This document shows positions 1 through 64,000 of a stretch of 64,000 nucleotides of DNA, piece by piece (within the stretch, counting starts at the first letter, position 1; each line of letters begins with the position of its first letter). Origin of the DNA: Escherichia phage SR02. The notes beneath the pieces were generated by a model. That model was not told the origin of the DNA and searched no databases. It worked only from the letters and a program-made list of their open reading frames with translations. Location of the stretch: the sequence record OQ870566.1; one strand, 5' to 3'. The position numbers were made by a program, and so were the translations under genes.

Positions 1-1492
1 AAGAGTAGTGACCAAGACTGCCTTCGGAAGTTTTAACATCGATATCACCAAATGCTTCAGATTTTCCATCACTCATCAGTCTGTATGTTGATTGGAAAGT
101 AGCAGACCCTCTAACAACCCCTGATACTTTATATTCAGACGATATTAAACCACCTTTCGCATACACGTTAGGTGTCGCTGTAGTATCACTGTTAATAACA
201 CTCCAAGAAGTATTAGCAGCAACAAACCCACCATTAGCACGAATAGTCCAAACACCAACAAAGTTACGAGGTACTACCTCAGAAGGGGAGCGACCATAGA
301 CAGAGCTAGAACGCGATGCGTTAAAGTTTGTGGATATATATTTACCCCCTGTCCCTACTGGAGCAACATTATCAGTAGAAGTGATTGATTGGAGTGCCCC
401 ATCAGTTGCCACTTGCCCAGGAGCAGAGGCGAGAGTTATCATTGTGTGAGGAGATGCGTATGTGATATTTGGTGCACCAGACTCTGATACAACCCCATTG
501 CTACCAGAAGAGCCAGCATCACCTCTCCCGAAGAGTCCTTGAACAGAACCGACCTGAACACCATTTCGGTCAGGGACGCGGAAAGTGGTTGTGCCGTTAC
601 CTAAAGAGTATTTACCTCGTTGGGTTGCGTCACTCAGCCAAACAGAATCGCTAATAGGGGTTAATAGTTGAGCGTAAGCCCACAAGTCTGGATAATCCGC
701 ACGGTTCAAAAGCTGTCCGTCAGACACTACTTCAAAAGCTGGAATAAAAGCTCGACTGTCACGTAAATGGAAATCACCAATACCGAAGTTAGAGATACCA
801 CTCATCGTAGGGCCGCCAGAACCGCCACCACTGTTTCGAAGCTGTCTCAAAGTGACTGCATCATAATCACCAACTGCATCAGGGACAGTTACTGGTTGAG
901 TGAAAGTAACTTTCTGTGTGAGCTGCTTGATATCAGAGTTAATCCCTGTACGAGTAACACCGATAGTCCGGCCTTTGGAGTCTTTAACATAAGAACCAAT
1001 CGCAGCGAAAGGTAGGTCATCAATCTCAGGACGATAGCGTTTAGAATAAACAGGGTACTTAGTTTCTACCCCAGAGTCATTCTGGTCAACAACCTGAAGA
1101 CGACCAGCAGAATGAATCTCTACACCTTGAACTGAAGAGGCATAACTACCAATCTTGATTGAGTTATCAGTAGTAACTTTCATCATATCCACAGACTCTA
1201 CACCATTAGCACCAGTAGAGCGGAAGGGGGTATCGTTCACAACCCAGAGATCTTCTCGGAACAAAGCACCAGACATAATAGGTTGAATTGAATCCAGCAC
1301 AAAATCCTTAGATGCGCCTTCTGTTTTAGTCTGGTATGTAGCAGCTGCGTCAGTTTTCTGTAGATACTTTCCAGTGAGGTCAATAGCCCCTGCCTGTCCA
1401 TCTACGGTAGAAACACCAACAACAGCCGCATCTCTGGTTACAACCACATGAGGCATCATTATACCAGATTTGGGCATTAATTCTCTAGCCAT
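1..1492 (-). CDS. tail fiber protein with tail-collar-like domain; partial, C-terminal part lies beyond window start
   Basis: Minus-strand ATG at 1492 with GGAG RBS; manual translation (MARELMPKSG...) continues to position 1; contains IPAFEVVSDGQLLNRADYPDLW...TFRVPDRNG, matching the phage tail-collar signature. Confidence 0.6.
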   Translation of the reverse strand, partial: MARELMPKSGIMMPHVVVTRDAAVVGVSTVDGQAGAIDLTGKYLQKTDAAATYQTKTEGASKDFVLDSIQPIMSGALFREDLWVVNDTPFRSTGANGVESVDMMKVTTDNSIKIGSYASSVQGVEIHSAGRLQVVDQNDSGVETKYPVYSKRYRPEIDDLPFAAIGSYVKDSKGRTIGVTRTGINSDIKQLTQKVTFTQPVTVPDAVGDYDAVTLRQLRNSGGGSGGPTMSGISNFGIGDFHLRDSRAFIPAFEVVSDGQLLNRADYPDLWAYAQLLTPISDSVWLSDATQRGKYSLGNGTTTFRVPDRNGVQVGSVQGLFGRGDAGSSGSNGVVSESGAPNITYASPHTMITLASAPGQVATDGALQSITSTDNVAPVGTGGKYISTNFNASRSSSVYGRSPSEVVPRNFVGVWTIRANGGFVAANTSWSVINSDTTATPNVYAKGGLISSEYKVSGVVRGSATFQSTYRLMSDGKSEAFGDIDVKTSEGSLGHYS

Positions 1493-1507
1493 TTAAATCT
1501 CCTTAAA

Positions 1508-1523
1508 GCTCCCCGAAGGGAGC
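1508..1523 (-). other. intercistronic stem-loop with UUCG tetraloop (GCUCCC-UUCG-GGGAGC)
   Basis: Perfect 6-bp inverted repeat between the two fiber genes, directly upstream of the RBS of the gene starting at 1492; no long U-run. Confidence 0.4.
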
Positions 1524-1532
1524 ATTGTTAAT

Positions 1533-4175
1533 TTACTTAGAAGGCATTTCAACACGAACCGAAATGAACGCATCCTTAGGAATGTCAACAGGGTCTCCGT
1601 CAGAAAAACCTTCCAACTCGTTTCTAGCAAAAGATGGGGATGTTGAATGGGTTCTATGATAAGTTTTAATTAAAAGAGAACCATCCTCTTTAACCTCATA
1701 ATCCAACCAAACTCTAGGCTGTTTGTTACGATCTATTGGGATTTCAAAACCTCCATCTACCCCACCCCATCCTGCATCAGAATTAAGACCAAGGCACCCT
1801 AAAATTAAATAAACCCCGGTGGAGACTTTCTTAACACTAACTCCATCGGATTGTTCATTTGTTTCAAAACTTCCGTCATGGAATACCTTAACTATTGGTG
1901 ACGCTGCTTTAATAAAACCGTTGACGTCAACAGTTGTATTTACAGTATCGTATATCGTCCTTGAGGTCCTCCACCCACTGCCTGCTGCACCACCAAAAAC
2001 TTTTATCTTACCGGCAGACTCAAACGGAATACTTATCATACTGTATGTGTCTCCTGCCCTAAAGAAGAGGTTTGAGGAGTAGTTCCATATATCCCAAGGT
2101 GCTGCTATTTGTTGGTTATTCCTAAACACACACAGCCCATAAGTGTCAAGTCCAGCAAGAAGTTGGTCTTGTGAAGTAGTATCAAAAACAAGAGCACCAT
2201 CAGGTCTTCCAATTCCAAAATCACCAACCTTAAGAACATTACCGCTGGTAGTTCCAGTGTTTAGAGTAGCTGAACTCCCCAACCCTAGGTTAAACCTTGC
2301 ACCAGCAGCATCCCCAGCACCTGTCCCACCGCTAGCAATAGGGACGTTATCTAGAGTAGAAACACTCCCAAGACCTAAGTTGGAACGAGCACCAGCAGCA
2401 GTAGTTGCTCCAGTACCTCCATTGGCTACGGGTATATTGTTTAGTGTGGACACTGAACCCAAACCGAGATTGCTTCGTGCACCAGCAGCATCCTTAGCTC
2501 CTGTACCCCCTTGAGGAATACCAAGAGCAATAAAACCGCCATCTGTTACGTTCTGGCACCCCCAAGAACCACCAGTATTGTCAACATAAACACGACGGGC
2601 ATAATCAGGAGAATATATCAAAGTCTGCGAGTTGTCTTGTTGAAATCTTTCAAGATTCAGGTTTGCCCTAGCTTCAGATGGAGTTTTCCCTCCTGTACCA
2701 CCCTGAGCGATAGAGAGAGCTGTAGTGAGTCCTGTCAGGGATGTTATATCAGAGTTTGCACCAGAAGAAGCTGCTCCCAAGATAGATCTGGAGAGGGTTA
2801 CGTTCCCTGTAATCTCATCAGGAGCTTGATTATTTACCGTGACAACATAAGGTTTCTGAGCCTGTACAGACCCATTGTATTGAGAATCTTTATCAGAATC
2901 TGGTGCTCTTATTGCCTCCCCTCCAGTCCAATCAGGAAGTCGAATATTGATGAAATTAGTAGAATCCGCATCAGTAATCCCATCTGCTAGCTTACCCCAT
3001 GAGAAATATTGTTTAGACCCTGCTTGCCATTCAGTTTCAGAGACTACAGGAAGCTGACCACTGACAAGAGATGGGCCTAAGTCGAGAGCAGATTCTTTTG
3101 ACACTAGACGACCGTCCGCAGGAAGAACTCCTGGGTAGGAGATATTCTTAGTTGGGTCATAAGGGAACATCACCATTTCACCAAGGTACAAAGAGGGGTT
3201 CCCTGTTGGAATGGTGATATCAATGTTGCCACTGGAGTCTGGAGAACGGGAGTTAACGGTAAGGATTCTACCTTCAGTTTTAACAGGAGTTAGTGTTTTG
3301 TTAGCAGCAACAGTATAGAATTCATACTTAGTAGCTTCCCAAACTAAAACTTTCTCACCTACTTGACGATACTGAGCATCAGCATCAGCTTCTGCTTTTG
3401 ATTGGTATGTCTTGGTAGTCTTGTCAAATTTGTCATTAATCTCTTGACGACTGTACTGAGCAACGTTCAGAACATTCCCTAAACCTACTGTCTCTTTGTT
3501 GATTGTTAGAGCTACCTCTCCATCAAGAGCTGGTCCCCCATTAACAGAAACAGAACGAACAGATGGGATTAAGTTAGCAATATTCTCTAGAGTAGTTTTA
3601 TGGACGGTATTGTCATCTTTGTCAACATAGAAACCCAAGTCACCTAGCTCTGGAACACCTGTAGGTGCTGTATCTAAGTCTTTAACAGAACCATCTTTTC
3701 CGGGTTCACCTTCTGGGATACCTAAAGAAATTACACCAGTGTTAGGATTAAAAGAACCAGTAGCCGGAGTTCCCGGAGGGAGGGTTGTTACATCAACAGA
3801 CATTCCTAACAGAACATCAAGCTGCTTCTGGACTTCAATGAGTTTCTGGTTAATCAGGGCGACTGCGTTATTTGCATCAGAGACTGCTGCGTCAGTTTGA
3901 GCAATTAATGTCATTAGACGAGCATCTTGATCTTTAAAGTCCTGTTTAAGATCTTCAATATCTTGCTTCATCAGAACACCCTGTTGATACAGACGTTCTA
4001 CTTCAGCGATCAAGTCATCAATTGTACCAAACTTAGACTCCGCTAGCAGTGCCCAATATTTGGAGTCAGCTGCATATTCTGCTGCTTGCTTGTAAGCTCC
4101 GATAGAGCCTTCCGTAGCACCAAACTGCCCAACGTTATTCACTGCATCAGGTGCTTGGTTATTATAAACGATCAT
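1533..4175 (-). CDS. tail fiber / receptor-binding protein (880 aa)
   Basis: Long ORF with AAGGAG RBS; N-terminal coiled-coil-like region; three tandem Gly-rich repeats (AAGARSNLGLGS...); position in late block next to another fiber gene. Confidence 0.7.
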   Translation of the reverse strand: MIVYNNQAPDAVNNVGQFGATEGSIGAYKQAAEYAADSKYWALLAESKFGTIDDLIAEVERLYQQGVLMKQDIEDLKQDFKDQDARLMTLIAQTDAAVSDANNAVALINQKLIEVQKQLDVLLGMSVDVTTLPPGTPATGSFNPNTGVISLGIPEGEPGKDGSVKDLDTAPTGVPELGDLGFYVDKDDNTVHKTTLENIANLIPSVRSVSVNGGPALDGEVALTINKETVGLGNVLNVAQYSRQEINDKFDKTTKTYQSKAEADADAQYRQVGEKVLVWEATKYEFYTVAANKTLTPVKTEGRILTVNSRSPDSSGNIDITIPTGNPSLYLGEMVMFPYDPTKNISYPGVLPADGRLVSKESALDLGPSLVSGQLPVVSETEWQAGSKQYFSWGKLADGITDADSTNFINIRLPDWTGGEAIRAPDSDKDSQYNGSVQAQKPYVVTVNNQAPDEITGNVTLSRSILGAASSGANSDITSLTGLTTALSIAQGGTGGKTPSEARANLNLERFQQDNSQTLIYSPDYARRVYVDNTGGSWGCQNVTDGGFIALGIPQGGTGAKDAAGARSNLGLGSVSTLNNIPVANGGTGATTAAGARSNLGLGSVSTLDNVPIASGGTGAGDAAGARFNLGLGSSATLNTGTTSGNVLKVGDFGIGRPDGALVFDTTSQDQLLAGLDTYGLCVFRNNQQIAAPWDIWNYSSNLFFRAGDTYSMISIPFESAGKIKVFGGAAGSGWRTSRTIYDTVNTTVDVNGFIKAASPIVKVFHDGSFETNEQSDGVSVKKVSTGVYLILGCLGLNSDAGWGGVDGGFEIPIDRNKQPRVWLDYEVKEDGSLLIKTYHRTHSTSPSFARNELEGFSDGDPVDIPKDAFISVRVEMPSK

Positions 4176-4184
4176 ATTATCTCC

Positions 4185-4937
4185 TTATACACGAGAAGTA
4201 CGAATACCATAAATATCAGGCAAGCTGCTCTGAAGTCGAGTCATGTTATTCGGAATTGCGATAGGTGAACCTGAGTACTCTTGTTTCTTATTCTGCTCTA
4301 CCATTTCATCAAGGATAGCTTTTCCTAATGCTGACCATTTCTGAACACCGTTATCATCTTGAACAAATAAGCAAGCATGACGTAGAGTGAAATACAGAAG
4401 AAGTTCTGGTGCAATAGTAAGGATAGCACTGGTATCTGCATCTTCATGGAATTCCGGTGGGTCTGCATAATAGCTAAGAATTACTGAGTTTTCTGCTGGA
4501 ATCAAAGGACTTCCATCATCAGGGTAATACGGAGTATCTGCTTCGATACTAGGGTAGAAAATGAAACGACTCCCGAAACGAGCAAAGTTAACAGGTTGGT
4601 TATTCCAGTGAGATGGGCTAATTGTTCCATGCTGTCTCCGATAGCTAATCTCTTCAGGAGAGGTTACTTGGAAGATTGTACCATCTTTGGCTCTCATCAT
4701 CCATTGAGCTTCTAAGTAATCAGGAGGAATATAAGCTACTCCATCTTTAATATCTAAATACACTTCTTTTTCCAGAGGAGGGATACGTAAGTTACGATAA
4801 ATCTCTTTCTCTGCAAAGTTAATAAAGTTTGGAATTTGATTAACAAATTCGTCATCGTCCCTATCTGCCCAGAGGGCCACGGCCTTCTTTAGCCACCCAT
4901 AGGTATTGATGGGGTATTGAACATCTGGCATTGCCAT
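4185..4937 (-). CDS. hypothetical virion protein (250 aa)
   Basis: ORF in late minus-strand block; TAATGTATA motif on the same strand about 34 nt upstream; no recognisable domain. Confidence 0.5.
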   Translation of the reverse strand: MAMPDVQYPINTYGWLKKAVALWADRDDDEFVNQIPNFINFAEKEIYRNLRIPPLEKEVYLDIKDGVAYIPPDYLEAQWMMRAKDGTIFQVTSPEEISYRRQHGTISPSHWNNQPVNFARFGSRFIFYPSIEADTPYYPDDGSPLIPAENSVILSYYADPPEFHEDADTSAILTIAPELLLYFTLRHACLFVQDDNGVQKWSALGKAILDEMVEQNKKQEYSGSPIAIPNNMTRLQSSLPDIYGIRTSRV

Positions 4938-4970
4938 AGGTTGTCCTCCTTGTTATATGTAGACAAAGAA

Positions 4971-4979
4971 TATACATTA
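4971..4979 (-). promoter_or_regulatory. candidate phage-sigma promoter element TAATGTATA
   Basis: Exact 9-mer on minus strand upstream of the gene starting at 4937; same 9-mer recurs at 48977 and 56403 (plus) and 56343 (minus). Confidence 0.4.
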
Positions 4980-5036
4980 CACACTAGCTTGTATAGGTCT
5001 TAAAACAAGAAAAGCCACCCGAAGGCGGCTTTATTC

Positions 5037-6311
5037 TTATGCACCAGATTTAACAATATAAGTACGGAATATTGTAGAAGCTGGGTCAGTTCTCATTGTT
5101 ACTTTAGTGTCTTCACTAGTGATAGGAGCTGACAACGTGATTGTCAATACCTGACCAGAAAGAGACAATTCCATCAAACCTGCATCAGTACCTTCTACAT
5201 CATACATCAGTTTGCCGGTAAGAGCACCCTGAGGTACACCATCAAAACGAACAACACCCGGTTGAGCTGGGTCAGTGATTGTGATGGTATCTGTAGCAAG
5301 TGGGTTTTCTGGAACACCTACAACAACTGTATTAGTTACTTTTGATGCAACAAGTCCCATCAGCTTAGGAGTCGCAGTAAAACTGCACGTTGCTTGAACA
5401 GAAGGTACAGTTTTATGGACAGCTTTAACTGAAATCATTTCATCACCCGGATCAAGAGCAAGTGTCACATCACCATCAGCTGGGTCAATAGTACCTGCTT
5501 CTGCTGGAGTAATTGTGACAGTGTAATCACTAGGAGAGGAATTACCAAAGAGGAACATAACACCGAAGTTTAACAGAGAACCACCAACCTGAGGTGGTAG
5601 CTCACTAGCCCTAATGTCAGGCTTAGGAACTACACCGTTAACGTTAGCTGTTGCTGTAACAGAAGTTTGAACCTTATGGGTTGCTTTAACCTCATAGTTA
5701 CCACTAGCATTGTTAGTCAGGGTGAGAAGTCCGGTGTTAACATTCATAGAGGTGTTAGTGTTAGGGGTTACGACATAATTAAACTCAGAAGCTGGTTTGT
5801 TACTAGTGAACATTTCAGCAAATGTTACCGTATCTTCTCCAATTTTACCAGTAACTGTTTTACCAGTAATGGTAGCTTTAGCAGTAACTCCTGTAAAGGT
5901 TACAGTGGCCTCTACACCAATCTGAGTTTTGTGAGTAGCTTTAACAGTTACTGTCCCAGATGCGTTATTACTTAGAGTAAATACACCCGCTGTACTTACA
6001 GATCCTGCTGAAGTGGGGGAAACAACAAAAGAATAATCTTCTGCTACTGAGTTAGTTGCTGTAAACATTGTAGTGAAAGCTGTGGTGCTGCCACCCACTT
6101 TCCCTGTGATATTAGCTTTAGCTTCAATAGTGGCTGGCTCAAAAACAGACTGAACTGTAGCTGTCCCTGTCTTACCACCTTTAGTTGCCGTAATAGTTGC
6201 TGGGGTTTCTTGCGACGTACTCGGTGCAGTATATAGCCCAGAAACAGAAACGGCCCCACCGCCTTCAACGGACCAATTAAATCCAGTTGTGCTTGTGGAG
6301 CCGTCGCTCAT
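5037..6311 (-). CDS. Ig-like domain repeat protein (candidate head decoration); probably also made as a -1 frameshift extension of the capsid protein
   Basis: Thr/Val/Gly-rich beta repeats with recurring TLTNNASG...VKATHK motifs; weak RBS at its own ATG; reading frame stays open upstream into the capsid gene 3' end. Confidence 0.6.
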   Translation of the reverse strand: MSDGSTSTTGFNWSVEGGGAVSVSGLYTAPSTSQETPATITATKGGKTGTATVQSVFEPATIEAKANITGKVGGSTTAFTTMFTATNSVAEDYSFVVSPTSAGSVSTAGVFTLSNNASGTVTVKATHKTQIGVEATVTFTGVTAKATITGKTVTGKIGEDTVTFAEMFTSNKPASEFNYVVTPNTNTSMNVNTGLLTLTNNASGNYEVKATHKVQTSVTATANVNGVVPKPDIRASELPPQVGGSLLNFGVMFLFGNSSPSDYTVTITPAEAGTIDPADGDVTLALDPGDEMISVKAVHKTVPSVQATCSFTATPKLMGLVASKVTNTVVVGVPENPLATDTITITDPAQPGVVRFDGVPQGALTGKLMYDVEGTDAGLMELSLSGQVLTITLSAPITSEDTKVTMRTDPASTIFRTYIVKSGA

Positions 6312-6394
6312 TTCTGCTGTAGCTGTAAACTGCTGAGTAGCCCCCGTCGGAAGGCTTTCAACCGACGAAGGACTAACAGTTACGGTATCTACTG

Positions 6395-7456
6395 TTACGC
6401 CGCCGCTACCTTTCCCGCAGCAGTGAACAGAACGCCGGAAGCATACGGGTTGCGGTGACGCAGACCAACTTCCATCTCAATCATCCACTTCTCGTAAGAA
6501 CCATCTTTCGCCAGTTCAGTACGTTTCGGAGCACGCAGAACCATCTGGGTCCAGTCAGCGCTACGGAAGAAGTAAACTGCATCGGTAGGCATCCAACGGT
6601 TAACGATGATTTTGTAGCTCTGGCCCAGCGGGTCAGTGATGCTGTTAACTTCGTAGATGAACTGCTTGGTGTTCTCAAAGATACGCTTACGTGAACCCTG
6701 AGTATTTTCTTGCAGGCCAGCGAAGATCTTAGCATGAGCTGGGTTAATCATGATGATATCTGCTTCAGAACCAGCGGTGTACAGTTGCAGAGTCATATCA
6801 AAGATATCAGCTTCATCAAAACCAATGTTAGTGGTCGGGTTAGAAGCATTCTGTGCAACTTTAACAGTTACTGCACCAGTATCCGGGTCAGCAGGACCAT
6901 TCTTGGTTTTGTCAACAACAGCACCAGCCAGACCACCGTGAGCACACAGGAACTGGAATGCACCAGTCTTACGAGCTGCATGGGTGTCGTTCAGCCCAAC
7001 AGTTGCAGGATCAGTTGCAGAGTTAGTCAGGTATTGGTCAGCCAGAACGTCGGTACGAGCCTGACCGGACAGAAGGATTTTCTCGAGGTCACGCTTGATC
7101 TCTTTACCTTTCTTCTCCAGCTGATACATCAGTTCACGACCACGACCGTAGTTAGCGGTGGTGTTAGCGGTATCAGAAACTTTAACAACCTTACGCAGAA
7201 TCTGAGTAACGTTGGACTTGATTACGGTAGGTTGCATTTCACCATCAACCGCACGAGAACCTTCAACGTGTGCGTTATTAGCGTCAACGCTTGCCAATGC
7301 ATCGGTCTGCCAGCTAAAGATAGTCTGGTTGATAGACTCTTTACCGGTCATAGATACGAACGGAGTATCCTGAGGGGACAGAACAGAAATCCAGTTAGCA
7401 AAAGAAAGTTTTTTACCATTCTGGTCATACGATACAAATAAAGTTGGATTAGCCAT
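6395..7456 (-). CDS. major capsid protein (353 aa)
   Basis: GGAG RBS; located directly downstream of an acidic scaffold-like gene and upstream of the Ig-like ORF; assigned by size and position, not by a recognised motif. Confidence 0.65.
   Translation of the reverse strand: MANPTLFVSYDQNGKKLSFANWISVLSPQDTPFVSMTGKESINQTIFSWQTDALASVDANNAHVEGSRAVDGEMQPTVIKSNVTQILRKVVKVSDTANTTANYGRGRELMYQLEKKGKEIKRDLEKILLSGQARTDVLADQYLTNSATDPATVGLNDTHAARKTGAFQFLCAHGGLAGAVVDKTKNGPADPDTGAVTVKVAQNASNPTTNIGFDEADIFDMTLQLYTAGSEADIIMINPAHAKIFAGLQENTQGSRKRIFENTKQFIYEVNSITDPLGQSYKIIVNRWMPTDAVYFFRSADWTQMVLRAPKRTELAKDGSYEKWMIEMEVGLRHRNPYASGVLFTAAGKVAAA
6410..6416 (-). other. candidate -1 programmed frameshift slippery heptamer G_GGA_AAG
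   Basis: Canonical X_XXY_YYZ heptamer in the capsid frame, 4 codons before the capsid stop; the -1 frame is open for 457 codons; hairpin AACAGU...ACUGUU 13 nt downstream. Confidence 0.5.
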
Positions 7457-7497
7457 GTTATGTTAGCTCCTATACTATTAAATAATTAATTTGTCGA

Positions 7498-8583
7498 TTA
7501 ATCTACGAGGAATTTGAATGCGTCTTCGTGACTAACGCGACCCTCTGCGAATGCCTTGGCAACCTTAGCGTTGTCTGGCTTATTGGAAGTACGAGACTTT
7601 GCAGCATCAGACTTCACAACCTTGCGTGGAGCACCGGGACGTTTAATCTTAGCCATCACCTGCTGCTTACCTTTATCAAATTGGTATGCTTTGTGGAGAG
7701 CTAGGAAAATGGACGGACGGTTTTCCTTCAATACTTCTTCTTCAGTAGCACCTAAGTCAATTGCGTATTGCATTAAGTTTTGATATAAGTTTTCATCCCA
7801 ATTTGGAATCTCACGTTTCAGAATATTAACACATTCAATGCTCTTGGCTTGGAAAGCTTCCTGCTCTTTAGCTGCTGCTTCCTGCTTAATACGGACCTGA
7901 GCCTGTTCAAGCTGGTTACGACGAGCTGTGTACTTCTCTAGGAAACGTTTGTTTTCAACATATGCTTGAGGATCTTCTACTGCAAGCTTGTCCCAATCAA
8001 AACCGTTGTAATCTTCAATTACTCGGTCTGCTTCTAAAGACGCTAATTCTAATACATCCTTCAAACCTACTACACGTTCCTCAAATGCTTCCATGTGACG
8101 CTGAAGAGTTGTTTCTCGTTCAGTCATGTCAGCACCAGTAAGATAGCCATTGGAGAGTTCTTCAATAGTCATCTCACGTCCATCAGGAAGGGTGATAACG
8201 GTTTCGTAGTCTACATCAAAGATTTCACCTTCACCATCAGCAGAATCATCTTCATATCCTGCATCGCTTGAGTCTTCCTCTTCTGCTTCAGTGTTTTCAT
8301 CACCTTCATCAGAGTCATCCCCATCTTCTTCGACTTCGCCTTCCTCATCATGATCTTCCCAACCATCTTCATCTTCGAACTTAAGCTCATCGCTTTCACC
8401 GAGAAGGTCGGTATCAAAGTCAAATTCGTCACCGGTTTGTTCCGGGAACTCATCGTCAATGTCCACTTCTGGTTCTTGTTCAGATTCTAATCGACCAAGC
8501 TCTTCTTTAAAAGAACCTTTCAGGTCATCCAGTTGGAGGAAAGATTTAAAATCGTTCGGGTCAATATAATTATCTTGTGGCAT
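7498..8583 (-). CDS. scaffolding protein (acidic, helical)
   Basis: 361 aa, very rich in Asp/Glu, predicted helical C-terminal half; sits between portal and capsid genes. Confidence 0.55.
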   Translation of the reverse strand: MPQDNYIDPNDFKSFLQLDDLKGSFKEELGRLESEQEPEVDIDDEFPEQTGDEFDFDTDLLGESDELKFEDEDGWEDHDEEGEVEEDGDDSDEGDENTEAEEEDSSDAGYEDDSADGEGEIFDVDYETVITLPDGREMTIEELSNGYLTGADMTERETTLQRHMEAFEERVVGLKDVLELASLEADRVIEDYNGFDWDKLAVEDPQAYVENKRFLEKYTARRNQLEQAQVRIKQEAAAKEQEAFQAKSIECVNILKREIPNWDENLYQNLMQYAIDLGATEEEVLKENRPSIFLALHKAYQFDKGKQQVMAKIKRPGAPRKVVKSDAAKSRTSNKPDNAKVAKAFAEGRVSHEDAFKFLVD

Positions 8584-8819
8584 TATGAAACATCTCCTGC
8601 ACTATTGATAGCAGCTTTTATGACCTCTTTTAAGCTACCCACCATTTTATATTTTTGATAACAATCTTCGCGTTTCTTATTCTCATGAGGTTCAGTTTGA
8701 ACTATCTCTGTCATGAGTCTTTCTTTCAATGCCTCTAATGCTGCGTCAAGACTGCCGTTAAGATTGAGAGCCGCCAAAGCGGCGGCGTGCTCTTTATTGA
8801 ATTGATGCCTAATGTTCAT
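8583..8819 (-). CDS. hypothetical protein (78 aa)
   Basis: Start overlaps the stop of the downstream gene (ATGA); lies in the late operon. Confidence 0.4.
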   Translation of the reverse strand: MNIRHQFNKEHAAALAALNLNGSLDAALEALKERLMTEIVQTEPHENKKREDCYQKYKMVGSLKEVIKAAINSAGDVS

Positions 8820-8828
8820 TCGACGTCC

Positions 8829-11072
8829 TTACTTTTTACTTCCAAGACGTTTGCCTGGAATCCGTGAATCTTTGAGAGAAGCTTGTTGCTCTTTCTTAGT
8901 TACATTAGCTTCTTTCTTTTGGAGTTCCAAAGTTTTGTCCTGAACACGAGCTTGCTGAACAATCTTCTCTTGGTCTACCTGATGAGACATAACCATCTGC
9001 AATTCTTTCAGTACAGATTCGTACTGACGGACCTGCTGTTGCATAAGAGCTAACTTGTGCTTAGCTTGTTCCAGAGTAGCATTGTTATCTTCTTTACGGT
9101 TTTCCAGAGTCATTGCATCTGCTGCATTTTCTTGCTTGAACTGCAACTCTTCCTGACGCAGACTTAACTCATCCGCAGCTTTCTGCTGTTCGAATGTAGT
9201 ACGTTCACGTTGGTCGAATGCATCAGCAATCATCTTCTGAGAAGAAGCCTGTACGTTCTCAACCTGAGCTTTAGTCATCTCTAGCTGGAGGATTTCCATC
9301 GGAGAAGGTTCAGGAGGCTGATACTGTTCCAGAGGCAGAAGGTATTTATGTGTATCTTTAATACCCATCAACTCAAAGATCTGTGCAGTCATGTAACGGT
9401 CTTGCTCCAAACCAAAGAGAGGTGCTAACTGTGCATCTGCTGCAATCAGCTGTTTCAAGCTAATCAGTTTCTGTGCACGTTCTGCTTTCTCATTAGGAGA
9501 GATAGCTACAACAACTTGAAGATTATGACGAGCTGGCAATTGTTTCGGATTTACCTGAATCATACCACGAGGGGTTTGTACCTCAATAGGAACTTCACCG
9601 TTTTCTCTGATAAGACTATAAATGCCACGCATCAATTCAACCATACCGTTGTGAGCGATGTTACGACATACCATACGGAGACGGTTCTGTGCAGCATTCA
9701 TCATCAAACCTACGGTTGCATAAGCGTTATCATTCTTAAACACATCAGGGTTGATACCCATGCCTAGTTTGGTTACACCTGTACGTGTCTCTTTAAGCTC
9801 CTCAGACATGCCTAGGAGGCCATCAATACCTTGAGGTAGGTTATGGTATGGGAACAGGTCAATAGCGTCCTGACGTTCCATTTCAACCACTCCACCGGGA
9901 CGGTTATCAAGCAGAGAGCGACGATCGTATGCACCAACAAGAGCTTTATATCGACCATAGTTAGCATTGTTGACGTTATCAATATAACCACGAACTAACG
10001 CGGTACGTAAATCTTGAATATCTTTCGTAATGTCATAAACTGATTGACCATAGAAGGAACCAGGAATCGGATACGGACAGAAGGTTACAAACGGAATGTG
10101 AGTTACTTCTTCAGTGTGAAGGATATGCTCACCAGCTTGAATAACCTGATAGAGTTTAGACTCTTTATTCTTATCTAGAACACCAGTACGAATGTAGTGC
10201 TCATAAACCCAAACCATAGAAGCGATATCTTCAGTATCTGTACCAATGTCAGCATCAATGTCCTGACGCCAGTCAGTACGAGACCAAGCAACTGTAGATT
10301 GAGTGGTATCCATCGTGTCTGTCCAGTCGTTGAATGCTTCAATCTCATCTTTAGGGAAGCCCATAGCAACCAGATCTTCTTTAGAACGACGTACACGATG
10401 ACAGAAATATTGTGCATCTGCAAAAGAGGTAGCATGTTCATCAACAAAGATTTGCTCTGAAGGAACATATTCAACTTTCACACGTTTAACAGTTTGTTCA
10501 TAAGTAACTTTAACATCAACTGTACCATCTTCATTTTCTTCAGTGAAGATTTCCAGATTCTTGAGTCCACCAGCTTCTAATCCCTGAACATATGCAGCCA
10601 ATGCTTCCGGTGGTACACCTTCAGCTTCTTCAGTTTGAGTAGAAGTTTGTTCATCCCAATAATACTTGATAAAAGAGTTACGAGTTACCAGACATTCTTG
10701 TGCAGCAGAAGAGATAATATTGTATCCCGGATTGTCACGCAGAAGAATTTGGTTAACTAGTTTAGTTGCTACGTCAGCAGCATCAGAATCCTGTTGGTTG
10801 TCAGCTACGAAAGTAACTGCTTCATCACCAGAACAGAATACGTTAATAATATCTTGCAATGTACCGTTAACAGATTCCCAAACAGTACGATCTACCCAAC
10901 TAGAGCTGCCAGCAGTTACTGGTGCAGGTAAGTTACCGTAGAAATATTCCCAAGCTTCACGAGCATAGCCCTTAACAGCCATGTCAACGTAACCTTGAGC
11001 GTAATTAAAACGACGTTGAAGGTCAACACGTAACTCGTCCAACACCTCTTCACTATATTTTTGCTTAGCCAT
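8829..11072 (-). CDS. portal protein (747 aa)
   Basis: Large ORF immediately downstream of the terminase large subunit and upstream of the scaffold; assigned by size and position. Confidence 0.6.
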   Translation of the reverse strand: MAKQKYSEEVLDELRVDLQRRFNYAQGYVDMAVKGYAREAWEYFYGNLPAPVTAGSSSWVDRTVWESVNGTLQDIINVFCSGDEAVTFVADNQQDSDAADVATKLVNQILLRDNPGYNIISSAAQECLVTRNSFIKYYWDEQTSTQTEEAEGVPPEALAAYVQGLEAGGLKNLEIFTEENEDGTVDVKVTYEQTVKRVKVEYVPSEQIFVDEHATSFADAQYFCHRVRRSKEDLVAMGFPKDEIEAFNDWTDTMDTTQSTVAWSRTDWRQDIDADIGTDTEDIASMVWVYEHYIRTGVLDKNKESKLYQVIQAGEHILHTEEVTHIPFVTFCPYPIPGSFYGQSVYDITKDIQDLRTALVRGYIDNVNNANYGRYKALVGAYDRRSLLDNRPGGVVEMERQDAIDLFPYHNLPQGIDGLLGMSEELKETRTGVTKLGMGINPDVFKNDNAYATVGLMMNAAQNRLRMVCRNIAHNGMVELMRGIYSLIRENGEVPIEVQTPRGMIQVNPKQLPARHNLQVVVAISPNEKAERAQKLISLKQLIAADAQLAPLFGLEQDRYMTAQIFELMGIKDTHKYLLPLEQYQPPEPSPMEILQLEMTKAQVENVQASSQKMIADAFDQRERTTFEQQKAADELSLRQEELQFKQENAADAMTLENRKEDNNATLEQAKHKLALMQQQVRQYESVLKELQMVMSHQVDQEKIVQQARVQDKTLELQKKEANVTKKEQQASLKDSRIPGKRLGSKK

Positions 11073-11097
11073 CTATTCTCTCCCTCGGTTGATAGCT

Positions 11098-11127
11098 TAA
11101 ATAAAAGAAGGGAGGACAAACCTCCCC
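11098..11127 (-). terminator. rho-independent terminator or attenuator between terminase and portal genes
   Basis: Minus-strand hairpin GGGAGG-UUUGU-CCUCCC followed by UUCUUUUAUUU. Confidence 0.45.
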
Positions 11128-11133
11128 CTTACT

Positions 11134-12675
11134 TTAGTAGCTCTGATTCCATCTGCTTACGTTTGCCTCATACAAAGAAGCGCTTCCGAAGCTAACATCA
11201 TGCTTAGAGCGACCACGATGTGTAACAGAGCACGCTGAATAACGCATTGCGTCCATTAAGTCATCATGTTCTTTAATAATCTTACCAACCTTACGGTGAT
11301 ATCTAGCTTTCTCTTCGAATAGCTTAGCGTTAGCGGCTGTGTTAAAGACTTTAAAGCGTCCACTCATCATTCTTTCTCGGATATCTGTGATTCCCGGTTC
11401 TACAAAGAAGTTCTTTTTACCATCCATTCCAATTTTGTTGTAGAAGGTCTCACTCTGTACGTTAACTCCTGCATTCTTATAGAATTGAGCAACAGATGAA
11501 CCACTACCTTTCTCAATATTGTCCGCATCATGCGGTAGGATGACAGGAATCCACTGACCACGACCATTAATAGCTGGAGCATGATACACTGGAGTAAAGC
11601 CACCTTCTTTATATGAATCGTAAACATAGATAGTATCCGTGTTTGCGTCATAAGCTGTCCAAACAGCAGCAGTTGGGTGATCAATACCAATATCAATTGC
11701 ACAGACACGTTTCCACGTATCAGGAATTTCGAATGGTTCACATTTAATTGTGTCATCCGATACATCATAAATCAAACCACTTCCTAACAATGGCATACCT
11801 TTTGAACGCATCTCTAACTGCCACGCTGGAATACCTTCAGTCATATCTTTTATATCTTGGTCAGTGATGTGTCCACCTAGGTCTGCATGAGCATCCCACC
11901 AAGAAGCATTCTGGAAATATAGAGAACCTGTGTTCTCATCCCCTTCACCTTTCATAAATTTATCTACCAGTTCAGTTAAACCGTTCTCTGGTGTAGCTGT
12001 AATTGTAACTAGACCTTTAGTTGTGAGTGTACGTGTGACGCACTGTGCGAATATAGCCATAGACTCATATGGATCTTCTTCGTCTAACCAAATGTAGTCA
12101 ACTGTTGCACCCATCAATGTGTGTTCACCCTGTTGGGTTGAACGGAATTCTAATGTACTTAAACCGTCAAATTCTCCTCTCTCATTTTGATGTTTGATTT
12201 GTACGATTTGAAGTTTGTTACCATCTCGCTCTATCGTATCAATGACGATAGCATCACGAGGAATGACACCTGTCCCCAATAAGTTTGTATCCTTTCCGAT
12301 AGGTGTACCAAACAACTCCTTTTGCAATACTTTCCTTGTGGAATCCCCTGTAATACCAACTGCCCATGCTAAGATAGGTCTTTTAAATTTATATCCTGTC
12401 CACCAAGTTGGGTAGCGACCTGTGACATGACAAGCAAACTCGTATGCCTCGCTATAAGATTTACCAACACGGTTCGCTGCACACAAGAATCTAAAGCGAT
12501 GCTTCAATCCTGCTGCATAAAATTTCTTTTGGAAGTCATACGCCTTGAAAGACAAAATCCTATTATACTTCCTCCATTGGTCACGCTCTTTCAACATATT
12601 CAATAGTGCTTTCTTTTCGTCTACACTAAGATTGTTACCAGTTAGAGCTTCATAAATTTGTTTATCTAATGACAT
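11134..12675 (-). CDS. terL: terminase large subunit
   Basis: 513 aa; N-terminal ATPase region with P-loop-like AANRVGKSY; typical size and position ahead of portal. Confidence 0.8.
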   Translation of the reverse strand: MSLDKQIYEALTGNNLSVDEKKALLNMLKERDQWRKYNRILSFKAYDFQKKFYAAGLKHRFRFLCAANRVGKSYSEAYEFACHVTGRYPTWWTGYKFKRPILAWAVGITGDSTRKVLQKELFGTPIGKDTNLLGTGVIPRDAIVIDTIERDGNKLQIVQIKHQNERGEFDGLSTLEFRSTQQGEHTLMGATVDYIWLDEEDPYESMAIFAQCVTRTLTTKGLVTITATPENGLTELVDKFMKGEGDENTGSLYFQNASWWDAHADLGGHITDQDIKDMTEGIPAWQLEMRSKGMPLLGSGLIYDVSDDTIKCEPFEIPDTWKRVCAIDIGIDHPTAAVWTAYDANTDTIYVYDSYKEGGFTPVYHAPAINGRGQWIPVILPHDADNIEKGSGSSVAQFYKNAGVNVQSETFYNKIGMDGKKNFFVEPGITDIRERMMSGRFKVFNTAANAKLFEEKARYHRKVGKIIKEHDDLMDAMRYSACSVTHRGRSKHDVSFGSASLYEANVSRWNQSY

Positions 12676-12791
12676 ACTTCCTCCAGTTTAAAAATAGAAA
12701 AGGGAAAGTCCCTTCGTCAAAGAACCTCCCCTCTCTTATTCGCTGCATATCTGGTTAACTTAAAATCCAGCATCCATACAGCTTCCTTTAA

Positions 12792-13265
12792 TTAACTCTC
12801 GTCCGCTTCCTCCCCCTTTTCAGCGTCCTCAGAGTTGTCTTCTTCTGGAGGCATAACGTCGATACCAAGTGCTCCAGTCAAGAAGTCCTTGATTTGTGCA
12901 TTCAATGATTCTTCGTTGATTACATTCTCTTCCTCAATCTTAACTTCAACAGAGGCCGCCTTAGGATATACCAGATCTGCAACTTTTGATGCAGCCTTGA
13001 ATCTAAGATCAGGTGGAATATTAGGATCTTCGTAAATTTGAATTAACACTTCATCAGGAGACAAATGACTTGCAGCAACACGGTCCAACATTAATTGTGT
13101 CAGTTTACCTCTACTACCTCTGGGTCGTCCGAATTTATTTCCCTTTTGAAACTTCCCATTGCTTGGGTTCATACCACGGCTTTCAAGTTCTTCCGTTACT
13201 CCGGGTAATCTTCCTGTAATCTCAGCTACCTGTGCAGGCGTGAGTTCTCCGTTTTCTCCAAACAT
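12792..13265 (-). CDS. terS: terminase small subunit (putative)
   Basis: 157 aa directly upstream of terL; basic KGNKFGRPRGSRGK DNA-binding-like motif; acidic C-terminus. Confidence 0.45.
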   Translation of the reverse strand: MFGENGELTPAQVAEITGRLPGVTEELESRGMNPSNGKFQKGNKFGRPRGSRGKLTQLMLDRVAASHLSPDEVLIQIYEDPNIPPDLRFKAASKVADLVYPKAASVEVKIEEENVINEESLNAQIKDFLTGALGIDVMPPEEDNSEDAEKGEEADES

Positions 13266-13288
13266 TTTATACTCCTTCTACATTATCA

Positions 13289-13316
13289 ACAACACAAAAA
13301 GCCTCCCAAGGGAGGC
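13289..13316 (-). terminator. rho-independent terminator (minus strand)
   Basis: Hairpin GCCUCCC-UUG-GGAGGC followed by UUUUUGUGUUG on the minus strand. Confidence 0.5.
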
Positions 13317-13321
13317 AAACA

Positions 13322-13954
13322 TTACTTACAATTACTGACGGACAGGTTAAACATCTTACCTAAAGTAACTATCTCACCTTCCCACGGAAGTTCTACACCC
13401 TTCTCTTCCTCTAAAACAATAGAGCCGTCGACCAAAAATTTTTCGTAGTCTCGCAGTGCGTCGTCTACTAACTCACTCTTGTGAATCCACGTAATTGTTT
13501 CTGTGCCATCTTCTTCGATTCGAACATCACGATGCCATTCATCTTTGGAGGTAATGTAATCATGGAGCATTTCATATTCAGCTTCTTCAATCATCTCAAT
13601 CATTGCACGAGCATAGTCAGGGAGGTGATCATGTTTAGTAGATTCGTATTCAATTACTTCCAGAGTAGATGGTTGTGTTTTAGTTTTAGAATCAGGGCGA
13701 GTAGTATGAATCAAATCTAACATGTTTTTGTTCTCCGTAATATTTGGTTTAAGAATACTTCCACTATATAAATCTTGTACAGCTAACCCTGAAACATTTC
13801 CCATGGTTTCTAAATGCTGTAAGCTACAACCAGAGCGACATAGCTGTGAATTGTAGTCAACCATATCCATTGCTTTAATGTGGAAAGGAGAACCAGAAGG
13901 GAAACTACCTCCATAAACACCTTCCATATTCACTGCGATTATTTGATTATTCAT
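13322..13954 (-). CDS. hypothetical protein (210 aa)
   Basis: ORF in minus-strand block; no recognisable domain. Confidence 0.45.
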   Translation of the reverse strand: MNNQIIAVNMEGVYGGSFPSGSPFHIKAMDMVDYNSQLCRSGCSLQHLETMGNVSGLAVQDLYSGSILKPNITENKNMLDLIHTTRPDSKTKTQPSTLEVIEYESTKHDHLPDYARAMIEMIEEAEYEMLHDYITSKDEWHRDVRIEEDGTETITWIHKSELVDDALRDYEKFLVDGSIVLEEEKGVELPWEGEIVTLGKMFNLSVSNCK

Positions 13955-14201
13955 CTATATCTCCCTTGCTATAATCTTTGTATGTTTCTACTTTGTAAGT
14001 GCGGAATGCTCTGAAGAAGAGCCAACCTAAGCTACTCACATCAATTGTAATATCGAAATCTGTTTCATCATCTAGGTCAACAAGACGACCTAAGCATGTA
14101 GCTTCCATCCCTTCTTCAGAGTCACTATTGACTACGAAAGCGTATGTCTCTGTTCTGAACCGAGGCACCATCTCTGATAAAAAGTCTAATACTAAATTCA
14201 T
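13947..14201 (-). CDS. hypothetical protein (84 aa)
   Basis: First gene of the minus-strand block, overlaps the start of the next gene. Confidence 0.4.
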   Translation of the reverse strand: MNLVLDFLSEMVPRFRTETYAFVVNSDSEEGMEATCLGRLVDLDDETDFDITIDVSSLGWLFFRAFRTYKVETYKDYSKGDIDE

Positions 14202-15213
14202 AATTCTTCTCCTCTGAATAAGAGTATAAAGGGCTAGGCATATCTAACCCGTAAAGGCACCCTCATAACAACAACCCGTGTACGCTGAAGTAAAGGGGGC
14301 TTCATGTTAAGGCTTAGTCATAAAGGCCATGTCACGTTAAGGCCTATCCATCCATGTGCTGTGTTTAAGCTTACCACATTTACTACATCTCCAAGTGGAC
14401 TTATAAAGGGTGTGAACTCTTTCATCCCCGTAAGCTTTGCGTATCCGATAGTACTCATGATCACATTTGAATTGCTTAATGATTAACTTAATTTTCCACA
14501 TAAGTTCTCTTTCAACCTTATATATAAGAGTTTAAAATTCTGATTTGACCGAGTGGGGCTAGGCGCTCTGCGACGAATTGTTAAAAAGGGGGAGTCCTCA
14601 AATAAAAAAGGGTTATTGGCAATGCCTTTACACCTTCTTCCACGTTCCAGCTTTCCCCGTGCCTACTCCCCGTTATTCTTTCCCCGTGTATACCATCCTA
14701 TTCATTAGCTACCCGTTTATTTAGTTCCCCTTTAGAGAGTAAGAGAAAGGCTAGTCACTGATAATGATTAGATTAAGGCACTATGAATAAGCTAATAATA
14801 CCCCTAGTTACTACCCCATTCCCCCATAGTTTGAGTGTAAATAGTTTCAATAGTAATGATTATGAGTGCAATAATGATGTATGTATTAATTAAGTGGATA
14901 ATAGTAATTAACAGTTATTATATTCTTTTTACTCTTTTCTTTTTTTCAGCGTTCTGTTGGTCTTTTTCTTTTATGAGTTAACTAATTATTTAAGTGGTAT
15001 ATTATTACCGCACTATCTTGCTATGTTTCCCCGTGGTCTATCCTGCGGTTGTATACTCCCCGTGTCCTGGTCTGTTGGTCTGTTACCCGTGGTGTTATCG
15101 TTAATGTTATAAAGTAACAATAGCTAGTAAGTTGATGCTCTGAGTATGGAAAGTTTAGTAAATTAAATTCCTTTAGTATTCAGTGAGTTATGAAAAAGTT
15201 AGAAAATAAATGG

Positions 15214-15242
15214 TTGACAGGCTTTTCCTTTAATATATAGTT
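15214..15242 (+). promoter_or_regulatory. sigma70-type early promoter (TTGACA, about 16 bp spacer, TATAGT)
   Basis: Consensus -35 hexamer and near-consensus -10 read directly; about 45 nt upstream of the first plus-strand gene. Confidence 0.6.
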
Positions 15243-15285
15243 GCAATCGTATTTTGTAGTTTTCATCAACCAAAAGGAATATCAA

Positions 15286-16158
15286 ATGTCTAAAGTAGCA
15301 ATTAACCACTTGAACAAAGCAAACGAAAGCCTTTCCTCTTTGGGCTTGTCTGTTGGTAGTCCTGATGCGTGGATGGAAAACGAAAGTGCACGTAAAGGAT
15401 TCAAAAACTCTGTAATGCTGGCTTGCTTGATCATTAATTCTACTGCGAACGCCTTACAGTGTGAAGATGAAAGCACGTTCAAAGAGAATGGCTTTACCGA
15501 TATGCAGGACGCTATCAACTGTTACATTCAGGCAAATTTGGATAGCTGGAATCAGAAAGATTGGCCTGAGTCATGCCGTGATGTGAAAGCTGAATTATCC
15601 CGCTTGTCTGTCATGGTTGAAGCATGGAATAAGAAAAACAAGAAGCAACCTATCAAGCCTACTGTTGCAAGTAAGATTATGAAGTCTGTTAATCTGGCAA
15701 GTTATGCACTGGTTGCAGCGATCGGTGTTAGTGCACTGGTCACATCTCTTTCTGATAAGGCTGTTGCTAGTCCTACTCCTGCAACTGATGCGGCTAGTGT
15801 CTTCTCTAGTTCCATCAATAAGGGTTGGATGATTTGCAACGGTGCGGATAGTGACGGCAATAATACCGTGCTAAAGATGAAATTTAGCAACGTTACTAAT
15901 GATGGCGTTCTCTTTCAATCTAAAACGTTAGATAATCAGCCTAACAGTGATCTAGTTCTCAAGCGTACCGATAACGATGCGGATATGGTTACATTTGGCA
16001 CTGTACAACGTTACGAAGACGTTAAAGCTGTCACCAACCTAGTGAGTTATGGTCCGGTTAATGAGTCGATGATCGCCACTACTGTTTACAATAATGCCGA
16101 TAACGCTGTTTATACCGTTCACGTTAATTTAGCCAACTGCATTAAGGCTAGTAAGTAA
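15286..16158 (+). CDS. hypothetical early protein (290 aa) with one hydrophobic segment
   Basis: ATG with AAAGGAA RBS directly downstream of the promoter; the upstream TTG start in the ORF track is rejected. Confidence 0.6.
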   Translation: MSKVAINHLNKANESLSSLGLSVGSPDAWMENESARKGFKNSVMLACLIINSTANALQCEDESTFKENGFTDMQDAINCYIQANLDSWNQKDWPESCRDVKAELSRLSVMVEAWNKKNKKQPIKPTVASKIMKSVNLASYALVAAIGVSALVTSLSDKAVASPTPATDAASVFSSSINKGWMICNGADSDGNNTVLKMKFSNVTNDGVLFQSKTLDNQPNSDLVLKRTDNDADMVTFGTVQRYEDVKAVTNLVSYGPVNESMIATTVYNNADNAVYTVHVNLANCIKASK

Positions 16159-16184
16159 ATAACCTATTTTTGGGAGTGTAAATA

Positions 16185-16451
16185 ATGGCTATTAAAGAAG
16201 TTAAATTATCTAACGGTTTTTCTTGTTTTGTTGGTGGAAGCTCTATCCTGTTTAATACACTTGATGGTCAGATAACGTTACCTGTTATCACTTTTTGCAG
16301 GATGGAATTTCAACCTCTTAAGGATTGGTTAGCCTTTGCTAATTTTGAAATTACCCGTGAAGACTTCAAATCAATCTATATTGACGGTGATTTGTCACTG
16401 GCTAACCTGCTCAACCATGGGCTGAATGGGGATGATATTAATGGGGAATGA
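16185..16451 (+). CDS. hypothetical protein (88 aa)
   Basis: ORF in co-directional early array. Confidence 0.45.
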   Translation: MAIKEVKLSNGFSCFVGGSSILFNTLDGQITLPVITFCRMEFQPLKDWLAFANFEITREDFKSIYIDGDLSLANLLNHGLNGDDINGE

Positions 16452-16689
16452 AACTATCGCGTTAATTGATACGCATAATTACGGTGGCGTTACGCTATCC
16501 TTTGATGAATCAACCGACGTTGGATATTTATCTTTTCTTTCTAAAGGTGAGATACAAACTATCCGCTTTCCTATTGTTTGTTTGGTGCAAGATTATCTAA
16601 CTGTTGGGAAGTATTTAGCCCAACGTGGGATTCTTCTGTCGCTGGAAGAAGTGGAACAGGTTAGCGTAGCATTTTTTTGGCGAGGATAG
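16426..16689 (+). CDS. hypothetical protein (about 83-87 aa)
   Basis: ORF overlaps the previous gene end; alternative in-frame ATG at 16441. Confidence 0.4.
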   Translation: MGMILMGNETIALIDTHNYGGVTLSFDESTDVGYLSFLSKGEIQTIRFPIVCLVQDYLTVGKYLAQRGILLSLEEVEQVSVAFFWRG

Positions 16690-16799
16690 CAACTAGTGAT
16701 TCATGATTATTTTTGGCGTTGCTTGTTCGTTGTTACAGTGGCGTTATTCGTCGCTGATGTGCTTTATTCTTACGTTCTTTAATTAAGAGGTTTATTGCT

Positions 16800-17165
16800 A
16801 TGTGGTTTATTAAATTCATCGTTAAAACGGTTGTAGGCTTCTTTCTGGTCGTTCTTCTGTTGGGTGTCCTGCTATCGGCTATGGGTAGCGTTAAAGCTGC
16901 AACGTTTTCCCCTGCTACGGTGGAAGGTTTACAGTGCACCTATTTGATAGAAAACTATTCGACTGGTAAAAAGTCACCTAAGGTTATTATTTTACATGTA
17001 AATGATTTCGATCATGTACAATCATATGATAAAACTATTCAACTGGTAAATGAATCCACTGGTAAACAAATCACGGTCGATCACTTGATGCGCTCATCGT
17101 TAACGCTCTTTGATGAGTCCATGAATGAAATGGCATCCGGTTTAGGTCAATGTGTAAATCCATAG
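16800..17165 (+). CDS. hypothetical membrane or secreted protein (121 aa)
   Basis: N-terminal hydrophobic helix (VVGFFLVVLLLGVLLSAMG). Confidence 0.5.
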   Translation: MWFIKFIVKTVVGFFLVVLLLGVLLSAMGSVKAATFSPATVEGLQCTYLIENYSTGKKSPKVIILHVNDFDHVQSYDKTIQLVNESTGKQITVDHLMRSSLTLFDESMNEMASGLGQCVNP

Positions 17166-17241
17166 GCTTAATCTTTCTCCTTTATTGTGCCGTAGTCATG
17201 CCTATGGTCATAATTTATCTGATTCTCTAAATCCTTCCTGT

Positions 17242-17270
17242 AAGCCTCCTAGTGAGGCTTTTCTCTTTTA
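17242..17270 (+). terminator. rho-independent terminator
   Basis: Hairpin AAGCCUC-CUAGU-GAGGCUU followed by UUCUCUUUUAU. Confidence 0.5.
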
Positions 17271-17469
17271 TAGGGTGATTGTATTCCTTACTCCCTTTTA
17301 GCTCGTTGTGATGCGTTACAGGCCGTTAAATGGTGCTTTACAAGCCTTTTCCTACGATGTATCACGCGCGCCCGTTCCTTTACCTCCTGATTTCTTCCGG
17401 TGTCCTATCAACAATAAAATAAATTCCTTTATAAAACAGTGAGATATAAAATAATTTGAAAAAAGGGTA

Positions 17470-17497
17470 TTGACAGGGTTTTCCTGTATAGTAATAT
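17470..17497 (+). promoter_or_regulatory. sigma70-type early promoter (TTGACA, 16 bp, TAATAT)
   Basis: Consensus hexamers read directly. Confidence 0.6.
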
Positions 17498-17675
17498 GAA
17501 TCCCGTAGTAAGCAGTAAGTAACAACAAGTAGTAAAAACTCCTCGATAGGTGATTAGCATCACGGTAAAAGGCTTCAACGGGGAGCGGTAGGAATACCGA
17601 CAGTAAGACGCACAATGAAAGTGCTACGCTCTTTAAAAATCAGGCTAGAAAGTGAAAATATTCTTAAAAAGAGTA

Positions 17676-17704
17676 TTGACACCGAAAACAGCCTGATTCA
17701 TAAT
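17676..17704 (+). promoter_or_regulatory. sigma70-type early promoter (TTGACA, 17 bp, CATAAT)
   Basis: Consensus -35 with 17-bp spacer; near-identical in sequence to the promoter at 18127. Confidence 0.6.
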
Positions 17705-18126
17705 AAGCACTCAGTCAGCGATGACTTAAAACATCCCCGCTCTTTAAAAACTTATCATCTTGCCCTTTCGCAAAGATACACGCGAGATAAGGGAAAAGAA
17801 TAAAAGAAGATGATAAAAAAGAGATTGCAAACGTGGTTAAGATAGTCCATACTAACCACAAGTTAACAAAACAACGTTAACTAGTTCCCAAATCAACGTA
17901 TCGCGGGAAAGGTGGCACATAGTGCGGCGAGTAGTTCAGGGTTAGGCGTCCTGTTAATGAATCAGTAAGCCTTCAATGCCATAGTGATTAGCAGACACTT
18001 TAAAAGGCTAACGCTCTTTAACAATATGAATCATAAGTTAAGCCTCACCGCTTAATCTTCAACCCAATAAAGCGGGTTGATATATCCTCCCAATAGCGGG
18101 AACGACGAAAAAAGATTAAAAAGTGG

Positions 18127-18155
18127 TTGACAGCGAAAACAACATGATTCATACT
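18127..18155 (+). promoter_or_regulatory. sigma70-type early promoter (TTGACA, 17 bp, CATACT)
   Basis: Paralogous to the promoter at 17676 (TTGACA.CGAAAACA.C.TGATTCATA.T.AGCACTCA). Confidence 0.55.
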
Positions 18156-19079
18156 GAGCACTCACTAAGCAAATCACCGCTTCAGTGAAAAGCGTAACAA
18201 CGGCTAACAGTTGCATAGTGTGAGAAAGCACACTGATAGATTTACCGCTCTTTAATAATTTAAACATTCTCCTATATCGGTTGATTATGTTAGATGATAA
18301 TAACCATCGGATAACATACCAGATAAAACGGTGTAAGATTCTCTAAACTATCAGAGAAAACAATCTTACAATCCCTTACCGGAAACGTCACCACTGATAA
18401 ACGGATTCATTGAGTACACGCAACGACTGAAGCTAATCGCCCACGGTTAAGGGTAGCGGCGGTCATCGCTAACAAGGTGCTACAGTGAAAGAAGTTAATC
18501 AGGGTAGACAAGCCCGACGAATTAACGCTCAATTGAGAGCGGCGGTGAATGGTTAAAAAGTGGCAAATTGCTATTTAACAATAAGGTTTAGTGTGAACGT
18601 TTACGATGTGAACGGCTTGAGATTCATCACAAGATGAAAGTACATAGTCGGTTTATGTAGTAAACTTGCCGAAAGATATAAAACGTCAGAACATTAGACG
18701 GTCAATGACTCTTTCACAATAGCATCCCGTTGTGGGCGATGGCTAGTGATTGAGAGTTGATACAAAAGGATAGGCGAGAGCGAAAGCAAAGTAGACGATA
18801 TTGCCGACGGTTACAATAAACGTAACTAATTAGAGTCGGACGCACTGCCTTATTGTGATGATTGATCATCGCTATCAGGTCGGCTTCGTTTATAGCGACT
18901 AATTAAAGATACCAGATGAAACATCACGGATAAGGGGGCGGCAAGGTTAACTCCTGATAAGACCGCCCCGCTTACCTATAACTACTTAACAACGAGTGGT
19001 TATAGTTAAGTTAATAGTGACTTAAACAAGCTCATAGAGAGCGGGGCAATAGCGCCCTTACAATTGAAAGGTGAATATC

Positions 19080-19979
19080 ATGGCTAAAATCTTTACTCTG
19101 GTTAACGAATCCGGTTTTAATGCTCTGGCTAACAACATTCGCAGTAATAACGCGGCGATCAAACAAGATGTTTCTAACTTCCTGTTAGGGCACTTACAGC
19201 ACTTCCGCAGTAATGGTAAGAAGTTAGATGTATTGCAGGCGGCGGTTGACTTCCTGTTAACCGAACGTTTCCGTGATATGGATGTTATTGCTACCTCAAT
19301 TACTTTCTTAACTCCTATCAAGTTTAACACCGATGCGGCAAATGGTCGTAAAAAGTGGATTAATCTGGAAGGTGAGGCGAAAGCTAAAGAAGACGCGAAA
19401 GAAGCGCAAATTAAAACCAAAATGGAACAAAACCGCGCTCGATGGTCAAATGCTTTCGAAAACTTTGCTTTAGGCCGTGAAATTGAAGTTGATAACCCTA
19501 ACTTCTACAAGGGTTGCAATGACAACGTGGCGGCACACCTGCAAATCCCGGCGAAAAACAAGGAAGATTTTAACCAAGATATTTACTCTTTAGTTGAACG
19601 CTTGAATGCAATCCGTATCGAAGCCAAATTGCTGGCTGATGAGCGAAACGGCGCAACTAGTGATAACACTATCGCCCTGAGTGAAGAAGTTGGCAAGGTT
19701 AAAAAGTCCTTTGATTCACTCATCAAGAAAGTAACGGCCTCGACGGTAGCGATCTCAGACGATTATCTGATGAACGCATCAAGCAAGGAGCTGGAATCAC
19801 TCGATTCATACGCTGATGAAATGGAAAAAGCTGTTACAGCTATGCAGGAGAAGTTAGAGAGTCTGCGCGGTCGTATCTCTTCAACGGTTGCTACCCGTAC
19901 CGAACAAGCGGCTAAAGAAGAAGAGGAAGAAGTATTGCGCAAGGCAGCTGAAATTATGGCGGCACGTCAGGCAGCATAA
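19080..19979 (+). CDS. hypothetical early protein (299 aa), helical with Glu/Lys-rich C-terminus
   Basis: ATG with AAGGTGA RBS; followed by a strong terminator; no recognisable domain. Confidence 0.65.
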   Translation: MAKIFTLVNESGFNALANNIRSNNAAIKQDVSNFLLGHLQHFRSNGKKLDVLQAAVDFLLTERFRDMDVIATSITFLTPIKFNTDAANGRKKWINLEGEAKAKEDAKEAQIKTKMEQNRARWSNAFENFALGREIEVDNPNFYKGCNDNVAAHLQIPAKNKEDFNQDIYSLVERLNAIRIEAKLLADERNGATSDNTIALSEEVGKVKKSFDSLIKKVTASTVAISDDYLMNASSKELESLDSYADEMEKAVTAMQEKLESLRGRISSTVATRTEQAAKEEEEEVLRKAAEIMAARQAA

Positions 19980-20002
19980 GTAAGATAATTCAAATAAGCA
20001 TA

Positions 20003-20037
20003 AGGCGCTATCTTAACGGGTAGCGCCTTTTCTTTTA
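20003..20037 (+). terminator. rho-independent terminator
   Basis: Perfect 8-bp stem AGGCGCUA...UAGCGCCU followed by UUUCUUUUAU. Confidence 0.7.
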
Positions 20038-20090
20038 TCAGTGCATTGATTCAGTGCATTAATCAAAGAATCCAATCAAAGGTGACGATC

Positions 20091-20309
20091 ATGTTAATTA
20101 CACATACCACGATTTATCGGAATCTTGTCAACGGTCAACATTACCGACTATCTAAAAAGTATGGCGTTGAATGTAAATGTGTTATTACCGGTGAATGGTA
20201 TCCGTCGCCAATGAAGATTGAAACGTTGGAACGTGAAGCGATCAGCTATATTATCACGCAAGAAACAACGCTAGGCCGTGTCTTAAGAAAGTTGGGATTA
20301 AGAAAATGA
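20091..20309 (+). CDS. hypothetical protein (72 aa)
   Basis: ATG with AAAGGTGA RBS. Confidence 0.45.
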   Translation: MLITHTTIYRNLVNGQHYRLSKKYGVECKCVITGEWYPSPMKIETLEREAISYIITQETTLGRVLRKLGLRK

Positions 20310-20530
20310 TATTCAGTAATAATTTTGGCAAGTGTCCTATTTGTGAGAAACATCGCAGCACGGGAAACCATCGCAAATGTAGTAAGATATTACAGCGCCA
20401 ACGTGATAACAATCATTGGGATACTGTACACACTAACCAGCGTAAAGAAGAAGTTAGGAAAATGGCTGTTAAAGCGTCATTTGCTCAATCCACCCGTATT
20501 GAACACATTCAAAGGTATCAAGCATCATGA
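20306..20530 (+). CDS. hypothetical Cys/His-rich protein (74 aa)
   Basis: ATGA overlap with previous gene; CPICEKH...HRKC cluster. Confidence 0.4.
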   Translation: MIFSNNFGKCPICEKHRSTGNHRKCSKILQRQRDNNHWDTVHTNQRKEEVRKMAVKASFAQSTRIEHIQRYQAS

Positions 20531-20736
20531 TCACTAATATTTCAGAGTTTAAGAAAGCTCCCTCTCGTCTGTTAGGCCGTCGTGTAGTGTATCTTTATAG
20601 CAATAAAGGTAAATGTACAACCGGACGAATCACAACAGTAAGCAGTATCAACAAAAAACTATTGCAATTAAGCGTAGTTATGGACGATGGTACAATCCTG
20701 CTACGTAGTTGGAAATCGTTCGGTTTACTTGATTAA
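20527..20736 (+). CDS. hypothetical protein (69 aa)
   Basis: Overlap-coupled ORF. Confidence 0.4.
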   Translation: MITNISEFKKAPSRLLGRRVVYLYSNKGKCTTGRITTVSSINKKLLQLSVVMDDGTILLRSWKSFGLLD

Positions 20737-20805
20737 GTTATTTGTTCAAGCCTGTCGCCTTGATGGGCTTGCCCGATATAATTTATCACTGAAAGGAATA
20801 AGATT

Positions 20806-21249
20806 GTGGCTAAATCTAAAATCAGCATGAAGGGCGGGCGTTGTTTTGCTATCTCTGAACTAGAGAAAGAGAAACCGAAGGCAACTAATCACGTCAGTAA
20901 GCGTAGTTTAAAACGTCGTGCTGCAAAAGCTGAGGCTGAATCCCATGTCCCTTCCAGTGTGGCAAAACGTGTAGGTCATCGTGTCCATCGTGCTGATGCG
21001 TTGTTGTTAGCTGATCATAAACGTTCTTTGTTACAGAGCGGGGGCGCTAAAACAGAAGAAGAGAAGAAGTTAGAAATCTTCTGTAATGGTCGCACCCGTG
21101 GTAAACAGAAGTTTAAAGGTAGCACGAAAGACCCGCAAGCATTCCCTAAGACAAGTCAGTGTGCACCTGATGTTTTCTACGCAGATAGTAAACACAAGTG
21201 GGGCGTTGAAAAATACATTGACCCCATCAAGGAGGCAAGGGTTAAGTAG
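20806..21249 (+). CDS. hypothetical basic protein (147 aa)
   Basis: Lys/Arg-rich ORF with RBS. Confidence 0.5.
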   Translation: MAKSKISMKGGRCFAISELEKEKPKATNHVSKRSLKRRAAKAEAESHVPSSVAKRVGHRVHRADALLLADHKRSLLQSGGAKTEEEKKLEIFCNGRTRGKQKFKGSTKDPQAFPKTSQCAPDVFYADSKHKWGVEKYIDPIKEARVK

Positions 21250-21329
21250 TAGGAATATAGCCCCCTCTTTTAGTACTATGACGCTCTTTCTGTAGCGTCG
21301 TGCCCTCTCCCCATTTGAAGCTTCCGCAT

Positions 21330-21352
21330 AGCCGCCTTTGAGCGGCTTTTTG
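21330..21352 (+). terminator. rho-independent terminator
   Basis: Hairpin AGCCGC...GCGGCU followed by UUUUU. Confidence 0.5.
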
Positions 21353-21414
21353 CGTTGCTGTAAGTGCATTTGCGAGTGTATTTATAGCAACGGTCATGTG
21401 TTGCTTTCAGGTTT

Positions 21415-21441
21415 GCCCCGGCTACGGCTGGGGCTTTTTTT
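21415..21441 (+). terminator. rho-independent terminator
   Basis: Hairpin GCCCC-GGCUACGGCU-GGGGC followed by UUUUUUU. Confidence 0.6.
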
Positions 21442-21466
21442 GTATCTATTGTATAGGGAATTTTCT

Positions 21467-21766
21467 ATGAAAAACCCATTCGAGTTGATAAGTACAGACC
21501 CTGTAGAAATCAACATGCTTTCATTGAAGTCCAAGCTGATCATTATTCTTACGGAGTTGATCCGTGAGCAGGGGTGGTCACAACGTGTCGCAGCAGAGAA
21601 GCTAGGTGTTAGCCAGCCAAGGATTAGTAACCTTATGAATGGACAGCTTTCAAAGTTCTCCGTCGATATGTTGTTGGAAATGGTTTTCAAGATGGGGTAT
21701 AAGCTGGACATGAACTTCACTCCACTAAACACCAAGTCGCCACTGGCAATATTTGTAAAAAAGTGA
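21467..21766 (+). CDS. HTH (XRE/Cro-like) transcriptional regulator (99 aa)
   Basis: ELIREQGWSQRVAAEKLGVSQPRISNLMNG helix-turn-helix signature; start moved to the ATG after the terminator. Confidence 0.65.
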   Translation: MKNPFELISTDPVEINMLSLKSKLIIILTELIREQGWSQRVAAEKLGVSQPRISNLMNGQLSKFSVDMLLEMVFKMGYKLDMNFTPLNTKSPLAIFVKK

Positions 21767-21897
21767 TTGTGTAAGTTACAAATAGTAAGATAACACCTAT
21801 TCCGAAAGAGTAGGTGTTTCTATAAACATCTTTTCGAGGGTGTTTATGGAAACAACAAAACAGGAGGTAGCAAGTTCTGATAACAACGGCCCAGCTA

Positions 21898-22287
21898 ATG
21901 TTGACATTGACTATTTATTATGAGGCAGGGAATCAGCCAACCGCATGTAAAGCTATGGTTGCGGATACCGTGATAAATAGAATGGCCCAACGAAAACTGA
22001 CCGCTGAACAGGTGATAAGACAAAAGAACCAGTTTGAGTGGATTCCGGTACTATTAAAACAGGAGAAACCTTATAAACGTTATGTAAAGCTGATTCGTGA
22101 TAAAAATCCGATGACTAAGCAGGCCATTGGAGAAAGCGAGCGACTTGCTAAACGTGCCCTTAAAAAGAATTATGTTCCGCTGTACAGTGGGACTTACTTT
22201 CAGAGTAAGAGCGAAGGGGTGCCAAAATGGTATGCCAATCCTATGTATTGTGGTGATTTAGTGTTCGATAATAGCTCTAGGGAATAA
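21898..22287 (+). CDS. putative cell wall hydrolase (SleB/CwlJ Hydrolase_2-like)
   Basis: IYYEAGNQPTACKAMVADTVINR resembles the Hydrolase_2 EARGE...AVA.VVLNR motif; weak RBS. Confidence 0.4.
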   Translation: MLTLTIYYEAGNQPTACKAMVADTVINRMAQRKLTAEQVIRQKNQFEWIPVLLKQEKPYKRYVKLIRDKNPMTKQAIGESERLAKRALKKNYVPLYSGTYFQSKSEGVPKWYANPMYCGDLVFDNSSRE

Positions 22288-22486
22288 TCACTAGTGCCAG
22301 ATTTGACAAACTAAATTCCTTTATAAACCAACCACTTAGTAAATTTATTGAAAAAGATGGTAGTATTCTGGGACTATGGGTAATGCTCTGTATATAGACC
22401 CTTTGAAAATTTCTTAGAAAATAAGTTTACTAAATATAACTTACTTAAATAATATTACTTTTAATCTCTGATAAAGGGTAAATAAT

Positions 22487-22783
22487 ATGACTTTAGAGGT
22501 ATATAAATTCCTTTTTGTACTCTGTTTAACTGTCAGCGTTCTAGGATTTATTGTTCTAAGAAACAAAGCAGCAAGCTGGGAGAGAATGTATAAATCTCTA
22601 GTCCGAGTGGATGAGATGTATAATGAGAAAGTTAAAGCAACTCTTAACGATCTTATTATGCAAGTTGAAGACAGAAACAAACGTCTTCAGAATCTCAACC
22701 ACGAAGTGTTACGCCTTGCTCGTGCTAACGAAGACTTGCGAGTGGCGATTGCTAAGCAGCAGGAGATTAACAGTGAAAGTTAA
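22487..22783 (+). CDS. membrane-anchored coiled-coil protein (98 aa)
   Basis: N-terminal TM helix FLFVLCLTVSVLGFIVL followed by charged heptad region. Confidence 0.5.
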   Translation: MTLEVYKFLFVLCLTVSVLGFIVLRNKAASWERMYKSLVRVDEMYNEKVKATLNDLIMQVEDRNKRLQNLNHEVLRLARANEDLRVAIAKQQEINSES

Positions 22784-22820
22784 TATCATATCTGACCGAT
22801 CTATTATACGTTTGAATAAC

Positions 22821-23006
22821 ATGAAGCCTGGGCTTTTATTCTCTTTAAAAGATACGCTTTATATTCGAACCAATTCAACTACTGAAAACTATGTGAAGTG
22901 TGTCAATGTTATTAGTGGAACCTTACAACCTTTAGATAAGGATGCAATTTGCTGGGTAAGGGATGACCTTCACATAACCAATATAGAGGCTAAAGATGAA
23001 GATTGA
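22821..23006 (+). CDS. small protein, member of a paralog family (61 aa)
   Basis: Shares KxGDxF/xLxTG-type pattern with ORFs at 22996, 23255, 26973, 27224, 27475, 28185. Confidence 0.35.
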   Translation: MKPGLLFSLKDTLYIRTNSTTENYVKCVNVISGTLQPLDKDAICWVRDDLHITNIEAKDED

Positions 23007-23250
23007 TCTTAAGGTAAATGAACCCTCTCTGTGTGTTGGTGATCTTAAACTTGGAGATGTATTCCAAATAAGGGAAACACGAGCAGATTTCTACATGGTT
23101 GTTCAACTGTTTAGGTCACAGGTTGAGGAGACTAAACCTTCTGATGGTGGTTGTGTCGTCCTCAGTCTAACAAACAAGCAAGTCCTTAAGCTCAGCCCAA
23201 AAAGTAAGGTTGTTCTTCTTCATAACGTTGTAATTACCAATAAAGGGTAA
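22996..23250 (+). CDS. small paralog-family protein (84 aa)
   Basis: LKLGDVFQIR motif; see paralog family. Confidence 0.45.
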   Translation: MKIDLKVNEPSLCVGDLKLGDVFQIRETRADFYMVVQLFRSQVEETKPSDGGCVVLSLTNKQVLKLSPKSKVVLLHNVVITNKG

Positions 23251-23254
23251 GTAG

Positions 23255-23470
23255 ATGGAAATTAAAGTATCTGAACACAAGTATGCAAACATAGAAGATA
23301 TTAAGAGTGGTGATGTCTTCTCTTACGATAAACGTTTCTGGCTGATGCTAGATGATGATCTCTCTAATGGACTACGTAGGGCTGCTGATCTAAGCACCGG
23401 TCATGTTGGTAACTTCAACCCATCATCCACTGTTATGCCTCGTCCTGATTTGCATTTGACTCAAAAGTAA
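23255..23470 (+). CDS. small paralog-family protein (71 aa)
   Basis: IKSGDVFSYD and DLSTGHVGN motifs. Confidence 0.45.
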   Translation: MEIKVSEHKYANIEDIKSGDVFSYDKRFWLMLDDDLSNGLRRAADLSTGHVGNFNPSSTVMPRPDLHLTQK

Positions 23471-23977
23471 CACCGACTTATAGCCCTTGTGTCTATCAGA
23501 GGGCTATGTGAGGGTGTTCCTCATTAACTTATTAATTCAGGCATATGCCACACCGCTAGGGAGAGCTTGCTCAAACATCCGGTGCTAGACTAAAACCTGT
23601 TAATTTTCGAAAGACTTTCTGATATGTAGGGGTACATATTAGTTTGGGATTCAGGAGACTTCCTAGGGGTAGGGAGTCTTCACCAGTTGGAATAAGAGAT
23701 AGCTCTAGAACCTGAACTCTTAGGCAGAGAAGGTCGGCAATGAGTACGCGGTCAGGATTAGTCTACTGACTAGGGCTATCCCTTATATCAACTGGCAATA
23801 ATGCCTCCACTAACAAAGAGAGATAGGTATGAAAGTATCAACCAAACGTATGAACCGCCCTGAACGTATGGATGCAGTAGCTAACGGTGCTCTGAAACTG
23901 GAAGGCTTCTGGATTCATGCAATGTCAGCCATCCGTAGTAAGCAAGGTAATTGGACATATAACAGTTAATAATTAAA

Positions 23978-24009
23978 AGGCTGCCCAATCGGGTGGCCTT
24001 TGTTGTTTT
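23978..24009 (+). terminator. rho-independent terminator
   Basis: Hairpin AGGCUGCC-CAAUCG-GGUGGCCU followed by UUGUUGUUUU; near-identical hairpin at 50138. Confidence 0.6.
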
Positions 24010-24108
24010 AGGTAAATCACCTTTAATTGCTTTTCCCATCTGCATTCCACATGAATGAGTGCAGCAGTGATTGGGGTGGTTTACCTAAACTAACAAGAGG
24101 AAGCTAAA

Positions 24109-24285
24109 ATGTCTAAGCAAACAATCAAACATACGCAAGCTGGTTACTCTTATGTTAACTCTCCTTGCTGTGGTGCTCGTGTTAATCTGGTTAAAGAAGA
24201 GGTTCGTATCGTTCAGCGTGGCGCTACTGTTGTTCGTTCATGTTGCGTCTGTGGTAATGATATTTTTATTAAAGGTAAAGTATGA
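24109..24285 (+). CDS. small zinc-ribbon protein (58 aa)
   Basis: Manually translated; SPCCGARV...SCCVCGND Cys pairs; AGAGGA RBS. Confidence 0.4.
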   Translation: MSKQTIKHTQAGYSYVNSPCCGARVNLVKEEVRIVQRGATVVRSCCVCGNDIFIKGKV

Positions 24286-24533
24286 AAAACTTTCAAGCTG
24301 CACCAATCACTAAAGTGATCGAAGTTGACGGTGTAATGATGACTGTTCCTCTGAACACTCGTTACATTGCAATTGACAAGATGGGCTATGTATGGGCTTG
24401 GAAGATCAAGCCTAGTTATAACGCACTGTTTGATGAGTTTGTTTGTACTGGTACTTACAGTCCTACATTCTTGGGTTTATTTGGAGAGTTTGATGGTAAG
24501 CATAAAATCATCACTCTCCCTGCTTGTGCTTGA
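24282..24533 (+). CDS. hypothetical protein (83 aa)
   Basis: ATGA overlap with previous ORF. Confidence 0.45.
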   Translation: MKNFQAAPITKVIEVDGVMMTVPLNTRYIAIDKMGYVWAWKIKPSYNALFDEFVCTGTYSPTFLGLFGEFDGKHKIITLPACA

Positions 24534-24540
24534 GGTTATT

Positions 24541-24705
24541 ATGTTCAAGTGGTTTAAACGTTTCTTCCATCTCCATGATTGGGAGACAATAAAAGAAATT
24601 CGTTTACACATACATAATGAGATTGGTCAAATAGAAGACACAGGTACTCGTTATATACTTCGATGTAAAACATGTGGTCATATCACCAAGCGAGATATGA
24701 TCTAA
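24541..24705 (+). CDS. small Cys-containing protein (54 aa)
   Basis: ATG after TGAGGTTATT RBS context; CKTCGH motif. Confidence 0.3.
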   Translation: MFKWFKRFFHLHDWETIKEIRLHIHNEIGQIEDTGTRYILRCKTCGHITKRDMI

Positions 24706-24713
24706 ATAATTCT

Positions 24714-24789
24714 GCGCTCTTAGCTCAATGGATAGAGCAGTAGCCTTCTAAGCTATTGGTTACAGGTTCGAGTCCTGTAGGGCGCACCA
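24714..24789 (+). tRNA. tRNA-Arg (anticodon UCU)
   Basis: 76-nt cloverleaf folded by hand: acceptor GCGCTCT/AGGGCGC, D-stem GCTC/GAGC, anticodon stem GTAGC/GCTAT with loop CTTCTAA, T-arm ACAGG-TTCGAGT-CCTGT, encoded CCA. Confidence 0.85.
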
Positions 24790-24911
24790 CATTTAGGGCT
24801 AGTATGGGTGCGGCACCAGAGTTAGTGTATCCCTGTTGAGGCGAGTGCTTTTATAACAGTGGGAATTACTTTCTTAGTGAGCTTCTGGTTCGATTCCAGA
24901 TAGTCCACCAA
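24790..24911 (+). other. tRNA-like 3' element (canonical T-arm GGTTCGATTCC plus CCA) lacking foldable acceptor and anticodon arms
   Basis: T-arm UCUGG-UUCGAUU-CCAGA and ...UCCACCA read directly; no complementary 5' acceptor or anticodon stem found by hand. Confidence 0.3.
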
Positions 24912-24928
24912 ATTAAGTGAGAGGTATC

Positions 24929-25105
24929 ATGGGTAATAAACTTTTAGTTATCTCCATAACTGAAGTCAATCAAAAACTACAATCAAAAGTTAGAACCCTA
25001 GTCTTCTTAGATGAGGAAGAAGGTAGGGATTTTATTGAGAATTCCGGCAAAACAATAATCTCTGTTGAACTGGCCGAGGTTATGTGCTCTTACAAAGCTT
25101 TCTAG
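24929..25105 (+). CDS. hypothetical protein (58 aa)
   Basis: ATG with GAGAGG RBS. Confidence 0.35.
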   Translation: MGNKLLVISITEVNQKLQSKVRTLVFLDEEEGRDFIENSGKTIISVELAEVMCSYKAF

Positions 25106-25114
25106 GAGGTAATT

Positions 25115-25414
25115 ATGAGTTGGGGTGGTGTAATATCCTTAATCTGTATCTTCCTTGTCTGTATAGCCCTTACAGGCTGCGTACAGAGTCGTCCTGATGG
25201 ATGGTGTGCAGTAGCAGTGGAAGGTGTTTGTGTTTCTCGCTGGCATAAAGGTAAGAAGGTTCCTTCTGGTGAAATTGATATGCGCTGGAACGGAGCAACC
25301 TGCTCTAATGCTAACCCTTCTATCAACGAAGAGAAATCTACACCGGATAATGTTGTGATTGATACAGCGTTGTGGTGTGGTGGCTCTGTAACAACAACCG
25401 GTAAGGAGTGGTAA
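25115..25414 (+). CDS. Cys-rich lipoprotein (99 aa)
   Basis: Strong RBS TAGGAGG; signal peptide with lipobox LTGC (ISLICIFLVCIALTGC); several further Cys. Confidence 0.6.
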   Translation: MSWGGVISLICIFLVCIALTGCVQSRPDGWCAVAVEGVCVSRWHKGKKVPSGEIDMRWNGATCSNANPSINEEKSTPDNVVIDTALWCGGSVTTTGKEW

Positions 25415-25415
25415 T

Positions 25416-25664
25416 ATGACAGCTCATTATTGGAATACAAAGAAGCTTCTTGAAGAGATGGCTGGGGGTAGTAGAGTACAGCTAATCTCTATGCTTCGAA
25501 TGGATGCTCGCTCTTTACGTTTTCAAGTAAAGATTGGTAACTTTAGTGATGGTCTTTATTACACACTGAAGGAAAGAATTAAGAAGACTCACTTTATTAT
25601 GTACGGAATCAAACCGAGAACGTATGTTAACTACATGTATTGGGATACATGCTACGATAATTGA
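25416..25664 (+). CDS. hypothetical protein (82 aa)
   Basis: Tightly following ORF. Confidence 0.45.
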   Translation: MTAHYWNTKKLLEEMAGGSRVQLISMLRMDARSLRFQVKIGNFSDGLYYTLKERIKKTHFIMYGIKPRTYVNYMYWDTCYDN

Positions 25665-25671
25665 GGTTATT

Positions 25672-25893
25672 ATGTTATTTGAAGCTAAGCAAACATTACC
25701 AGTAGTTCCTTTGTCTACACTTCTTAGTGGGAGTGCTTTTAGACATGATAATGGTTTTTGGATTAAGGGCGACCAAGAGGTTGGAGGATATATTACCTGC
25801 ATCAACATCTGCAACGGCGTTGTTGACGGATTTCGTCCAGCCGCTGAAGTCACTCCTCAATCCAACGCAAAGGTTGTAGGTTTGGTATATTAA
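25672..25893 (+). CDS. hypothetical protein (73 aa)
   Basis: ATG after TGAGGTTATT RBS context. Confidence 0.4.
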   Translation: MLFEAKQTLPVVPLSTLLSGSAFRHDNGFWIKGDQEVGGYITCINICNGVVDGFRPAAEVTPQSNAKVVGLVY

Positions 25894-25902
25894 GGAGTTC
25901 AT

Positions 25903-26076
25903 ATGAGCTGTTTTGGTGGCGGTGAAGTAGATGACGATGATGACATGGAATCCAACGGTACATGTCCTGATTGTGGGTGTGAGACATGGGATGGGGTGTC
26001 TGTCTATCCTGTCTGTAGTTACTCACCAGTGATTTGTAAAACATGTGGAGATCAACCTTGTGATCAGTCCTGTTAG
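25903..26076 (+). CDS. small acidic Cys-rich protein (57 aa)
   Basis: AAGGAG RBS; CPDCGC...CKTCGDQPC clusters. Confidence 0.45.
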   Translation: MSCFGGGEVDDDDDMESNGTCPDCGCETWDGVSVYPVCSYSPVICKTCGDQPCDQSC

Positions 26077-26077
26077 T

Positions 26078-26293
26078 ATGTTAATTGTTTACCTGATAGG
26101 TGTGGTGTTATCAGGTGTGTTTGTTAAGGTTGTTGATATTAAAGATGATCAAGTCTTCAGACATTGGAGCGGATATCCAAACCTCAGCAAAATAGCAATT
26201 GTCCTTTTCTTGTGGCCTATCATTGTTGCGTTGCTTATAATTATAGGACTTTGGACTTTGCTATGGGAGTTAATTCTTCCTGTCAAAAAGTAA
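26078..26293 (+). CDS. small membrane protein with two TM helices (71 aa)
   Basis: Hydrophobic segments LIVYLIGVVLSGVFV and IAIVLFLWPIIVALLIIIGLW. Confidence 0.45.
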   Translation: MLIVYLIGVVLSGVFVKVVDIKDDQVFRHWSGYPNLSKIAIVLFLWPIIVALLIIIGLWTLLWELILPVKK

Positions 26294-26652
26294 GAGCTTA
26301 TCGTGAAGGATTCTTACGAGAGTCCTTTGAGATAGGACTTCAGATCTCCTATCAAACTAACATTCATGTAACTAGCCCATAAGGGCGTTACCCTTTAATA
26401 ACCCAGCCCACTAAGGGGGCGGGAGTTTAGTGCTGGATTGGCTTTACGCTTATTCCTACAAAGGCAACCGATTGTTAGATCTTACATGCAACATTAATTA
26501 ATAGGATAAGGGAGGATTCGTCCCCTCCCCCTATTCATAAACTATTAGGAGAGTACATTAGCTGATTAGCTGTAGAAGGTAGGCCGATATCTACAGCGTG
26601 GCCCAGAGCTAGTGTGCTCCCCTGATAGTTTTAACATTTAATTGGAGGATGT

Positions 26653-26964
26653 ATGAAAGCACGAAGAACTATATGGACTCCGATGCAGATTGAAAATCTT
26701 CGGAGACTAATCAAAGAGTACTCGGTTCAAGAAGTTGCTCAGATTATGAATGTAACGGAGAATGCAGTTAATACAGCTTGCACTAAGTTCGGAATATCAA
26801 GAGCTGTAATCCGAGTTAAGTGGTCTAAAGAAGAGGACCAGTTCCTTATCCGTAATGCTGGGTTCATGTCTATTCAGAGAATGGCTGACATGCTCGGTAG
26901 AAGTTATGCTGCTGTACAGAACAGGGCATGTATGCACCTTAACATTAGCCTCAAACTTAAATAG
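26653..26964 (+). CDS. putative DNA-binding protein with duplicated HTH-like motif (103 aa)
   Basis: Two W/S-anchored helix-turn-helix-like repeats (WTPMQIENLRRL...; WSKEEDQFLIRN...). Confidence 0.5.
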   Translation: MKARRTIWTPMQIENLRRLIKEYSVQEVAQIMNVTENAVNTACTKFGISRAVIRVKWSKEEDQFLIRNAGFMSIQRMADMLGRSYAAVQNRACMHLNISLKLK

Positions 26965-26972
26965 GAATCAAT

Positions 26973-27227
26973 ATGAAAGTTAACGAATTGAACAAAACTA
27001 CCAAGACAGTGAAACTGCACACTCTGAAAAAGGGTGATACATTCCGTTTAGAGGAGAATGGACCAATCCACATGGTCTGCACTGCTGAATCTACTAATTG
27101 GGTGGAAGTTGCACGAGATCGAGTAGTGTGTGTCAGGCTGGAAGATGGTAATCTGAGTGGTCCGGTCGAGGGTATTCCTGTTATCCCTGTTAAAGTTGAA
27201 GCTAACGTTATTAAGGGTTCTAAATGA
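26973..27227 (+). CDS. small paralog-family protein (84 aa)
   Basis: LKKGDTFRLE motif. Confidence 0.5.
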   Translation: MKVNELNKTTKTVKLHTLKKGDTFRLEENGPIHMVCTAESTNWVEVARDRVVCVRLEDGNLSGPVEGIPVIPVKVEANVIKGSK

Positions 27228-27469
27228 AAATCATCCCTAAGAAAAAGGATAATACAGTAAAATTGGAAACAATTATTCCTGGAAATCCTTTCGTGGTTCA
27301 GAACGGAAGCGCCTCTCCTCAGTATTACATGAGGGTTGAAAATGCTTCTTGTAACATCCGTATAGCCAGTGGTTGGGTTCCTGTGGTAAACCTTTCCACA
27401 GGTGTACTATCTGTTAAAGGTCTTGACGATCAGGTAGAAATGATTCGTATGTCAGTGGTTCAGGAGTAG
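27224..27469 (+). CDS. small paralog-family protein (81 aa)
   Basis: VVNLSTGVLSV motif. Confidence 0.5.
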   Translation: MKIIPKKKDNTVKLETIIPGNPFVVQNGSASPQYYMRVENASCNIRIASGWVPVVNLSTGVLSVKGLDDQVEMIRMSVVQE

Positions 27470-27474
27470 TGCAT

Positions 27475-27723
27475 ATGAGCATTATTAACATTAAAGTTAA
27501 AGACAAAGAGGAAAAAATCCTCCGTGTCAGAGATCTAAATATGTCAGATGTGTTTACTCTCCAAGAGTGCCAGAATCAAAAGGTTTATATGATGACAGCT
27601 AAAAGCAGGGGTTGTCAACCTGCTGGAGCTGTTAACTTAGGCACTGGAGAACTGCGTGTCATCTCTGGTGATATGGTTGTTGGTGAGAAGTTTATTAAGG
27701 CTGAAATCATCTTAACTTCGTAG
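27475..27723 (+). CDS. small paralog-family protein (82 aa)
   Basis: AGGAG RBS; VNLGTGELRVISGD motif. Confidence 0.5.
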   Translation: MSIINIKVKDKEEKILRVRDLNMSDVFTLQECQNQKVYMMTAKSRGCQPAGAVNLGTGELRVISGDMVVGEKFIKAEIILTS

Positions 27724-27954
27724 GAAAACAAATGAGACGTAAAGCATATTCTTATGACGATATGATTAACCAGAAAGGCTTCGGTCAACGACAGCCTGAC
27801 GGTTCAATTATCTGGTTCGTAAACGGACAGAAAAAGGTAGCTAAATAAGCCCTCTTCTCTCCTCCTTTTAGTACTATGACGCCTCTCTGTGGGCGGCCCA
27901 ATTTGCGTAGGGAATTCCCTCTACGCAGCCATGACTTTTTAAGGAATTTCCCAT

Positions 27955-28188
27955 ATGTCTAAAGTAAGCGCAATCAATGCAATCCGTCAACCGTTCCAGT
28001 TCCAATCCAAATCAACCCAAACCTTCAGTGAGCCTAAGCAGATTCGCTTGGGTGGCACGGAGAAAACTGTGTTCGATCTGGCTAAAAACAAGAGCGTTAC
28101 TGTAGTTGATGGTGGCACTCTGGTTAACGTTTCACATCGTATCCGTACTGGCAAAACTGCCAAAGATCGTGCCAAGAAAGGTGAATGA
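27955..28188 (+). CDS. hypothetical protein (77 aa)
   Basis: ORF after a conserved intergenic element. Confidence 0.45.
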   Translation: MSKVSAINAIRQPFQFQSKSTQTFSEPKQIRLGGTEKTVFDLAKNKSVTVVDGGTLVNVSHRIRTGKTAKDRAKKGE

Positions 28189-28454
28189 TGAAAGTAAAAA
28201 GAGCAAATGCTCCAATACCAAAAAAGGTCAGGATTGATCAAACGAAACCAGGTGAAGTTGTTCGATTTATTGATAGTGAAAAACTCTACCTTGTGAGTAA
28301 ACTGACCAATTTAGCATCTATCAGTGTTAACGATCCACTGATGCCACAACTCGTATACATAACCAATCTTGATACTGGTAATGTTATTGACCTACGACCA
28401 GATACTCAGGTTGTTAGAGTTAAAGCTGAATGTGAATACATTGAGGATGTATGA
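28185..28454 (+). CDS. small paralog-family protein (89 aa)
   Basis: KPGEVVRFID and NLDTGNVIDL motifs. Confidence 0.5.
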   Translation: MMKVKRANAPIPKKVRIDQTKPGEVVRFIDSEKLYLVSKLTNLASISVNDPLMPQLVYITNLDTGNVIDLRPDTQVVRVKAECEYIEDV

Positions 28455-28918
28455 TGATCAAGATTAACAAGAACGGATGGTTGCATAAGTTCAACAAAAC
28501 CATGTCAGGTTTACCCAACTCTCATTGGGATAATATGACTAACTTTTGCGAATACTTCTGGCGTACAGTGATGCACTTCATTGCACTGACGCTGCTGTTA
28601 GGGGTTGTATACGCTGCACTGTCCATGATTGGTGGCTCTTTCCTTGGACATGAGAATTTTTTGTCATTCAATTGGTGGACATGGTTCACTGCTCCTGCTC
28701 TTGGTGCCTTATCTTTGGCTGCTTTGGCTGGTGTAGTGTTTGGTGGTGGTTGGGCATTTTATGAACTTCGTGGAATATACCGTGACCACCGAACTAGCAC
28801 ATATGAAACTCGTGCTGAAAAGAAACGACGTAAGAAAGAGCGTCGTGATTCAAACTGGATTGTTGTGATGTATCGTAGCAAGAAAGAGAAATACTGTCCT
28901 TCAGTTAGGGTAGAGTAA
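28451..28918 (+). CDS. membrane protein (155 aa)
   Basis: Three hydrophobic helices; basic C-terminus. Confidence 0.5.
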   Translation: MMIKINKNGWLHKFNKTMSGLPNSHWDNMTNFCEYFWRTVMHFIALTLLLGVVYAALSMIGGSFLGHENFLSFNWWTWFTAPALGALSLAALAGVVFGGGWAFYELRGIYRDHRTSTYETRAEKKRRKKERRDSNWIVVMYRSKKEKYCPSVRVE

Positions 28919-29133
28919 TGATAACACTTGTGTCGATCGTTTATAGAATACACTATCGTCTAGACAAAGGTAAAACCTATAAGTGCAAGAGTAAGACAGG
29001 CAATAGATGCTCTGTAGAAAACAACTCTGGTCAATGGGTGGATGTACCTTGTTGTTGGTTCAGGAAAGATTTGACTAACAAAGAAATTGACGAAATCCTT
29101 AGTGATGATTTTGTAAAATCAGGTGATTTTTAG
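28918..29133 (+). CDS. hypothetical protein (71 aa)
   Basis: Overlap-coupled ORF. Confidence 0.4.
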   Translation: MITLVSIVYRIHYRLDKGKTYKCKSKTGNRCSVENNSGQWVDVPCCWFRKDLTNKEIDEILSDDFVKSGDF

Positions 29134-29368
29134 TTGTAGTAACGCCTATAGCCTTCTTCGGAGGGCTATGTGAGTTATTCTGACTCAACTAACCTAATCT
29201 TAATATATTTCCCGTATGGGGCCGATGCTAGGGCGAGGAATACTCCTCAAACATCCGTCGGATAGATATTTTAAGAGCAGGTTATCCACAGATATTGGGT
29301 AATATCTTTTTGGATTTAAAGCTTGACTCTTTTCGGAGAGTCCTTTTTTAAATTCAATGAGAGGAAAT

Positions 29369-29521
29369 ATGTCTAAATTAGATTTAAAACTGCTAGCAGC
29401 AGCGGTAGTGATTTGTGCACTAGCACTGGTAACGCAGAGAACATCTGGATTTATTCAGTGTTTCTTTTCTGGGCAATCCACTTATCAGTGGGTTATTGAC
29501 GAGTGTAAACAACAGGAGTAA
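29369..29521 (+). CDS. small hydrophobic protein (50 aa)
   Basis: GAGAGGAAA RBS; N-terminal hydrophobic helix. Confidence 0.3.
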   Translation: MSKLDLKLLAAAVVICALALVTQRTSGFIQCFFSGQSTYQWVIDECKQQE

Positions 29522-29523
29522 GT

Positions 29524-29886
29524 ATGAATACACGTCCCATCAAGGGCAACGTTAATATTGAAACTCTGAACAAGGTTGCATCAAACCTCGGTGGAATGTC
29601 CAACGATGAGCTTGAGCAAGAACTTGCTTGGATTGCAAATGGTATCAAAGTTGCTAAAGGTAAGATTACTCGTGAGCAAAGCAACATGAAAGCTCACAAG
29701 TATATCATCCGTCGTGCAAATGTGTTACCAGAGCGGGTTGTACATCTTGCCCGTAAAAACTATGCAGAAGCAAAGAAAGCTCTGGAAGAAGCTACTTTCC
29801 AGAAGCATCAATTTATGAACAACTATAGAAACTTCCGAGATATTCTTTATATCCGTAAGTCGATTGAGTTGATTAAAAACCAATAG
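29524..29886 (+). CDS. hypothetical protein (120 aa)
   Basis: ORF with RBS. Confidence 0.5.
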   Translation: MNTRPIKGNVNIETLNKVASNLGGMSNDELEQELAWIANGIKVAKGKITREQSNMKAHKYIIRRANVLPERVVHLARKNYAEAKKALEEATFQKHQFMNNYRNFRDILYIRKSIELIKNQ

Positions 29887-29897
29887 AGGTTGGTATA

Positions 29898-31097
29898 ATG
29901 TTTCCAGTAACATTAGAAGATACTGAAGGTAATGTTTTAACGGTCAACCCTCCTTGTTATGGGTTCCTTCAGCTTCGCAACTATAACGGTGGCGTTGATG
30001 AAGACGATGACGAATATGATGACTACTTCGACCCTAACATGTATGAGGCAACTCATGGGTGGAATATGCACGTTCGAGTGTGGCATGAAGAAGCTAACGT
30101 TCGTAGTGCTGATGGGGAAGAGTTCCTGTTAAGCCGAGAGATGGATATGTGTAAAATCAAGCATATCTGGAACTCTGGAACTCATATGAAGATGTTAGGT
30201 TTTAGACGTTGGCGTGATGAAAAGCATGTAGCTGAAGCTTTAAGTTGGTGTTCGTATGAAGATGAAGACACACCTCCCAAGAATAACATTGAACGTTGGA
30301 ACGACAAAAACCCTGAACATCGAACCACACCTCGTGCTGTACTGGAAGCTATGGAAGCATTTGTGGACAAAGGTCGTCCCTCCTGTTTACGCTGGCACGA
30401 TAAAGGTTTTATGGGGGTAGCAACTGAGAACATTCCTGCTGATCGTTGTCTGTTCTATTTAATGTTAGACCGAACCTTCTATTGTGAAGATGAAGAGAGT
30501 CAAGTTGAAACCTTCCTTCATAAATGGTTGGTTGAGGGCTGGACAATCCTTCAGGCTTATGTTTACTCACGAATGGTTAGCACTTACACTAACCTCTTAG
30601 GGGAAACGAAAGCAACTCTGGTTGGTAATGATTGGGATGCTTGTATTTTCCCAGCGTCACTGTTTACAGTCGGCATGGCTGATAAATACGCTGAAGCATT
30701 TCAAGTTCCTTGGCGTCAACAGTCATATAGAGATGGGTGTGGTCATTTCCGTGATGAAGATTTTAAGTGGATTCATTATGAGAATGATGAAACAGCAGAG
30801 TTACGAGTGAACAACTCAATGTTCTTGCCGGTTATGCACCCTGATCTAGTAAAAGATGAGTCAGAAATACTCAAAGGTGACAACCTTCTGGTTACCTTTG
30901 CTCGTCGGGTATCTAAAGATGAAAGAACAGCTGACAGATTAGTCTACGCTTATCGCGCTGAGACTAAAGATATGTTCAACATCTACAACATTATTCAGCG
31001 ATTTAGTAGTGGAACTCTGGACCAAAGTTCGGAGTATTCAGTGATTCCATCCTCTGAGTGGGATGGTATTATGAGCGGATTATTTTTAGGAAAATAA
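29898..31097 (+). CDS. hypothetical protein (399 aa), first gene of the amidoligase island
   Basis: Long ORF; acidic N-terminal segment; no recognised motif. Confidence 0.6.
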   Translation: MFPVTLEDTEGNVLTVNPPCYGFLQLRNYNGGVDEDDDEYDDYFDPNMYEATHGWNMHVRVWHEEANVRSADGEEFLLSREMDMCKIKHIWNSGTHMKMLGFRRWRDEKHVAEALSWCSYEDEDTPPKNNIERWNDKNPEHRTTPRAVLEAMEAFVDKGRPSCLRWHDKGFMGVATENIPADRCLFYLMLDRTFYCEDEESQVETFLHKWLVEGWTILQAYVYSRMVSTYTNLLGETKATLVGNDWDACIFPASLFTVGMADKYAEAFQVPWRQQSYRDGCGHFRDEDFKWIHYENDETAELRVNNSMFLPVMHPDLVKDESEILKGDNLLVTFARRVSKDERTADRLVYAYRAETKDMFNIYNIIQRFSSGTLDQSSEYSVIPSSEWDGIMSGLFLGK

Positions 31098-31107
31098 AAG
31101 GTTAGTT

Positions 31108-32079
31108 ATGTCAATCTCCACAACGATCGTACCTCTGAATCTTCAACAAGATTTAGGGGAACAGAAGTTCTTAGGTCGTGGGTGCTTCGGTATCCACAAC
31201 TACATGCAAGGCCAGTGTGTAAATGATATTAATGGTGAAGTTATAACTGAAGAGGGGCGTTATAGACGCTTCAACCGTGATATCAACTTGCAATTGGAGA
31301 TGTTGAATTACTGGACTCACTCTTTTCACGGTCATATTGCATCTGATATTGAAAAGAACTTGGTTGAAACAGCAGACATTATGAACTCTATGTCTTGCTA
31401 TCGTGATGTATTTACGATCACTTCAGCGAATAGTGTTGCTGTCAACCTTCGTGAGCATCCAGCAGATCAGATCTTCACAGGACTTATGCTCTTCCGTAGT
31501 ATTCTGGAAGGGCAATATCGTGGAATGGATTTCCTAGCAGAAGGAATTGAAGACAGGGAAGAGTGGCTGAAGCGTAAACGCATCGGCATCGCTCTAGTGT
31601 TAGCTGGGTTGGGTCGTGACTTCTTCGGTGGATGGTCTCAACGAGGAAGAGCCAATGGGAGTAGTGAGAGCACCTCTATTGTTATTAACAACAATATGTC
31701 AGCAGCAGCATTCCTTCCTTTGGTTGTAGACTCTGATGAATACACGAAGCAAGTGTGGGTTCAAAACCCCTTCGGTGTTGGCGACAACGAGAATGGTTAT
31801 GTTCGTAACCATAACCAAGATGCCTTACGAAGATTTGCTCGTGCTAAAGATCAAGACCCGGACGAGTATGAAACAATGTCAGAGTGGTTAAGACTCTGGT
31901 CCAACTGTTATGGTCACAAACGTGAAGCAATAGACGACAAGTTGGGAAACATTACAGTACAAAACTTTACAGCCCGACTAATTCAGCGTACTGGTCCAAG
32001 CTCTGGCCTTACTACTGAAGAAGTTGGTAACACAATCTCATCTCTCTTTTCTGAACTAGTGGAGTATTACAATGACTAA
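31108..32079 (+). CDS. hypothetical protein (323 aa)
   Basis: Long ORF in the island; no recognised motif. Confidence 0.6.
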   Translation: MSISTTIVPLNLQQDLGEQKFLGRGCFGIHNYMQGQCVNDINGEVITEEGRYRRFNRDINLQLEMLNYWTHSFHGHIASDIEKNLVETADIMNSMSCYRDVFTITSANSVAVNLREHPADQIFTGLMLFRSILEGQYRGMDFLAEGIEDREEWLKRKRIGIALVLAGLGRDFFGGWSQRGRANGSSESTSIVINNNMSAAAFLPLVVDSDEYTKQVWVQNPFGVGDNENGYVRNHNQDALRRFARAKDQDPDEYETMSEWLRLWSNCYGHKREAIDDKLGNITVQNFTARLIQRTGPSSGLTTEEVGNTISSLFSELVEYYND

Positions 32080-32878
32080 GCGCAAATTCCTTATCGGCTC
32101 TGACCCTGAAATGTTTGTTCGTACCAGCAATGGTATTATCACCTCTGTGGCTGGTCTGTTAGGCTGTTCTAAGGACGATAAGATCACTCTGGCTAAGGAT
32201 GTTCGTCTTCAAGAGGACAACGTACTGGCTGAGTTTGATATTGACCCACAGAGCGGCTTTGAGGCGTTTAACGATAACATGCAACGTGGTATCGATCTCA
32301 CCAACAATGTCCTGAACAAACTGGACATGGAAACAGCTCCGGGTGTTAGCTCTCACATCTTCACTGAAGAAGAGATGAAGACTTTCAACGAATCAGCGTT
32401 CATCTTCGGGTGTACTCCTGATTTCAACGCTTTCACTGGTCAGAAGAATCCATCCCCGACTTCTCAGAATAAAGGGCTTCGTACTGCCGGTGGTCACGTA
32501 CATCTCGGCGTAGTTGGTGCTTTGGATATTACTTTGCAAACTCAGATGATGCTGGGTGTGCTGTGTGACTACTTCCTGTCCCTCCCAGCAGTTATTATGG
32601 ATAAAGATACTCGCCGTAAAGAACTGTACGGCAAAGCTTCTGCAATCCGTTATAAAGACTATGGTATTGAATACCGTTCACTGTCTAACTTCTGGATTAG
32701 TGATCGTGAAAACCGTAAGTTTGTTTACGATCAGGTTGACAAGGTTGTTCAGCAGTGTGATATGTCCACTCTGATGGCATTGCACTCTCGCCTTCCGATT
32801 GAGAAGCTTCATGAAATCATTAACGGCAACAACGTTAAAGAAGCGGACCAGCAGATCAAACTCCTTCAGGTAGCATAA
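32072..32878 (+). CDS. putative carboxylate-amine ligase (amidoligase-like paralog)
   Basis: GSDPE...RTAGGHVHLGV...EYRSL motif set resembling the HVH box and acidic metal ligands of the glutamine-synthetase-like fold; tentative. Confidence 0.4.
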   Translation: MTKRKFLIGSDPEMFVRTSNGIITSVAGLLGCSKDDKITLAKDVRLQEDNVLAEFDIDPQSGFEAFNDNMQRGIDLTNNVLNKLDMETAPGVSSHIFTEEEMKTFNESAFIFGCTPDFNAFTGQKNPSPTSQNKGLRTAGGHVHLGVVGALDITLQTQMMLGVLCDYFLSLPAVIMDKDTRRKELYGKASAIRYKDYGIEYRSLSNFWISDRENRKFVYDQVDKVVQQCDMSTLMALHSRLPIEKLHEIINGNNVKEADQQIKLLQVA

Positions 32879-32887
32879 GAGGTTATC

Positions 32888-33505
32888 GTGAGCTTAGTAG
32901 CTGATTTTTCTCATTACTATAATGGTACATGGATTGCTAAACGAGCAGGTAATATCAACCTTCCATGTTTTGTGATTGGTGTTGAGCAGAGCGGTAACTT
33001 CCGCAGCGATGACTTCTCTCACGAAGCAGAGCAGGCTCTGTATTTTGTTGTAGAGCAGTGGTACAAGAATGAGCAAGGGAATCTTCGAAACACTACGATG
33101 AATATTCCAGTGTTCGACCCAACCTTGATTCTTGAATCACCTGATGTTGGTTATCTGTTCCATAACGGTAACACTGTAAGCTGGACTCATATTAACCCTG
33201 TTCGTCAGAGAGCAAAGGGTTTGATGGGTAATAAGATTCGAAATGCTCCGGGTGTTGGTCGTGCCATCTCCGGGGAGATGGTTTACAGCCTGTTCAATCC
33301 TGAATTCGAGGGATTGGTTACTCGTTATATTTACATCAACCCTACTGATGGTAAGGTGCATTATAAAGGTGCACTGGTAGGACAAGTAGATCTGGAAGCA
33401 CCTCGTGACTCTTACGGTCAGCAATCAATGCGACTTCTGGAACACTTTCATCACATTTCTGAAAACCTTAGCAATTACAATATTACGTTGGTGGATTCGT
33501 TATGA
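32888..33505 (+). CDS. hypothetical protein (205 aa)
   Basis: GTG start, overlap-coupled. Confidence 0.5.
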   Translation: MSLVADFSHYYNGTWIAKRAGNINLPCFVIGVEQSGNFRSDDFSHEAEQALYFVVEQWYKNEQGNLRNTTMNIPVFDPTLILESPDVGYLFHNGNTVSWTHINPVRQRAKGLMGNKIRNAPGVGRAISGEMVYSLFNPEFEGLVTRYIYINPTDGKVHYKGALVGQVDLEAPRDSYGQQSMRLLEHFHHISENLSNYNITLVDSL

Positions 33506-34605
33506 CAACTGTAGCGCAAACTTTTGGATATCGAGAAGGTCGTTTAACTGAGGCGCATAGTTCAATTGCACTTCAGTGCGGTGTCGGTATTGAACTTGAA
33601 CTCGAAGGTTCCGATCATATCGAAGCAGATATGTGGGATTGTACAGAGGATGGTTCCCTGCGTAATGGTTGTGAAATGGTATGTTCACGACCTTACAACG
33701 GACAGGAGTTGTTAGACGCTATCAACAACCTGAGTGAAGCAGTAGCTGAATCGCACGCCGAGGGGACTTGGCGTTGCTCTACTCACGTTCATATGGATAT
33801 GAGGGATGCTGATAGTAATATCCTCAAGAAAACCATTCTCGCTTGGACCTTCTATGAAAAGATGTTGTTCAAGTGTTCAGGCTATCATCGTTACCGTAGC
33901 AACTTCTGCCCTGCGTTTGCAGTGGTACAAGCACAGGTAATGAATGCCTCTGACGCATTTAACTACGACGATGAAGAGTTCTTCAACCGTCTGGTTCGTT
34001 CATGGGATAAGTATACATCCCTGAACCTTCTGCCACTTGCCCAATACGGTTCGATTGAATTCCGTATCAGTGAGCCTAAGTGGAAACGTGGTCAACTTCT
34101 CAATCTGGTTAACCGCTTCTTGATGTTGAAGAAGCTGGCTTTAGATAACGCAGAGATGAGCAATGATCAGTTTATTGAGCATTTAAATACTGTACGATTT
34201 GCCCCAATGCTTCCTTACCTTCCTCTGGATTACAATCTGGACGAATCGGATTTGCATTCAGGGTATTGTATGGCCCGTGATGTTTTGTATTGCCGTTCTC
34301 ATGGAGTAGAGCAGTCTGGTCGTATTCGTTTACGTCGAACCAACTCCAACGGAGAAGTTCTTGTTGACTTACGTCTTATCTCAGACTTCTACGGATTCCT
34401 TGGATATGTACGAGGGAACGCTAACAACTTGTACCAAGAGATTCTGGTTATGCTTCGTACAACTGACCTATCTACTGTACGATCTGCACCAGAGCAACGT
34501 ATCCGTGCTATTTTTGACTTACTGCGTGAGTCAGGTCACAGTGATAGCAATATCACAGGGTACATTCCAGATCATCTGGAAAATCAGTTAGAGCAAGCGC
34601 TGTAA
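33502..34605 (+). CDS. amidoligase (Amidoligase_2-like carboxylate-amine ligase)
   Basis: GVGIELELEG...CSTHVHMDMRD...FRISEP motifs; genomic context with GAT-like and AIG2-like genes matches the family's known neighbourhoods. Confidence 0.6.
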   Translation: MTTVAQTFGYREGRLTEAHSSIALQCGVGIELELEGSDHIEADMWDCTEDGSLRNGCEMVCSRPYNGQELLDAINNLSEAVAESHAEGTWRCSTHVHMDMRDADSNILKKTILAWTFYEKMLFKCSGYHRYRSNFCPAFAVVQAQVMNASDAFNYDDEEFFNRLVRSWDKYTSLNLLPLAQYGSIEFRISEPKWKRGQLLNLVNRFLMLKKLALDNAEMSNDQFIEHLNTVRFAPMLPYLPLDYNLDESDLHSGYCMARDVLYCRSHGVEQSGRIRLRRTNSNGEVLVDLRLISDFYGFLGYVRGNANNLYQEILVMLRTTDLSTVRSAPEQRIRAIFDLLRESGHSDSNITGYIPDHLENQLEQAL

Positions 34606-34684
34606 TCAATGGGTGCCTCTGATAAAGGGGCACAATTTAAAGGTTAATTAGATGAAAGGGTTTACCCTTCAGGTGGATTAGAAA

Positions 34685-36715
34685 ATTTGTGGCATCGTAT
34701 TAGCTGGCGGTAATCTGTCAAGCACTGATTTAGATGTATTCAACCAACTCTTTTATGCTGGAGTGTTCCGAGGACAACATTCCTCTGGTATCTTTGGTCA
34801 GCGTAAGAGCACTAAGGAAGTCTTCACCTATAAAGAAGCCCTTCCTTCTTTCGCATTCATCCTTCAAGATGAGTACAAGAAGCACACCACTGGTGAAACA
34901 GCTTACACTGTAGCACCTTCATGGATTGTTGGTCATAGCCGTCATGCAACGAAAGGTGCAGTTAACGCCAAGAACGCCCATCCTTTCCAACATGGTAACA
35001 TCACTCTGGTTCATAACGGAACCTTGATGGACCAAGATCTGTTACCTGACAGCAAAAACTTCGAGGTAGACAGTGAGAACATCTGCCACTCTATTAACAC
35101 TATTGGTGCAGCAGAGACTATTCAAAAGCTGGATGGTGCTTTCACCTTAATCTGGCATGATGCTTCTGACAACCGTCTTCATATCATCCGTAACGAAGAG
35201 CGTCCATTCCATCTCGCACGTTGTAACAGAGATTGGTTTGGTGCTTCTGAAGAAGACATGTTGATGTGGATTCTGAAGCGTTCTAAGTCTCACAAGAACC
35301 GTATTGATGAGCACTTTGAATGTAAAGTTGGTACAGAGTATATCTTTGACATGTCAAACAACAGTATGACTCTAGTTGAAGAGGTCGCCCACGAGCTTCC
35401 GGTTTTTACGGTAATCAATCGTTGGGGCAATTACTACTCGAACAACTACAGCCAAAGCAATTATCAAAGTTCCTCAAAAAGCAGTACAAGCAATCCTTAC
35501 GACACGAAGCCGGGAGTGACAGCGGCAGACGTTCGTCGAAGAAACGCAGTGGTAAGTCAAAACAAAATCGCAAGCGATCGAAACATTGATATTCGCCGCG
35601 ATATGACTGTGGAAATCACACCACATGAGTTTATTCCTTATGCAACTGCTGGTGCTGTTCCTTCTCGTGGTAAGATGATCGGTTATATCTACGATGAGAA
35701 GTCTCAAGAGTATATCGAAGGTGATGTTCATAACGTAGACATTAAGGCTTATCAGGATGCCCTGAAAGACCCTAAAATTGTTTACCGTGGGACAGTATCC
35801 TGTATCTCCGAAGTTAATGCTATGGTTCGTTTAGTGATCACAGCAGGTCGTTTTGTTGACCCATCTCTGGAGAAAAAGGAGCCTGAGTCTACTACTGCTG
35901 ACTTTGATGATGATATCCCTTTTGATATGAATGATAGTTTCGTCAATAAGAATGGCGTTACTATCACTCGTAAATTCTGGGAAGCACACTCTCATGGCGA
36001 TTGCGGTGGTTGTGACAAACACATTGATTGGAAGGATGCACCTAAAGCAGTCTTCGCATATCAGTGCTATTGGCACCCTGAATGTCTGGAAGGTTTGACT
36101 AAACCTAAAGATGAAGAAGAGGAGGAAACTCCTATTGGTGTTTGTGAAATCTGCGGTGAAGTTAAAACAGAGAACGAGTTCGATGATGAACTTAGTCGTC
36201 TTCGTGGTGAAGATATCTGTAAAGTCTGCGCTGTAGATGTAAAGAAGAAAGTATCTAATGCTACAATCAAAGATGGTTATGTCTGGATTAAAGCAACAGA
36301 TACAACAAACGCCCGTCGTCCTGAATTTGCTTTACGTGTAACTGAAGATATGATTGGTCGTATGACTGTATTACCTTCCTCAGCGAAACAGACAGGCATC
36401 ACTCTGGAGGATGTTGTTGACGCTTATGTTGAGAAACGTAGCAACAGTATTTTTGCAATCTCAACTAAGCCAAAAAAGGAGGAACCTGCTGAGAAAGCAG
36501 GTGTGTTTCCTGAATCACGAACAGCTCTCCGCAAAACTGTTGTCAGCTTCGACGGAAACCGAAGCACTGACTTCACCAAAGCCATGTGGTCAACCCTCGG
36601 CTACTGCTCAGAGTGTTTTAAGCAGATTCCGTGGCGCGATGCTGAAAGTTGTACGCTTGGTTCTATGAATCAAGTTTATTGTAATTCTCCTAAATGTTCA
36701 TTGAATAGAGGTTAA
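34685..36715 (+). CDS. class II (Ntn-type) glutamine amidotransferase with C-terminal Cys-cluster domain; predicted AUU start
   Basis: Translation from 34685 gives (M)CGIVGLAG...GHSRHATKG...HNGTL...DSE; no in-frame ATG/GTG/TTG between the upstream stop and the catalytic Cys codon; AGGTGG 8 nt upstream of ATT. Confidence 0.7.
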   Translation: MCGIVLAGGNLSSTDLDVFNQLFYAGVFRGQHSSGIFGQRKSTKEVFTYKEALPSFAFILQDEYKKHTTGETAYTVAPSWIVGHSRHATKGAVNAKNAHPFQHGNITLVHNGTLMDQDLLPDSKNFEVDSENICHSINTIGAAETIQKLDGAFTLIWHDASDNRLHIIRNEERPFHLARCNRDWFGASEEDMLMWILKRSKSHKNRIDEHFECKVGTEYIFDMSNNSMTLVEEVAHELPVFTVINRWGNYYSNNYSQSNYQSSSKSSTSNPYDTKPGVTAADVRRRNAVVSQNKIASDRNIDIRRDMTVEITPHEFIPYATAGAVPSRGKMIGYIYDEKSQEYIEGDVHNVDIKAYQDALKDPKIVYRGTVSCISEVNAMVRLVITAGRFVDPSLEKKEPESTTADFDDDIPFDMNDSFVNKNGVTITRKFWEAHSHGDCGGCDKHIDWKDAPKAVFAYQCYWHPECLEGLTKPKDEEEEETPIGVCEICGEVKTENEFDDELSRLRGEDICKVCAVDVKKKVSNATIKDGYVWIKATDTTNARRPEFALRVTEDMIGRMTVLPSSAKQTGITLEDVVDAYVEKRSNSIFAISTKPKKEEPAEKAGVFPESRTALRKTVVSFDGNRSTDFTKAMWSTLGYCSECFKQIPWRDAESCTLGSMNQVYCNSPKCSLNRG

Positions 36716-36717
36716 GT

Positions 36718-36951
36718 ATGGAAATTCGTAAGATGATGCTGGATAACGTTGTAACTACTCGACGTATCCCGATGACGAGCACAGGATGTGATAACCTTCG
36801 TGCAATCCAGAAGTGGATGCAAGCTGGTATTGGTCAAGTACTTGAGACACAGGTTGAGGTTCCTTTCCCAACGGTGATCAATAACGTACTTGCTGATTAT
36901 GTAAAAATCAAAGGCATTAAGGTAGAACCTCATGTCAAATCTGGTTCCTAA
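36718..36951 (+). CDS. hypothetical protein (77 aa)
   Basis: ORF in island. Confidence 0.4.
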   Translation: MEIRKMMLDNVVTTRRIPMTSTGCDNLRAIQKWMQAGIGQVLETQVEVPFPTVINNVLADYVKIKGIKVEPHVKSGS

Positions 36952-37156
36952 GAAACCGAAGATCACTCTCCTACAATATTACATAGGAGTTCATATCGAA
37001 TTAGTAACGGAGCAGCGAAAGCTGTATCCGTTCGCTTTCGGTCTGATTGATGCACCATCCGATGAAGTAGAGAACGACGCGTTCAACGACTACTTCGAAA
37101 TTGAAGCTCAGATTCAAAAAACTCGTAACGAAATTCTTAAACTTAAAGGTATCTAA
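36932..37156 (+). CDS. hypothetical protein (74 aa)
   Basis: ORF in island. Confidence 0.4.
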   Translation: MSNLVPKKPKITLLQYYIGVHIELVTEQRKLYPFAFGLIDAPSDEVENDAFNDYFEIEAQIQKTRNEILKLKGI

Positions 37157-37158
37157 CA

Positions 37159-38355
37159 ATGACTACTCGTATCCGTGTTCTTCCTTATGGCCCTTCTGAT
37201 TCAGTTCGTGAACTTACTTCTGCAATTAACACTAAGATTCAGGAACTTCGACTAAATGCTAACGTAATGTCTCTGGTATCAGAAGGCTCTCGTTATCGTT
37301 CTCGTGTTGGTGATATTGTTGTCAACTACGGAAACCGTCGATACAACGACTCTTTCTTTGGTGGCGCAACTGTGTTGAACTCTGTGGTTGCCTTGAACCG
37401 AGCGGCTAACAAAGTTGCAGCATTTAACGCACTGCGTTTAGCTGAAGTCAAAACTGTTGAATACACCGTCGATCGTGAAGTAGCTCAGAACTGGAACCGG
37501 AATGAAATTGTTTATGAACGTGGAACCTTAACTGGTCACTCTGGAGAAGGTATTACTGTTCGTCTTACGCGAGAAGGTGTTGCGGATGCTCCTCTATACA
37601 CCAAAGGCATCCAAGGCCCACGTCGTGAATGGCGTGTTCATGTGTTCGAAGGTGTTATCACTTACGTTCAGAAGAAGATTCGTCGTAATGGTTATCGTGA
37701 ACTGGAAAGTTATCGTGAAGATATTCGTAACCATCACACTGGTTGGGTTTATTCTAACTCCTTCACTGAAGCGCCTCCTGATCAAGTTCTTATTCAAGCT
37801 CACAAAGCTGTATCTGCTCTGGGTTTGAACTTCGGTGCTGTTGACCTGATTAGCAAAGGTACTAACGCATGGGTTCTGGAAGTTAATACAGCTCCGGGCC
37901 TGACTGGCACAACTCTGGAAACCTACACTCACAACATCGTTGAGTTTGTTAAGAGTTTCTCTGGTGTTGATCCTGACTACCGCGTTGCTTACGAACTGCC
38001 TGTTGAAGAAGTGGAAGAAGAATTTGCTGAATCGGCAGATGACGAAAACTTTGCATTGGCAGCTGAGCCAGTTGCTGAAGAGTCTTCGGAGCCTGTTCCT
38101 GAAACAATGCAAGTTGAAGAACAAGGGTTAGAGATCAACCCGGTAACCCGTCGTAATCTGCGTCGTGGTTATTATATCGCTAACATCAAGCATCCTGAAA
38201 ACGGTTCGACTGTAGCAAGTAACGTGATCTTGTTCTTCTGTGGTCGTAACTTCTACCGCTCTGGATGGAACGCACCAATTAGTGATCGTCAGCTTGGTCG
38301 TGTGTTGCAGATTAATAGCCTTACCCTGAATGATGGCACTGTTGTAAACTACTAA
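37159..38355 (+). CDS. ATP-grasp family ligase
   Basis: GAVDLISKGTNAWVLEVNTAPGLTG ATP-grasp signature; acidic C-terminal tail. Confidence 0.75.
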   Translation: MTTRIRVLPYGPSDSVRELTSAINTKIQELRLNANVMSLVSEGSRYRSRVGDIVVNYGNRRYNDSFFGGATVLNSVVALNRAANKVAAFNALRLAEVKTVEYTVDREVAQNWNRNEIVYERGTLTGHSGEGITVRLTREGVADAPLYTKGIQGPRREWRVHVFEGVITYVQKKIRRNGYRELESYREDIRNHHTGWVYSNSFTEAPPDQVLIQAHKAVSALGLNFGAVDLISKGTNAWVLEVNTAPGLTGTTLETYTHNIVEFVKSFSGVDPDYRVAYELPVEEVEEEFAESADDENFALAAEPVAEESSEPVPETMQVEEQGLEINPVTRRNLRRGYYIANIKHPENGSTVASNVILFFCGRNFYRSGWNAPISDRQLGRVLQINSLTLNDGTVVNY

Positions 38356-38361
38356 GGATAT

Positions 38362-38610
38362 ATGGATATGTTTTCATTGGAAGATCTAGTACAAAATGGA
38401 ATGATGGAACAAAAAGAGCCTCTGATTGTAGGCTCTCGTAAAGAGTTGCGTAAATTGTGTGAGGAGTGGGGTATTACTAATCAGCGAATGATTGGTAATC
38501 AATTCTCTGCAATTGTAACTTTCCTAAAACGTGGTGATAAGTATTCTATGGAATGTGTAGAACGTATCATCGCTGAAGCACAACAAGATAAAGGAGTAAC
38601 ATATCTGTGA
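38362..38610 (+). CDS. hypothetical protein (82 aa)
   Basis: ORF in island. Confidence 0.45.
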   Translation: MDMFSLEDLVQNGMMEQKEPLIVGSRKELRKLCEEWGITNQRMIGNQFSAIVTFLKRGDKYSMECVERIIAEAQQDKGVTYL

Positions 38611-38813
38611 ATAAGTATAAAGTCCTGTTTAAAGATACCAATGCAGCTGGCGAAATGCGAGCAATGGATATTGACGCTGAATACTTCCGAAGTGAGCTTG
38701 ATCAGATAGTATTCTATGAGCGCGGTAGTCGACCTGCTAATGAATCAGAAGTTATTGCTTCATTCGGTAAAGAAGCAATCTGCGGTGTAATCAAAATCTT
38801 TATTACAGAGTAA
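38607..38813 (+). CDS. hypothetical protein (68 aa)
   Basis: GTG start overlapping previous stop. Confidence 0.35.
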   Translation: MNKYKVLFKDTNAAGEMRAMDIDAEYFRSELDQIVFYERGSRPANESEVIASFGKEAICGVIKIFITE

Positions 38814-38882
38814 TCTGCTCTAGTCTCTTCGAAAGAGGAGGCTAGTTCGGATAAACTAAACAAACCAACAAAGGTATAGATA

Positions 38883-39302
38883 ATGTCAGAAGTAATTTAC
38901 GTAGCAACTTATGGTTCTCTTCGTCGTGGTCAAGCTAACTATCTAGTTAATGACCGAGCTGGTGCTAAGTCAATTGGTGAAGGTTGGACTGAAGACAACT
39001 TTGATCTGTTCCGCTATGGTGGTTCCTACTTCCCAAGCATCTCTCTCGCACACAGCAATAACAATAAGCCTGTTCGTGTAGAAGTGTTTGCTACTGACAA
39101 AGCAGGTCTGGAAGGTCCATACGATCGTCTGGAAGGTTACAATAAACGTAGCCCTGAAGATAGCTTCTATCAACGAACTCAGATTGCCGTTAAGCTGGAC
39201 TCAGGTGAAACTGTTATCGCTTGGATTTATCACATTGACGAAGAACAAGATGTTCTGGTTGAATCTGGCGACTGGTCAGAGTATCTGAAAAGTGAATCTT
39301 GA
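38883..39302 (+). CDS. gamma-glutamyl cyclotransferase-like (AIG2/GGCT family) protein
   Basis: N-terminal YVATYGSLRRGQANY matches the AIG2 YGSL/TL motif; 139 aa size typical. Confidence 0.6.
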   Translation: MSEVIYVATYGSLRRGQANYLVNDRAGAKSIGEGWTEDNFDLFRYGGSYFPSISLAHSNNNKPVRVEVFATDKAGLEGPYDRLEGYNKRSPEDSFYQRTQIAVKLDSGETVIAWIYHIDEEQDVLVESGDWSEYLKSES

Positions 39303-39495
39303 GAAAAGACAGGCTCTTCGGAGACTTGAAGCCAAATACTTAATGCTACGGTGCAAAATCAACCGACATGAACGTTTCGTTGAAGCTGCACAATCTAAAA
39401 ACTTTGAATCATCAGTGGAGATGTTCAAGACCCAACTTTCTTTTTATAGGAAAGAACAGGAACAAGTGTGGGATGAAATTCGTTCGTTCTACTAA
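39292..39495 (+). CDS. hypothetical protein (67 aa)
   Basis: GTG start overlapping previous gene. Confidence 0.35.
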   Translation: MNLEKRQALRRLEAKYLMLRCKINRHERFVEAAQSKNFESSVEMFKTQLSFYRKEQEQVWDEIRSFY

Positions 39496-39521
39496 GCTCA
39501 AGGATTCCAAGGAGGAAGAGC

Positions 39522-41312
39522 ATGTCAAAGATCATTTTGGGAGACACAGGTTGTAAGGAATGTATCTCTCATGGTCGTGATAAAACCCACAACCACATGA
39601 TTCTCTTCCGTAACGAAGAGACAGGTGAGGAGTGGGGAAGTTGTAACCGTTGTGGGAATTACGAAGTGTTCGAAAAGGGCACTACACCTACTCCAAACGA
39701 GAAGAAAGAGTTGTCCCCTGAAGAGTTAAGAGAAGTCTTAGATGATTGCTTAGAGCTTCCTCAGGGTGAACTCACTCGACGTTTAATCCCTAAAGCCGTA
39801 TCAGAGCGTTTTGAGTGTCGCATTGGTCTAAGTCAGACTGATGGTCAGACTCCAGACAGCTACTTCTTTCCTCGTGAACGTGATGGAAACATTGTCGGTT
39901 ATGAGGTTAAGCTGCTTGACAGTAAGAAGTTCTATTACGTTGGCAGTGTGAAAGAAGCAGATTTATTTGGTATGGCACAGGCTCAGCGTGGTGATGTGTA
40001 CAACAAGAAGCTCTTCATTTTTGAAGACCCGCTATCTTGTATGTCTGGTTTCCATGTCCTTACAGCTTTTACAAATGCAACAAACATTAAACCAGCATGT
40101 GTTTCTTTACCGTTCGGTGCAGGTTCAATCTCTTCTGTGTTGTCTCGTAATCGAGACTTCGTAAATGGTTTTGAGGAGGTTGTGCTCTGCATGGACAACG
40201 ATGATGCAGGTGAGATAGCTTTAACAAAAGGTCGTTCTTTATTCCCTCATGTTAAATTTGCTCGTATCCCTAAAGGAACTTTCCCATACAACGGTGTGGA
40301 GAAAGAGATTAAGGATGCGAATGACATGCTTCTGTCTGGTCGTGGTCAAGAGTTATTCAACATTCTCAAGTACTCAGCAAAGCGGGAATCTCCTGCTGGA
40401 GCTGTAACAATCTTTGATTGCCTTGATGATGCTCTGAAGAAAGCGGAGTGGGGTATCCCATATCCGTGGAAGACTCTGAATGAGATGACCTTCGGTATTC
40501 GATGGGGAGAGGTGGTAGCAATCGGTGGTGGTGTAGGTAGTGGTAAAACATTAATTGCTCACGAACTTGTTGCTCATCTGTGCTTAGAGCATGGTTTTAA
40601 TGGAGGTGGCTTCTTCTTGGAAGAGAAGGTAGGCATGTCTGTTAAGAATATCGCTGGTAAGTCAGCATCAATCCCTTTCCACCGACCTGATGTTGAATAT
40701 GACGAGGAGGATTTGCGTAATGAAGCACTTCGTTATGCAGACAAATTCTTCTTGTATGACAACTTCGGGCAGAATGAATGGGAAGACATTAAACAGTGTA
40801 TCCGTTTCTGGGTAGTTGAAAACCAGTGTAAGTTCATCATCCTTGATAACATTACCGCTCTGGTATCTCATTTAACACCTTCAGAAATTAACACCGAAAT
40901 TAGTAAGATTGCTTCCGAGCTTGCTGGTATGTGTAAAGAGTTAGACTTTACCGCTTTCGTACTATCTCACCTTAATGCTCCGGCAGGTGGTGCTCCTCAC
41001 GAAGAAGGTGGACAGGTACGTGAAGTCCAGTTCACTGGCTCTCGTTCTCTTATGCGTTGGTGTCAGTGTATCATTGGCTTTGAGCGTGACAAGCAAGCTG
41101 ATGGCTTAGCTAAGAACCTCTCAGTCATTCGATTACTGAAAGAACGTAATTACGGTCAGACGGGTGTCTGCTATACTAAGTATATCAGTGAAACCGGTAG
41201 ACTTGTAGAAAGGGAAGACTTTGAAGTTGATGAAGATAATCCATTCGTTTTAACTAACGGAGAGGATGCAGCTTCTCTCGTCAACCAAGCAGATGGAGCT
41301 TCACCGTGGTAA
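39522..41312 (+). CDS. DNA primase/helicase (T7 gp4-like)
   Basis: AGGAGG RBS; N-terminal zinc ribbon CKECISHG...CNRCGNY; central primase-like region; Walker [10 protein letters not shown] and IILDN Walker B. Confidence 0.9.
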
Positions 41313-41860
41313 AGAAAAAGAAAGTGTTTGCATTCGATATCGAGAGTAATGCACTGTACGATGACATAACTAAAGTGTGGTGTATTTACATCTTCGATGT
41401 TGAAACTGGTGAAAGGTGGGGCTATCGGCCTCACCAAATTGAAGATGGGATTCGTAAACTTACAGAAGCTGATGTGCTCGTAGGTCATAATATTATTGAC
41501 TTCGACCTTTGTGCTCTGAAGAAGATGTATCCCAATCTGATCGACTATCGTTTTAACGTCTTTGACACTTTATGTCTTAGTCGATATCTTAAACCTGACC
41601 GTATTGGTGACAGTCCTGAGTATCCGAAAGGCGACCCTAGACATGGCCCAAGAGGTCATGGCTTGAAGCAATGGGGTGAGTTCTTAGAGGAACTTAAAGG
41701 TGACTACGGTGAGCAAGAGGAAGCATGGGATGCTTTCACTGAGGATATGTTTACTTATTGTGAACAGGACGTTAACTTAACTGTTAAGGTTTATCTTTTC
41801 TTGTGTGAACTCACGGGATTTGACCCTTACGACCCACCTTCATTATATTGGAAAATGTAA
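41306..41860 (+). CDS. 3'-5' exonuclease (DnaQ-like), T7 DNA polymerase exonuclease-domain homolog encoded separately
   Basis: Exo [11 protein letters not shown], Exo [11 protein letters not shown], Exo [16 protein letters not shown]; by recalled T7 gp5 sequence aligns to its first ~190 residues; likely start is the GTG at 41324. Confidence 0.8.
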
Positions 41861-41861
41861 A

Positions 41862-43160
41862 ATGATTGTTATCCCGATTAACCGAATTGAAGATAAGGTT
41901 GCTCAACAACCTGATATCACTGTTGGTCGTCACTTTATTGAACAGTTGATTAACAACAACTTGATTCCAGATTGTATTTGTCCCATCATCACTGGTGGGG
42001 CTGTTCGTGATGCTGTTCTTAATAATAGAGCACCTCATGACATTGATATCTTTATTGTCAGAGGACAGGCACCAAGAACCCAAAATACTTTTATCCATCA
42101 TGACCAGTGGCAAGATCTCGGACGAGAGGTTGAAAGTAATGTGAAAGAGTGGCTCGAGTCTCAAGATATTGAGTACTCTTCCCTTCTTGCTGAATCTACA
42201 GATGAGCCGTATACTGGGACTTCTCAACTAACATTCACTGATATTATTGAGTTTCAGTGGAATGGGGTTCGTATCCAATTCATGTTTAACTATCCTACTT
42301 CTATTGAAGAGGTATTGGATAATTTTCCTATGATGTGTCGTGGTGCGATGACTCTTGACAAGCTGTTCATGACCCCCCATGGATATTTGTCTATGACCTC
42401 TCCTTGTCCAGTAGTTGTCTCTGGTCGTGAAATCAAGTATGTTCACAAGAAGTGGCCTAATTCACAGGTATTAAGATTCTCCTCTCCATCTGTTGCATAC
42501 CAATATATGGCACAATCTCGATATCTTCCTACACCTCAACCAGTTAATCATCTGGTCAACGAACGAGGTCAGGTTGCTCTTATTGAGGATACAACAAGTG
42601 CTCAGTATTGTGTTGACCGTGACATGAGTCGATTCTTTGGAATCCCTTATGAAGAGATTCAGTTAATGTCAAGCACACATGGCTCTAGCCAGATTCATGC
42701 GTATTGGTCTGAAGGGTTGACAAATTTAACAACTAACACGGGTGGTGATCTACTTGGTCGAGAAGAGGAACCTAACCGACACAATGCAATTGAAGGGGTG
42801 TTTGTAGCCCCTGCAATGCGTAGAGCACAAGAGTCACGAAGAGTAAGCCCTACTCGTAGAACATCTTTTGAAGAAGCTCTTGGTATTACAAGAGATTCTA
42901 TGGAGAGATGGATGGCTAGCACCTCTCGTGGTCGACCAAATGGTTTGACTGTCAGCCGTCATCAGTTCTCTGGTCAGGGCTTTGCTGTTGGCGATCTTGA
43001 TATTCCTTCTCATGGTGAGCTGGCTGAGACTGTCAGTCGCAGTCTCGCTGATCGCTTTGTTGCTAACAACCCTGAAGTATTAGAACCTCAAACCCGTACA
43101 GTTCGGTTTGCTGATGAAGCGGGTCGTGGAATCTCTTTTGACGTAGAAACAAATAACTAA
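41862..43160 (+). CDS. nucleotidyltransferase with CCA-adding-enzyme / poly(A) polymerase-like head domain
   Basis: IITGGAVRDAVLNNRAPHDIDIFIV matches the class II tRNA-NT/PAP head motif GGAVRD...D.D; remaining ~330 aa unassigned. Confidence 0.6.
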   Translation: MIVIPINRIEDKVAQQPDITVGRHFIEQLINNNLIPDCICPIITGGAVRDAVLNNRAPHDIDIFIVRGQAPRTQNTFIHHDQWQDLGREVESNVKEWLESQDIEYSSLLAESTDEPYTGTSQLTFTDIIEFQWNGVRIQFMFNYPTSIEEVLDNFPMMCRGAMTLDKLFMTPHGYLSMTSPCPVVVSGREIKYVHKKWPNSQVLRFSSPSVAYQYMAQSRYLPTPQPVNHLVNERGQVALIEDTTSAQYCVDRDMSRFFGIPYEEIQLMSSTHGSSQIHAYWSEGLTNLTTNTGGDLLGREEEPNRHNAIEGVFVAPAMRRAQESRRVSPTRRTSFEEALGITRDSMERWMASTSRGRPNGLTVSRHQFSGQGFAVGDLDIPSHGELAETVSRSLADRFVANNPEVLEPQTRTVRFADEAGRGISFDVETNN

Positions 43161-43169
43161 GGAATAAGA

Positions 43170-43724
43170 ATGAGTTTACTAGGAAGCCCAGAGTTACATA
43201 AACTAATTGATGATGGTGTTATTGATGCACCACACTCAGCTGTTAACTCCTCCAGCATTGACGTCCGTATTGGAGATCGTGTTCTGATGGAAGGTGCAGC
43301 TAATGGGGTTGTTGATATCTCTGCTAAAGAATCTCCTAACTTCAACGAGGTTATGATTCCAGAGGAAGGGTTGGTGATCAAACCGGGTGAGTGTTTCTTG
43401 GCTCATACAGTGGAGACATTCAATCTTCCAGACAACATTAGCTGTGACTTCATGCTACGATCTACTGTCGGTCGTTGCTTCTTAGAGCACATGCACGCTG
43501 GTCATGCAGATGGCGGTTGGCATGGCAGTCAGTTAACTATGGAATTCAAGAATGTCCTACAACATCACTCTCTTCTGATCAAGCCGGGGATGCGTATTGG
43601 TCAAATGGAGTTCTTTAAACACTCCTCATCCGAAGAGGACAGTTACGCAACGAAAGGTTCATATAATAACCAACAAGGGCCGACAAAAGCTTTTGGTGGA
43701 ACAAACCATGCTGATATGCTATGA
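43170..43724 (+). CDS. dcd: dCTP deaminase family protein
   Basis: SIDVRIGD, PGECFLAHTVE, LRSTVGR and MEFKN motifs in the order found in Dcd/dUTPase-fold enzymes. Confidence 0.75.
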   Translation: MSLLGSPELHKLIDDGVIDAPHSAVNSSSIDVRIGDRVLMEGAANGVVDISAKESPNFNEVMIPEEGLVIKPGECFLAHTVETFNLPDNISCDFMLRSTVGRCFLEHMHAGHADGGWHGSQLTMEFKNVLQHHSLLIKPGMRIGQMEFFKHSSSEEDSYATKGSYNNQQGPTKAFGGTNHADML

Positions 43725-44217
43725 TGAAGTAGTTGACCTCTTTAATATAGACATGTCAGCACCTTCAGGGCTTTCTTGGAAAAGGAAGCCTAGTAAGTTT
43801 GCTAATGATATAGTAGGTAAACCTGCTGGTAAGCTCACAAAAGATGGATATTATCAAATTCCCTTAGGAGGAGTTCGTGTCCATAATCATAGGATTCTTT
43901 TTGTTCTTTATACTGGTGAGGATTTATCGGATGAATATCAAATAGATCATGCTGACGGTAATAGAGAAAACCTAGAAGAAACTAACCTGAGAAAATGCTC
44001 TCACTCTGAGAATAGTCAGAATGCTAAGACAAGGGTTGATAACAAACTAGGAATCAAGAATGTCTACCGAGAGAAAGGTGGAACGTTCTGTGTATCTGTT
44101 CAAAAAGACGGTAAACGTGAGTCTGTATATGGGGTGAAAACTCTTGAAGAGGCTAAGATTTTGGCTAAGTCTATGAGAAGTAGACTTCATCTCTCCTTTA
44201 ATGTGGATGAAAGATAA
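43708..44217 (+). CDS. HNH homing endonuclease with AP2-like DNA-binding domain
   Basis: HNHRILFVLYTGEDLSDEYQIDHADGNRENLEETNLR HNH core; C-terminal AP2-like GKRESVYGVKTLEEAKILA; overlaps dcd 3' end. Confidence 0.8.
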   Translation: MLICYDEVVDLFNIDMSAPSGLSWKRKPSKFANDIVGKPAGKLTKDGYYQIPLGGVRVHNHRILFVLYTGEDLSDEYQIDHADGNRENLEETNLRKCSHSENSQNAKTRVDNKLGIKNVYREKGGTFCVSVQKDGKRESVYGVKTLEEAKILAKSMRSRLHLSFNVDER

Positions 44218-44412
44218 ATGAAAAAGTTTTGGTTAGTGAAGATTAAGTGGTCATCTGGTTGTACGACTATGACCGCACTACCTACTCGTCAACAGGCTCG
44301 AGATTTTAAAAAGTCTATGTTCCATGGAGATTTAACTAAGAGCGTTAGTATCCATAAGGCCAAGGAGTATTCTTCTGGTCGTGTTTATATCAGCGGAAAG
44401 GTACATTACTAA
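44218..44412 (+). CDS. small MKKxW-family protein (64 aa)
   Basis: Paralogs at 44412 and 45830 share MKK.W start and terminal Y. Confidence 0.45.
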   Translation: MKKFWLVKIKWSSGCTTMTALPTRQQARDFKKSMFHGDLTKSVSIHKAKEYSSGRVYISGKVHY

Positions 44413-44621
44413 TGAAAAAGATGTGGGCTATTCATGTTGTTTGGGATCTTGAGCAACACATGAGAAAAGATAACATCAAATTGTTTGACACTCGCAAAGA
44501 GGCTCGTATTGCTAAGAAACAGTTGAAGACTCTGGGCACAATAGTAAAAAGCGCTGACATACATCGCTGGTATGAAGACCCTAACACTGGTTCTTTTATG
44601 TCTAAAGTAATTTACTACTGA
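44412..44621 (+). CDS. small MKKxW-family protein (69 aa)
   Basis: Paralog of 44218 and 45830. Confidence 0.45.
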   Translation: MKKMWAIHVVWDLEQHMRKDNIKLFDTRKEARIAKKQLKTLGTIVKSADIHRWYEDPNTGSFMSKVIYY

Positions 44622-44693
44622 TTGGTAGTAGATATGATAACTCTCAAATGTATATAGAGTACAATAAGAATTTGTATTTTACAGGAGAGAGTT

Positions 44694-45023
44694 ATGTTAG
44701 ATTTGAGTAAAGTGGCCCCGCCCACTGAAGAGATTACAAAATCCAAGGTGATGCAACAGTTTTATCATCGTGATATGCTTGGTCGCTTTATCAAGAATCG
44801 TGATGTTGTTGCTTGGTCTATCGGTAATCAGGGATATCTGTTGAAGGTTCTTCAGGTCACAGGTTCAACTGCTAAGCGAGTTAAGGTGTATGACCCTGAA
44901 ATGGGGCGTTCTAAGTCAGTAGACCCACAGAACTGCATCGTAATTACCCAGCAGGTAATGGATAACATTGCACGTAACGTTGCTAACTCAGTTGAACTTG
45001 ATGGAGAAAACCCAAATGCATAA
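44694..45023 (+). CDS. hypothetical protein (109 aa)
   Basis: ORF with AGGAGAGAG RBS. Confidence 0.5.
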   Translation: MLDLSKVAPPTEEITKSKVMQQFYHRDMLGRFIKNRDVVAWSIGNQGYLLKVLQVTGSTAKRVKVYDPEMGRSKSVDPQNCIVITQQVMDNIARNVANSVELDGENPNA

Positions 45024-45579
45024 GAATGTCTTTGATTTACCTGAGATTGGTCGTGTCGACTACAATATGTTAGACCGGTCTGAGCTTTCAATCTCTCGCC
45101 TTGAAACAATGCAAGGCATGATTAGTGGAAACAGCCTAGAACACATCCTGAGCTGCTTACAAGCTAACATGGAACTCTTGCATATCAAAGCTAAAAACTA
45201 CCACTGGAACGTCTCTGGTGCAGGATTTCAGGGTGTTCATGGTATGTTTGATGAGCTTGAAGATTACGCACGACAAGTAGGAGATCGTATTGCTGAACGT
45301 ATGCGTTACCACTGTGTTAAAGTGGATGCTACAGCAGCCAATTATCTTTCTCATGCTTGGTTCTCAGAGGGTAATGCTGACCTAGACATGGACGGTATGC
45401 TCTCTGATATGTGCATGACCTTGATGTGTATTATTGAGAAGATGGATGAGTTTGATGGTGATTTAGCCACTTATCCAGTTGATCAGAGTATGCTTCAAGA
45501 AATTAATGAAGGTCTTGGCAAGTATTGCTACTTCGTCAAGAGCAACATGTCCCACTCAAGTGGTGATGTGTCTTATTAA
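45016..45579 (+). CDS. Dps/ferritin-like protein
   Basis: KAKNYHWNVSGAGFQGVHGMFDELEDYARQVGDRIAERM matches the Dps ferroxidase-site helix pattern (recalled E. coli Dps). Confidence 0.6.
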   Translation: MHKNVFDLPEIGRVDYNMLDRSELSISRLETMQGMISGNSLEHILSCLQANMELLHIKAKNYHWNVSGAGFQGVHGMFDELEDYARQVGDRIAERMRYHCVKVDATAANYLSHAWFSEGNADLDMDGMLSDMCMTLMCIIEKMDEFDGDLATYPVDQSMLQEINEGLGKYCYFVKSNMSHSSGDVSY

Positions 45580-45640
45580 AAACCTCCGCCCTGTCTCCTA
45601 ATCCGAGGTGGGGCGAACTCATTTATAAGGATATAAATAT

Positions 45641-45820
45641 ATGTTATCAGCAATCGTATGGGGTATTTGGGCTATCTTTATTGGTGGTGGTATCTATTGG
45701 GCTTCTGGCAAGCTTATTGAAGAAACTCCTGACAAGAAAGGTGAGATTCAAACAGCATCAACCATCATGGTTATCGTAGCTGTTGTTATCCCATTCCTGC
45801 TTCACCTCCTGACTGCATAA
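45641..45820 (+). CDS. small membrane protein (59 aa)
   Basis: Two hydrophobic helices. Confidence 0.35.
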   Translation: MLSAIVWGIWAIFIGGGIYWASGKLIEETPDKKGEIQTASTIMVIVAVVIPFLLHLLTA

Positions 45821-45829
45821 GGTTCTTAA

Positions 45830-46030
45830 ATGAAAAAATGGTCCGTAGTTTGTGTTGACCCTTCAGGTGCTATTCTATGGGACTTGACTGGTGATACAAG
45901 GAAAGAGATGCGTATTCTTAAAAAGATGCTCAAAGAAGATAACCCTCAAGGGGATGTTTTTCATTTAGTAAAAACAGAAATGTCCAAAAGTGGGAAGGTC
46001 CAACCTGACTTGAGTAAAATTTACTATTAA
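45830..46030 (+). CDS. small MKKxW-family protein (66 aa)
   Basis: Paralog of 44218 and 44412. Confidence 0.45.
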   Translation: MKKWSVVCVDPSGAILWDLTGDTRKEMRILKKMLKEDNPQGDVFHLVKTEMSKSGKVQPDLSKIYY

Positions 46031-46038
46031 GGAACCGA

Positions 46039-46314
46039 ATGTCTAAAGTAATTAAGTTTTATAGTGATCAGTGCGCTCCATGTAAAGCAATGGCTCCTAC
46101 CTTTGAGAAGGTTGTTAAGGAGTTCGATGTAGAAGTGGAAGAGATTAACATCCTTGAAGGTGATGGTCGTGAACAAGCTGTTAAGTATGGTGTACGAAGC
46201 ATCCCTGCTTTTGTTGTACCTGACCGTAACAGTGGTGCACACTACAGCCTCTCCGGTATGCAGACTGAAGCAAACCTGAAAGCATTTTTGGACACAGCCC
46301 TGAGAAATAAGTAA
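46039..46314 (+). CDS. thioredoxin-like protein
   Basis: Active-site CAPCK in WCGPCK position; downstream VRSIPAF cis-Pro motif; 91 aa. Confidence 0.75.
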   Translation: MSKVIKFYSDQCAPCKAMAPTFEKVVKEFDVEVEEINILEGDGREQAVKYGVRSIPAFVVPDRNSGAHYSLSGMQTEANLKAFLDTALRNK

Positions 46315-46329
46315 TAAGGATATTCACGG

Positions 46330-46986
46330 ATGAATGAACAACTACAAGCAACATTAATCGAAGCTATGGGAAGTGATCGTAGCGTAGTAAACGCAGCTCG
46401 AGTTTCCTTTGGCGTAACCCGTGAAGGTGATTTAAATGAACGTGATGAACGTCTCATCAACTTCCTCGCAAGAGAGAAGCATGTCACGCCTTTCAGGCAC
46501 CCGCAAGTCAGTTTCCGATGCAAAGCACCTATCGCAATTGCGAGACAGTTGGGCAAGCATCAGGTTGGATTCTCGTGGAACGAAATGTCCCGGCGGTATA
46601 AAGATGGAGCAGTTGAAGTCTTCATCCCTAAAGAGATTTTTGCGAGACCTTCGGACCTCCATGCAGGTTCAGGGATTCAACTCATCGACGGAGAGCGAGC
46701 TGAAGCATTAATGCTGATTAACGATGCATATGAAGCTTCTCTAGCAGCATATGACAAGTTGATTGAATTTATTGCACCAGAGCAAGCTCGATTTGTTCTT
46801 CCTCAGGGGATGATCACTGAGTGGGTATGGACTGGTTCTTTATATGGCTGGTTTGAGTTATGTCGTCAGCGACTCTCCTCTCACGCTCAATATGAAGTTC
46901 GAGTGTTTGCTAAATCTCTGGATGAAGAGATGGCTAAACTTTACCCAATCTCATGGGCAGCTCTGAAGAAAACTTTGGAGAATTAA
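46330..46986 (+). CDS. thyX: ThyX-like (flavin-dependent thymidylate synthase family) protein with variant signature
   Basis: HVTPFRHPQVSFRCKAPIAIARQLGKHQVGFSWNEMSRRY aligns to the recalled ThyX motif region, but RHR is replaced by KHQ. Confidence 0.6.
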   Translation: MNEQLQATLIEAMGSDRSVVNAARVSFGVTREGDLNERDERLINFLAREKHVTPFRHPQVSFRCKAPIAIARQLGKHQVGFSWNEMSRRYKDGAVEVFIPKEIFARPSDLHAGSGIQLIDGERAEALMLINDAYEASLAAYDKLIEFIAPEQARFVLPQGMITEWVWTGSLYGWFELCRQRLSSHAQYEVRVFAKSLDEEMAKLYPISWAALKKTLEN

Positions 46987-47174
46987 TGTTGGAAGAAGAT
47001 GACGATGTGTTCTGCACCAAGTGTGGGATGACAGTTGATGATGCATATGACCCAAGTGTAGAAATTTGCCCTTGTTGTGGAGTATGTGAATATTGCTGTT
47101 CCCATAACTCAGAGGATTAGCAGGAATTTCTGATGAAAATAAAACATATTACAGATATTCAGGAAGCATTCTAA

Positions 47175-47366
47175 ATGCCTCCTCGAAGAGAGAAGGATAA
47201 GATTAAAAAGCTTATTCAAGTTTATGGTCATACATCTAAAGATGATATAGACTATATGCCTTCTACTTTCGTAGAATGTGGGATTGCTAGCGGTTTCACA
47301 TTCGACCATAAAGTGTTTCAGCAATTCGTTGACCACTGGAGAAAAGATGGAAAAGAAGATCTGTAG
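47175..47366 (+). CDS. hypothetical protein (63 aa)
   Basis: ORF in early array. Confidence 0.35.
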   Translation: MPPRREKDKIKKLIQVYGHTSKDDIDYMPSTFVECGIASGFTFDHKVFQQFVDHWRKDGKEDL

Positions 47367-47532
47367 CTTCTGTAAGAAAGAGAAGCCTATCGCCAACTTT
47401 AAGCCCAATCCTGTGACTGGTCTGAATCATGTGATGTGTCACTCTTGTAGGATATATCTTGAAACAAAGCACACCATTAACAGGTTGCACTATTATCACC
47501 CAACAACATTCAAATTTAAGGTTGTGAAATGA
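47347..47532 (+). CDS. small zinc-ribbon protein (61 aa)
   Basis: CSFCKKE...CHSCR Cys pairs; start moved to internal ATG. Confidence 0.35.
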   Translation: MEKKICSFCKKEKPIANFKPNPVTGLNHVMCHSCRIYLETKHTINRLHYYHPTTFKFKVVK

Positions 47533-47852
47533 TTGACAGTAATACATTTAGGACTTCAAATGGAAGTGAAATAAGTCCTGCTGAAGTAATTAATCGGCAT
47601 AGAAGGCAATTGATCATCCATTCCTATTTGTATTACTGGTTGGATGACCCTATCTGGTCTGATGATAAATGGCAACAAGTTGCTAATGATTTGGTTGAGT
47701 TGCAAGCCTTATATCCAGAGCCTACCGGAGTCTTTGACAATGAGTTCAAAGATTGGGATGGTTCTACAGGAATGCACCTCCCACATAACGAAGCTGTTGC
47801 TTGTATGGCGACAGCTGTTTACAGACTTCATAAAGGGGTTAACTTCGCATGA
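47529..47852 (+). CDS. hypothetical protein resembling the N-terminal Ia domain of NAD-dependent DNA ligase
   Basis: HSYLYYWLDDPIWSDDKWQQVANDLVELQALYPEP resembles LigA Ia HEYLYH..D.P.I.D.EYD.L...L..LE...PEL; tentative. Confidence 0.4.
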   Translation: MIDSNTFRTSNGSEISPAEVINRHRRQLIIHSYLYYWLDDPIWSDDKWQQVANDLVELQALYPEPTGVFDNEFKDWDGSTGMHLPHNEAVACMATAVYRLHKGVNFA

Positions 47853-48049
47853 GCGTAGTTTATGTTCTAGAAAGATATGCTGAAGATCACAACAGTATTG
47901 TTGCCATATTTAAATATGCCCCGGATGTTGAGGATATTTTGAATGTGACTCACTTAACTGATGTTGATAAAATCAAAGACCTCATCAGGAATGACAATGC
48001 CCACATAGGTGACTCCCTGTGGTCTCTTACTGAATGGACATTGTGGTGA
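47849..48049 (+). CDS. hypothetical protein (66 aa)
   Basis: ORF in array. Confidence 0.4.
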   Translation: MSVVYVLERYAEDHNSIVAIFKYAPDVEDILNVTHLTDVDKIKDLIRNDNAHIGDSLWSLTEWTLW

Positions 48050-48231
48050 AGTGCTCTAAATGTGAAGGAACAAACCTTCATTTAAGTAACAAGGTTATCA
48101 GAGAGCTTGCCAAAGGCTCTCCAACCAAAGGGAAGAACAAACGATTTACTAATGTCAGGGTTTATACAGCAATCTGTAAAGACTGCTTAACTACTGAGTG
48201 TCATTACGAAGAAATTGGAGAGCGTAAATGA
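48034..48231 (+). CDS. small zinc-ribbon protein (65 aa)
   Basis: CSKCEG...CKDCLTTEC. Confidence 0.4.
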   Translation: MDIVVKCSKCEGTNLHLSNKVIRELAKGSPTKGKNKRFTNVRVYTAICKDCLTTECHYEEIGERK

Positions 48232-48965
48232 GTCGTCGTCAATCACGGAAAGAATCACGGAAAGATCTTCGTCGGGAAGCACTTGTTACTCGTAAGGGTA
48301 AGCGAGAGTATGAAGAGGTGGTTTTAGCAAAGCCTGTAGTCCCTCAGAACCAGTTTCAGTCTGAGCTACTCAATGCTATTAAGACTAAACAAGTTGTGTT
48401 CACAGACGCTCCTGCGGGCTGTGGTAAGACCTTTGTAATCACTTCCACAGTTATTGATGCACTGAAGAGTGGTAAGATTCAGAAGATCATTCTGAGTCGC
48501 CCTTCGGTAGGCATGGGTAATTCTCTTGGGTTACTTCCGGGAGGAATGCGTGAGAAGTTTGAACCATACCTGATGCCTATCATTGATGTTATTACTCAGC
48601 GATACGGTAAGGGATTCTATGAATGCCAAATCGGAAATGGTAACATTGAGTTTGTACCTCTGGAATATCTCCGTGGTCGTTCTTTCAATGATGCTATTGT
48701 TATTGTTGATGAGTTCCAGAACACAACTAAAGATGAAGCCTTCTCCATCATGACTCGATTGGGAGAAACCTCTCAGCTGTTCTGTATGGGTGATACAAAC
48801 CAGCATGATATGCGTGGTCGTGAGAGTGGTCTTACTTGGGCTACTAACTTTATTGATGAACACGATCTGTATGAGTTCGCTGAGATTGTAGATGGTGAAT
48901 CAGATGATATTGTTCGTTCTGGTTTCTGTAAGGCGATTGTTAAAGCAATGGAAAAGAAAGCTTAA
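48228..48965 (+). CDS. phoH: PhoH-like ATPase
   Basis: Walker A DAPAGCGKTF; IVIVDEFQN Walker B-like; 245 aa. Confidence 0.75.
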   Translation: MSRRQSRKESRKDLRREALVTRKGKREYEEVVLAKPVVPQNQFQSELLNAIKTKQVVFTDAPAGCGKTFVITSTVIDALKSGKIQKIILSRPSVGMGNSLGLLPGGMREKFEPYLMPIIDVITQRYGKGFYECQIGNGNIEFVPLEYLRGRSFNDAIVIVDEFQNTTKDEAFSIMTRLGETSQLFCMGDTNQHDMRGRESGLTWATNFIDEHDLYEFAEIVDGESDDIVRSGFCKAIVKAMEKKA

Positions 48966-48976
48966 ACAGTAACTTA

Positions 48977-48985
48977 TAATGTATA
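48977..48985 (+). promoter_or_regulatory. candidate phage-sigma promoter element TAATGTATA
   Basis: Exact 9-mer 37 nt upstream of the strongly RBS-equipped ORF at 49022. Confidence 0.4.
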
Positions 48986-49021
48986 CTCCTTAGTGTACAC
49001 TGATATATTAAGGAGTTTTAA

Positions 49022-49339
49022 ATGGCAGACCATGTAGGAAAGAGAGATTATGCACAAGAAAGACGTACCGCAATTGCCCGTGGTGAAACAGGCGTTGGGA
49101 GCAAGAGCGGAGATGCTCAGCGCCACCGTGCACGTCGCATCGTTGAAAAGCGCGATGGAAAAGCTGCTGTCAGAGGTAAAGATGTTGGACACAAACGAGC
49201 TGTCAAGTCTGGAGGCTCTAATGCGTCAAGCAACTTACGTGTTGAATCAGTCAGCTCAAACCGTTCAAACGGCGGCAAAAGTGGTGATCGAGCTGGAAAA
49301 GCAAACGGAGCTAGGAAGGGGGCGTTGAGTGGTTCTTGA
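49022..49339 (+). CDS. basic Gly/Ser/Arg-rich protein (105 aa)
   Basis: AAGGAG RBS 7 nt upstream; preferred over the overlapping 49050 ORF. Confidence 0.5.
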   Translation: MADHVGKRDYAQERRTAIARGETGVGSKSGDAQRHRARRIVEKRDGKAAVRGKDVGHKRAVKSGGSNASSNLRVESVSSNRSNGGKSGDRAGKANGARKGALSGS

Positions 49340-49679
49340 TGACACCCTATCTTATGATGCGGTCACAGGTAACCTATACTACACAAAATCTCCAAGCAAA
49401 GGAGTGATGTGGAACAAAAGCCATCCCGGAAAGATAGCTGGATGTAGGATATCGAAAGGCTATATCGGTGTGTATTTCCAAGGAAGACAATGGAGAGCGC
49501 ACCGGCTTATAGCTACACACTTTATACCAAACCCTAACAATTATCCAGAAGTCAACCACATAAATGGGGTAAAAGACGATAATCGACTGGAGAATCTTGA
49601 ATGGGTATCCGCTTCTGAAAACATACAACACTCCTTTGATACAGGGTTGAATAAAGGACATATTCGTGACAATAACTGA
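49329..49679 (+). CDS. HNH homing endonuclease
   Basis: KGYIGVYFQGRQWRAHRLIATHFIPNPNNYPEVNHINGVKDDNRLENLEWVSASEN HNH_3-type core. Confidence 0.8.
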   Translation: MVLDDTLSYDAVTGNLYYTKSPSKGVMWNKSHPGKIAGCRISKGYIGVYFQGRQWRAHRLIATHFIPNPNNYPEVNHINGVKDDNRLENLEWVSASENIQHSFDTGLNKGHIRDNN

Positions 49680-49820
49680 ATGACCAAGCTATCTTCTGAG
49701 GATGTTGTAAAGATTAAACAGATGTATGTGAAGGGTTCTAGGGATTTTGGCTCTAGAGGTCTTGGTAAGTTGTTTGGCGTGAGTCATACAGCAATACTTC
49801 ATGCTTTAAAGGAGCTTTAA
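49680..49820 (+). CDS. small HTH protein (46 aa), possibly a detached DNA-binding module of the upstream HNH endonuclease
   Basis: ATG overlaps the HNH stop (TGAATG); GSRGLGKLFGVSHTAILHALK helix-turn-helix. Confidence 0.35.
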   Translation: MTKLSSEDVVKIKQMYVKGSRDFGSRGLGKLFGVSHTAILHALKEL

Positions 49821-49838
49821 GCTCATAAAGAGGTTATA

Positions 49839-50132
49839 GTGTCAGCAGAAACAAAAAGATGTACAATTCATACTTATTGTAAATTCTGTAAAGCAGAGGG
49901 TGTAAAAAGAGTTGCAACTTTAATGACCAAGTATTCTCCAAGTAGAGGATACAGGGACCACTATAAGCACTACTCTTGTAGTGATCACTCCCATCTATTA
50001 GAAGATACAGACCCGAATAGAACAAGGAGAGAGCATAACATTGACCTGAGAGCTACTCTCAAGGAAATGAAAAACAACTCTCGAAACAACCATTACACTG
50101 AAGCTGACTATCAAACTTGGCTTCGTCTCTAG
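49839..50132 (+). CDS. hypothetical Cys/His-rich protein (97 aa)
   Basis: ORF followed by terminator. Confidence 0.45.
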   Translation: MSAETKRCTIHTYCKFCKAEGVKRVATLMTKYSPSRGYRDHYKHYSCSDHSHLLEDTDPNRTRREHNIDLRATLKEMKNNSRNNHYTEADYQTWLRL

Positions 50133-50137
50133 AACAA

Positions 50138-50169
50138 AGGCTGCCTAATCAGGTGGCCTTTTCTTTTAT
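50138..50169 (+). terminator. rho-independent terminator
   Basis: Hairpin AGGCUGCC-UAAUCA-GGUGGCCU followed by UUUUCUUUU. Confidence 0.6.
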
Positions 50170-50201
50170 ATAAACCAAATTAAACTTCTTAGGTAATAAA
50201 T

Positions 50202-50456
50202 ATGTCTATTGTAAAAATCGTAAATATCATTGATGTAACTCGTACCGGTAAAACTATCAGTTGGAAATTCACCAATAAGCATAGAGGTTCAGAGAACATC
50301 ATTCGTTATATGATTCAACAAAACCCAAATACAGCTCGCACTAACGTACTCCTTCGCGGAGCTGATGGAAAATTTATCTCTTATAAGAATAAGAACGTAG
50401 AAAAATCTTTCCGTGTTGCAGTAGAAAACCTCATCCCATTCCCTAAAGGAGTTTAA
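50202..50456 (+). CDS. hypothetical protein (84 aa), paralog of 50458
   Basis: Shares ...TARTNVLLRGADGKFISYKN...PFPKG with the next ORF. Confidence 0.5.
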   Translation: MSIVKIVNIIDVTRTGKTISWKFTNKHRGSENIIRYMIQQNPNTARTNVLLRGADGKFISYKNKNVEKSFRVAVENLIPFPKGV

Positions 50457-50457
50457 T

Positions 50458-50742
50458 ATGAATAAGTTAGCTATGGTTCAGATTCGAGACACATACCCCA
50501 ATCGCCCAGAGCAGAAACCACGTACTTGGTCTTATCTATTGGCTGAGAGTAAGACTATTGATAGTTTCTCTGTAGAGATTGACACTATCCCAAAAAGCAT
50601 CACGCTGCTTCCACATAAAACAGCAAGAACTCATGTGATGTTACGAGATAGCAAAGGTAAATTTATCTCTTATCGAGATGCTCGAATCAACAGTGAAATT
50701 AAAGCTGCTATGGAATCTTTAATGCCATTCCCAAAAGGTTAA
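50458..50742 (+). CDS. hypothetical protein (94 aa), paralog of 50202
   Basis: Tandem duplicate (KTARTHVMLRDSKGKFISYRD...PFPKG). Confidence 0.5.
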   Translation: MNKLAMVQIRDTYPNRPEQKPRTWSYLLAESKTIDSFSVEIDTIPKSITLLPHKTARTHVMLRDSKGKFISYRDARINSEIKAAMESLMPFPKG

Positions 50743-50745
50743 ACA

Positions 50746-50904
50746 ATGAAAGAGTATATTTACGTTGGTCAGCGCTGGTATGGTGATGAATGGGAAGGTG
50801 GATACTGCGTTGTGAAAGCTTTTAAGTCTGAAGAAGATGCCAAGGCATGGGTCTTAAAAGATGACGTTGGCGAGAGAACTTACATTGAAGTGGAGGTGGA
50901 ATAG
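50746..50904 (+). CDS. small protein (52 aa)
   Basis: ATG with RBS; no motif. Confidence 0.3.
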   Translation: MKEYIYVGQRWYGDEWEGGYCVVKAFKSEEDAKAWVLKDDVGERTYIEVEVE

Positions 50905-50905
50905 G

Positions 50906-51310
50906 ATGCCATTACCAGCTAGACACCAAAACCGTTTCCTAGTTCTCAAGTGGGATGATATTGAAATGAATCTCACTGAACATGAACTGGACTTGTTCCA
51001 TGAACTTTTATCAGAAATTCGATCTGGTATCCCTGAACGTCAGTATGTAGTTATCAGTGATAAACACCCTCAAGAGTTTGAAGAAGCTTGGGGCATGAAG
51101 CTGGCCTACATTCAGAGAGCTATTAGAGAAAGAGAGGAAGTTGCCCATCAGAGGGTCATGGCCCATCTGATCAGAGAGCAGCCTCTTGAAGTTAGGTCTT
51201 CACCCACACCAACTCCGTGGAGAGTTGAAGGTAACACTATCCGAGTATCTCCTAGTGACCTAGATGCAATAACTGACAACCAAGCATTCACAGATTTACT
51301 TTACCAATAA
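50906..51310 (+). CDS. hypothetical protein (134 aa)
   Basis: GGAGGTGG RBS. Confidence 0.5.
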   Translation: MPLPARHQNRFLVLKWDDIEMNLTEHELDLFHELLSEIRSGIPERQYVVISDKHPQEFEEAWGMKLAYIQRAIREREEVAHQRVMAHLIREQPLEVRSSPTPTPWRVEGNTIRVSPSDLDAITDNQAFTDLLYQ

Positions 51311-51326
51311 TTTAAAGGAGTATAAA

Positions 51327-53171
51327 GTGAGCAACCCGGACGCTCTCCCATTTTTGACAGAGATGACTGTCGCTGATATAATCTCTAAGCAAGCAAAGCA
51401 CGGAGTGAGTTTCAACCGAAGAAATGCTCGGTGGTATGTTCACCTCCTTAAAGAGATTATTGTTAATATTGACAGAGAGTTGATTCCTCTCTTACCTAAG
51501 ATGAGATTAGATGGCTCTACTTATATGAAGCCATTTAAGAAGTCTGGAGCTTTACAGAAGTGGCCCCAAGCCTATTGCGATAGGGTTGGCCTTAAGAGAG
51601 AAGACATTGGTGGAGCATTCACCTGTGTCGAATACGTAGACTTTGACCCATCGAAAGATGCACGAGTTAAAGAAGCCCTTATGGACGAGGGTTTTCTTCC
51701 TCCAGAGTTTAATGTATCAAAGAAACCTTGGAATACTTTTGAAATCAAGAAAGATATGAAAAAGTATGGAACATACCAAGCGTGGTATTCAGCTTGGATG
51801 CGAGGTAATGCTAAGCAGAAGCAGACAGCCGAGATGGTTGACGCTGATATTAGGAAGTTCTTAGAAAAGCATTTTAGGTTTAAAACTAAGAACTACATGA
51901 AGGCTTATGTATTTGGTTTAGGTTTAAACCCTAACCGACGTAGACCTATCACTTTTGATGAGATTAAGATAGCACTAGCTACCTCAAACAAGTGGCCTAC
52001 AGCTCCTACAAACCTCGAAGAGACTCTTGAAGAAGGGTTAGGGGGTGAGCTAGGGAGTGTCGGAAGTTTGCTTAAGAGACGCGTTGTAGCGGCTCACAGG
52101 TTAGGTCTTATTAGTGGACTCATAGCAAAGGAGCGCGAAGATGGTAAACTTTCGGCAGAAGCTAACAGCTGTGCTACGCCGACTTTTCGATTCAAACATC
52201 GTATCGTGGTTAATATTCCCTCCCGTGGTTTGTTTGGTCACGAGTGTCGCAGTTTGTTTGAATCTGACTATAACTCAGATGATGATCACTCTCGTCCTTT
52301 CGTTATTACTAACGTTGTTCCTGATGGTTGTTATATACGAAAAGGTACTAACGTAATTTATGAGAAAGGTAAGCCGGGGAAGAAAGACAAACCTGTAGGT
52401 GCTTACAAATATTACATACCCGCTGGTAAAGAAGTATTCTTAGGGTATGATGGTTCTGGATTAGAATTGCGTATGCTCGCACACTACCTCATTAAAGAGT
52501 GTAGGGACATGCTTGCTGAAGCAATAGAAGAGAATAACCCAGCTAAGAAAGCTCTGGCAGAACGTGGTTTAGCTTCTGCTATTATGTATCGTGATATTCT
52601 CCTTGAAGGTGATATCCACTCCCACAACCAGAAACTTGCTGGTCTTCCTACTCGCGACAACGCTAAGACGTTTATCTACGCATTCAACTATGGTGCTGGT
52701 GATGCTAAGCTTGGTTCAATTGTAGGTGGTGGGGCTGACGAAGGTTCAGTGATGCGAGCACGTTTCTTGGCAGAGAACCCATGTATTGCAATCCTCATTG
52801 ATCGTATGACAGAGAAAGCTGCTCAAGGATACTTGATTGGTGTTGATGGTCGTAAGATTACAATGAGACGGGATGCCACTGGTAAGGTTATGGTTCATAA
52901 AGCACTTAACACTCTCCTGCAATGTGCTGGTGCTGTTGTTATGAAATATGCTATGATGTTCCTTAACAAGTGGATTGAGAAAGATAAGGTTCGTTGTGCT
53001 AAGGTAATTGATATGCATGATGAAGGTCAATTCTCAGTGAACCGTAATGATGTACAGAAGCTAAAAGAGCACACCGAGCTTTGTGTTAAGAAGGCTGGTG
53101 AGTACTTGAAGATGGAATGCCCTCTGGCTTCTGATTGTCAGATTGGACTTAACTGGATGCACACACACTAA
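51327..53171 (+). CDS. DNA polymerase, family A polymerase domain (T7 gp5-like), lacking its own exonuclease domain
   Basis: Motif A YDGSGLELRMLAHY, motif B RDNAKTFIYAFNYGAGDAKLG, motif C IDMHDEGQF; close match to recalled T7 DNAP palm and fingers. Confidence 0.9.
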   Translation: MSNPDALPFLTEMTVADIISKQAKHGVSFNRRNARWYVHLLKEIIVNIDRELIPLLPKMRLDGSTYMKPFKKSGALQKWPQAYCDRVGLKREDIGGAFTCVEYVDFDPSKDARVKEALMDEGFLPPEFNVSKKPWNTFEIKKDMKKYGTYQAWYSAWMRGNAKQKQTAEMVDADIRKFLEKHFRFKTKNYMKAYVFGLGLNPNRRRPITFDEIKIALATSNKWPTAPTNLEETLEEGLGGELGSVGSLLKRRVVAAHRLGLISGLIAKEREDGKLSAEANSCATPTFRFKHRIVVNIPSRGLFGHECRSLFESDYNSDDDHSRPFVITNVVPDGCYIRKGTNVIYEKGKPGKKDKPVGAYKYYIPAGKEVFLGYDGSGLELRMLAHYLIKECRDMLAEAIEENNPAKKALAERGLASAIMYRDILLEGDIHSHNQKLAGLPTRDNAKTFIYAFNYGAGDAKLGSIVGGGADEGSVMRARFLAENPCIAILIDRMTEKAAQGYLIGVDGRKITMRRDATGKVMVHKALNTLLQCAGAVVMKYAMMFLNKWIEKDKVRCAKVIDMHDEGQFSVNRNDVQKLKEHTELCVKKAGEYLKMECPLASDCQIGLNWMHTH

Positions 53172-53176
53172 GGTGA

Positions 53177-53545
53177 GTGATGAAAGAAACTAATATAATC
53201 TATAGAACACTTAGGTGTTTATTCAAGGAGAGAGGGATGGAAGATTTCCTCCTCCAGTATTATCATATAACTCAAACAGAAGAGTGTCCTCCTTGGCTTA
53301 ACGAAGATCACGGACTATGCTTCAACTTCCGCTGTTATAAGAAGTATTATTATTTCACAAAACATCTAGACGTGGATGACATGAAGAATATGTTTAACCA
53401 AGATAAATTCTCGGACCATACATACCCTTTTGGCTGTGACCAATATTTCAGAGATAGGGATAACAGATCACACCACAAGAACCAAAAACGAATTACTTGG
53501 ATTAAAGATACACTGAAAACTTTATATAATATTGAGGTTGAGTGA
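53177..53545 (+). CDS. hypothetical protein (122 aa)
   Basis: ORF in array. Confidence 0.45.
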   Translation: MMKETNIIYRTLRCLFKERGMEDFLLQYYHITQTEECPPWLNEDHGLCFNFRCYKKYYYFTKHLDVDDMKNMFNQDKFSDHTYPFGCDQYFRDRDNRSHHKNQKRITWIKDTLKTLYNIEVE

Positions 53546-53736
53546 TGAGTGTTTGTGGTTATTATGAATCTTGGGCCGTCTTCAGCGGTGGCTCTACTCT
53601 CGTATCATTAAATGGTCAACTGTGTATCTTTGAGACAGAGAACTTAGCAATAACCAAAGCAGCAGAGCTAGTTCGAAAGTTTCCAAACAAGACATTCACA
53701 GTTAAAAGGATAGAAGTACCTGCATTGGTAGAGTGA
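53542..53736 (+). CDS. hypothetical protein (64 aa)
   Basis: Overlap-coupled ORF. Confidence 0.4.
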   Translation: MMSVCGYYESWAVFSGGSTLVSLNGQLCIFETENLAITKAAELVRKFPNKTFTVKRIEVPALVE

Positions 53737-53919
53737 ATAAATAAGACGAATGAACTATTCTTATTGATTGGTTCGTAACAAGGAGATAGAAGTGGAAGAG
53801 ATGCCATCGGATTGGTGTTATCGTCAAAGCGCCATCTGTAATGAACAAGGACGTCCTGATGAAGCTGAGTTTTATTTAGAACTTGCTGAACTATGGAAAG
53901 AGCGAGAGGAGAAAGAGTG

Positions 53920-54087
53920 ATGGAAGGTATTTACCGTAAGCCACCTCCAAAGTACAACATCCTTTATACTGATGCAACAGGTGAGTTTAGAAGTGTGTTA
54001 GTTTACACGGATGAAGAACGAAACCAAATGGTTGCTGCTATTGAAGCCAGTGGCGGTACAATCATGCGAATTTATAACATAACATAA
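53920..54087 (+). CDS. hypothetical protein (55 aa)
   Basis: ATG with GAGAGGAG RBS. Confidence 0.3.
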   Translation: MEGIYRKPPPKYNILYTDATGEFRSVLVYTDEERNQMVAAIEASGGTIMRIYNIT

Positions 54088-54096
54088 GGAATACTA

Positions 54097-54273
54097 ATGA
54101 CTGCTTCTGAATTAAAAGAAACCCTGTCCACTGAAGAAGGTAAAGCTTTCTTCTTATCTCAAGTACACTCTATGGGTAAAGATGCCCTTCGCCAAGCAGT
54201 CGTTGAGCTTACTGGCGTAGTGATTGACTTGAGTATCGAAAATGAAGCACTTGAAGCTAAAGTGAATAGTTAA
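54097..54273 (+). CDS. hypothetical protein (58 aa)
   Basis: AAGGAA RBS; followed by hairpin and T-run. Confidence 0.35.
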   Translation: MTASELKETLSTEEGKAFFLSQVHSMGKDALRQAVVELTGVVIDLSIENEALEAKVNS

Positions 54274-54278
54274 ATAAG

Positions 54279-54304
54279 AAGCTGCCTTAGGGCGGCTTTT
54301 CTTG
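54279..54304 (+). terminator. putative rho-independent terminator
   Basis: Hairpin GCUGCC-UUAG-GGCGGC followed by UUUUCUUGUC. Confidence 0.4.
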
Positions 54305-54319
54305 TCTAAAGGACTTGAC

Positions 54320-54712
54320 ATGAATATTGGTTTAGATTATGATGACACTTACACAGCAGATAGACGTCTGTGGAGAGATGTGATAGGCTTGATGAAAGAA
54401 TATGGACATGATGTAAGATTCGTGACTTTCCGTTTCTCAGAGCCTAATGGTTATGATAACGTAGATATCCTCTACGACGCAGAGACCCTGCAAATCCCTG
54501 TCATCTTTTGCAATGGTGTGCAGAAGGATGAGGTCTGTCGACAGTTAGGTTTCTTTGTAGATATCTGGATTGACGACTTCCCTGTTGGAATCCCCAAAAA
54601 GGACCACCTAGATGGGATGCTGAAGGGCGTAAGACTTAATGACCTTAGGGCAGCACCTCCTGTAGAAATAGCCGCTCCTGTGTACTCTGAAGAGCCTTTG
54701 GTGATTCGATGA
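54320..54712 (+). CDS. hypothetical protein (130 aa) with DxDxT-like motif
   Basis: IGLDYDDTYT near N-terminus resembles HAD motif I; tentative. Confidence 0.45.
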   Translation: MNIGLDYDDTYTADRRLWRDVIGLMKEYGHDVRFVTFRFSEPNGYDNVDILYDAETLQIPVIFCNGVQKDEVCRQLGFFVDIWIDDFPVGIPKKDHLDGMLKGVRLNDLRAAPPVEIAAPVYSEEPLVIR

Positions 54713-54885
54713 AGAAGATAATTCTTTGGGCTTTAGGTATAGCTCTATTCCTGTATCTGATTGATATCGGAGGAGATGCCAGTAGAGAAGACTGTGAAGT
54801 GAGATTGTCTCAGGAATTTAAGTCAGAGACAAAGTGGGTTAACGGTCGATGCTATGTAAAAGATTGGGGAAGAACTTCTCGATGA
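54709..54885 (+). CDS. small membrane/secreted protein (58 aa)
   Basis: N-terminal hydrophobic helix. Confidence 0.35.
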   Translation: MKKIILWALGIALFLYLIDIGGDASREDCEVRLSQEFKSETKWVNGRCYVKDWGRTSR

Positions 54886-55049
54886 AAAAGTATAGTGTAT
54901 GGTTTAACGAAGTAGAAGAAGGTTTTGATGAAGTTGGAGGATGGGTAAATATCCTAAACACTGACGACATAGAAGAGGCCGAGAAGTGCGCCCTAAACTA
55001 CAACTCTGGGTATTATGAAAGAAATTGGGAATATGAGGAAGAAGTATGA
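54882..55049 (+). CDS. small acidic protein (55 aa)
   Basis: Overlap-coupled ORF. Confidence 0.3.
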   Translation: MKKYSVWFNEVEEGFDEVGGWVNILNTDDIEEAEKCALNYNSGYYERNWEYEEEV

Positions 55050-55204
55050 TTTGGATTCACACTTATAAGATTGGAAAGAAAGAGATCACCGTTGTACATC
55101 ACTCTGAGGAAAGTGCAAATGCTTCTCAGGAAGTCTTGAAAGGTGAAGTTAAAACATACGTCGAAGTGAAAGTTAAATCTTGGTCATAATTAATAGGAGT
55201 AAAA

Positions 55205-55420
55205 ATGGAATACATTGATAAATATTCAAGTGAAGATTCAACAGACGCTGAAGTTTTATTTATACTAAAAACAGACTGTCTTGAACATGGTCAGCTTATC
55301 AATTTTATGGAATTGGCAAAACTTAAAGAAGAGATTGATCAACTGTACAGCGATGAGCAATCCAGATTACTTTCCCTGTCCCTGCTAGGTGACTTAACCT
55401 GTGATGGGTGTACAATTTAA
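55205..55420 (+). CDS. hypothetical protein (71 aa)
   Basis: AGGAG RBS. Confidence 0.45.
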   Translation: MEYIDKYSSEDSTDAEVLFILKTDCLEHGQLINFMELAKLKEEIDQLYSDEQSRLLSLSLLGDLTCDGCTI

Positions 55421-55429
55421 GAGGTCTTT

Positions 55430-55933
55430 ATGGCTGAAGTTTATTTTGCAGGAGATGGTCACTTAGGCCATCGCAACATCTGTAGTTTTCGTAAGCAATT
55501 TAAAAACATAGAAGAACATGACAAAGCAATTCTAGCTGCTTTTGACCATGTAACCAAACGTGATAAAATCTTCTTTACTGGTGATTGGGTGTTTGAAAAG
55601 TATGCCCTTGATATTATCGCTGAAGTAAAAGGAGAGAAGCATCTGGTCTTAGGAAACCATGACAGGTTAGAGCTTCTCCCTGATATGATGAAAGTCTTTC
55701 GTAGAATCTCTGGTGATTTTAAATATAAAGAGTTTTGGGTAACTCATATTCCTATTCACACTGATGAGATGAGAGGGAAGTTTAATATTTATGCTCATAC
55801 TCATAACCATGTAATTGATGATTGGAGATATTTCTGTACATCAATGGAGCAAATTAATTATAAAGCTGTTTCTCTGCAAGAGATTAGGAAGGTTTTCGAT
55901 GAAAGAAGAAAAGAACAAGATCTCATTATTTAA
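55430..55933 (+). CDS. metallophosphoesterase (calcineurin-like Ser/Thr phosphatase family)
   Basis: Ordered motifs GDGHLGH, GDWV, GNHD and HTHNH. Confidence 0.75.
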   Translation: MAEVYFAGDGHLGHRNICSFRKQFKNIEEHDKAILAAFDHVTKRDKIFFTGDWVFEKYALDIIAEVKGEKHLVLGNHDRLELLPDMMKVFRRISGDFKYKEFWVTHIPIHTDEMRGKFNIYAHTHNHVIDDWRYFCTSMEQINYKAVSLQEIRKVFDERRKEQDLII

Positions 55934-56342
55934 AGAACCTGTAGTTTATAAAGACTCTATCAGAGATCAATATAATGAGATGTTAAAGAAACAAGCTGAT
56001 TCTAATCTTCGTTATCAGAGGATAGTAGAACAATCTAACTTTAAGGGTTTACTTGAATGGTAACTTATATTCTTTACTTTTTGGCTTTCTTAGGAATAAT
56101 CTTTTTATCTATTATTCTTGAATTTGGTTTAAGTAAGTTAGTTAATTATTTAGGTAGTAAGTAATTAATATTCTTTTAAATAGAGAATCAAAGTCCCTAG
56201 GAGTCCCTACAACCTAAATCAAGGATTCCTTAATTCTCTATTTTTATCTCGCAGGTGGCTCCTGCCCTTCGGTACTTGCAAGGGATTCTGTGAATTGCCC
56301 AATGTACAAGCCTGCAAGAGTTATTCTCTAACTCTACCTTAT

Positions 56343-56351
56343 ATACATTAC
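56343..56351 (-). promoter_or_regulatory. candidate phage-sigma promoter element TAATGTATA, divergent from the one at 56403
   Basis: Exact 9-mer on the minus strand inside an ORF-free AT-rich region. Confidence 0.3.
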
Positions 56352-56402
56352 CATTAGTGAGTATCTACTACCAATAAAATGATACTTATCTTACAAAAGT
56401 TA

Positions 56403-56411
56403 TAATGTATA
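56403..56411 (+). promoter_or_regulatory. candidate phage-sigma promoter element TAATGTATA
   Basis: Exact 9-mer 60 nt upstream of the ORF at 56471. Confidence 0.4.
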
Positions 56412-56470
56412 TTATACATAACCGCTCAAAGAGAGCAACAATCTATCAAATTAAATAAGGAAATTAAAAT

Positions 56471-57217
56471 ATGTCTATGATTCCAACTATCGCAACTTCT
56501 TCCCGTAAATCCAACTACGACATTATCCCTGATGGTGAGTACGAAGCACGTATTGTTCGTGTAGTAGGTTTAGGTGTTCACAATCGTGACCCTTGGGTTG
56601 ACCCGAAGACCAAAGCAGTAACTCCTAAGAATCCAGCTTTCCGTATGGATTTGGCTTTCGAGCTGATTGGTGTTGATGCTACTGGTAAAGATTCCGATGG
56701 TAAGGCATTAGAACCGCGTCCAGCTTGCCAGTTCAAGAGCTATGATGTAAACCCACGAGCTAAGAACTCTGGTATTCTTGATCTTTGCAAGATGATTGAC
56801 CCAAGTATTCAAGCACTGAAAGGTGATCTGTCTTGGTTCAAGGATGTTCTGTTAGGCCAGCCTGTTAACATTCTGGTTAACTCTTACACTAACAAAGCTG
56901 GTGAAGTTAAAAACTCCATCAAGACCATTTCTCCAATCCCAACCAAATATCGTGCAGCAGTTGGTGAAGCTCGTAGTCCTCTGGTATTCTTCGAACCGTA
57001 TGCTGAAACCGATGAGAACGTAGCATCCTATCAACTGATGTTCCCGTTCCAGCGCAACCTGCTTACCCAAGCTAATGACGCTAAGAACATGCCTCTGGCT
57101 GGTCGTGAAATTACTCGTGCTTCTGAAACAGAACAGAAAGAAGCTACTCCTTCAATCCCTACGATTGATAGAGAGCCTACTTCTACTTACGAAGACGACA
57201 ACGATAGCCCATTCTAA
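56471..57217 (+). CDS. putative single-stranded DNA-binding protein (gp2.5-like acidic tail)
   Basis: 248 aa between a promoter motif and a strong terminator; C-terminus YEDDNDSPF is acidic and ends in Phe as in T7 gp2.5; no direct sequence similarity seen. Confidence 0.4.
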   Translation: MSMIPTIATSSRKSNYDIIPDGEYEARIVRVVGLGVHNRDPWVDPKTKAVTPKNPAFRMDLAFELIGVDATGKDSDGKALEPRPACQFKSYDVNPRAKNSGILDLCKMIDPSIQALKGDLSWFKDVLLGQPVNILVNSYTNKAGEVKNSIKTISPIPTKYRAAVGEARSPLVFFEPYAETDENVASYQLMFPFQRNLLTQANDAKNMPLAGREITRASETEQKEATPSIPTIDREPTSTYEDDNDSPF

Positions 57218-57238
57218 TAACTCTCCTTGTTATAGCTT

Positions 57239-57263
57239 AGCCACCTTCGGGTGGCTTTTTTCG
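57239..57263 (+). terminator. strong rho-independent terminator
   Basis: Perfect hairpin AGCCACC-UUCG-GGUGGCU followed by UUUUUU. Confidence 0.8.
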
Positions 57264-57274
57264 TTGGAGATAAC

Positions 57275-57625
57275 ATGCAAAACACGTTAAGTGATAACTT
57301 AGGGTTTATCATTTTCTCAGCTCTTGTGTTCTTTGGTGGTATGAAGTTTAACGAATATCAAACAGACAGCAGTAATCTGGACAAAGAGAAGCACCAGCAA
57401 GAGTTAGAGATTGAAAGAAGTAGGGCAGCTGATGAAGTTGCTCAGAGGGTTCTTACCGGTATATCTAACTGGAAGAAGAACACGGAAACCGTTTATAAAG
57501 AGATGCATTATGAGAAAACTAAACCAGTTTTTTATAATGTCTGCGCTAGTGATGAGTATGTCAGCTTGTTCAACGAGCGACAACAGCAGGCAATCAATGC
57601 CCTTACCAACAAACCTAAAAGCTGA
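57275..57625 (+). CDS. candidate i-spanin (Rz-like): N-terminal TM plus helical periplasmic domain
   Basis: GGAGA RBS; TM helix LGFIIFSALVFFGGM followed by charged helical region. Confidence 0.45.
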   Translation: MQNTLSDNLGFIIFSALVFFGGMKFNEYQTDSSNLDKEKHQQELEIERSRAADEVAQRVLTGISNWKKNTETVYKEMHYEKTKPVFYNVCASDEYVSLFNERQQQAINALTNKPKS

Positions 57626-57766
57626 GTGTAGGGTTGATCTACCTTTTTTAGGGAGTGCTCAAGGAAAGGCACTAGCCACTACGTTGGAGTGGTATCAGGA
57701 CCAGTACACAGAATGTGCTGCTAATCACAATGGATTGTTAGAAGCCCTTAAAGAGCGTGGAATAGA

Positions 57767-57770
<4 letters not shown>
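57510..57770 (+). CDS. candidate o-spanin (Rz1-like) lipoprotein, overlapping the previous gene in another frame
   Basis: Signal peptide with lipobox (FIMSALVMSMSAC); Pro-containing mature part with Cys residues; overlapping arrangement typical of Rz/Rz1. Confidence 0.4.
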
Positions 57771-59256
<1,486 letters not shown>

Positions 59257-59266
<10 letters not shown>

Positions 59267-60156
59267 ATGAAGAGGTAAAAGCTTTAAAGAAAGCTCTTGC
59301 AATTAAAATCAAACATTTAAATTTCGTCAGAGATGAGTTGGAGGAGCTATCCAACTTATCAGGATATGAGTTACAGAATGAGCTTGTAGAGTTTCAAATC
59401 AATATTGATGGCGGTAAATACGTAGAAACAACTAGAGCGATTTTACCTAAAGTTACTGGTAACAAAACTCCTCCAATAGACTACTCACATGACCACATGG
59501 AGCAATTAGAAATGGAATCTCAAGGCAATCCAGCACTGACCAATATGGTGGGAGGTTCTCACTATAAGCCTTTAGTAGTAATTCTTAATGGGCCTCCGGG
59601 TTGTGGTAAAGATACGATAGCCAATGCTTGGGTCAATGCACATTCATACCATCACAATCATTTAACCAAATCCTTCAAGGAGCCGATGTATAGAGTGGCT
59701 GCTGCTGCACTAGGAATGCCTCTAGAAAACTTCCTAGCACGCTATGAAGATCGTGAATGGAAAGAAAAATCTAGACCAGAGTGGGGAGGGAAGTCTGTAA
59801 GAGATTTGATGATTTCTACAAGTGAAGACTTCTTAAAACCTATGTTTGGCAACAATCATATGGGGAATCTCGCTGTAAAGAGCATCAAACAAGAGGAGTT
59901 AGGTCAGGATGACATTATTGTTTTTACTGACGGAGGTTTTGATGCAGAGGTACGAGAACTAGAAAAGAATTTCAATGTCCAAGTTGTCCAAGTGCTTAGG
60001 GATGGTTGTTCTTTCGATGGAGACTCTCGCTCGTACATTGAAGGGGAGCAGAGAAAAACATATCTGCTGTTTAATGACTCAACTATTGAATCAGCAGTGT
60101 CAGATTTAGATTGGATTATATCTCAAGCTCAGGATGATATTTATGGAAGACGTTAA
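59257..60156 (+). CDS. P-loop nucleotide kinase (dNMP kinase-like) with ~100 aa N-terminal extension
   Basis: Walker A ILNGPPGCGKDT of the GKDT subtype seen in phage dNMP kinases; C-terminal lid-like region. Confidence 0.55.
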
Positions 60157-60961
60157 GCTCCCTGAAGTAGCTATAGTGGATGCTGACGTTCTTCGATATG
60201 AAGTGGGTGCTCTTACTCAGGAGCATCCCTTTCTTGACACAGGACGTGTTCCCGTTGATTACAATTTCATGATTGAACGACTTCAGTACAAGATAGATAC
60301 TATCATTGCTCGCTCAGGTTGCAGTAAGGTTGTGTTCTACTTCAGCGAAGGTGGTAACTTCCGTTTTGATGTTGCTAAGCAGCAAGACTACAAAGCAAAT
60401 AGACCTCCCGGAGAAAGACCTTTTCACTGGCAAAACGTTGGTGATTATATTAAAGGTAAATATGAATACATAGATGTATTTGGTAGAGAAGCTGATGATG
60501 CACTAGCTGAAAGGCAACGTAGAGATAAGAACACTATCATCTGTACTAGAGACAAAGATTTGTTGATAACTCCCGGATGGCATTACCGTTGGGCTTGTGG
60601 AGAAAGACAAAAAGAGGTTCCTCCTCACTATGTATCTGATTTAGTTTCATGGCAAAACTTCTTCTATCAAATGTTGATTGGAGATGGTACGGATAATATC
60701 CCCGGATGTGGGGAACGTGAAGAAGTCATGTGGGGTGGTAAGCTTCAGCTTCGACGTCAAGGAGTAGGGAAGAAGGCAGCAGCTAAATTACTAGCTGGTG
60801 TTACAGATAAGTGGACCATGTATCATATAGTACGAATGGAATATTATAAGAAGTTCGATACTGAAGATGAAGAGAAGATGCTTGAGAATGCTCGGCTGCT
60901 CTTTGTTGGTCAGACTCCGGAAGACCTGTTCGACTGGACATGGTTAGATAAATCTTGGTAA
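60134..60961 (+). CDS. 5'-3' exonuclease / flap endonuclease (T7 gp6 / T5 D15-like)
   Basis: VAIVDADVLRY, YKANR, GREADDALA and ICTRDKDLLI motifs in FEN order; likely start is the ATG at 60143. Confidence 0.85.
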   Translation: MIFMEDVKLPEVAIVDADVLRYEVGALTQEHPFLDTGRVPVDYNFMIERLQYKIDTIIARSGCSKVVFYFSEGGNFRFDVAKQQDYKANRPPGERPFHWQNVGDYIKGKYEYIDVFGREADDALAERQRRDKNTIICTRDKDLLITPGWHYRWACGERQKEVPPHYVSDLVSWQNFFYQMLIGDGTDNIPGCGEREEVMWGGKLQLRRQGVGKKAAAKLLAGVTDKWTMYHIVRMEYYKKFDTEDEEKMLENARLLFVGQTPEDLFDWTWLDKSW

Positions 60962-60974
60962 TAAGGATATTATA

Positions 60975-61154
60975 ATGGGTAAATTTGATTATCGTTCATA
61001 TGATGAAAACTCCTCCAATCGTGAATCTCGTAAAGATCAAAAGATTAAACATCAACTGTTTGATCAGCGAACTGGTCGTATTCCTCGTGAGGGCAAAGTG
61101 AGCCATCGTGTAAACAAACGAGTTTGGGAAGAAGCTGATTATGGCGAAGTCTGA
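60975..61154 (+). CDS. small basic protein (59 aa)
   Basis: ATG with AAGGA RBS. Confidence 0.3.
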   Translation: MGKFDYRSYDENSSNRESRKDQKIKHQLFDQRTGRIPREGKVSHRVNKRVWEEADYGEV

Positions 61155-61542
61155 GAAGACTCGCTGTAGTGGAATGTGGACTGAAGCTCGTTATAACTCT
61201 TTCATCAAGTCAGGGATTCGTTCTCTGACTAGAAAGTGGAAGCCCATGTTCGATGCACTAGCAGACGCCAAGACAGAGCAGAAGATTAATCCAAAGACAG
61301 GAAGACTGGCAATGCACTTTAAGTGTGCCATGTGTGGTAATGACCACCCTGTAAAGGATATGGCTATTGACCACATAGAGCCTATAGTTCCCTTAGATCA
61401 TGAAGCAACTTGGGATGAAATCATCTCTCGTGCTCTGTGTGAGAAAGAGGGGTTTCAAGTTCTGTGTAAAGACCCTTGTCATAAGATTAAAACAAAAGAA
61501 GAGAATGATGCAAGAAAACAATTCAAAAAAGGAAATGAGTGA
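61141..61542 (+). CDS. HNH nuclease domain protein
   Basis: CAMCGNDHPVKDMAIDHIEPI...LCKDPCHKIK: the C..C...DH...P...C..CH..K HNH zinc-finger motif. Confidence 0.7.
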   Translation: MAKSEKTRCSGMWTEARYNSFIKSGIRSLTRKWKPMFDALADAKTEQKINPKTGRLAMHFKCAMCGNDHPVKDMAIDHIEPIVPLDHEATWDEIISRALCEKEGFQVLCKDPCHKIKTKEENDARKQFKKGNE

Positions 61543-61762
61543 TGATCAAAAATCTACGCAACAAGTGCTTCGCTTTCGCTATCGCAATTGGAGAGGCGAG
61601 GTTGCTGACCGGTCCGTTATTCCACTCCGAACCTCCATTGCTAGCTCCCGTTTTCATAACGGTGGCAAACCTTGTTGGATTATGACAGCGATAGATGTAG
61701 AGAAAGATGAGATTCGAGAGTTCAAACTCTCTGACATTATTCAGTATTACGATTTAATCTAG
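61535..61762 (+). CDS. hypothetical protein (75 aa)
   Basis: Overlap-coupled ORF. Confidence 0.4.
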   Translation: MSDDQKSTQQVLRFRYRNWRGEVADRSVIPLRTSIASSRFHNGGKPCWIMTAIDVEKDEIREFKLSDIIQYYDLI

Positions 61763-61770
61763 GAACTGAC

Positions 61771-61932
61771 ATGATCACACAAGCAGATAAAAATAAACTC
61801 TTCGACTTAATCCACGATCTATTAGAAGCTCAGAGCTTTATTAATAATGCCAATACTTGGGAGATGGAAGCAGCTGGAAAAGCTTTTGATGAAAGTGAAG
61901 AGAAACTTACTAATTTTATAAACGCAATCTAG
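61771..61932 (+). CDS. small protein (53 aa)
   Basis: Last plus-strand ORF before the bidirectional terminator. Confidence 0.3.
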   Translation: MITQADKNKLFDLIHDLLEAQSFINNANTWEMEAAGKAFDESEEKLTNFINAI

Positions 61933-62077
61933 GAGGGTGTATGAATGAAGAAGTTGTTATTCTTGGCAGTAAATCGGATTGGTTCTACGGAGGCATCTCA
62001 GGATGCTTTGAAGATGAACATCCAGACTTCTGAAGAGAATTGGGATGTATGACGAATTTGATGGTTTTTAAAACTTA

Positions 62078-62125
62078 GAAACAAATAAAGCCCTCTTGGA
62101 TTTCTCCTTGAGGGCTTTTCTTTTA
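62078..62125. terminator. bidirectional rho-independent terminator between converging transcription units
   Basis: Hairpin AGCCCUC...GAGGGCU flanked by an A-run on the left and a T-run on the right. Confidence 0.6.
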
Positions 62126-64000
62126 TCACTCCTTAGGTCGAACTCTTACACGGAGTCTCGATTGACGCTTACTGCGTTCAAGCTTCTCTGACAATGAGCC
62201 ACGTTTAATCTTCGGCTTCCCTTCGTCATTAAACTTCTCCAAGAACTGCAAATACTCAGTACGATTAGTTGTCTTGTAAGAAGGAATCTTAATATCAGGG
62301 TTCTCTTCAATCACACGTCTCATCTTCGCTACATCATCCCTACCAAGCAACTTACTCTTAGCCTGTTCAGCTGTAGAACCAAAGATCTTCTCCAGTGCTC
62401 TAGATTTGTTACCACCTGCGGAAGAAGCACCAAGTTTAGCAATAGCAGAGTAATCATCAGCACTAAACCAAGCTACTGGATTATCACCATACTTCTTCTT
62501 GTTTTCAGCAGCAGTCTGCAATGCACGTACAAAGCGACGGTTGTTACCAGCCTTATCTGCACCATGAACCCTGTCTAAAACTTCAGCCACACTAGCCAAC
62601 TCATCCAAGCTCTTCCCACTCAAGAAAGCTTTCTCTACTTTATCAGCAAAGACCTCTTCCTGTTGTTTAATGCTCTCCAAGATATCAGAATTTGCTTGAG
62701 ATCTTTCATCATCAGGCAGAGCAGAACGAATCTTCTCCATCTCCAACTCTTCCTCTTGCAGTTTCTTAATATCGGAGTCAACCTTCTGAGCCTCCTCAAT
62801 AGCCTTCCTAGTATCCGCATCCAAGTTATCAAGCTTACCTTCAGTATCTCCAGTAACCTTAACAATCTCTTTCTCGATAGGAGTCATTGATTCGTACTTC
62901 TTAGCAAACTTCTCAACATCAGCTTCGATACGAGAACGAGCATTCTGATGTTCAGTGGGAGTCATAGGCTTCTCAAGAAGTGCATAACGGTTGTCCATAT
63001 AGGAACCAGCAAATGCTTCAGCATCCTCTCTAGATATGCCCTTATCTTCCATAGTACGCATCAGGCGGCGATGAATGTCATCACGTTGACGTTGTACTGC
63101 CATAAGATCATTCTCACGCTCTTGGGCCGCTTTAAGCTCTTCACTGCGCTTAACTCTCTTGTCCACATCAAACTTACGGTTCATCTCTTCCGCTTGCTCA
63201 TACATCTTGTTCCACTTGGCCTGACGAGCATCTTCCTCTGCATCAGTTAAACGACGCTGACGATCAAGGTAATCTGACTCGGCGTTGTGGATACGTTCAA
63301 TGTAACTACGGAACTTCTCTGGAGGAACTGGAGAGTTCTTGTCATGGTGAGCAGCCAACTGTTTCAATGTACGAGATTCCTGAGCCTCACGAACAGGTTT
63401 AGGTAAACCTTCCATCATCTTCTCAATCTCACTCTTCTGAGCTGCAATAGCCTCTAGAGTTTTACGTTCATTCTCAACAGCAGCCTTAGCATCTGAACGA
63501 GCCTGGGCTTTGTTTTTCAGAGTGGCAAGACGTTCTTCACGAGCCTGTAAATGCTTAGCAGCAGCTTCATACTGAGAGTTCTTGTTAGCTTTGTTGAAGG
63601 CATTCACTTCTCTGTTATAGGTGTTAATAAACCCATCCCAAATATCCTTCATCTGACCAACTTCTAAAGCCTCTTCCCTACCAGCCTTCTCTGAAGATTT
63701 AAACTTCCCATCTACATAATCATTCATCAGCCTACGCATAGCATCTTTCTGAGCAGGACGTAAAGGTTCTGAATCAATCAAAGTATCAATCTCAGACTGA
63801 AGCTCTTTCTTCTGGTCAACCAGCTTAGGAGCATCCTTCTTATCAAAAGCTTTGTTCTCTTCTAGAGCTTGTTGATACAGTCTATCAAACTCATCCTCAC
63901 GCTGCTTCTGATACAACCTTTCAGCACGACGTTTCAGACCATCCAAGTTAGTTACGTTCCCACCTAAACCTTTCTCTTCAGCACGTAATGCCTTAGTAGC
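62126..64000 (-). CDS. large charged coiled-coil-like protein (over 620 aa), probable virion/internal protein; N-terminus beyond window end
   Basis: Frame stays open upstream of the listed TTG at 63946 to the window edge (checked by hand); Glu/Lys/Arg-rich heptad-like composition. Confidence 0.55.
   Translation of the reverse strand, partial: ATKALRAEEKGLGGNVTNLDGLKRRAERLYQKQREDEFDRLYQQALEENKAFDKKDAPKLVDQKKELQSEIDTLIDSEPLRPAQKDAMRRLMNDYVDGKFKSSEKAGREEALEVGQMKDIWDGFINTYNREVNAFNKANKNSQYEAAAKHLQAREERLATLKNKAQARSDAKAAVENERKTLEAIAAQKSEIEKMMEGLPKPVREAQESRTLKQLAAHHDKNSPVPPEKFRSYIERIHNAESDYLDRQRRLTDAEEDARQAKWNKMYEQAEEMNRKFDVDKRVKRSEELKAAQERENDLMAVQRQRDDIHRRLMRTMEDKGISREDAEAFAGSYMDNRYALLEKPMTPTEHQNARSRIEADVEKFAKKYESMTPIEKEIVKVTGDTEGKLDNLDADTRKAIEEAQKVDSDIKKLQEEELEMEKIRSALPDDERSQANSDILESIKQQEEVFADKVEKAFLSGKSLDELASVAEVLDRVHGADKAGNNRRFVRALQTAAENKKKYGDNPVAWFSADDYSAIAKLGASSAGGNKSRALEKIFGSTAEQAKSKLLGRDDVAKMRRVIEENPDIKIPSYKTTNRTEYLQFLEKFNDEGKPKIKRGSLSEKLERSKRQSRLRVRVRPKE

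Follow-up and report, generated by a model that had tools for sequence, protein, structure and literature searches.

A putative AUU start codon ahead of the catalytic cysteine of a class-II glutamine amidotransferase in phiEco32-like coliphages

In Escherichia coli, the literature names just two genes with a confirmed AUU start, one of them pcnB, the gene for poly(A) polymerase I. In E. coli infC, which encodes IF3, the AUU follows the stop codon of the upstream gene thrS across a 3-nt gap (UAA GGU AUU) and the Shine-Dalgarno (SD) sequence lies inside the upstream ORF. In reporters with geometry of the thrS-infC type, reinitiation has been credited with about half of the initiation downstream (PMC3592434). 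Near-cognate start codons worked at about 0.02–3% of AUG in one reporter study and 6–8-fold less in another. A phage counterpart is already present in public records: the GenBank entry of phiEco32 (EU330206 / NC_010324) annotates phi32_83 from ATT, the only ATT start among its 128 CDS, and the same start is annotated for SU10_085 and Bas89_0080 (676 aa). The basic fact of an ATT annotation is thus not new. Full-text searches found no published experiment on this start or discussion of it; Savalia 2008, Pavlova 2012 and Iyer 2009 were outside the scope of these searches.

We analyzed a window of 64,000 nucleotides from Escherichia phage SR02 (OQ870566.1), a phiEco32-like coliphage of the Gordonclarkvirinae; coordinates refer to this window and to its + strand. 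By sequence, the gene at 34685..36715 is phi32_83, encoding a class-II (N-terminal-nucleophile, Ntn) glutamine amidotransferase of 676 aa and 76.1 kDa from an intact 676-codon ORF. Pfam recognizes GATase_6 (PF13522, 55 bits, cut-off 27) and GATase_7 (PF13537, 27.4 bits, cut-off 25); these models are the only Pfam matches, lie within residues 77–194 of a protein of about 676–677 residues, and behind the N-terminal class-II domain comes a Cys-rich extension of roughly 440 aa with no Pfam match. A search of the PDB with the single sequence returned nothing; a profile was needed and matched GlmS, PurF and AsnB structures (1xff, 1ecb, 1ao0, 6gq3), with GlmS 1xff at E=1.5e-6 and the RxAT, NAHP, VHNG and D(S/T)E motifs aligned. 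The HTRWATHG, VHNG and DTE segments of GlmS fall on conserved motifs of the phage enzyme, and invariant positions in a seven-sequence alignment include C2, R29, GH(S/N)RxATxG, H110-N111-G112 and D129-S130 (DSE). The catalytic residue set of class-II amidotransferases is intact and activity is predicted. The tandem SIS isomerase domains that form the C-terminal part of GlmS are absent from the Pfam result; since no SIS or comparable domain was found and the C-terminus is unmatched, the RefSeq name "L-glutamine-D-fructose-6-phosphate aminotransferase" is unsupported.

A preliminary description had placed the catalytic Cys codon directly behind an ATT preceded by an in-frame stop, and every base around ATT 34685 matched on re-reading the sequence. 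The putative initiation codon, ATT (34685..34687), is followed by TGT (34688..34690), the codon of catalytic Cys1 of the glutaminase domain, the invariant C2 of the alignment. Upstream in the same frame lies a nine-codon mini-ORF, MKGFTLQVD (34652..34681; ATG AAA GGG TTT ACC CTT CAG GTG GAT), as had been noticed, with its ATG at 34652–54 and its TAG stop at 34679–81. Between that TAG and the Cys codon stand only AAA (34682–84) and ATT, so no canonical start intervenes, and the first canonical in-frame start downstream is indeed GTG 34763, whose use removes residues 1–26 including the Cys. The AGGTGG reported 8 nt upstream of ATT was found at 34671..34676, inside the mini-ORF. Its AGGUG pairs with CACCU of 16S rRNA in a duplex of 5 bp (-7.2 kcal/mol) 8–9 nt before AUU, ranking 52/128 among phiEco32 genes, a real SD of ordinary, average strength for the phage. 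The mini-ORF has a weak SD of its own (AGGU), and AGGTTAATTAGA (34641..34652), comprising this SD and its spacer and identified by a repeat search and in the sequence, matches the amidotransferase initiation region AGGTGGATTAGA (34671–34682) at 10 of 12 positions as a direct repeat. Farther upstream is an Amidoligase_2 gene (33502..34605; PF12224, E=4e-8), placed by the ORF list and the phiEco32 annotation as the phi32_84 homologue, whose TAA ends 79 nt before ATT. The intergenic region holds an 8-bp hairpin (34613..34633) that appears in the MFE and the centroid prediction alike, with no T-run after it. Its structure is kept and its sequence is not: in sister clades both sides of the stem have changed and the loop is shorter, and in outgroups a hairpin occupies this position as well.

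Initiation at AUU, the first option raised in the preliminary description, is supported by homology of the site, by coding constraint that begins at the Cys codon and by recurrence of ATT or ATC in other lineages. The ATT aligns with the ATG of ATG-TGT in sister lineages (62–69% identity) and in Privateer, GAP52, 7-11 and 4_4572, and the segment from SD to start is homologous as well (AGAGGATTATAAGATG in a sister lineage, AGGTGGATTAGAAAATT in SR02). The locus thus combines an AUU at the start position of its orthologues, no available in-frame canonical start and an SD at functional spacing. Variable sites set in with the last base of the Cys codon and recur with period 3; the ATT itself is invariant, and the two codons after it both vary at their third base. 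Codons 2–26 show 8–11 synonymous versus 3–5 non-synonymous codon differences between clades, C2, G3, I4, V5 and G8 do not vary in the family alignment, and all loci from IMG/VR and metagenomes whose match starts at residue 1 have Cys at codon 2, written TGC in one close relative.

We consider it likely that the gene starts at AUU 34685 under the direction of the SD, that removal of Met exposes Cys1, that synthesis is weak and limited, and that the mini-ORF probably modulates it. The AGGUG would position the ribosome 8 nt downstream at AUU, initiator tRNA would read this codon as fMet, and deformylase followed by methionine aminopeptidase would take off the Met and expose the catalytic Cys1, giving CGIVLAGGNLSSTDLDVFNQLFYAGVFR as the expected mature N-terminal peptide. 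Because AUU is a weak start discriminated against by IF3, the level of the enzyme may be deliberately limited and potentially sensitive to conditions. The invariant mini-ORF (AUG 34652 to UAG 34679) probably modulates use of the AUU, most likely by bringing terminating ribosomes to a point 3 nt before it; initiation at AUU would not in principle depend on this contribution. An SD of average strength combined with the weak output of near-cognate codons makes it questionable whether enough enzyme would be made without help, which we counted against the AUU reading, and no compensating super-strong SD was found at the site.

We then considered start codons across the phage homologues. Among about 113 lineages, 15 (about 13%) start at ATT or ATC, seven (6%) at TTG and none at GTG. 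About a dozen lineages, scattered and nested among ATG relatives, have an ATT/ATC start at this same position, each with an SD, and outside the SR02 clade only one of these lineages (L157) has an in-frame canonical start upstream. Two pairs, L136/L137 and L144/L145, back their ATT/ATC lineage with two different assemblies each; in IMG/VR, four metagenomic ATT lineages (L038, L040, L042 and L064) occur as singletons. An ATG variant with a different leader shares about 98% identity with one of the ATT lineages. SD sequences are not significantly stronger in ATT/ATC than in ATG lineages (Mann-Whitney p=0.14). Judged from these relatives, phage versions of the enzyme appear to have adopted AUU/AUC starts many times, a family pattern that may be new. 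A broader reading, which we hold tentatively and at somewhat less than even odds, is that weak AUU/AUC starts recur in phage Ntn-glutamine-amidotransferase genes as a selected feature and that the infC-like module of the Gordonclarkvirinae would make enzyme synthesis during infection dependent on IF3 or ribosome status.

Conservation of the leader goes beyond the start codon. Of 96 GenBank phage records, 68 match the 61-nt stretch at 34640–34700 exactly and the other 28 depart from it at a single base; in the members of this second group that were read (L005, L006, L020 and L021) the change is GGC to GGT at 34693, and the single-base difference in the 28 records is probably synonymous. The same ATT also occurs in IMG/VR and in independent metagenome contigs. 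A block comprising the mini-ORF, SD, TAG, ATT and Cys codon (34639..34692) forms a 54-nt exact run against KBNP1711. Positions -47 to +4 hold no variable site in 12 unique Gordonclarkvirinae sequences, compared with variation at 70 of 79 downstream third codon positions (89%), and the block is the sole 30/30-identical stretch in a 1.5-kb three-way alignment. Against KBNP1711 it is only the 37th of 47 exact runs of at least 50 nt, so its conservation is exceptional locally, not globally. The mini-ORF shows no synonymous variation in any relative examined, all its third positions being fixed in at least 96 genomes. The union of mini-ORF, SD and ATT within 51–54 unvarying nucleotides, amid neighboring third positions that are 89% variable, may itself be a new observation. 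A 51-nt invariant stretch exceeds what an SD and a start codon need, a point we also set against the AUU reading, and this sequence probably carries an additional function.

Several candidates for such a function were set aside. The block occurs once in the window, with no second copy when three mismatches were allowed, and a repeated regulatory element was dropped on this ground. RNA structure was dropped as well: the fold at 34636–34710 is not significant (z = -0.5), a weak SD-sequestering helix is missing from the centroid structure, and an Rfam search of 34300–35000 (E≤1) found no family. A promoter or terminator was rejected on a scan that found no promoter-like site on the + strand of the block, on the lack of a match to the phage sigma consensus tAATGTAtA, and on an antisense TTGACA-16-TACGAT match (34721 to 34694) whose number equals the chance expectation of 1.0 and whose -35 element is not conserved in sister clades.

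The strongest competing account is that reinitiation is obligatory: ribosomes load at AUG 34652, terminate at UAG 34679 and restart at AUU 3 nt farther on, with de novo initiation at AUU negligible. Here loading at the mini-ORF would rely on its weak SD (AGGU), the A/U-rich leader and an AAA second codon, and the AGGUG behind would hold terminated ribosomes. The arrangement suits this account, since the mini-ORF has its own AUG preceded by AGGU and its UAG ends 3 nt before AUU, as structural coupling requires. The UAG-AAA-AUU geometry copies the thrS-infC junction, a resemblance that may be a new point; because the geometry is the same, both reinitiation and de novo initiation are expected (PMC3592434). 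Fixation of every base of the mini-ORF including third positions and the direct repeat between the two initiation regions likewise count in its favor, as does the 79-nt spacer with its hairpin in this clade, most family members showing direct gene-to-gene coupling that the mini-ORF could replace. Family-wide comparison argues against an obligatory role. No upstream ORF of at least four codons ends within 12 nt of the start in L040, L044/L118, L136, L144, L149, L157 or L160, and an upstream ORF ending nearby is not enriched with ATT/ATC starts relative to ATG starts (11/19 vs 68/102, p=0.60). In sister lineages that share the hairpin, no homologous upstream ORF ends at the start and no ATT is present, and invariance at synonymous sites points to a constraint on the RNA rather than on translation as such. 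We judge obligatory reinitiation unlikely, at roughly one chance in four. The coupling suggested in the preliminary description survives as a possible contributing route; AUU/AUC starts in other members of the family do not require it.

Readthrough of the UAG, also raised at the outset, is disfavored. Translation from AUG 34652 would then yield a pro-enzyme, MKGFTLQVD-X-KI-Cys, which would shed its 12-residue propeptide by autocatalysis, like Bacillus subtilis PurF. The mini-ORF and the enzyme share a reading frame, and short propeptides are carried by some Ntn amidotransferases, B. subtilis PurF among them. TAG is, however, an ordinary stop that ends 14 of 128 phiEco32 genes, and no suppressor tRNA was found: the window has only an Arg-TCT tRNA, and phiEco32 has one tRNA-Arg in 45001–77554 and none listed in the feature table for 1–50000. 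Several other lineages (e.g. L038, L040, L064, L136 and L160) have no canonical in-frame start between an upstream stop and their ATT/ATC, the TAA of L064 directly abutting its ATT. The supposed propeptide codons lack synonymous variation, unlike the enzyme codons, and outgroups begin directly at Met-Cys. Together these observations leave readthrough very improbable.

Slightly less probable still is a start at GTG 34763 or ATG 35027, with the Cys region untranslated and the glutaminase domain dead in the clade; use of the GTG would give the N-terminus (M)FRGQHSSGIFGQR, that is, Met-Phe. Gene callers and several depositors picked downstream canonical starts: GTG (34763..34765) is the start in the SGF2 and YF01 records and would delete Cys1, ATG (35027..35029) is the start in phage Paul, and the PAS59 and KBNP1711 records use yet other later starts. 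The protein is made, nine peptides having been detected by proteomics of SU10 lysate, and the expected mass of 63.8 kDa in the SU10 table corresponds to the ATG 35027 model. That value is the paper's stated expectation, and the "identified" 63.7 kDa merely matches the truncated database model; as the table was built on this model, it carries no information on the N-terminus. Purifying selection on codons 2–26 as protein, codon periodicity from the Cys codon, the invariance of C2, G3, I4, V5 and G8, and retention of all other catalytic residues argue against a downstream start. Finally, although a one-base difference from ATG could be an error in isolation and the four metagenomic ATT lineages are singletons, an error of sequencing or assembly, or a pseudogene in decay whose start codon has mutated, is barely credible and, on the sequence comparisons, already refuted for the SR02 clade, since 96 of 96 independently sequenced phage records (identical or one base off over the 61 nt) and metagenome contigs have the same ATT, the ORF is intact and the protein was detected by mass spectrometry.

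Initiation at AUU 34685, our preferred reading, would make the SR02 site a third, experimentally tractable AUU candidate expressed in E. coli, kept in about 100 cultured phages. The requirement for Cys as residue 1 would give the site a built-in proof of the start position. The site also exposes a systematic mis-annotation, most records of the gene calling a downstream start that loses the catalytic residue, and suggests that a non-trivial class of phage AUU/AUC starts escapes gene callers limited to ATG, GTG and TTG. A fixed Met-Cys N-terminus reveals near-cognate starts, and enzymes with fixed N-termini could be used to estimate their true frequency. The invariant leader and mini-ORF together offer a compact natural system for the study of reinitiation at a near-cognate codon.

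Compared with described systems, the SR02 gene is the same gene as phi32_83, SU10_085 and Bas89_0080 (96.6% nucleotide identity over 2.5 kb), with no difference in the sequence feature; the later starts were called in other records. Like the class-II domains of GlmS, PurF and AsnB, the phage enzyme has its Cys right after the initiator Met and carries RxxT, HNG and D(S/T)E; it differs in having no SIS, PRTase or synthetase domain and in starting at ATT instead of ATG. The family also touches on the ambiguous AUGUG and GUGUG sites of Kohl et al. 2022 (PMC9841429). With UGU or UGC as second codon, an ATG start in this family always reads AUGUG, a GUG start would read GUGUG, and GTG starts are the ones missing from the 113 lineages. 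SR02 differs from such sites in that its first codon is AUU, overlapped by out-of-frame UUG (34687) and GUG (34689); these could compete with AUU and were counted against the AUU reading. With pcnB the locus shares a weak AUU start that would limit enzyme synthesis, and it differs in its unrelated protein family, its upstream mini-ORF and a start pinned by a catalytic N-terminal residue. With infC it shares the AUU, the 3-nt gap after an upstream stop and an SD inside the upstream ORF. The SR02 upstream ORF is a nine-codon mini-ORF, not a full gene such as thrS, and since the enzyme made from the AUU is not IF3, the locus has no evident autoregulatory logic of the infC kind.

Checked against the sequence, every coordinate in the preliminary description of the amidotransferase start proved right. 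The nine-codon mini-ORF MKGFTLQVD runs from ATG 34652 to TAG 34679-81 and is followed directly by AAA, ATT 34685 and the catalytic Cys codon TGT 34688, with the Shine-Dalgarno (SD) sequence AGGTGG (34671-76) 8 nt upstream of ATT and the first downstream in-frame canonical start in the ORF list at GTG 34763. Of 96 phage records, 68 match the 61 nt of 34640-34700 exactly and 28 have one mismatch (GGC to GGT at 34693 in those one-mismatch sequences that were read). The same ATT occurs in IMG/VR and metagenome contigs, one of which has TGC for Cys instead of TGT. These records together rule out the sequencing or assembly error that had been considered for the ATT site.

The 2.5 kb around the site showed 96.6-99.2% identity to phiEco32-like coliphages (Kuravirus, Gordonclarkvirinae), with Shigella phage SGF2 as the closest match. 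The gene is a homologue of phiEco32 phi32_83 and belongs to an already known cluster in which COOH-NH2 ligase, amidoligase, amidotransferase and ATP-grasp genes lie together. Pfam identified an N-terminal class-II glutamine amidotransferase domain (GATase_6 at 55 bits, cut-off 27; GATase_7 also above threshold at 27.4 bits, cut-off 25). C2, R29, GH(S/N)RxAT, HNG and DSE are invariant in the family alignment, and the family profile matches the glutaminase domain of GlmS (1xff, E=1.5e-6) as well as PurF and AsnB, with the motifs aligned. In mature enzymes of the GlmS, PurF and AsnB type, residue 1 must be Cys. Judged from the motifs above, the amidotransferase keeps all hallmarks of an N-terminal-nucleophile (Ntn) glutaminase. 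The RefSeq name "L-glutamine-D-fructose-6-phosphate aminotransferase" is unsupported, as there is no SIS domain and only GATase models match (residues 77-194). The remaining ~440 C-terminal residues (about 35400-36715) hold three Cys-rich, zinc-ribbon-like clusters (CGGCDKH...C..C, CEICGE...CKVC and CSEC...C..C); neither this part as a whole nor the clusters matched Pfam. The RefSeq name of the ATP-grasp gene (37159-38355), "ribosomal protein S6 glutaminyl transferase", is also unsupported, RimK and Dala_Dala_lig_C being below curated cut-offs (16 and 17 bits). Phage YF01 (locus L188) carries a 507-nt HNH endonuclease gene, absent from the window, between the amidotransferase stop and the phi32_82 homologue.

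Initiation at AUU, the first option of the preliminary description, is well supported by comparative sequence evidence. Sister lineages (62-69% protein identity) have ATG-TGT at the position homologous to ATT-TGT, as do the outgroups Privateer, GAP52, 7-11 and 4_4572, and the SD-to-start segment can be aligned between sister lineages and the window (e.g. AGAGGATTATAAGATG vs AGGTGGATTAGAAAATT). Over codons 2-26, Gordonclarkvirinae subclades differ from one another by 8-11 synonymous vs 3-5 non-synonymous codon changes, and the nearest variable sites 3' of ATT (+5, +8, +20, +23 and +26) are third codon positions, which indicates that the stretch before GTG 34763 is translated in the amidotransferase frame. 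The homologous ATG-TGT, the requirement for Cys1 and this coding constraint all argue for the AUU start. Readthrough of the TAG, also raised earlier, is not expected, since TAG is a normal stop that ends 14 of 128 phiEco32 genes and the only tRNA gene found in the window is tRNA-Arg (TCT) at 24714-24789, matching the single tRNA annotated in phiEco32. The amidotransferase is made during infection, with nine peptides reported from SU10 lysates in a proteomics study; the expected mass in that study, 63.8 kDa, is that of a truncated model starting at ATG 35027 (initiation at ATT predicts 76.1 kDa), so these peptides are uninformative on the N-terminus.

Homologous loci were gathered across the family by start-codon-independent motif patterns (80 from IMG/VR, 79 from metagenomes), and the start codon was read as the codon before the Cys codon. 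Clustering at 90% protein identity gave 113 clusters: 91 with ATG only, 11 with ATT only, two with ATC only, one with ATC and ATT, one with ATG and ATT, seven with TTG and none with GTG. Annotated bacterial genes use 81.8% ATG, 13.8% GTG and 4.35% TTG. Six cultured phages of other genera had ATG in five cases and TTG in PA11. Besides Gordonclarkvirinae, ATT or ATC was found in the lineages L038, L040, L042, L044/L118, L064, L136/L137, L144/L145, L149, L152, L157, L160 and L168, all of whose nearest neighbours start with ATG in a crude neighbour-joining tree, suggesting on that tree about a dozen independent switches. Each of these lineages has an SD, and L157 alone has a canonical start in frame further upstream; in L064, TAA abuts ATT. 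Two different assemblies each support L136/L137 and L144/L145. Among metagenome contigs, L136/L137 (ATT, GGAG SD) and L140 (ATG, weak SD) share ~98% identity over aligned flanks and have a 39-nt leader difference, a pattern indicating a natural exchange of initiation regions. As UGU or UGC is obligatory after the start, a GUG start would always create GUGUG, and the lack of GTG starts would fit the ambiguous initiation described at such sites (PMC9841429). AUGUG, which permits dual-frame initiation in E. coli (PMC9841429), opens every ATG-starting relative. Out-of-frame UUG 34687 and GUG 34689 overlap AUU-UGU in the window (34687-34691) and would yield 8-codon and 4-codon peptides.

From -47 to +4 relative to ATT, 12 unique Gordonclarkvirinae sequences had zero variable sites; 70 of 79 third positions in the first 80 amidotransferase codons vary. 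Within 1.5 kb aligned three ways, 30/30 identity was reached nowhere but in this leader. Its exact run against the KBNP1711 genome (54 nt, 34639-34692) ranked 37th of 47 genome-wide runs of at least 50 nt, so its conservation is exceptional locally, not uniquely. All third positions of the mini-ORF are constrained, which points to constraint on the nucleotide sequence and not on the peptide alone. We found no significant RNA fold, Rfam family or coding-strand promoter-like site for the leader, and no second copy of it in the window. The initiation regions of the mini-ORF (34641-34652, AGGTTAATTAGA) and the enzyme (34671-34682, AGGTGGATTAGA) form a direct repeat with 10/12 matching positions and a spacing of 30 nt, each copy lying directly upstream of its start codon, ATG for the mini-ORF and ATT for the enzyme; it may reflect a duplicated initiation region or chance. 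Between the stop codon of the amidoligase gene and the mini-ORF there is an 8-bp hairpin (34613-34633), which is not a typical terminator, as no T-run follows. A hairpin also occupies this position in Privateer, GAP52, 7-11 and 4_4572, and in sister clades the stem is altered on both sides (GGGCGC...GCGCC) or the loop cut to GAAA. Four loci, L110, L113, L007 (Privateer) and L008 (GAP52), share the conserved motif TTTAAATGTAAA ~23 nt before their amidotransferase ATG; one possible reading of this motif is an AUG-UAA "start-stop", and it matches 7/9 positions of tAATGTAtA, the promoter consensus for the phiEco32 sigma factor gp36. The Kuravirus clade is without it, and the mini-ORF occupies that place.

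The ATT start of phi32_83 is already on public record through annotation, being used in phiEco32 (EU330206 and its RefSeq copy) and likewise for SU10_085 and Bas89_0080. It is the lone ATT among 128 phiEco32 CDS (112 ATG, 13 GTG, 2 TTG), which suggests a deliberate choice by the depositors. Start calls conflict between records, with GTG 34763 in SGF2 and YF01, ATG 35027 in Paul and still other downstream codons in PAS59 and KBNP1711. Text searches, which missed the most relevant papers, found none treating the ATT start. Two features appear undescribed: an invariant leader that contains the mini-ORF and has infC-like geometry, and the repeated AUU/AUC starts across phage Ntn amidotransferases.

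In the most economical reading, the initiator tRNA would start at AUU, directed by the SD, and Met would then be removed, exposing the N-terminal Cys. AUU was 6-8-fold below AUG in the Osterman reporter system (PMC3592434) and at 0.02-3% of AUG in another. SD strength here is average (rank 52 of 128), and a weak AUU with an average SD suggests a design that limits enzyme synthesis. In the Osterman system, expression from GUG equalled that from AUG (PMC3592434), and the family's use of UUG, AUU and AUC with GUG unused would fit selection for low output. The mini-ORF may in addition raise or gate initiation at AUU. A nearby terminating upstream ORF is missing in several other ATT/ATC lineages and is not enriched in ATT/ATC vs ATG lineages (11/19 vs 68/102, p=0.60), so coupling is not a general requirement. 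The UAG-AAA-AUU junction of the window reproduces the thrS-infC junction UAA-GGU-AUU, and at junctions of this geometry about half of downstream initiation comes from reinitiation (PMC3592434). By its sequence, the amidotransferase gene is a new candidate member of the known AUU-initiated class.

Follow-up and report, generated by a model that had tools for sequence, protein, structure and literature searches.

In the coliphage SR02, a DNA polymerase of the T7 gp5 type is encoded in two pieces: a stand-alone proofreading exonuclease gene and, 9,466 bp beyond its stop codon, the start of a gene for a family A polymerase that carries no exonuclease domain, with about 25 genes in the gap (Table 1). 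The split is real and ancient, and has already been published. Probably, a gp5-type gene was cut once, long ago, at its interdomain linker, and the two halves belong to the replication module of this Kuravirus phage.

The window (the whole stretch of 64,000 nucleotides that was analyzed) comes from a Kuravirus coliphage of the phiEco32/SU10 group (Gordonclarkvirinae), as judged from nucleotide identity and gene order. In megablast searches with an 11.9-kb query, EcoN5, ES17 and SU10 showed 92–94% DNA identity over 84–95% of the query, and annotation comparison showed the gene order of the window to be that of EcoN5 and SU10. The search matched 99 phage records, 44 of them over at least 80% of the stretch, and the two-gene layout was seen in every relative whose annotation was read. 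A preliminary description of this DNA had placed the two halves of a T7-like polymerase about 9.5 kb apart, separated by nucleotidyltransferase, dcd, Dps-like, thioredoxin, ThyX-like, PhoH and two HNH endonuclease genes. Both ORFs lie where it put them, and every gene that it listed for the interval, including the thioredoxin gene, is present.

Table 1. Positions of the replication genes, the genes between them and the segments of the polymerase discussed in the text
Feature	Position in window	Strand	Basis or remark
T7 gp4-like bifunctional primase/helicase	39522..41312	+	BLASTP to T7 gp4, 28% identity, E = 6e-40; Pfam DnaB_C, Toprim_2
Proofreading 3'-5' exonuclease subunit, DEDDy type, stand-alone	41306..41860	+	Similar to T7 gp5 residues 1 to about 196
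Nucleotidyltransferase, first gene of the interval	41862..43160	+	Pfam PolyA_pol, E = 4.9e-4
dCTP deaminase (dcd)	43170..43724	+	Pfam DCD, E = 1.3e-31
HNH homing endonuclease, free-standing	43708..44217 (alternative start 43597)	+	Pfam HNH_3, E = 2.7e-9
Ferritin/Dps-like 'DNA-binding protein'	45016..45579	+	Pfam Ferritin, E = 2.9e-7; PHROG 3636, E = 3e-55
Small phage thioredoxin, 91 aa, CAPC active site	46039..46314	+	PF00085, E = 2e-13
ThyX, flavin-dependent thymidylate synthase	46330..46986	+	Pfam Thy1, E = 1.8e-43
PhoH-like ATPase	48228..48965	+	Pfam PhoH, E = 1.7e-56
Second HNH endonuclease ORF, 116 aa	49329..49679	+	PHROG 59, E = 3e-28
Family A DNA polymerase subunit without exonuclease	51327..53171	+	Similar to T7 gp5 residues about 205 to 704
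Polymerase aa 53–105, part of the thumb where T7 has its thioredoxin-binding domain	51483..51641	+	Aligned against T7 gp5 and the Klenow fragment
Polymerase aa 131–222, helical, strongly basic thumb-tip insertion	51717..51992	+	Alignment and model
Polymerase aa 317–366, beta-rich insertion directly before motif A	52275..52424	+	In most of the split clade
Polymerase aa 391–418, helical insertion directly after motif A	52497..52580	+	In kuravirus-type (~600 aa) polymerases

Two halves of a gp5-type polymerase

The exonuclease gene encodes 184 aa. Its GTG start codon overlaps the stop codon of the primase/helicase gene (GTGGTAA), and GGAG lies upstream of the GTG. The protein matched Pfam family DNA_pol_A_exo1 (PF01612, E = 7.6e-8) and the PHROG 'DNA polymerase exonuclease subunit' (E = 5e-77), and BLASTP aligned its residues 11–180 with residues 5–196 of T7 gp5 (32% identity, E = 1e-16), in good agreement with the earlier equation of this ORF with the first ~190 residues of gp5. 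The residues of the DEDDy exonuclease family (DxE, NxxxD and YxxxD) are all in place; D11 and E13 of Exo I, H61, N62 and D67 of Exo II, and Y151 and D155 of Exo III were invariant in 49 stand-alone homologues. An AlphaFold2 model reached a pLDDT of 93.6, and its best 27 PDB matches were without exception the exonuclease domain of T7 gp5. The ORF ends ~10 aa beyond the domain, and the conserved C-terminal tail, 'GFDPxNPP', corresponds to the beginning of the T7 interdomain linker.

The polymerase gene encodes 614 aa, with a GTG start 5 nt after AAGGAG. Its product matched Pfam DNA_pol_A (PF00476, E = 2e-23). The best PDB match was T7 gp5 both by sequence (E = 2.7e-31, compared with 1e-6 for Klenow) and by fold, where it accounted for the best 27 Foldseek matches (E = 6.7e-26, TM 0.57–0.59). 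Alignment bore out the earlier reading that motifs A, B and C are present and the exonuclease domain is not. D375, E380 and R382 of motif A, R443, K447, Y451 and G456 of motif B, and H564, D565 and E566 of motif C were invariant across 90 sequences; an exonuclease domain, sought in this ORF, was absent, and the N-terminus aligned at about residue 205 of T7 gp5. By motifs, sequence and fold, the protein belongs to the gp5 subgroup of family A, except that no exonuclease shares its polypeptide. As the alignments place it, the cut sits exactly at the boundary of the exonuclease and polymerase domains (gp5 residues ~196 and ~205, respectively). Both halves are intact: each has its own Shine–Dalgarno sequence, invariant catalytic residues, and a confident model with T7 gp5 as the top fold.

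Distribution and age of the split

An exonuclease domain was missing from every one of the 95 closest homologues of the polymerase with a length of 480 aa or more. Likewise, the 51 homologues of the exonuclease were all stand-alone proteins (105–212 aa), none of them fused to a polymerase. A frameshift artefact that had broken a gene contiguous in relatives can be dismissed on these grounds: the relatives whose annotation was read all have two genes, and no fused close homologue was found. In a T7-rooted tree, 96 exonuclease-less polymerases, including that of the window, formed one clade, sister to 8 fused polymerases. Because this is a simple neighbor-joining tree of the best 120 database matches, a single old, inherited fission is indicated rather than established. 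The order helicase, exonuclease, polymerase was found in Kuravirus, in Grimontviridae (GAP52, 7-11 and Privateer), in Lahexavirus, in a metagenome contig and in the LUZ24-like phage NV1, and the gap between exonuclease and polymerase genes ranged from 2.0 to 10.5 kb across these lineages.

The preliminary description had suggested that HNH endonucleases drove the rearrangement, and this did not hold up. Both interval HNH genes are sporadic, being present in EcoN5 and missing from SU10, yet SU10 keeps the split and the gene order. The LUZ24-like Pseudomonas phages are split too, with a 2-kb gap that holds no annotated HNH gene. The split is therefore older than these mobile genes, and we rejected them as its cause. 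Other genes of the interval are more widely shared. The Dps-like gene is kept there in all relatives examined but NV1, and in GAP52, Privateer, 7-11, LAh_6 and metagenome contig L012, the exonuclease gene is immediately followed by dcd. The nucleotidyltransferase is a weak match to the head domain of CCA-adding and poly(A) polymerases; its orthologues in SU10 and EcoN5 are annotated under the same name.

Thumb insertions and the phage thioredoxin

Where T7 has its thioredoxin-binding domain, the thumb segment of the SR02 polymerase measures ~50 aa, as opposed to 76 in T7, and is without the first 25 aa of its T7 counterpart. The spacing between D49 and F98 is 48 aa, versus 71 in T7, and the segment falls short of a full thioredoxin-binding domain, which spans ~76 aa of the gp5 thumb. 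It was modeled as strand, helix, strand, with pLDDT above 90. At the thumb tip, the basic insertion contains 21 K/R versus 8 D/E, and its helices were modeled with pLDDT of 88–97. Between P125 and R252 lie 78–131 aa in all 96 exonuclease-less proteins, as against 30–50 aa in the fused ones (9 of 9). The insertion is missing from the fused relatives, T7 and the Klenow fragment; in this sample, it co-varies perfectly with the split. The insertion after motif A has a shorter form in the basal P0108 and no equivalent in polymerases of the LUZ24 type.

Co-occurrence, position and charge, the whole basis on which we propose a role for the thumb tip, suggest that it may make good a function lost in the split or one that T7 owes to thioredoxin. 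It could clamp DNA, bind the acidic tail of the helicase or dock the exonuclease. Tentatively, and with a good deal of doubt, we envisage that the lost covalent link was offset by this new basic domain, serving as a built-in processivity lid, an exonuclease docking platform or a site for the helicase tail, and possibly acting in enterobacterial C3 phages with the small phage thioredoxin at the neighboring thioredoxin-binding-like segment. If so, the replicase would consist of at least three parts, a variant of the T7 gp5–thioredoxin design.

The phage thioredoxin is 31% identical to E. coli TrxA and lacks its N-terminal strand and helix, with no counterpart to the first ~20 TrxA residues. C12-A-P14-C15 and the cis-proline P56, the family's CxxC and cis-proline features, did not vary among 13 sequences, the most distant of them at 33% identity. 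Features canonical for the TrxA type are altered: QCAPC replaces WCGPC, the equivalent of D26 is Lys, and that of W28 is Tyr. Its gene is confined to enterobacterial podophages of prolate (C3) morphotype, where it lies among nucleotide-metabolism genes. Most simply, the protein would be a redox accessory of that cluster, though it might also serve the polymerase.

A 2021 paper on Privateer proposed that thioredoxin is a processivity factor of the polymerase. In SR02, a dedicated subunit that docks on the thumb in the way that E. coli thioredoxin does on T7 gp5 seems to us unlikely. Such a role would suit a gp5-like polymerase with ~50 aa at the thioredoxin-binding-domain site, and the thioredoxin is kept in all enterobacterial C3 podophages with an exonuclease-less polymerase. 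A ribonucleotide reductase was neither found in the window nor annotated in SU10, which leaves no obvious phage redox client, and the equivalents of P76 and G92 of E. coli thioredoxin are conserved. That of G74, however, is Ser, and the absence of the N-terminal strand and helix, like that of the opening 25 aa of the T7 binding domain from the polymerase, also speaks against such a subunit. LAh_6, the 119-kb contig L012 and NV1 have the same polymerase loop and no detectable phage thioredoxin, and the loop occurs in the fused relatives as well. The host already provides TrxA. The phage gene adjoins dcd or ThyX, and the Privateer and GAP52 genomes also encode ribonucleotide reductases. Since the redox activity of thioredoxin is dispensable for T7, the active-site cysteines, which are invariant down to 39% identity, favor a redox role, although the CxPC region is also the gp5-binding surface of E. 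coli thioredoxin. Cyanophage Syn5 is the sole case in which a phage thioredoxin has so far been studied, and there AlphaFold3 modeling spoke against a processivity role. The location of the gene between the two halves is a weak argument, because ~25 genes share that interval.

Proposed replisome and known systems

On the reading that we prefer, an ancestral T7 gp5-type gene would have split in the linker that joins exonuclease to polymerase. Its first half, the exonuclease, would have remained beside the gp4-like primase/helicase gene, and their overlap suggests coupled translation. The polymerase half would have come to lie downstream, across a gap filled by genes of nucleotide metabolism, from nucleotidyltransferase, dcd and thioredoxin to ThyX, PhoH and the Dps-like protein, and by small ORFs and occasional HNH homing endonucleases. 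We infer that the two proteins would reassemble non-covalently into a proofreading replicase, comparable to alpha and epsilon of Pol III, within a T7-like replisome. The primase/helicase ends in DGASPW, with a net charge of –9 in the last 35 residues and W as the last one (T7 gp4 ends in DTDF); the compared phages have acidic helicase tails, and with the exception of NV1 the last residue is aromatic, like that of T7 gp4. It is with the helicase gene, not the polymerase gene, that the exonuclease gene is coupled, so the exonuclease could have the helicase as its partner or act alone.

It is improbable that the exonuclease is no polymerase subunit at all and acts by itself or together with the primase/helicase, in tasks such as host DNA degradation, recombination or primer removal. 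Its gene does overlap the helicase gene and lies 2–10 kb from the polymerase gene, and association with the polymerase is our inference. Yet the protein has its direct counterpart in the proofreading domain of gp5, the full set of DEDDy residues included, and it retains the start of the T7 linker as its conserved tail. Moreover, every record or contig examined has a stand-alone exonuclease gene alongside an exonuclease-less polymerase gene, and the phage has a separate 5'-3' exonuclease for other tasks. Were the exonuclease independent, the polymerase would have no dedicated proofreading. An artefact of sequencing or assembly, a pseudogene, or a split intein or trans-splicing that rejoins the two products is scarcely credible: nothing was found in support, the same layout occurs in dozens of independently sequenced phages, ~25 genes separate the halves, both genes come with a ribosome-binding site of their own, and the facing ends of the two ORFs, ~10 aa past the exonuclease domain and right at the start of the polymerase domain, leave no space for intein halves.

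The phiEco32/SU10 pair has the same genes in the same order, and the SR02 polymerase is 98.4% identical to that of SU10. RefSeq lists SU10 gp075 as 'DNA polymerase exonuclease subunit' and gp051 as 'DNA polymerase', and UniProt has EXO74_BPE32 and DPOL_BPE32 for phiEco32. Only the content of the gap differs from SU10 (two HNH genes here and none there; 9.47 versus 8.63 kb). Compared with T7 gp5 and E. coli thioredoxin, both halves are best matched by gp5 in sequence and fold, the primase/helicase is gp4-like, down to the acidic tail and its aromatic last residue, and an insertion occupies the thioredoxin-binding-domain site. Unlike T7, SR02 uses two polypeptides, has the shorter segment at that site, adds ~90 aa of basic thumb tip and two insertions flanking motif A, and carries its own atypical thioredoxin. 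The E. coli Pol III core (alpha plus epsilon/DnaQ) is a functional analogy, in that a replicative polymerase and a DEDD exonuclease are separate polypeptides; alpha, however, is of family C and unrelated ancestry, and the association is demonstrated there and presumed here.

Papers from 2012 and 2023 report the split for the LUZ24 group, phiEco32 and all Kuravirus-like phages, with citation back to 2008. Both the split and the thioredoxin idea were known beforehand (RefSeq/UniProt annotation; 2012, 2021 and 2023 papers). Added here are the exact cut at the domain boundary, the single clade, the split-specific basic thumb tip, the sporadic HNH genes, and the distribution of the thioredoxin with its invariant CxPC. 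Little of this is new; its value is that of a natural experiment, in which a T7-type replicase tolerates having proofreading detached from synthesis. Targets for questions of processivity and subunit assembly are the thumb-tip insertion and the presence or absence of thioredoxin among similar polymerases.

In the Pseudomonas podophages LUZ24, PaP3, tf and NV1, the polymerase is labeled 'DNA polymerase part I' and 'part II'. They share with SR02 the order helicase, exonuclease, polymerase, the polymerase clade (39–41% full-length identity), the thumb-tip insertion, and upstream amidoligase, glutamine amidotransferase and ATP-grasp genes. They differ in a gap of ~2 kb without dcd, thioredoxin, ThyX or PhoH and in a polymerase of ~545 aa without the insertion after motif A. 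An intron has been reported within the polymerase gene of LUZ24, and the polymerase gene of some relatives contains an endonuclease.

The two halves of the polymerase and the upstream genes

In the window, the exonuclease and polymerase of a T7-like DNA polymerase are encoded separately, with 9,466 bp between the exonuclease stop and the polymerase start (Table). The exonuclease ORF aligns with residues 5-196 of T7 gp5, the one-piece reference enzyme (32% identity, E=1e-16), bearing out the alignment given in the preliminary description. The motifs recognized there (DIE, HN..D.D and Y...D) correspond to D11, E13, H61, N62, D67, Y151 and D155, all invariant across 49 stand-alone homologues. When an AlphaFold2 model of the exonuclease (pLDDT 93.6) was compared with the PDB, the best 27 matches were all the T7 gp5 exonuclease domain. 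For the polymerase ORF, T7 gp5 is by far the best solved relative (E=2.7e-31, versus 1e-6 for the Klenow fragment), and it accounts for the best 27 PDB matches of the model (pLDDT 93.1). Motifs A, B and C, also noted earlier, are present, with their residues invariant across 90 homologues.

Features of the split polymerase, its interval and adjoining genes
Feature	Position	Size or residues	Remarks
Amidoligase/ATP-grasp cluster	36000-39000 region		placed by synteny
Helicase C-terminal tail	41208-41309	last 34 codons	net charge -9 over 35 aa; final Trp
GTGGTAA junction	41306-41312		exonuclease start overlaps primase/helicase stop codon
Stand-alone exonuclease ORF	41306-41860	184 aa	Pfam DNA_pol_A_exo1, E=7.6e-8; PHROG "DNA polymerase exonuclease subunit"
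Exonuclease C-terminal tail	41806-41857	aa 168-184	'GFDPxNPP'
Paralogous small ORFs (three)	44218-44412, 44412-44621, 45830-46030	64-69 aa	weak mutual similarity (E=2e-5, 5e-4)
Thioredoxin gene	46039-46314	91 aa	PF00085, E=2e-13
ORF labelled 'DNA ligase'	47529-47852	107 aa	PHROG 'DNA ligase' family, E=7.6e-42
Tandem paralogous ORFs	50202-50456, 50458-50742	84 and 94 aa	52% identity over 40 aa, E=3e-15
Exonuclease-less polymerase ORF	51327-53171	614 aa	Pfam DNA_pol_A, E=2e-23
Thumb-tip insertion	51717-51992	polymerase aa 131-222	five modelled helices, pLDDT 88-97
Insertion flanking motif A	52275-52424	polymerase aa 317-366	most of split clade
Second insertion flanking motif A	52497-52580	polymerase aa 391-418	kuravirus-type polymerases; shorter in P0108, a basal database homologue; none in LUZ24-type

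Set against T7 gp5 in a multiple alignment, the exonuclease ORF stops close to residue 196 and the polymerase ORF starts at about residue 205, which places the cut in the interdomain linker. The split left nothing missing and nothing duplicated. A C-terminal tail is conserved among stand-alone exonucleases; it is aligned to the first part of the T7 gp5 linker (YFPPEIDF) and may serve as a docking peptide.

Both genes start with GTG, nine bases 3' of GGAG for the exonuclease and five bases 3' of AAGGAG for the polymerase. The gene upstream of the exonuclease encodes a T7 gp4-like primase/helicase (28% identity, E=6e-40), and the overlap of start and stop codons between the two suggests that translation of the exonuclease is coupled to that of the helicase, rather than to that of the polymerase. 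The junction is identical in the kuraviruses SU10 and EcoN5, and in GAP52 (Grimontviridae) the overlap is 4 nt. Upstream of the primase/helicase, a cluster of amidoligase, glutamine amidotransferase and ATP-grasp genes is found in SU10 (gp082-gp086) and in the LUZ24-like phage NV1 (p18-p21), and an ATP-grasp gene is also found there in GAP52 and in 7-11, another member of the Grimontviridae. This indicates a deeply shared early-gene module.

Distribution and origin of the split

The phage is of the phiEco32-like type, podophages with prolate heads (C3 morphotype). The 11.9-kb stretch is matched by Escherichia phages EcoN5, ES17 and SU10, with 92-94% DNA identity, and by ∼90 further records; SU10 and EcoN5 are classified as Kuravirus, subfamily Gordonclarkvirinae. 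In RefSeq, SU10 gp075 is named "DNA polymerase exonuclease subunit" and gp051 "DNA polymerase", and the intervening genes are the same as in the window. The split and its main interpretation have in fact been published. Separate polymerase and 3'-exonuclease genes were described for all LUZ24-group phages in the tf phage paper (2012), and previously for phiEco32, while the Privateer paper (2021) explicitly hypothesized that the phage thioredoxin couples with the T7-like polymerase to improve processivity. UniProt entries EXO74_BPE32 and DPOL_BPE32 are cited in Privateer's annotation. The split polymerase is thus already known, and we found no experimental tests of the split or of the thioredoxin interpretation in the literature. 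The remaining interest lies in a thumb-tip insertion found only in the split clade, and in the patchy occurrence of thioredoxin among phages with otherwise similar polymerases.

The 51 homologues of the exonuclease in the database, 105-212 aa long, all stand alone, without fusion to a polymerase. Among the best 120 polymerase homologues, the closest relatives of the window protein have no exonuclease domain, and the first fused proteins (database homologues P0107, P0109 and P0113-P0118) appear at ∼42-45% identity. We built a rough neighbour-joining tree from a limited sample, using 480 well-aligned columns and T7 gp5 as the root. In this tree, the 96 exonuclease-less proteins, including that of the window, form one clade, with 8 fused proteins as its sister. 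This topology points to a single fission as the probable source of the split polymerases.

Synteny comparison showed the order helicase, exonuclease, polymerase to be kept in all relatives examined; the length of the gap alone varies. From exonuclease stop to polymerase start, the gap is 2.0 kb in NV1 (a Pseudomonas phage), 5.6 kb in Privateer (Grimontviridae), 6.7 kb in 7-11, 8.5 kb in GAP52, 8.6 kb in SU10, 9.5 kb in the window, about 9.6 kb in LAh_6 (Lahexavirus) and 10.5 kb in EcoN5. Given this constant order and these differing lengths, the gap grew by accretion. Genes for dcd, a Dps-like protein, PhoH and ThyX recur in the gaps of relatives, and anaerobic ribonucleotide reductase and thioredoxin each occur in those of some lineages only. 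The interval genes listed in the preliminary description (nucleotidyltransferase, dcd, two HNH endonucleases, ferritin/Dps-like, thioredoxin, ThyX and PhoH) were all confirmed where they had been placed.

The HNH genes had been taken as a sign of rearrangement driven by mobile elements. This proposal fails: SU10 has neither HNH gene and the NV1 gap has none annotated, yet both phages have the split, and SU10 keeps the gene order. Both HNH genes are sporadic free-standing homing endonucleases, and they may add to gap length. A frameshift or assembly artefact is also ruled out: dozens of phages share this layout, both halves are preceded by ribosome-binding sites of their own, and the intervening DNA holds ∼25 genes. 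The separate encoding noted at the outset is real. Joining of the halves by a split intein or trans-splicing is ruled out by ORFs that stop and start at the domain boundary without spare sequence.

Several small ORFs in the interval have paralogues within it, namely a set of three and a tandem pair (Table). The ORF matching the 'DNA ligase' family, whose counterpart SU10 gp059 is labelled likewise, is far below the length of a complete ligase, and so the label looks doubtful.

Phage thioredoxin and the thioredoxin-binding domain

The phage thioredoxin, proposed earlier as the processivity factor of the polymerase, is a true thioredoxin-fold protein with 31% identity to E. coli TrxA. Across its family, down to 39% identity among the phage proteins, no variation is seen in C12-x-P14-C15, the cis-proline or the residue matching E. 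coli G92. The TrxA N-terminal strand and helix are missing from all members, which have Lys in place of D26 and Tyr in place of W28 (E. coli numbering). The G74 equivalent is Ser in kuravirus-type thioredoxins and Gln or Ala in GAP52 and Privateer, but is kept in 7-11.

By tblastn, thioredoxin homologues were found only in Escherichia, Shigella, Salmonella, Cronobacter and Proteus phages and a few uncultured or unnamed phage records, and none was found in Aeromonas, Vibrio, Pantoea or Pseudomonas phages with the same split polymerase. There is likewise no thioredoxin gene within the gaps of LAh_6, NV1 and the metagenome contig L012. Sister lineages with the same polymerase do without a phage thioredoxin as processivity factor.

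We also examined the polymerase side, by aligning the window protein with the Klenow fragment, T7 gp5, and fused and split relatives. With window D49 and F98 as the flanking columns, the site of the thioredoxin-binding domain has 71 aa in T7, whereas split-clade polymerases have 39-50 aa there and fused relatives other than T7 have 43-48. The first 25 residues of the T7 domain are absent from all split and non-T7 fused relatives. Because the site is short in both groups, the shortened domain is a general property of T7-like polymerases of this branch, not one confined to thioredoxin-encoding phages.

A processivity role for the phage thioredoxin is possible, but we do not prefer it to a redox role. 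The gene adjoins ThyX in the window and dcd or PhoH in Grimontviridae. Ribonucleotide reductase was considered as a client and rejected for this genome, since a tblastn search of the window found none and SU10 has none annotated; among relatives, by contrast, Privateer has NrdAB, and GAP52, LAh_6 and contig L012 have NrdDG. Only one phage thioredoxin has been studied experimentally, that of Syn5, a T7-like cyanophage. It increased replication of the phage DNA, but on the basis of AlphaFold3 modelling it was judged an unlikely polymerase processivity factor. We found no report in the literature on trxA dependence of Gordonclarkvirinae phages, and no usable published data on residue-level contacts within the T7 thioredoxin-binding domain.

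Insertions in the polymerase

The same alignment revealed a second insertion, in the next loop of the thumb tip, which in the Klenow fragment reads GIKPLKKTPGG|APSTSEEVLEEL. The segment from P125 to R252 (window numbering) is 78-131 aa in 96/96 exonuclease-less polymerases and 30-50 aa in 9/9 fused ones, including T7, so that the ranges are disjoint. We found no mention of an insertion tracking the split in the literature examined.

The insertion is strongly basic, with 21 Lys/Arg versus 8 Asp/Glu. The helicase tail is acidic, as it is in T7 gp4 and in the helicases of GAP52, Privateer and 7-11, although these four end in Phe rather than Trp. The T7 gp4 C-terminal tail contacts the polymerase. 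We infer that the basic insertion may hold DNA, bind the acidic helicase tail or dock the detached exonuclease. Two further insertions flank motif A (Table).

Some relatives have an interruption within the polymerase gene. In Escherichia phage KarlSchell_Bas89 (H23, record 37838-40459), tblastn gives two separate matching segments and the annotation places an 'endonuclease' inside, and the database proteins P0014-P0017, P0080-P0082 and P0098 (BUCT695) are ∼450 aa, with only 72-74% query coverage. These cases suggest insertion of an intron or homing endonuclease, as reported for LUZ24.

Follow-up and report, generated by a model that had tools for sequence, protein, structure and literature searches.

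Two groups of nucleotidyltransferases serve as the main comparison for the gene described here. Class II enzymes, which include the CCA-adding enzymes and the poly(A) polymerases, carry a head domain (Pfam PF01743) with a conserved motif A (GGxVRDxxL...DxD), recognize the ribose 2'-OH through the RRD that precedes FTINA in motif B, use the EDxxR of motif D as an amino-acid template for CTP and ATP, and bind the tRNA or RNA primer with a helical body and tail. The second group is represented by the anti-Gabija protein Gad2, for which it has been proposed that nucleotidyl transfer neutralises a nuclease-based host defence. Experimental work on the mechanism of Gad2 was absent from the literature searched, and to say that a protein works like Gad2 is to assign it no defined mechanism. 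Since about 2012-2014 GenBank and the SU10 paper have labelled the present gene a class II-type nucleotidyltransferase, and in 2025 the BASEL paper drew particular attention to it (PMC11990801), so that the nucleotidyltransferase annotation is already public and is not new. The BASEL phenotyping, with a panel that did not include Gabija, found the Gordonclarkvirinae to be unusually resistant to restriction-modification (RM) through no known mechanism (PMC11990801), and a role of the gene in DNA modification was suggested (Humolli et al. 2025, PMC11990801).

The window analysed is a stretch of 64,000 nucleotides from Escherichia phage SR02 (OQ870566.1), and the features discussed are collected in the table below. 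The product of the nucleotidyltransferase gene is 100% identical to an Escherichia phage SR02 protein and belongs to the family PHROG 12715 (E=5e-239); the only other PHROGs that it matches are 1614, 10174 and 2244. Its ortholog by synteny in phiEco32 is gp73 (phi32_73), on which the literature searched contains no experimental work. Searches against NCBIfam gave nothing useful and PADLOC returned no result for the protein. Word-indexed homolog searches retrieve close relatives only; an exhaustive HMMER search yields 31 clusters at E<=1e-3, among which there is no canonical CCA-adding enzyme. Genomic context was taken in part from a close homolog.

Table. Coordinates in the window of the nucleotidyltransferase gene, its neighbours and its parts
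Feature	Position	Strand	Remarks
Complete CDS, nucleotidyltransferase	41862..43160	+	432 aa plus stop; from the ORF list and the sequence
3'-5' exonuclease subunit of split T7-like DNA polymerase	41306..41860	+	matches T7 DNA polymerase residues 3-178 only, E=2e-10
dCTP deaminase	43170..43724	+	downstream; identified from annotated orthologs and by Pfam DCD
Folded catalytic region, residues 1-260	41862..42641	+	N-terminal helix pair, Pol-beta-type head, short neck-like helical part
Motif A, GGAVRDAVLNNRAPHDIDIF (aa 45-64)	41994..42053	+	GG turn and metal-binding aspartates D60, D62
D127	42240..42242	+	candidate third catalytic carboxylate; strand of residues 125-133
DNFPMMCRG (aa 153-161)	42318..42344	+	corresponds to RRDFTINA (class II motif B) and to 'FDFTVCMG' in Gad2
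Neck-like helix, P183-x5-R189-x3-Y193-x3-K197-W-P	42408..42458	+	family consensus RDxxYxxKKxP; Y193, K197 invariant
C-terminal tail, residues 261-432	42642..43157	+	predicted disordered, length-variable
AYWSEGLTNL (aa 280-289)	42699..42728	+	conserved short tail motif, candidate docking peptide
TRRTSFE (aa 331-337)	42852..42872	+	conserved short motif; R332, F336 invariant, Kuravirus-type versus Suseptimavirus-type

A preliminary description of the locus had noticed a class II head signature, and this motif is borne out: it aligns with GGAVRD...PHDVD of solved CCA-adding enzymes and also with Cca/PcnB, and 43 homologs show no change at its residues G45, G46, R49, D50, D60, D62 and F64. The corresponding Pfam match is present at a sub-threshold level, PF01743 scoring 20.9 bits with the full protein and 22.0 bits with the isolated domain against a gathering cut-off of 23 bits; 12 of the 43 family members match it at E<0.01, the SR02 domain being the best of them, and a Pfam scan at E<=10 returns PF01743 in the head alone, with no match after it. 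The fold search was made with a model of residues 1-260 built from a more diverse alignment, the full-length AF2 model (pLDDT 48) being too poor for the purpose. This model predicts a class II-like Pol-beta head fold, as had been anticipated, with class II structures as its closest neighbours. The elements that mark the Pol-beta superfamily are all found, namely G[GS] in a helix-turn, DxD on the strand that follows it, and a third carboxylate on a strand further along; for the last of these the Pol-beta fold points to D127, which lies on a beta strand in the predicted model and is D or E in 25 of the 25 diverse homologs listed in the alignment. That no family member departs from the catalytic residues favours an enzymatic function, and the protein, judged by its sequence, is probably active; we infer two-metal-ion chemistry in which a triphosphate donates an NMP or dNMP to an acceptor hydroxyl.

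The class II assignment thus stood for the head, on the strength of the motif, its conservation in the family and the predicted fold; the associated proposal of tRNA 3'-end repair or tagging, in which acceptor ends damaged by host tRNA-targeting defences would be rebuilt or tagged, gained no positive support. That proposal could draw on motif A and on a predicted head fold closest to class II CCA- and A-adding enzymes, as well as on the presence of one tRNA gene on the phage, but the parts of a class II enzyme that serve tRNA are missing. In the stretch equivalent to motif B (LDNFPMMCRG) the RRD is absent: both arginines are missing, P156 is the sole invariant residue, the three residues preceding F155 are variable, and RRD occurs in 0 of the 25 homologs listed. 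The EDxxR of motif D and the RxxRF helix are likewise absent, as are the helical body and tail, the corresponding residues 246-432 having pLDDT <50 throughout in the full-length model. Profile comparisons detect no class II similarity past motif A, homologs of just 274-300 aa exist, and the match to PHROG 2244, 'tRNA nucleotidyltransferase', spans merely 24 residues (E=0.018). It also counts against tRNA repair that the tRNA-Arg(UCU) at 24714-24789 already ends in an encoded ACCA, the host possesses its own Cca, and sister phages lack the gene; a second tRNA-like element that had been described was not found in the window by ARAGORN or Rfam. With no RRD to sense the ribose, no EDxxR to template the base and no body and tail to bind tRNA, the protein is, judged by its sequence, not a tRNA CCA-adding enzyme; the CCA-adding label is misleading, and tRNA repair is a very unlikely function. 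Net charge and pI, considered as an argument against polynucleotide binding, proved uninformative, the head and neck of E. coli Cca being equally acidic.

Profile comparison places the SR02 family nearer to Gad2 than to Cca/PcnB, although the relationship to Gad2 that the sequences suggest is a remote one. With a Gad2 profile made from nine Gad2 homologs in the supplement of Yirmiya et al. (bioRxiv 10.1101/2023.05.01.538930), hhalign gives a probability of 89% (E=2.3e-6) over 100 columns that extend from motif A to the motif-B substitute. The corresponding comparison with Cca and PcnB gives 14% over 26 columns that cover motif A only, a distance that may be overstated because the class II profile had two sequences; Gad2 itself aligns with Cca/PcnB at 75% over 185 columns. 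The DNFPMMCRG stretch pairs with Gad2 FDFTV, which in turn pairs with RRDLTIN of Cca. Under permissive settings the neck-like motif of the SR02 family is set against Gad2 YPxxSxLRVxKYxxKGY with low per-column confidence, and this Gad2 motif pairs with EDPLRVLRVARF of Cca; the SR02 family gives no hhalign alignment in that region of Cca/PcnB, where the two-sequence profile limits sensitivity. Pfam PF26128, 'Gad2', has a precomputed match marked 'weak' in most close homologs (best E 1e-5 to 1e-3), and PHROG 1614 forms a bridge that the SR02 family and Gad2 match at similar E-values. The SR02 protein matches none of the PHROGs 18122, 27100, 16176 and 4400, all four of which are matched by Gad2 proteins, and it lacks the C-terminal domain of Gad2 (about aa 210-400, roughly 190 aa). 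By sequence comparison Gad2 is nevertheless its nearest functionally tagged relative, and the earlier suggestion that the gene counters host defences, which finds no support where it was tied to tRNA, remains plausible through this relationship with an anti-Gabija protein.

The structural neighbours of the head in BFVD include many small head-only phage nucleotidyltransferases (E 1e-8 to 1e-4). One such small protein is ORF16 of Pseudomonas phage LKD16 (199 aa), whose gene lies between those of the helicase and the ligase. Outside motif A the similarity is marginal, with hhalign probabilities of 36% to LKD16 and 93% to a 186-aa homolog (locus L020). The SR02 head may accordingly be pictured as derived from the class II lineage through a phage-specific radiation of proteins with a head plus a short neck, to which the SR02 family would belong along with Gad2 and with the small PolyA_pol-head proteins that T7/phiKMV-like phages encode.

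The gene occupies a slot between two conserved neighbours in what would be a middle-gene replication module. The stop codon of the upstream exonuclease gene ends one base ahead of the nucleotidyltransferase ATG, an arrangement under which the two proteins would be co-translated, and the tight junction recurs in Bas89 and in distant relatives. Downstream, dCTP deaminase is the neighbour in all relatives examined. The slot itself is not constant: in Proteus phage Privateer dCTP deaminase follows directly after the exonuclease gene and the slot is empty, in SE131 it contains an ORF of 37 aa, and APT65 has an unrelated protein of 131 aa at this place. Two further readings were rejected. The nucleotidyltransferase is not the missing domain of the split polymerase, which is supplied by a separate 614-aa PolA (51327-53171) that matches the C-terminus of T7 gp5, and the exonuclease, given the limits of its match to T7 DNA polymerase, is not an RNase D-like partner in tRNA turnover. 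A scan for promoters and terminators around the gene gave results at chance level.

Behind the catalytic region the protein continues into a tail with indels and length differences even among close homologs, which is missing from the short family members of 274-300 aa and in which dN/dS reaches up to 0.46, as against about 0.11 in the head. Within it, two short motifs stand out. In the first, Kuravirus-type and Suseptimavirus-type proteins, although about 31% identical overall, always agree at W282, L286 and L289, and an aromatic-[ST]-x-G-[LR] pattern is found again in distant homologs. The second lies in aa 317-372 (pI 11.9), the one basic segment that the protein has, and its R-x-[ST]-F recurs among distant homologs, at times at the extreme C-terminus; many homologs have an aromatic or acidic C-terminal end. 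Probably the two motifs dock the enzyme to a partner. That the basic stretch instead holds RNA, so that the enzyme would act like a poly(A) polymerase, tailing host or phage transcripts or RNA primers and altering their stability, is improbable. Little probability also attaches to a structural or regulatory accessory of the replisome, tethered by the tail motifs to the polymerase, the helicase or host SSB, with catalysis secondary. The conservation of the one-base exonuclease junction in distant relatives, the aromatic short motifs of the disordered tail together with the aromatic or acidic ends, and the position of related small nucleotidyltransferases beside the helicase in phiKMV-like phages are all in keeping with such an accessory; however, the family-wide invariance of the catalytic residues speaks for an enzymatic function, the Grimontviridae run the same type of replisome without the gene, and the putative tether is a tail modelled with low confidence.

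The rate at which the gene diverges sets it apart from its neighbours. Among relatives the nucleotidyltransferase is 28-36% identical, as compared with 77-95% for the primase/helicase and 70-99% for ThyX; its dN is higher than the helicase value by a factor of roughly 10-100, and its dN/dS is 0.13-0.23 versus 0.00-0.04. The gene is under purifying selection, and part of its raised divergence may be explained by recombination beside a homing-endonuclease hot-spot. It is present in 97 phage records, the records with a helicase of at least 80% identity likewise numbering 97, and in every Gordonclarkvirinae record. Because the slot is variable in sister phages and the divergence is far faster than that of the neighbours, the reading that we tentatively prefer, at a little less than even probability, is that of an accessory Pol-beta-superfamily nucleotidyltransferase, Gad2-like and with a head of class II lineage, whose role would lie in host interference, probably counter-defence, rather than in core replication or tRNA maturation.

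Retention in all Gordonclarkvirinae and tight coupling to replisome genes would also be in keeping with a core function peculiar to the lineage, of which DNA modification is an example. On that alternative, which we regard as unlikely, the nucleotidyltransferase, possibly together with dCTP deaminase, would install or prime a covalent modification of the phage DNA and thereby produce restriction resistance. The phenotype of RM resistance and the suggestion made in the literature (PMC11990801) point in this direction, as do the conserved place of the gene in a module of replication and nucleotide metabolism, its translational coupling to the exonuclease subunit, and the loss of the RRD ribose sensor, which would permit dNTP or DNA substrates. 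Avoidance of restriction sites was rejected as the cause of resistance for EcoRI, EcoRV, EcoKI and EcoP1, sites for which are plentiful in the 64 kb (10, 29, 5 and 82, respectively), and this too is compatible with a modified DNA. Against modification, dCTP deaminase is kept in sister phages that lack the nucleotidyltransferase. With ThyX and a dNMP kinase encoded by the phage as well, the deaminase is explained by ordinary dTTP supply in a genome of 42% GC, which speaks against the version with dU-containing DNA. A fixed chemistry, moreover, has no obvious need to diverge to about 30% identity where the replisomes remain 93-95% identical. We know of no DNA-hypermodification pathway that uses a nucleotidyltransferase with a class II-type head, which also counts against it.

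The preferred counter-defence reading can be joined to the phenotype in a further proposal, quite unlikely as it stands, that the broad restriction resistance of the Gordonclarkvirinae is owed to this replisome-coupled, fast-evolving Gad2-like nucleotidyltransferase, which would either nucleotidylate the phage DNA, its 3' ends or its nicks, or make a nucleotide product that disables nuclease-based defences. If true, this would provide the first biochemical mechanism for the Gad2-like head-only clade, including its members in T7/phiKMV-like replication modules, would account for restriction resistance in Kuravirus-type phages, which plate on a broad range of hosts and are popular as candidates for therapy, and would give a handle on a widespread clade of uncharacterised phage nucleotidyltransferases; if the protein is merely a lineage-specific enzyme of nucleotide metabolism, the finding is an ordinary one. 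To the existing label the present work adds a correction of its CCA-adding reading, Gad2 as the nearest tagged relative, and the placement of an arms-race-like gene in a variable slot of a conserved T7-like replisome module.

Compared with the class II enzymes (E. coli Cca and PcnB; PDB 1miv, 3h37, 3aql and 4wby), then, the SR02 protein lacks an HD domain and in place of the helical body and tail has 170 C-terminal residues that are predicted to be disordered. The MenT and AbiEii toxins, which modify tRNA acceptor ends, resemble it in their Pol-beta nucleotidyltransferase core and in their theme, a conflict between phage and host in which nucleotides are added. The small PolyA_pol-head nucleotidyltransferases found in Autographiviridae and in other phages (PHROG 1614, matched at E=8e-8) have the same head architecture and a motif A that reads GGAARD...PRDIDL in LKD16 and, like it, are encoded in a T7-like replication module, beside a gp4-type helicase, but they are half its size, lack its N-terminal extension and disordered tail, and are equally uncharacterised. 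Gad2, from SPbeta-like Bacillus phages, is like the SR02 family a phage-specific protein whose class II-derived head and short neck lack RRD and EDxxR; both are acidic, both include short forms of about 200-280 aa as well as long ones, and they have in common the motif-B substitute F-[PT]-x-x-C-x-G and possibly the neck motif R-x3-Y-x2-K-x-[YW]. They differ in that Gad2 ends in a folded C-terminal domain where the SR02 protein has its predicted disordered tail, in that motif A of the SR02 family is the more class II-like ('VRD' in GGAVRD, as against 'ITS' in GGxITS of Gad2), and in that Gad2 is encoded in a dedicated anti-defence locus of temperate Bacillus phages, whereas the SR02 gene lies in the replication module of virulent coliphages.

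The window comes from a phiEco32-like podophage with 88-94% DNA identity to many Kuravirus genomes, and the reading frame and motif singled out in the preliminary description are confirmed: judged by its position, the gene is orthologous to phiEco32 gp73 (phi32_73, 'hypothetical protein'), and GGAVRDAVLNNRAPHDIDIF forms motif A at residues 45-64 of its product. The local order is primase/helicase (gp75), 3'-5' exonuclease subunit (gp74), nucleotidyltransferase and dCTP deaminase (gp72), and the middle genes include the phiEco32 replication and nucleotide-metabolism cluster (PMC8948821). A homolog search returned an Escherichia phage SR02 hypothetical protein with 100% identity to the predicted one, and several GenBank records carry the name nucleotidyltransferase; that annotation is already public, and the moderate interest of the gene rests on a refined assignment and on a link to the restriction-resistance phenotype. 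Two sigma-70-like hexamers (TTGACC and TATATT, 18 nt apart; 10/12 matches) lie inside the exonuclease gene at its 3' end, shortly before the nucleotidyltransferase ATG, and may mean nothing, because pairs of this kind are as numerous in the region as chance predicts.

Features of the window and their positions
Feature	Position	Strand	Remarks
tRNA-Arg	24714-24789		anticodon UCU; sole tRNA in window
Ligase and amidotransferase cluster	29898-39302		upstream of replication genes
Exonuclease subunit	41306-41860		184 aa
Hexamer pair	41820-41849
Nucleotidyltransferase ORF	41862..43160	+	432 aa; ATG one base past upstream gene's TAA
dCTP deaminase region, mosaic allele	43170-44217
HNH homing-endonuclease ORF	43597-44217		overlaps deaminase 3' end
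Polymerase subunit	51327-53171		614 aa

The resemblance of the head domain to class II enzymes, which comprise CCA-adding enzymes and poly(A) polymerases, is real on the combined Pfam, PHROG, profile and structural results. The Pfam scan recovers the expected PolyA_pol head family (PF01743) at residues 43-127 with E=4.7e-4, although its 20.9 bits just miss the gathering score of 23 bits; 12 of 43 family members match at E<0.01, the top one being the window domain at 22.0 bits, under the cut-off. PHROG 12715 'nucleotidyltransferase' is matched with E=5e-239, a search with the family profile reaches CCA-adding enzymes (E=0.0027) through only 27 residues of motif A, and a single-sequence search of PDB sequences gave no meaningful match. 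The full-length AlphaFold2 model is poor (pLDDT 48; residues 246-432 below 50); a model of residues 1-260 from the 43-sequence alignment is confident (pLDDT 88, pTM 0.84), and its best 39 Foldseek matches in the PDB are all class II enzymes, which bears out the head-domain signature originally proposed.

Only 31 clusters at E<=1e-3 came out of an exhaustive HMMER search covering 1.84 billion representatives, and no canonical CCA-adding enzyme was among them; homologs are 274-482 aa long and conservation spans roughly residues 1-250. Mean column identity in the 43-sequence alignment is 25%, with M1, G45, G46, R49, D50, D60, D62, F64, Y117, I128, Q139, P156, Y193 and K197 invariant, and position 127, on a strand in the predicted model, is D or E in 25 of the 25 diverse members of the printed alignment. 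This complete Pol-beta-type catalytic set, read from sequence and model, makes an active enzyme likely, and it is very highly probable that the protein is a class II-head-derived nucleotidyltransferase of the Pol-beta type, predicted to be active.

The elements which would make such an enzyme a tRNA nucleotidyltransferase are another matter. Where class II enzymes have motif B (RRDFTINA), the window protein reads LDNFPMMCRG; across the family the RRD positions vary and P156 alone is fixed, no motif D (EDxxR) is alignable in the family, and the tRNA-holding body and tail domains are missing. Against E. coli Cca and PcnB, a comparison profile of two sequences and hence of limited reach, the family profile aligns over motif A only (26 columns, probability 14%). 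The Pfam scan gives the head family and no match past the head, in a local copy that holds no PF26128 model and in which a genuine Gad2 sequence receives no family; residues 261-432 are predicted to be disordered and differ by indels between close relatives, and short homologs lack this region. A canonical CCA-adding enzyme is, with high probability, not what this gene encodes. Repair of tRNA 3' ends, as originally suggested, is very unlikely on the same missing elements; Cca is already present in the host and the phage tRNA-Arg(UCU) gene, ending ...GGGCGCACCA, encodes its own CCA; the additional tRNA-like element invoked with it was not found in the window by ARAGORN or by Rfam at gathering thresholds. 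RNA tailing, proposed alongside repair, has similarly little probability.

The match of the exonuclease subunit to T7 DNA polymerase (gp5) is confined to residues 3-178, and on this match an RNase D-type RNA exonuclease was rejected for the gene; the polymerase subunit, separated from it by ~9.5 kb and some twenty genes, matches the gp5 C-terminus; judged by sequence, the two are a T7-like PolA (family A DNA polymerase) split into two genes. The helicase-exonuclease-nucleotidyltransferase-deaminase order is kept even where nucleotidyltransferase identity is only 28-36%, with 0-1 bases between the exonuclease stop and the nucleotidyltransferase start in all those relatives, and a non-catalytic replisome accessory is one reading of the gene. 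In the next-closest phages, however, whose helicases are 55-57% identical, the slot is empty (Privateer, where dCTP deaminase directly follows the exonuclease gene) or filled by a 37-aa ORF (SE131) or an unrelated 131-aa protein (APT65), so that the nucleotidyltransferase is dispensable for this replisome type and the accessory reading is highly improbable. Comparing totals, 97 phage records hold an at least 80%-identical helicase and 97 hold the nucleotidyltransferase. Identity across the replication neighbourhood is strikingly uneven from gene to gene.

Identity by gene
Gene	Suseptimavirus-type genomes	Within Kuravirus
Primase/helicase	93-95%	99-100%
Exonuclease subunit	79-88%	96-99%
ThyX	80-99%	98-100%
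Nucleotidyltransferase	31-34%	81-89%

Against five Kuravirus orthologs the nucleotidyltransferase dN/dS is 0.13-0.23 (head about 0.11, tail up to 0.46). The gene occupies a variable slot, is retained throughout a single lineage and changes fast while under purifying selection, a combination typical of genes for host interaction or counter-defence. The tail is acidic overall with a single Arg-rich stretch (aa 317-372, pI 11.9); AYW282SEGL286xxL289 and R332xxSF336 are conserved between proteins of about 31% identity, and comparable aromatic motifs recur in distant homologs, some at the extreme C-terminus. These short motifs may be docking peptides for a partner.

Relatives are reported to resist the EcoRI, EcoRV, EcoKI and EcoP1 systems (PMC11990801), whose sites number 10, 29, 5 and 82 in the window, all at or near expectation, so that site avoidance does not explain the restriction resistance of the Gordonclarkvirinae, the lineage of this phage. 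As a DNA modification enzyme the nucleotidyltransferase could have the dCTP deaminase as its partner, but ordinary dTTP supply accounts for the deaminase, given ThyX, a dNMP kinase and 42% GC, and such a role is judged unlikely. Other sites are scarcer: CCWGG has 9 sites where roughly 65-80 would be expected, GATC occurs at about half of expectation, and PstI, SacI, BamHI, SphI and several GC-rich palindromes have zero sites. The upstream cluster encodes a COOH-NH2 ligase, an amidoligase, a glutamine amidotransferase, an ATP-grasp ligase and a gamma-glutamyl cyclotransferase, is kept in distant relatives, also Privateer and APT65, and suggests synthesis of a peptide/amide metabolite, or a modification. 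The window's deaminase protein is 100% identical to those of Bas89 (Suseptimavirus) and an IMG/VR locus (L013), whereas its identity to the Kuravirus alleles of phiEco32 type is only 58-59%. The HNH ORF, 93% identical in Bas89 and L013, always accompanies the 100% allele, which looks like homing-associated co-conversion; the similarity switch starts at 43159, at the nucleotidyltransferase stop codon.

SPbeta-like phages encode Gad2 as their second anti-Gabija protein, which is 400 aa long and has an AlphaFold2-predicted nucleotidyltransferase domain; its knockout renders SPbetaL7 sensitive to Gabija, and a co-expressed Brevibacillus homolog inhibits Gabija (bioRxiv 10.1101/2023.05.01.538930). 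Close homologs of the window protein carry a precomputed Pfam match to PF26128 'Gad2', marked weak. Compared by hhalign with nine Gad2 homologs from the supplement of that study, the window family aligns over 100 columns (probability 89%, E=2.3e-6), sharing motif A and pairing its FPxxC with FDFTVC of Gad2; a permissive alignment, of low per-column confidence, also pairs P183..R189xxxY193xxK196xW198 with YPxxSxLRVxKYxxKGY. Gad2 itself aligns with Cca/PcnB over 185 columns (probability 75%), with FDFTV opposite RRDLTIN and EDPLRVLRVARF opposite the YP..LRVxKY helix, and is thus itself a class II derivative, one without RRD and EDxxR. PHROG 1614 is the sole PHROG touched by both the window family and Gad2. 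An orthologous relationship was rejected, the window family having neither the Gad2 C-terminal domain nor the Gad2 PHROGs.

An unrelated high-GC viral contig (L020, 5860-6486) encodes a head-only homolog of 186-208 aa among recombination genes, with GGAVRDAL...DYDVF, FDWHVSRF and LRRGFRFSERFG; it lies between a 206-aa ORF and genes whose translations, read by eye, resemble a YqaJ-type exonuclease, DNA methyltransferase and HNH protein, and it is the best single-sequence bridge from the window family to small phage nucleotidyltransferases (hhalign probability 93%). Structural neighbours in BFVD include many phage 'PolyA_pol head' proteins of 170-230 aa, among them LKD16 ORF16, which carries GGAARD...PRDIDL and FDYTLNQ and whose gene overlaps the helicase gene end and precedes the ligase. 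The best role for the nucleotidyltransferase, taken as a full statement and held tentatively, at a little under even confidence, is that of a Gad2-like accessory or counter-defence enzyme; by its sequence relationships, its family is a further, separate branch of the phage radiation that contains Gad2.
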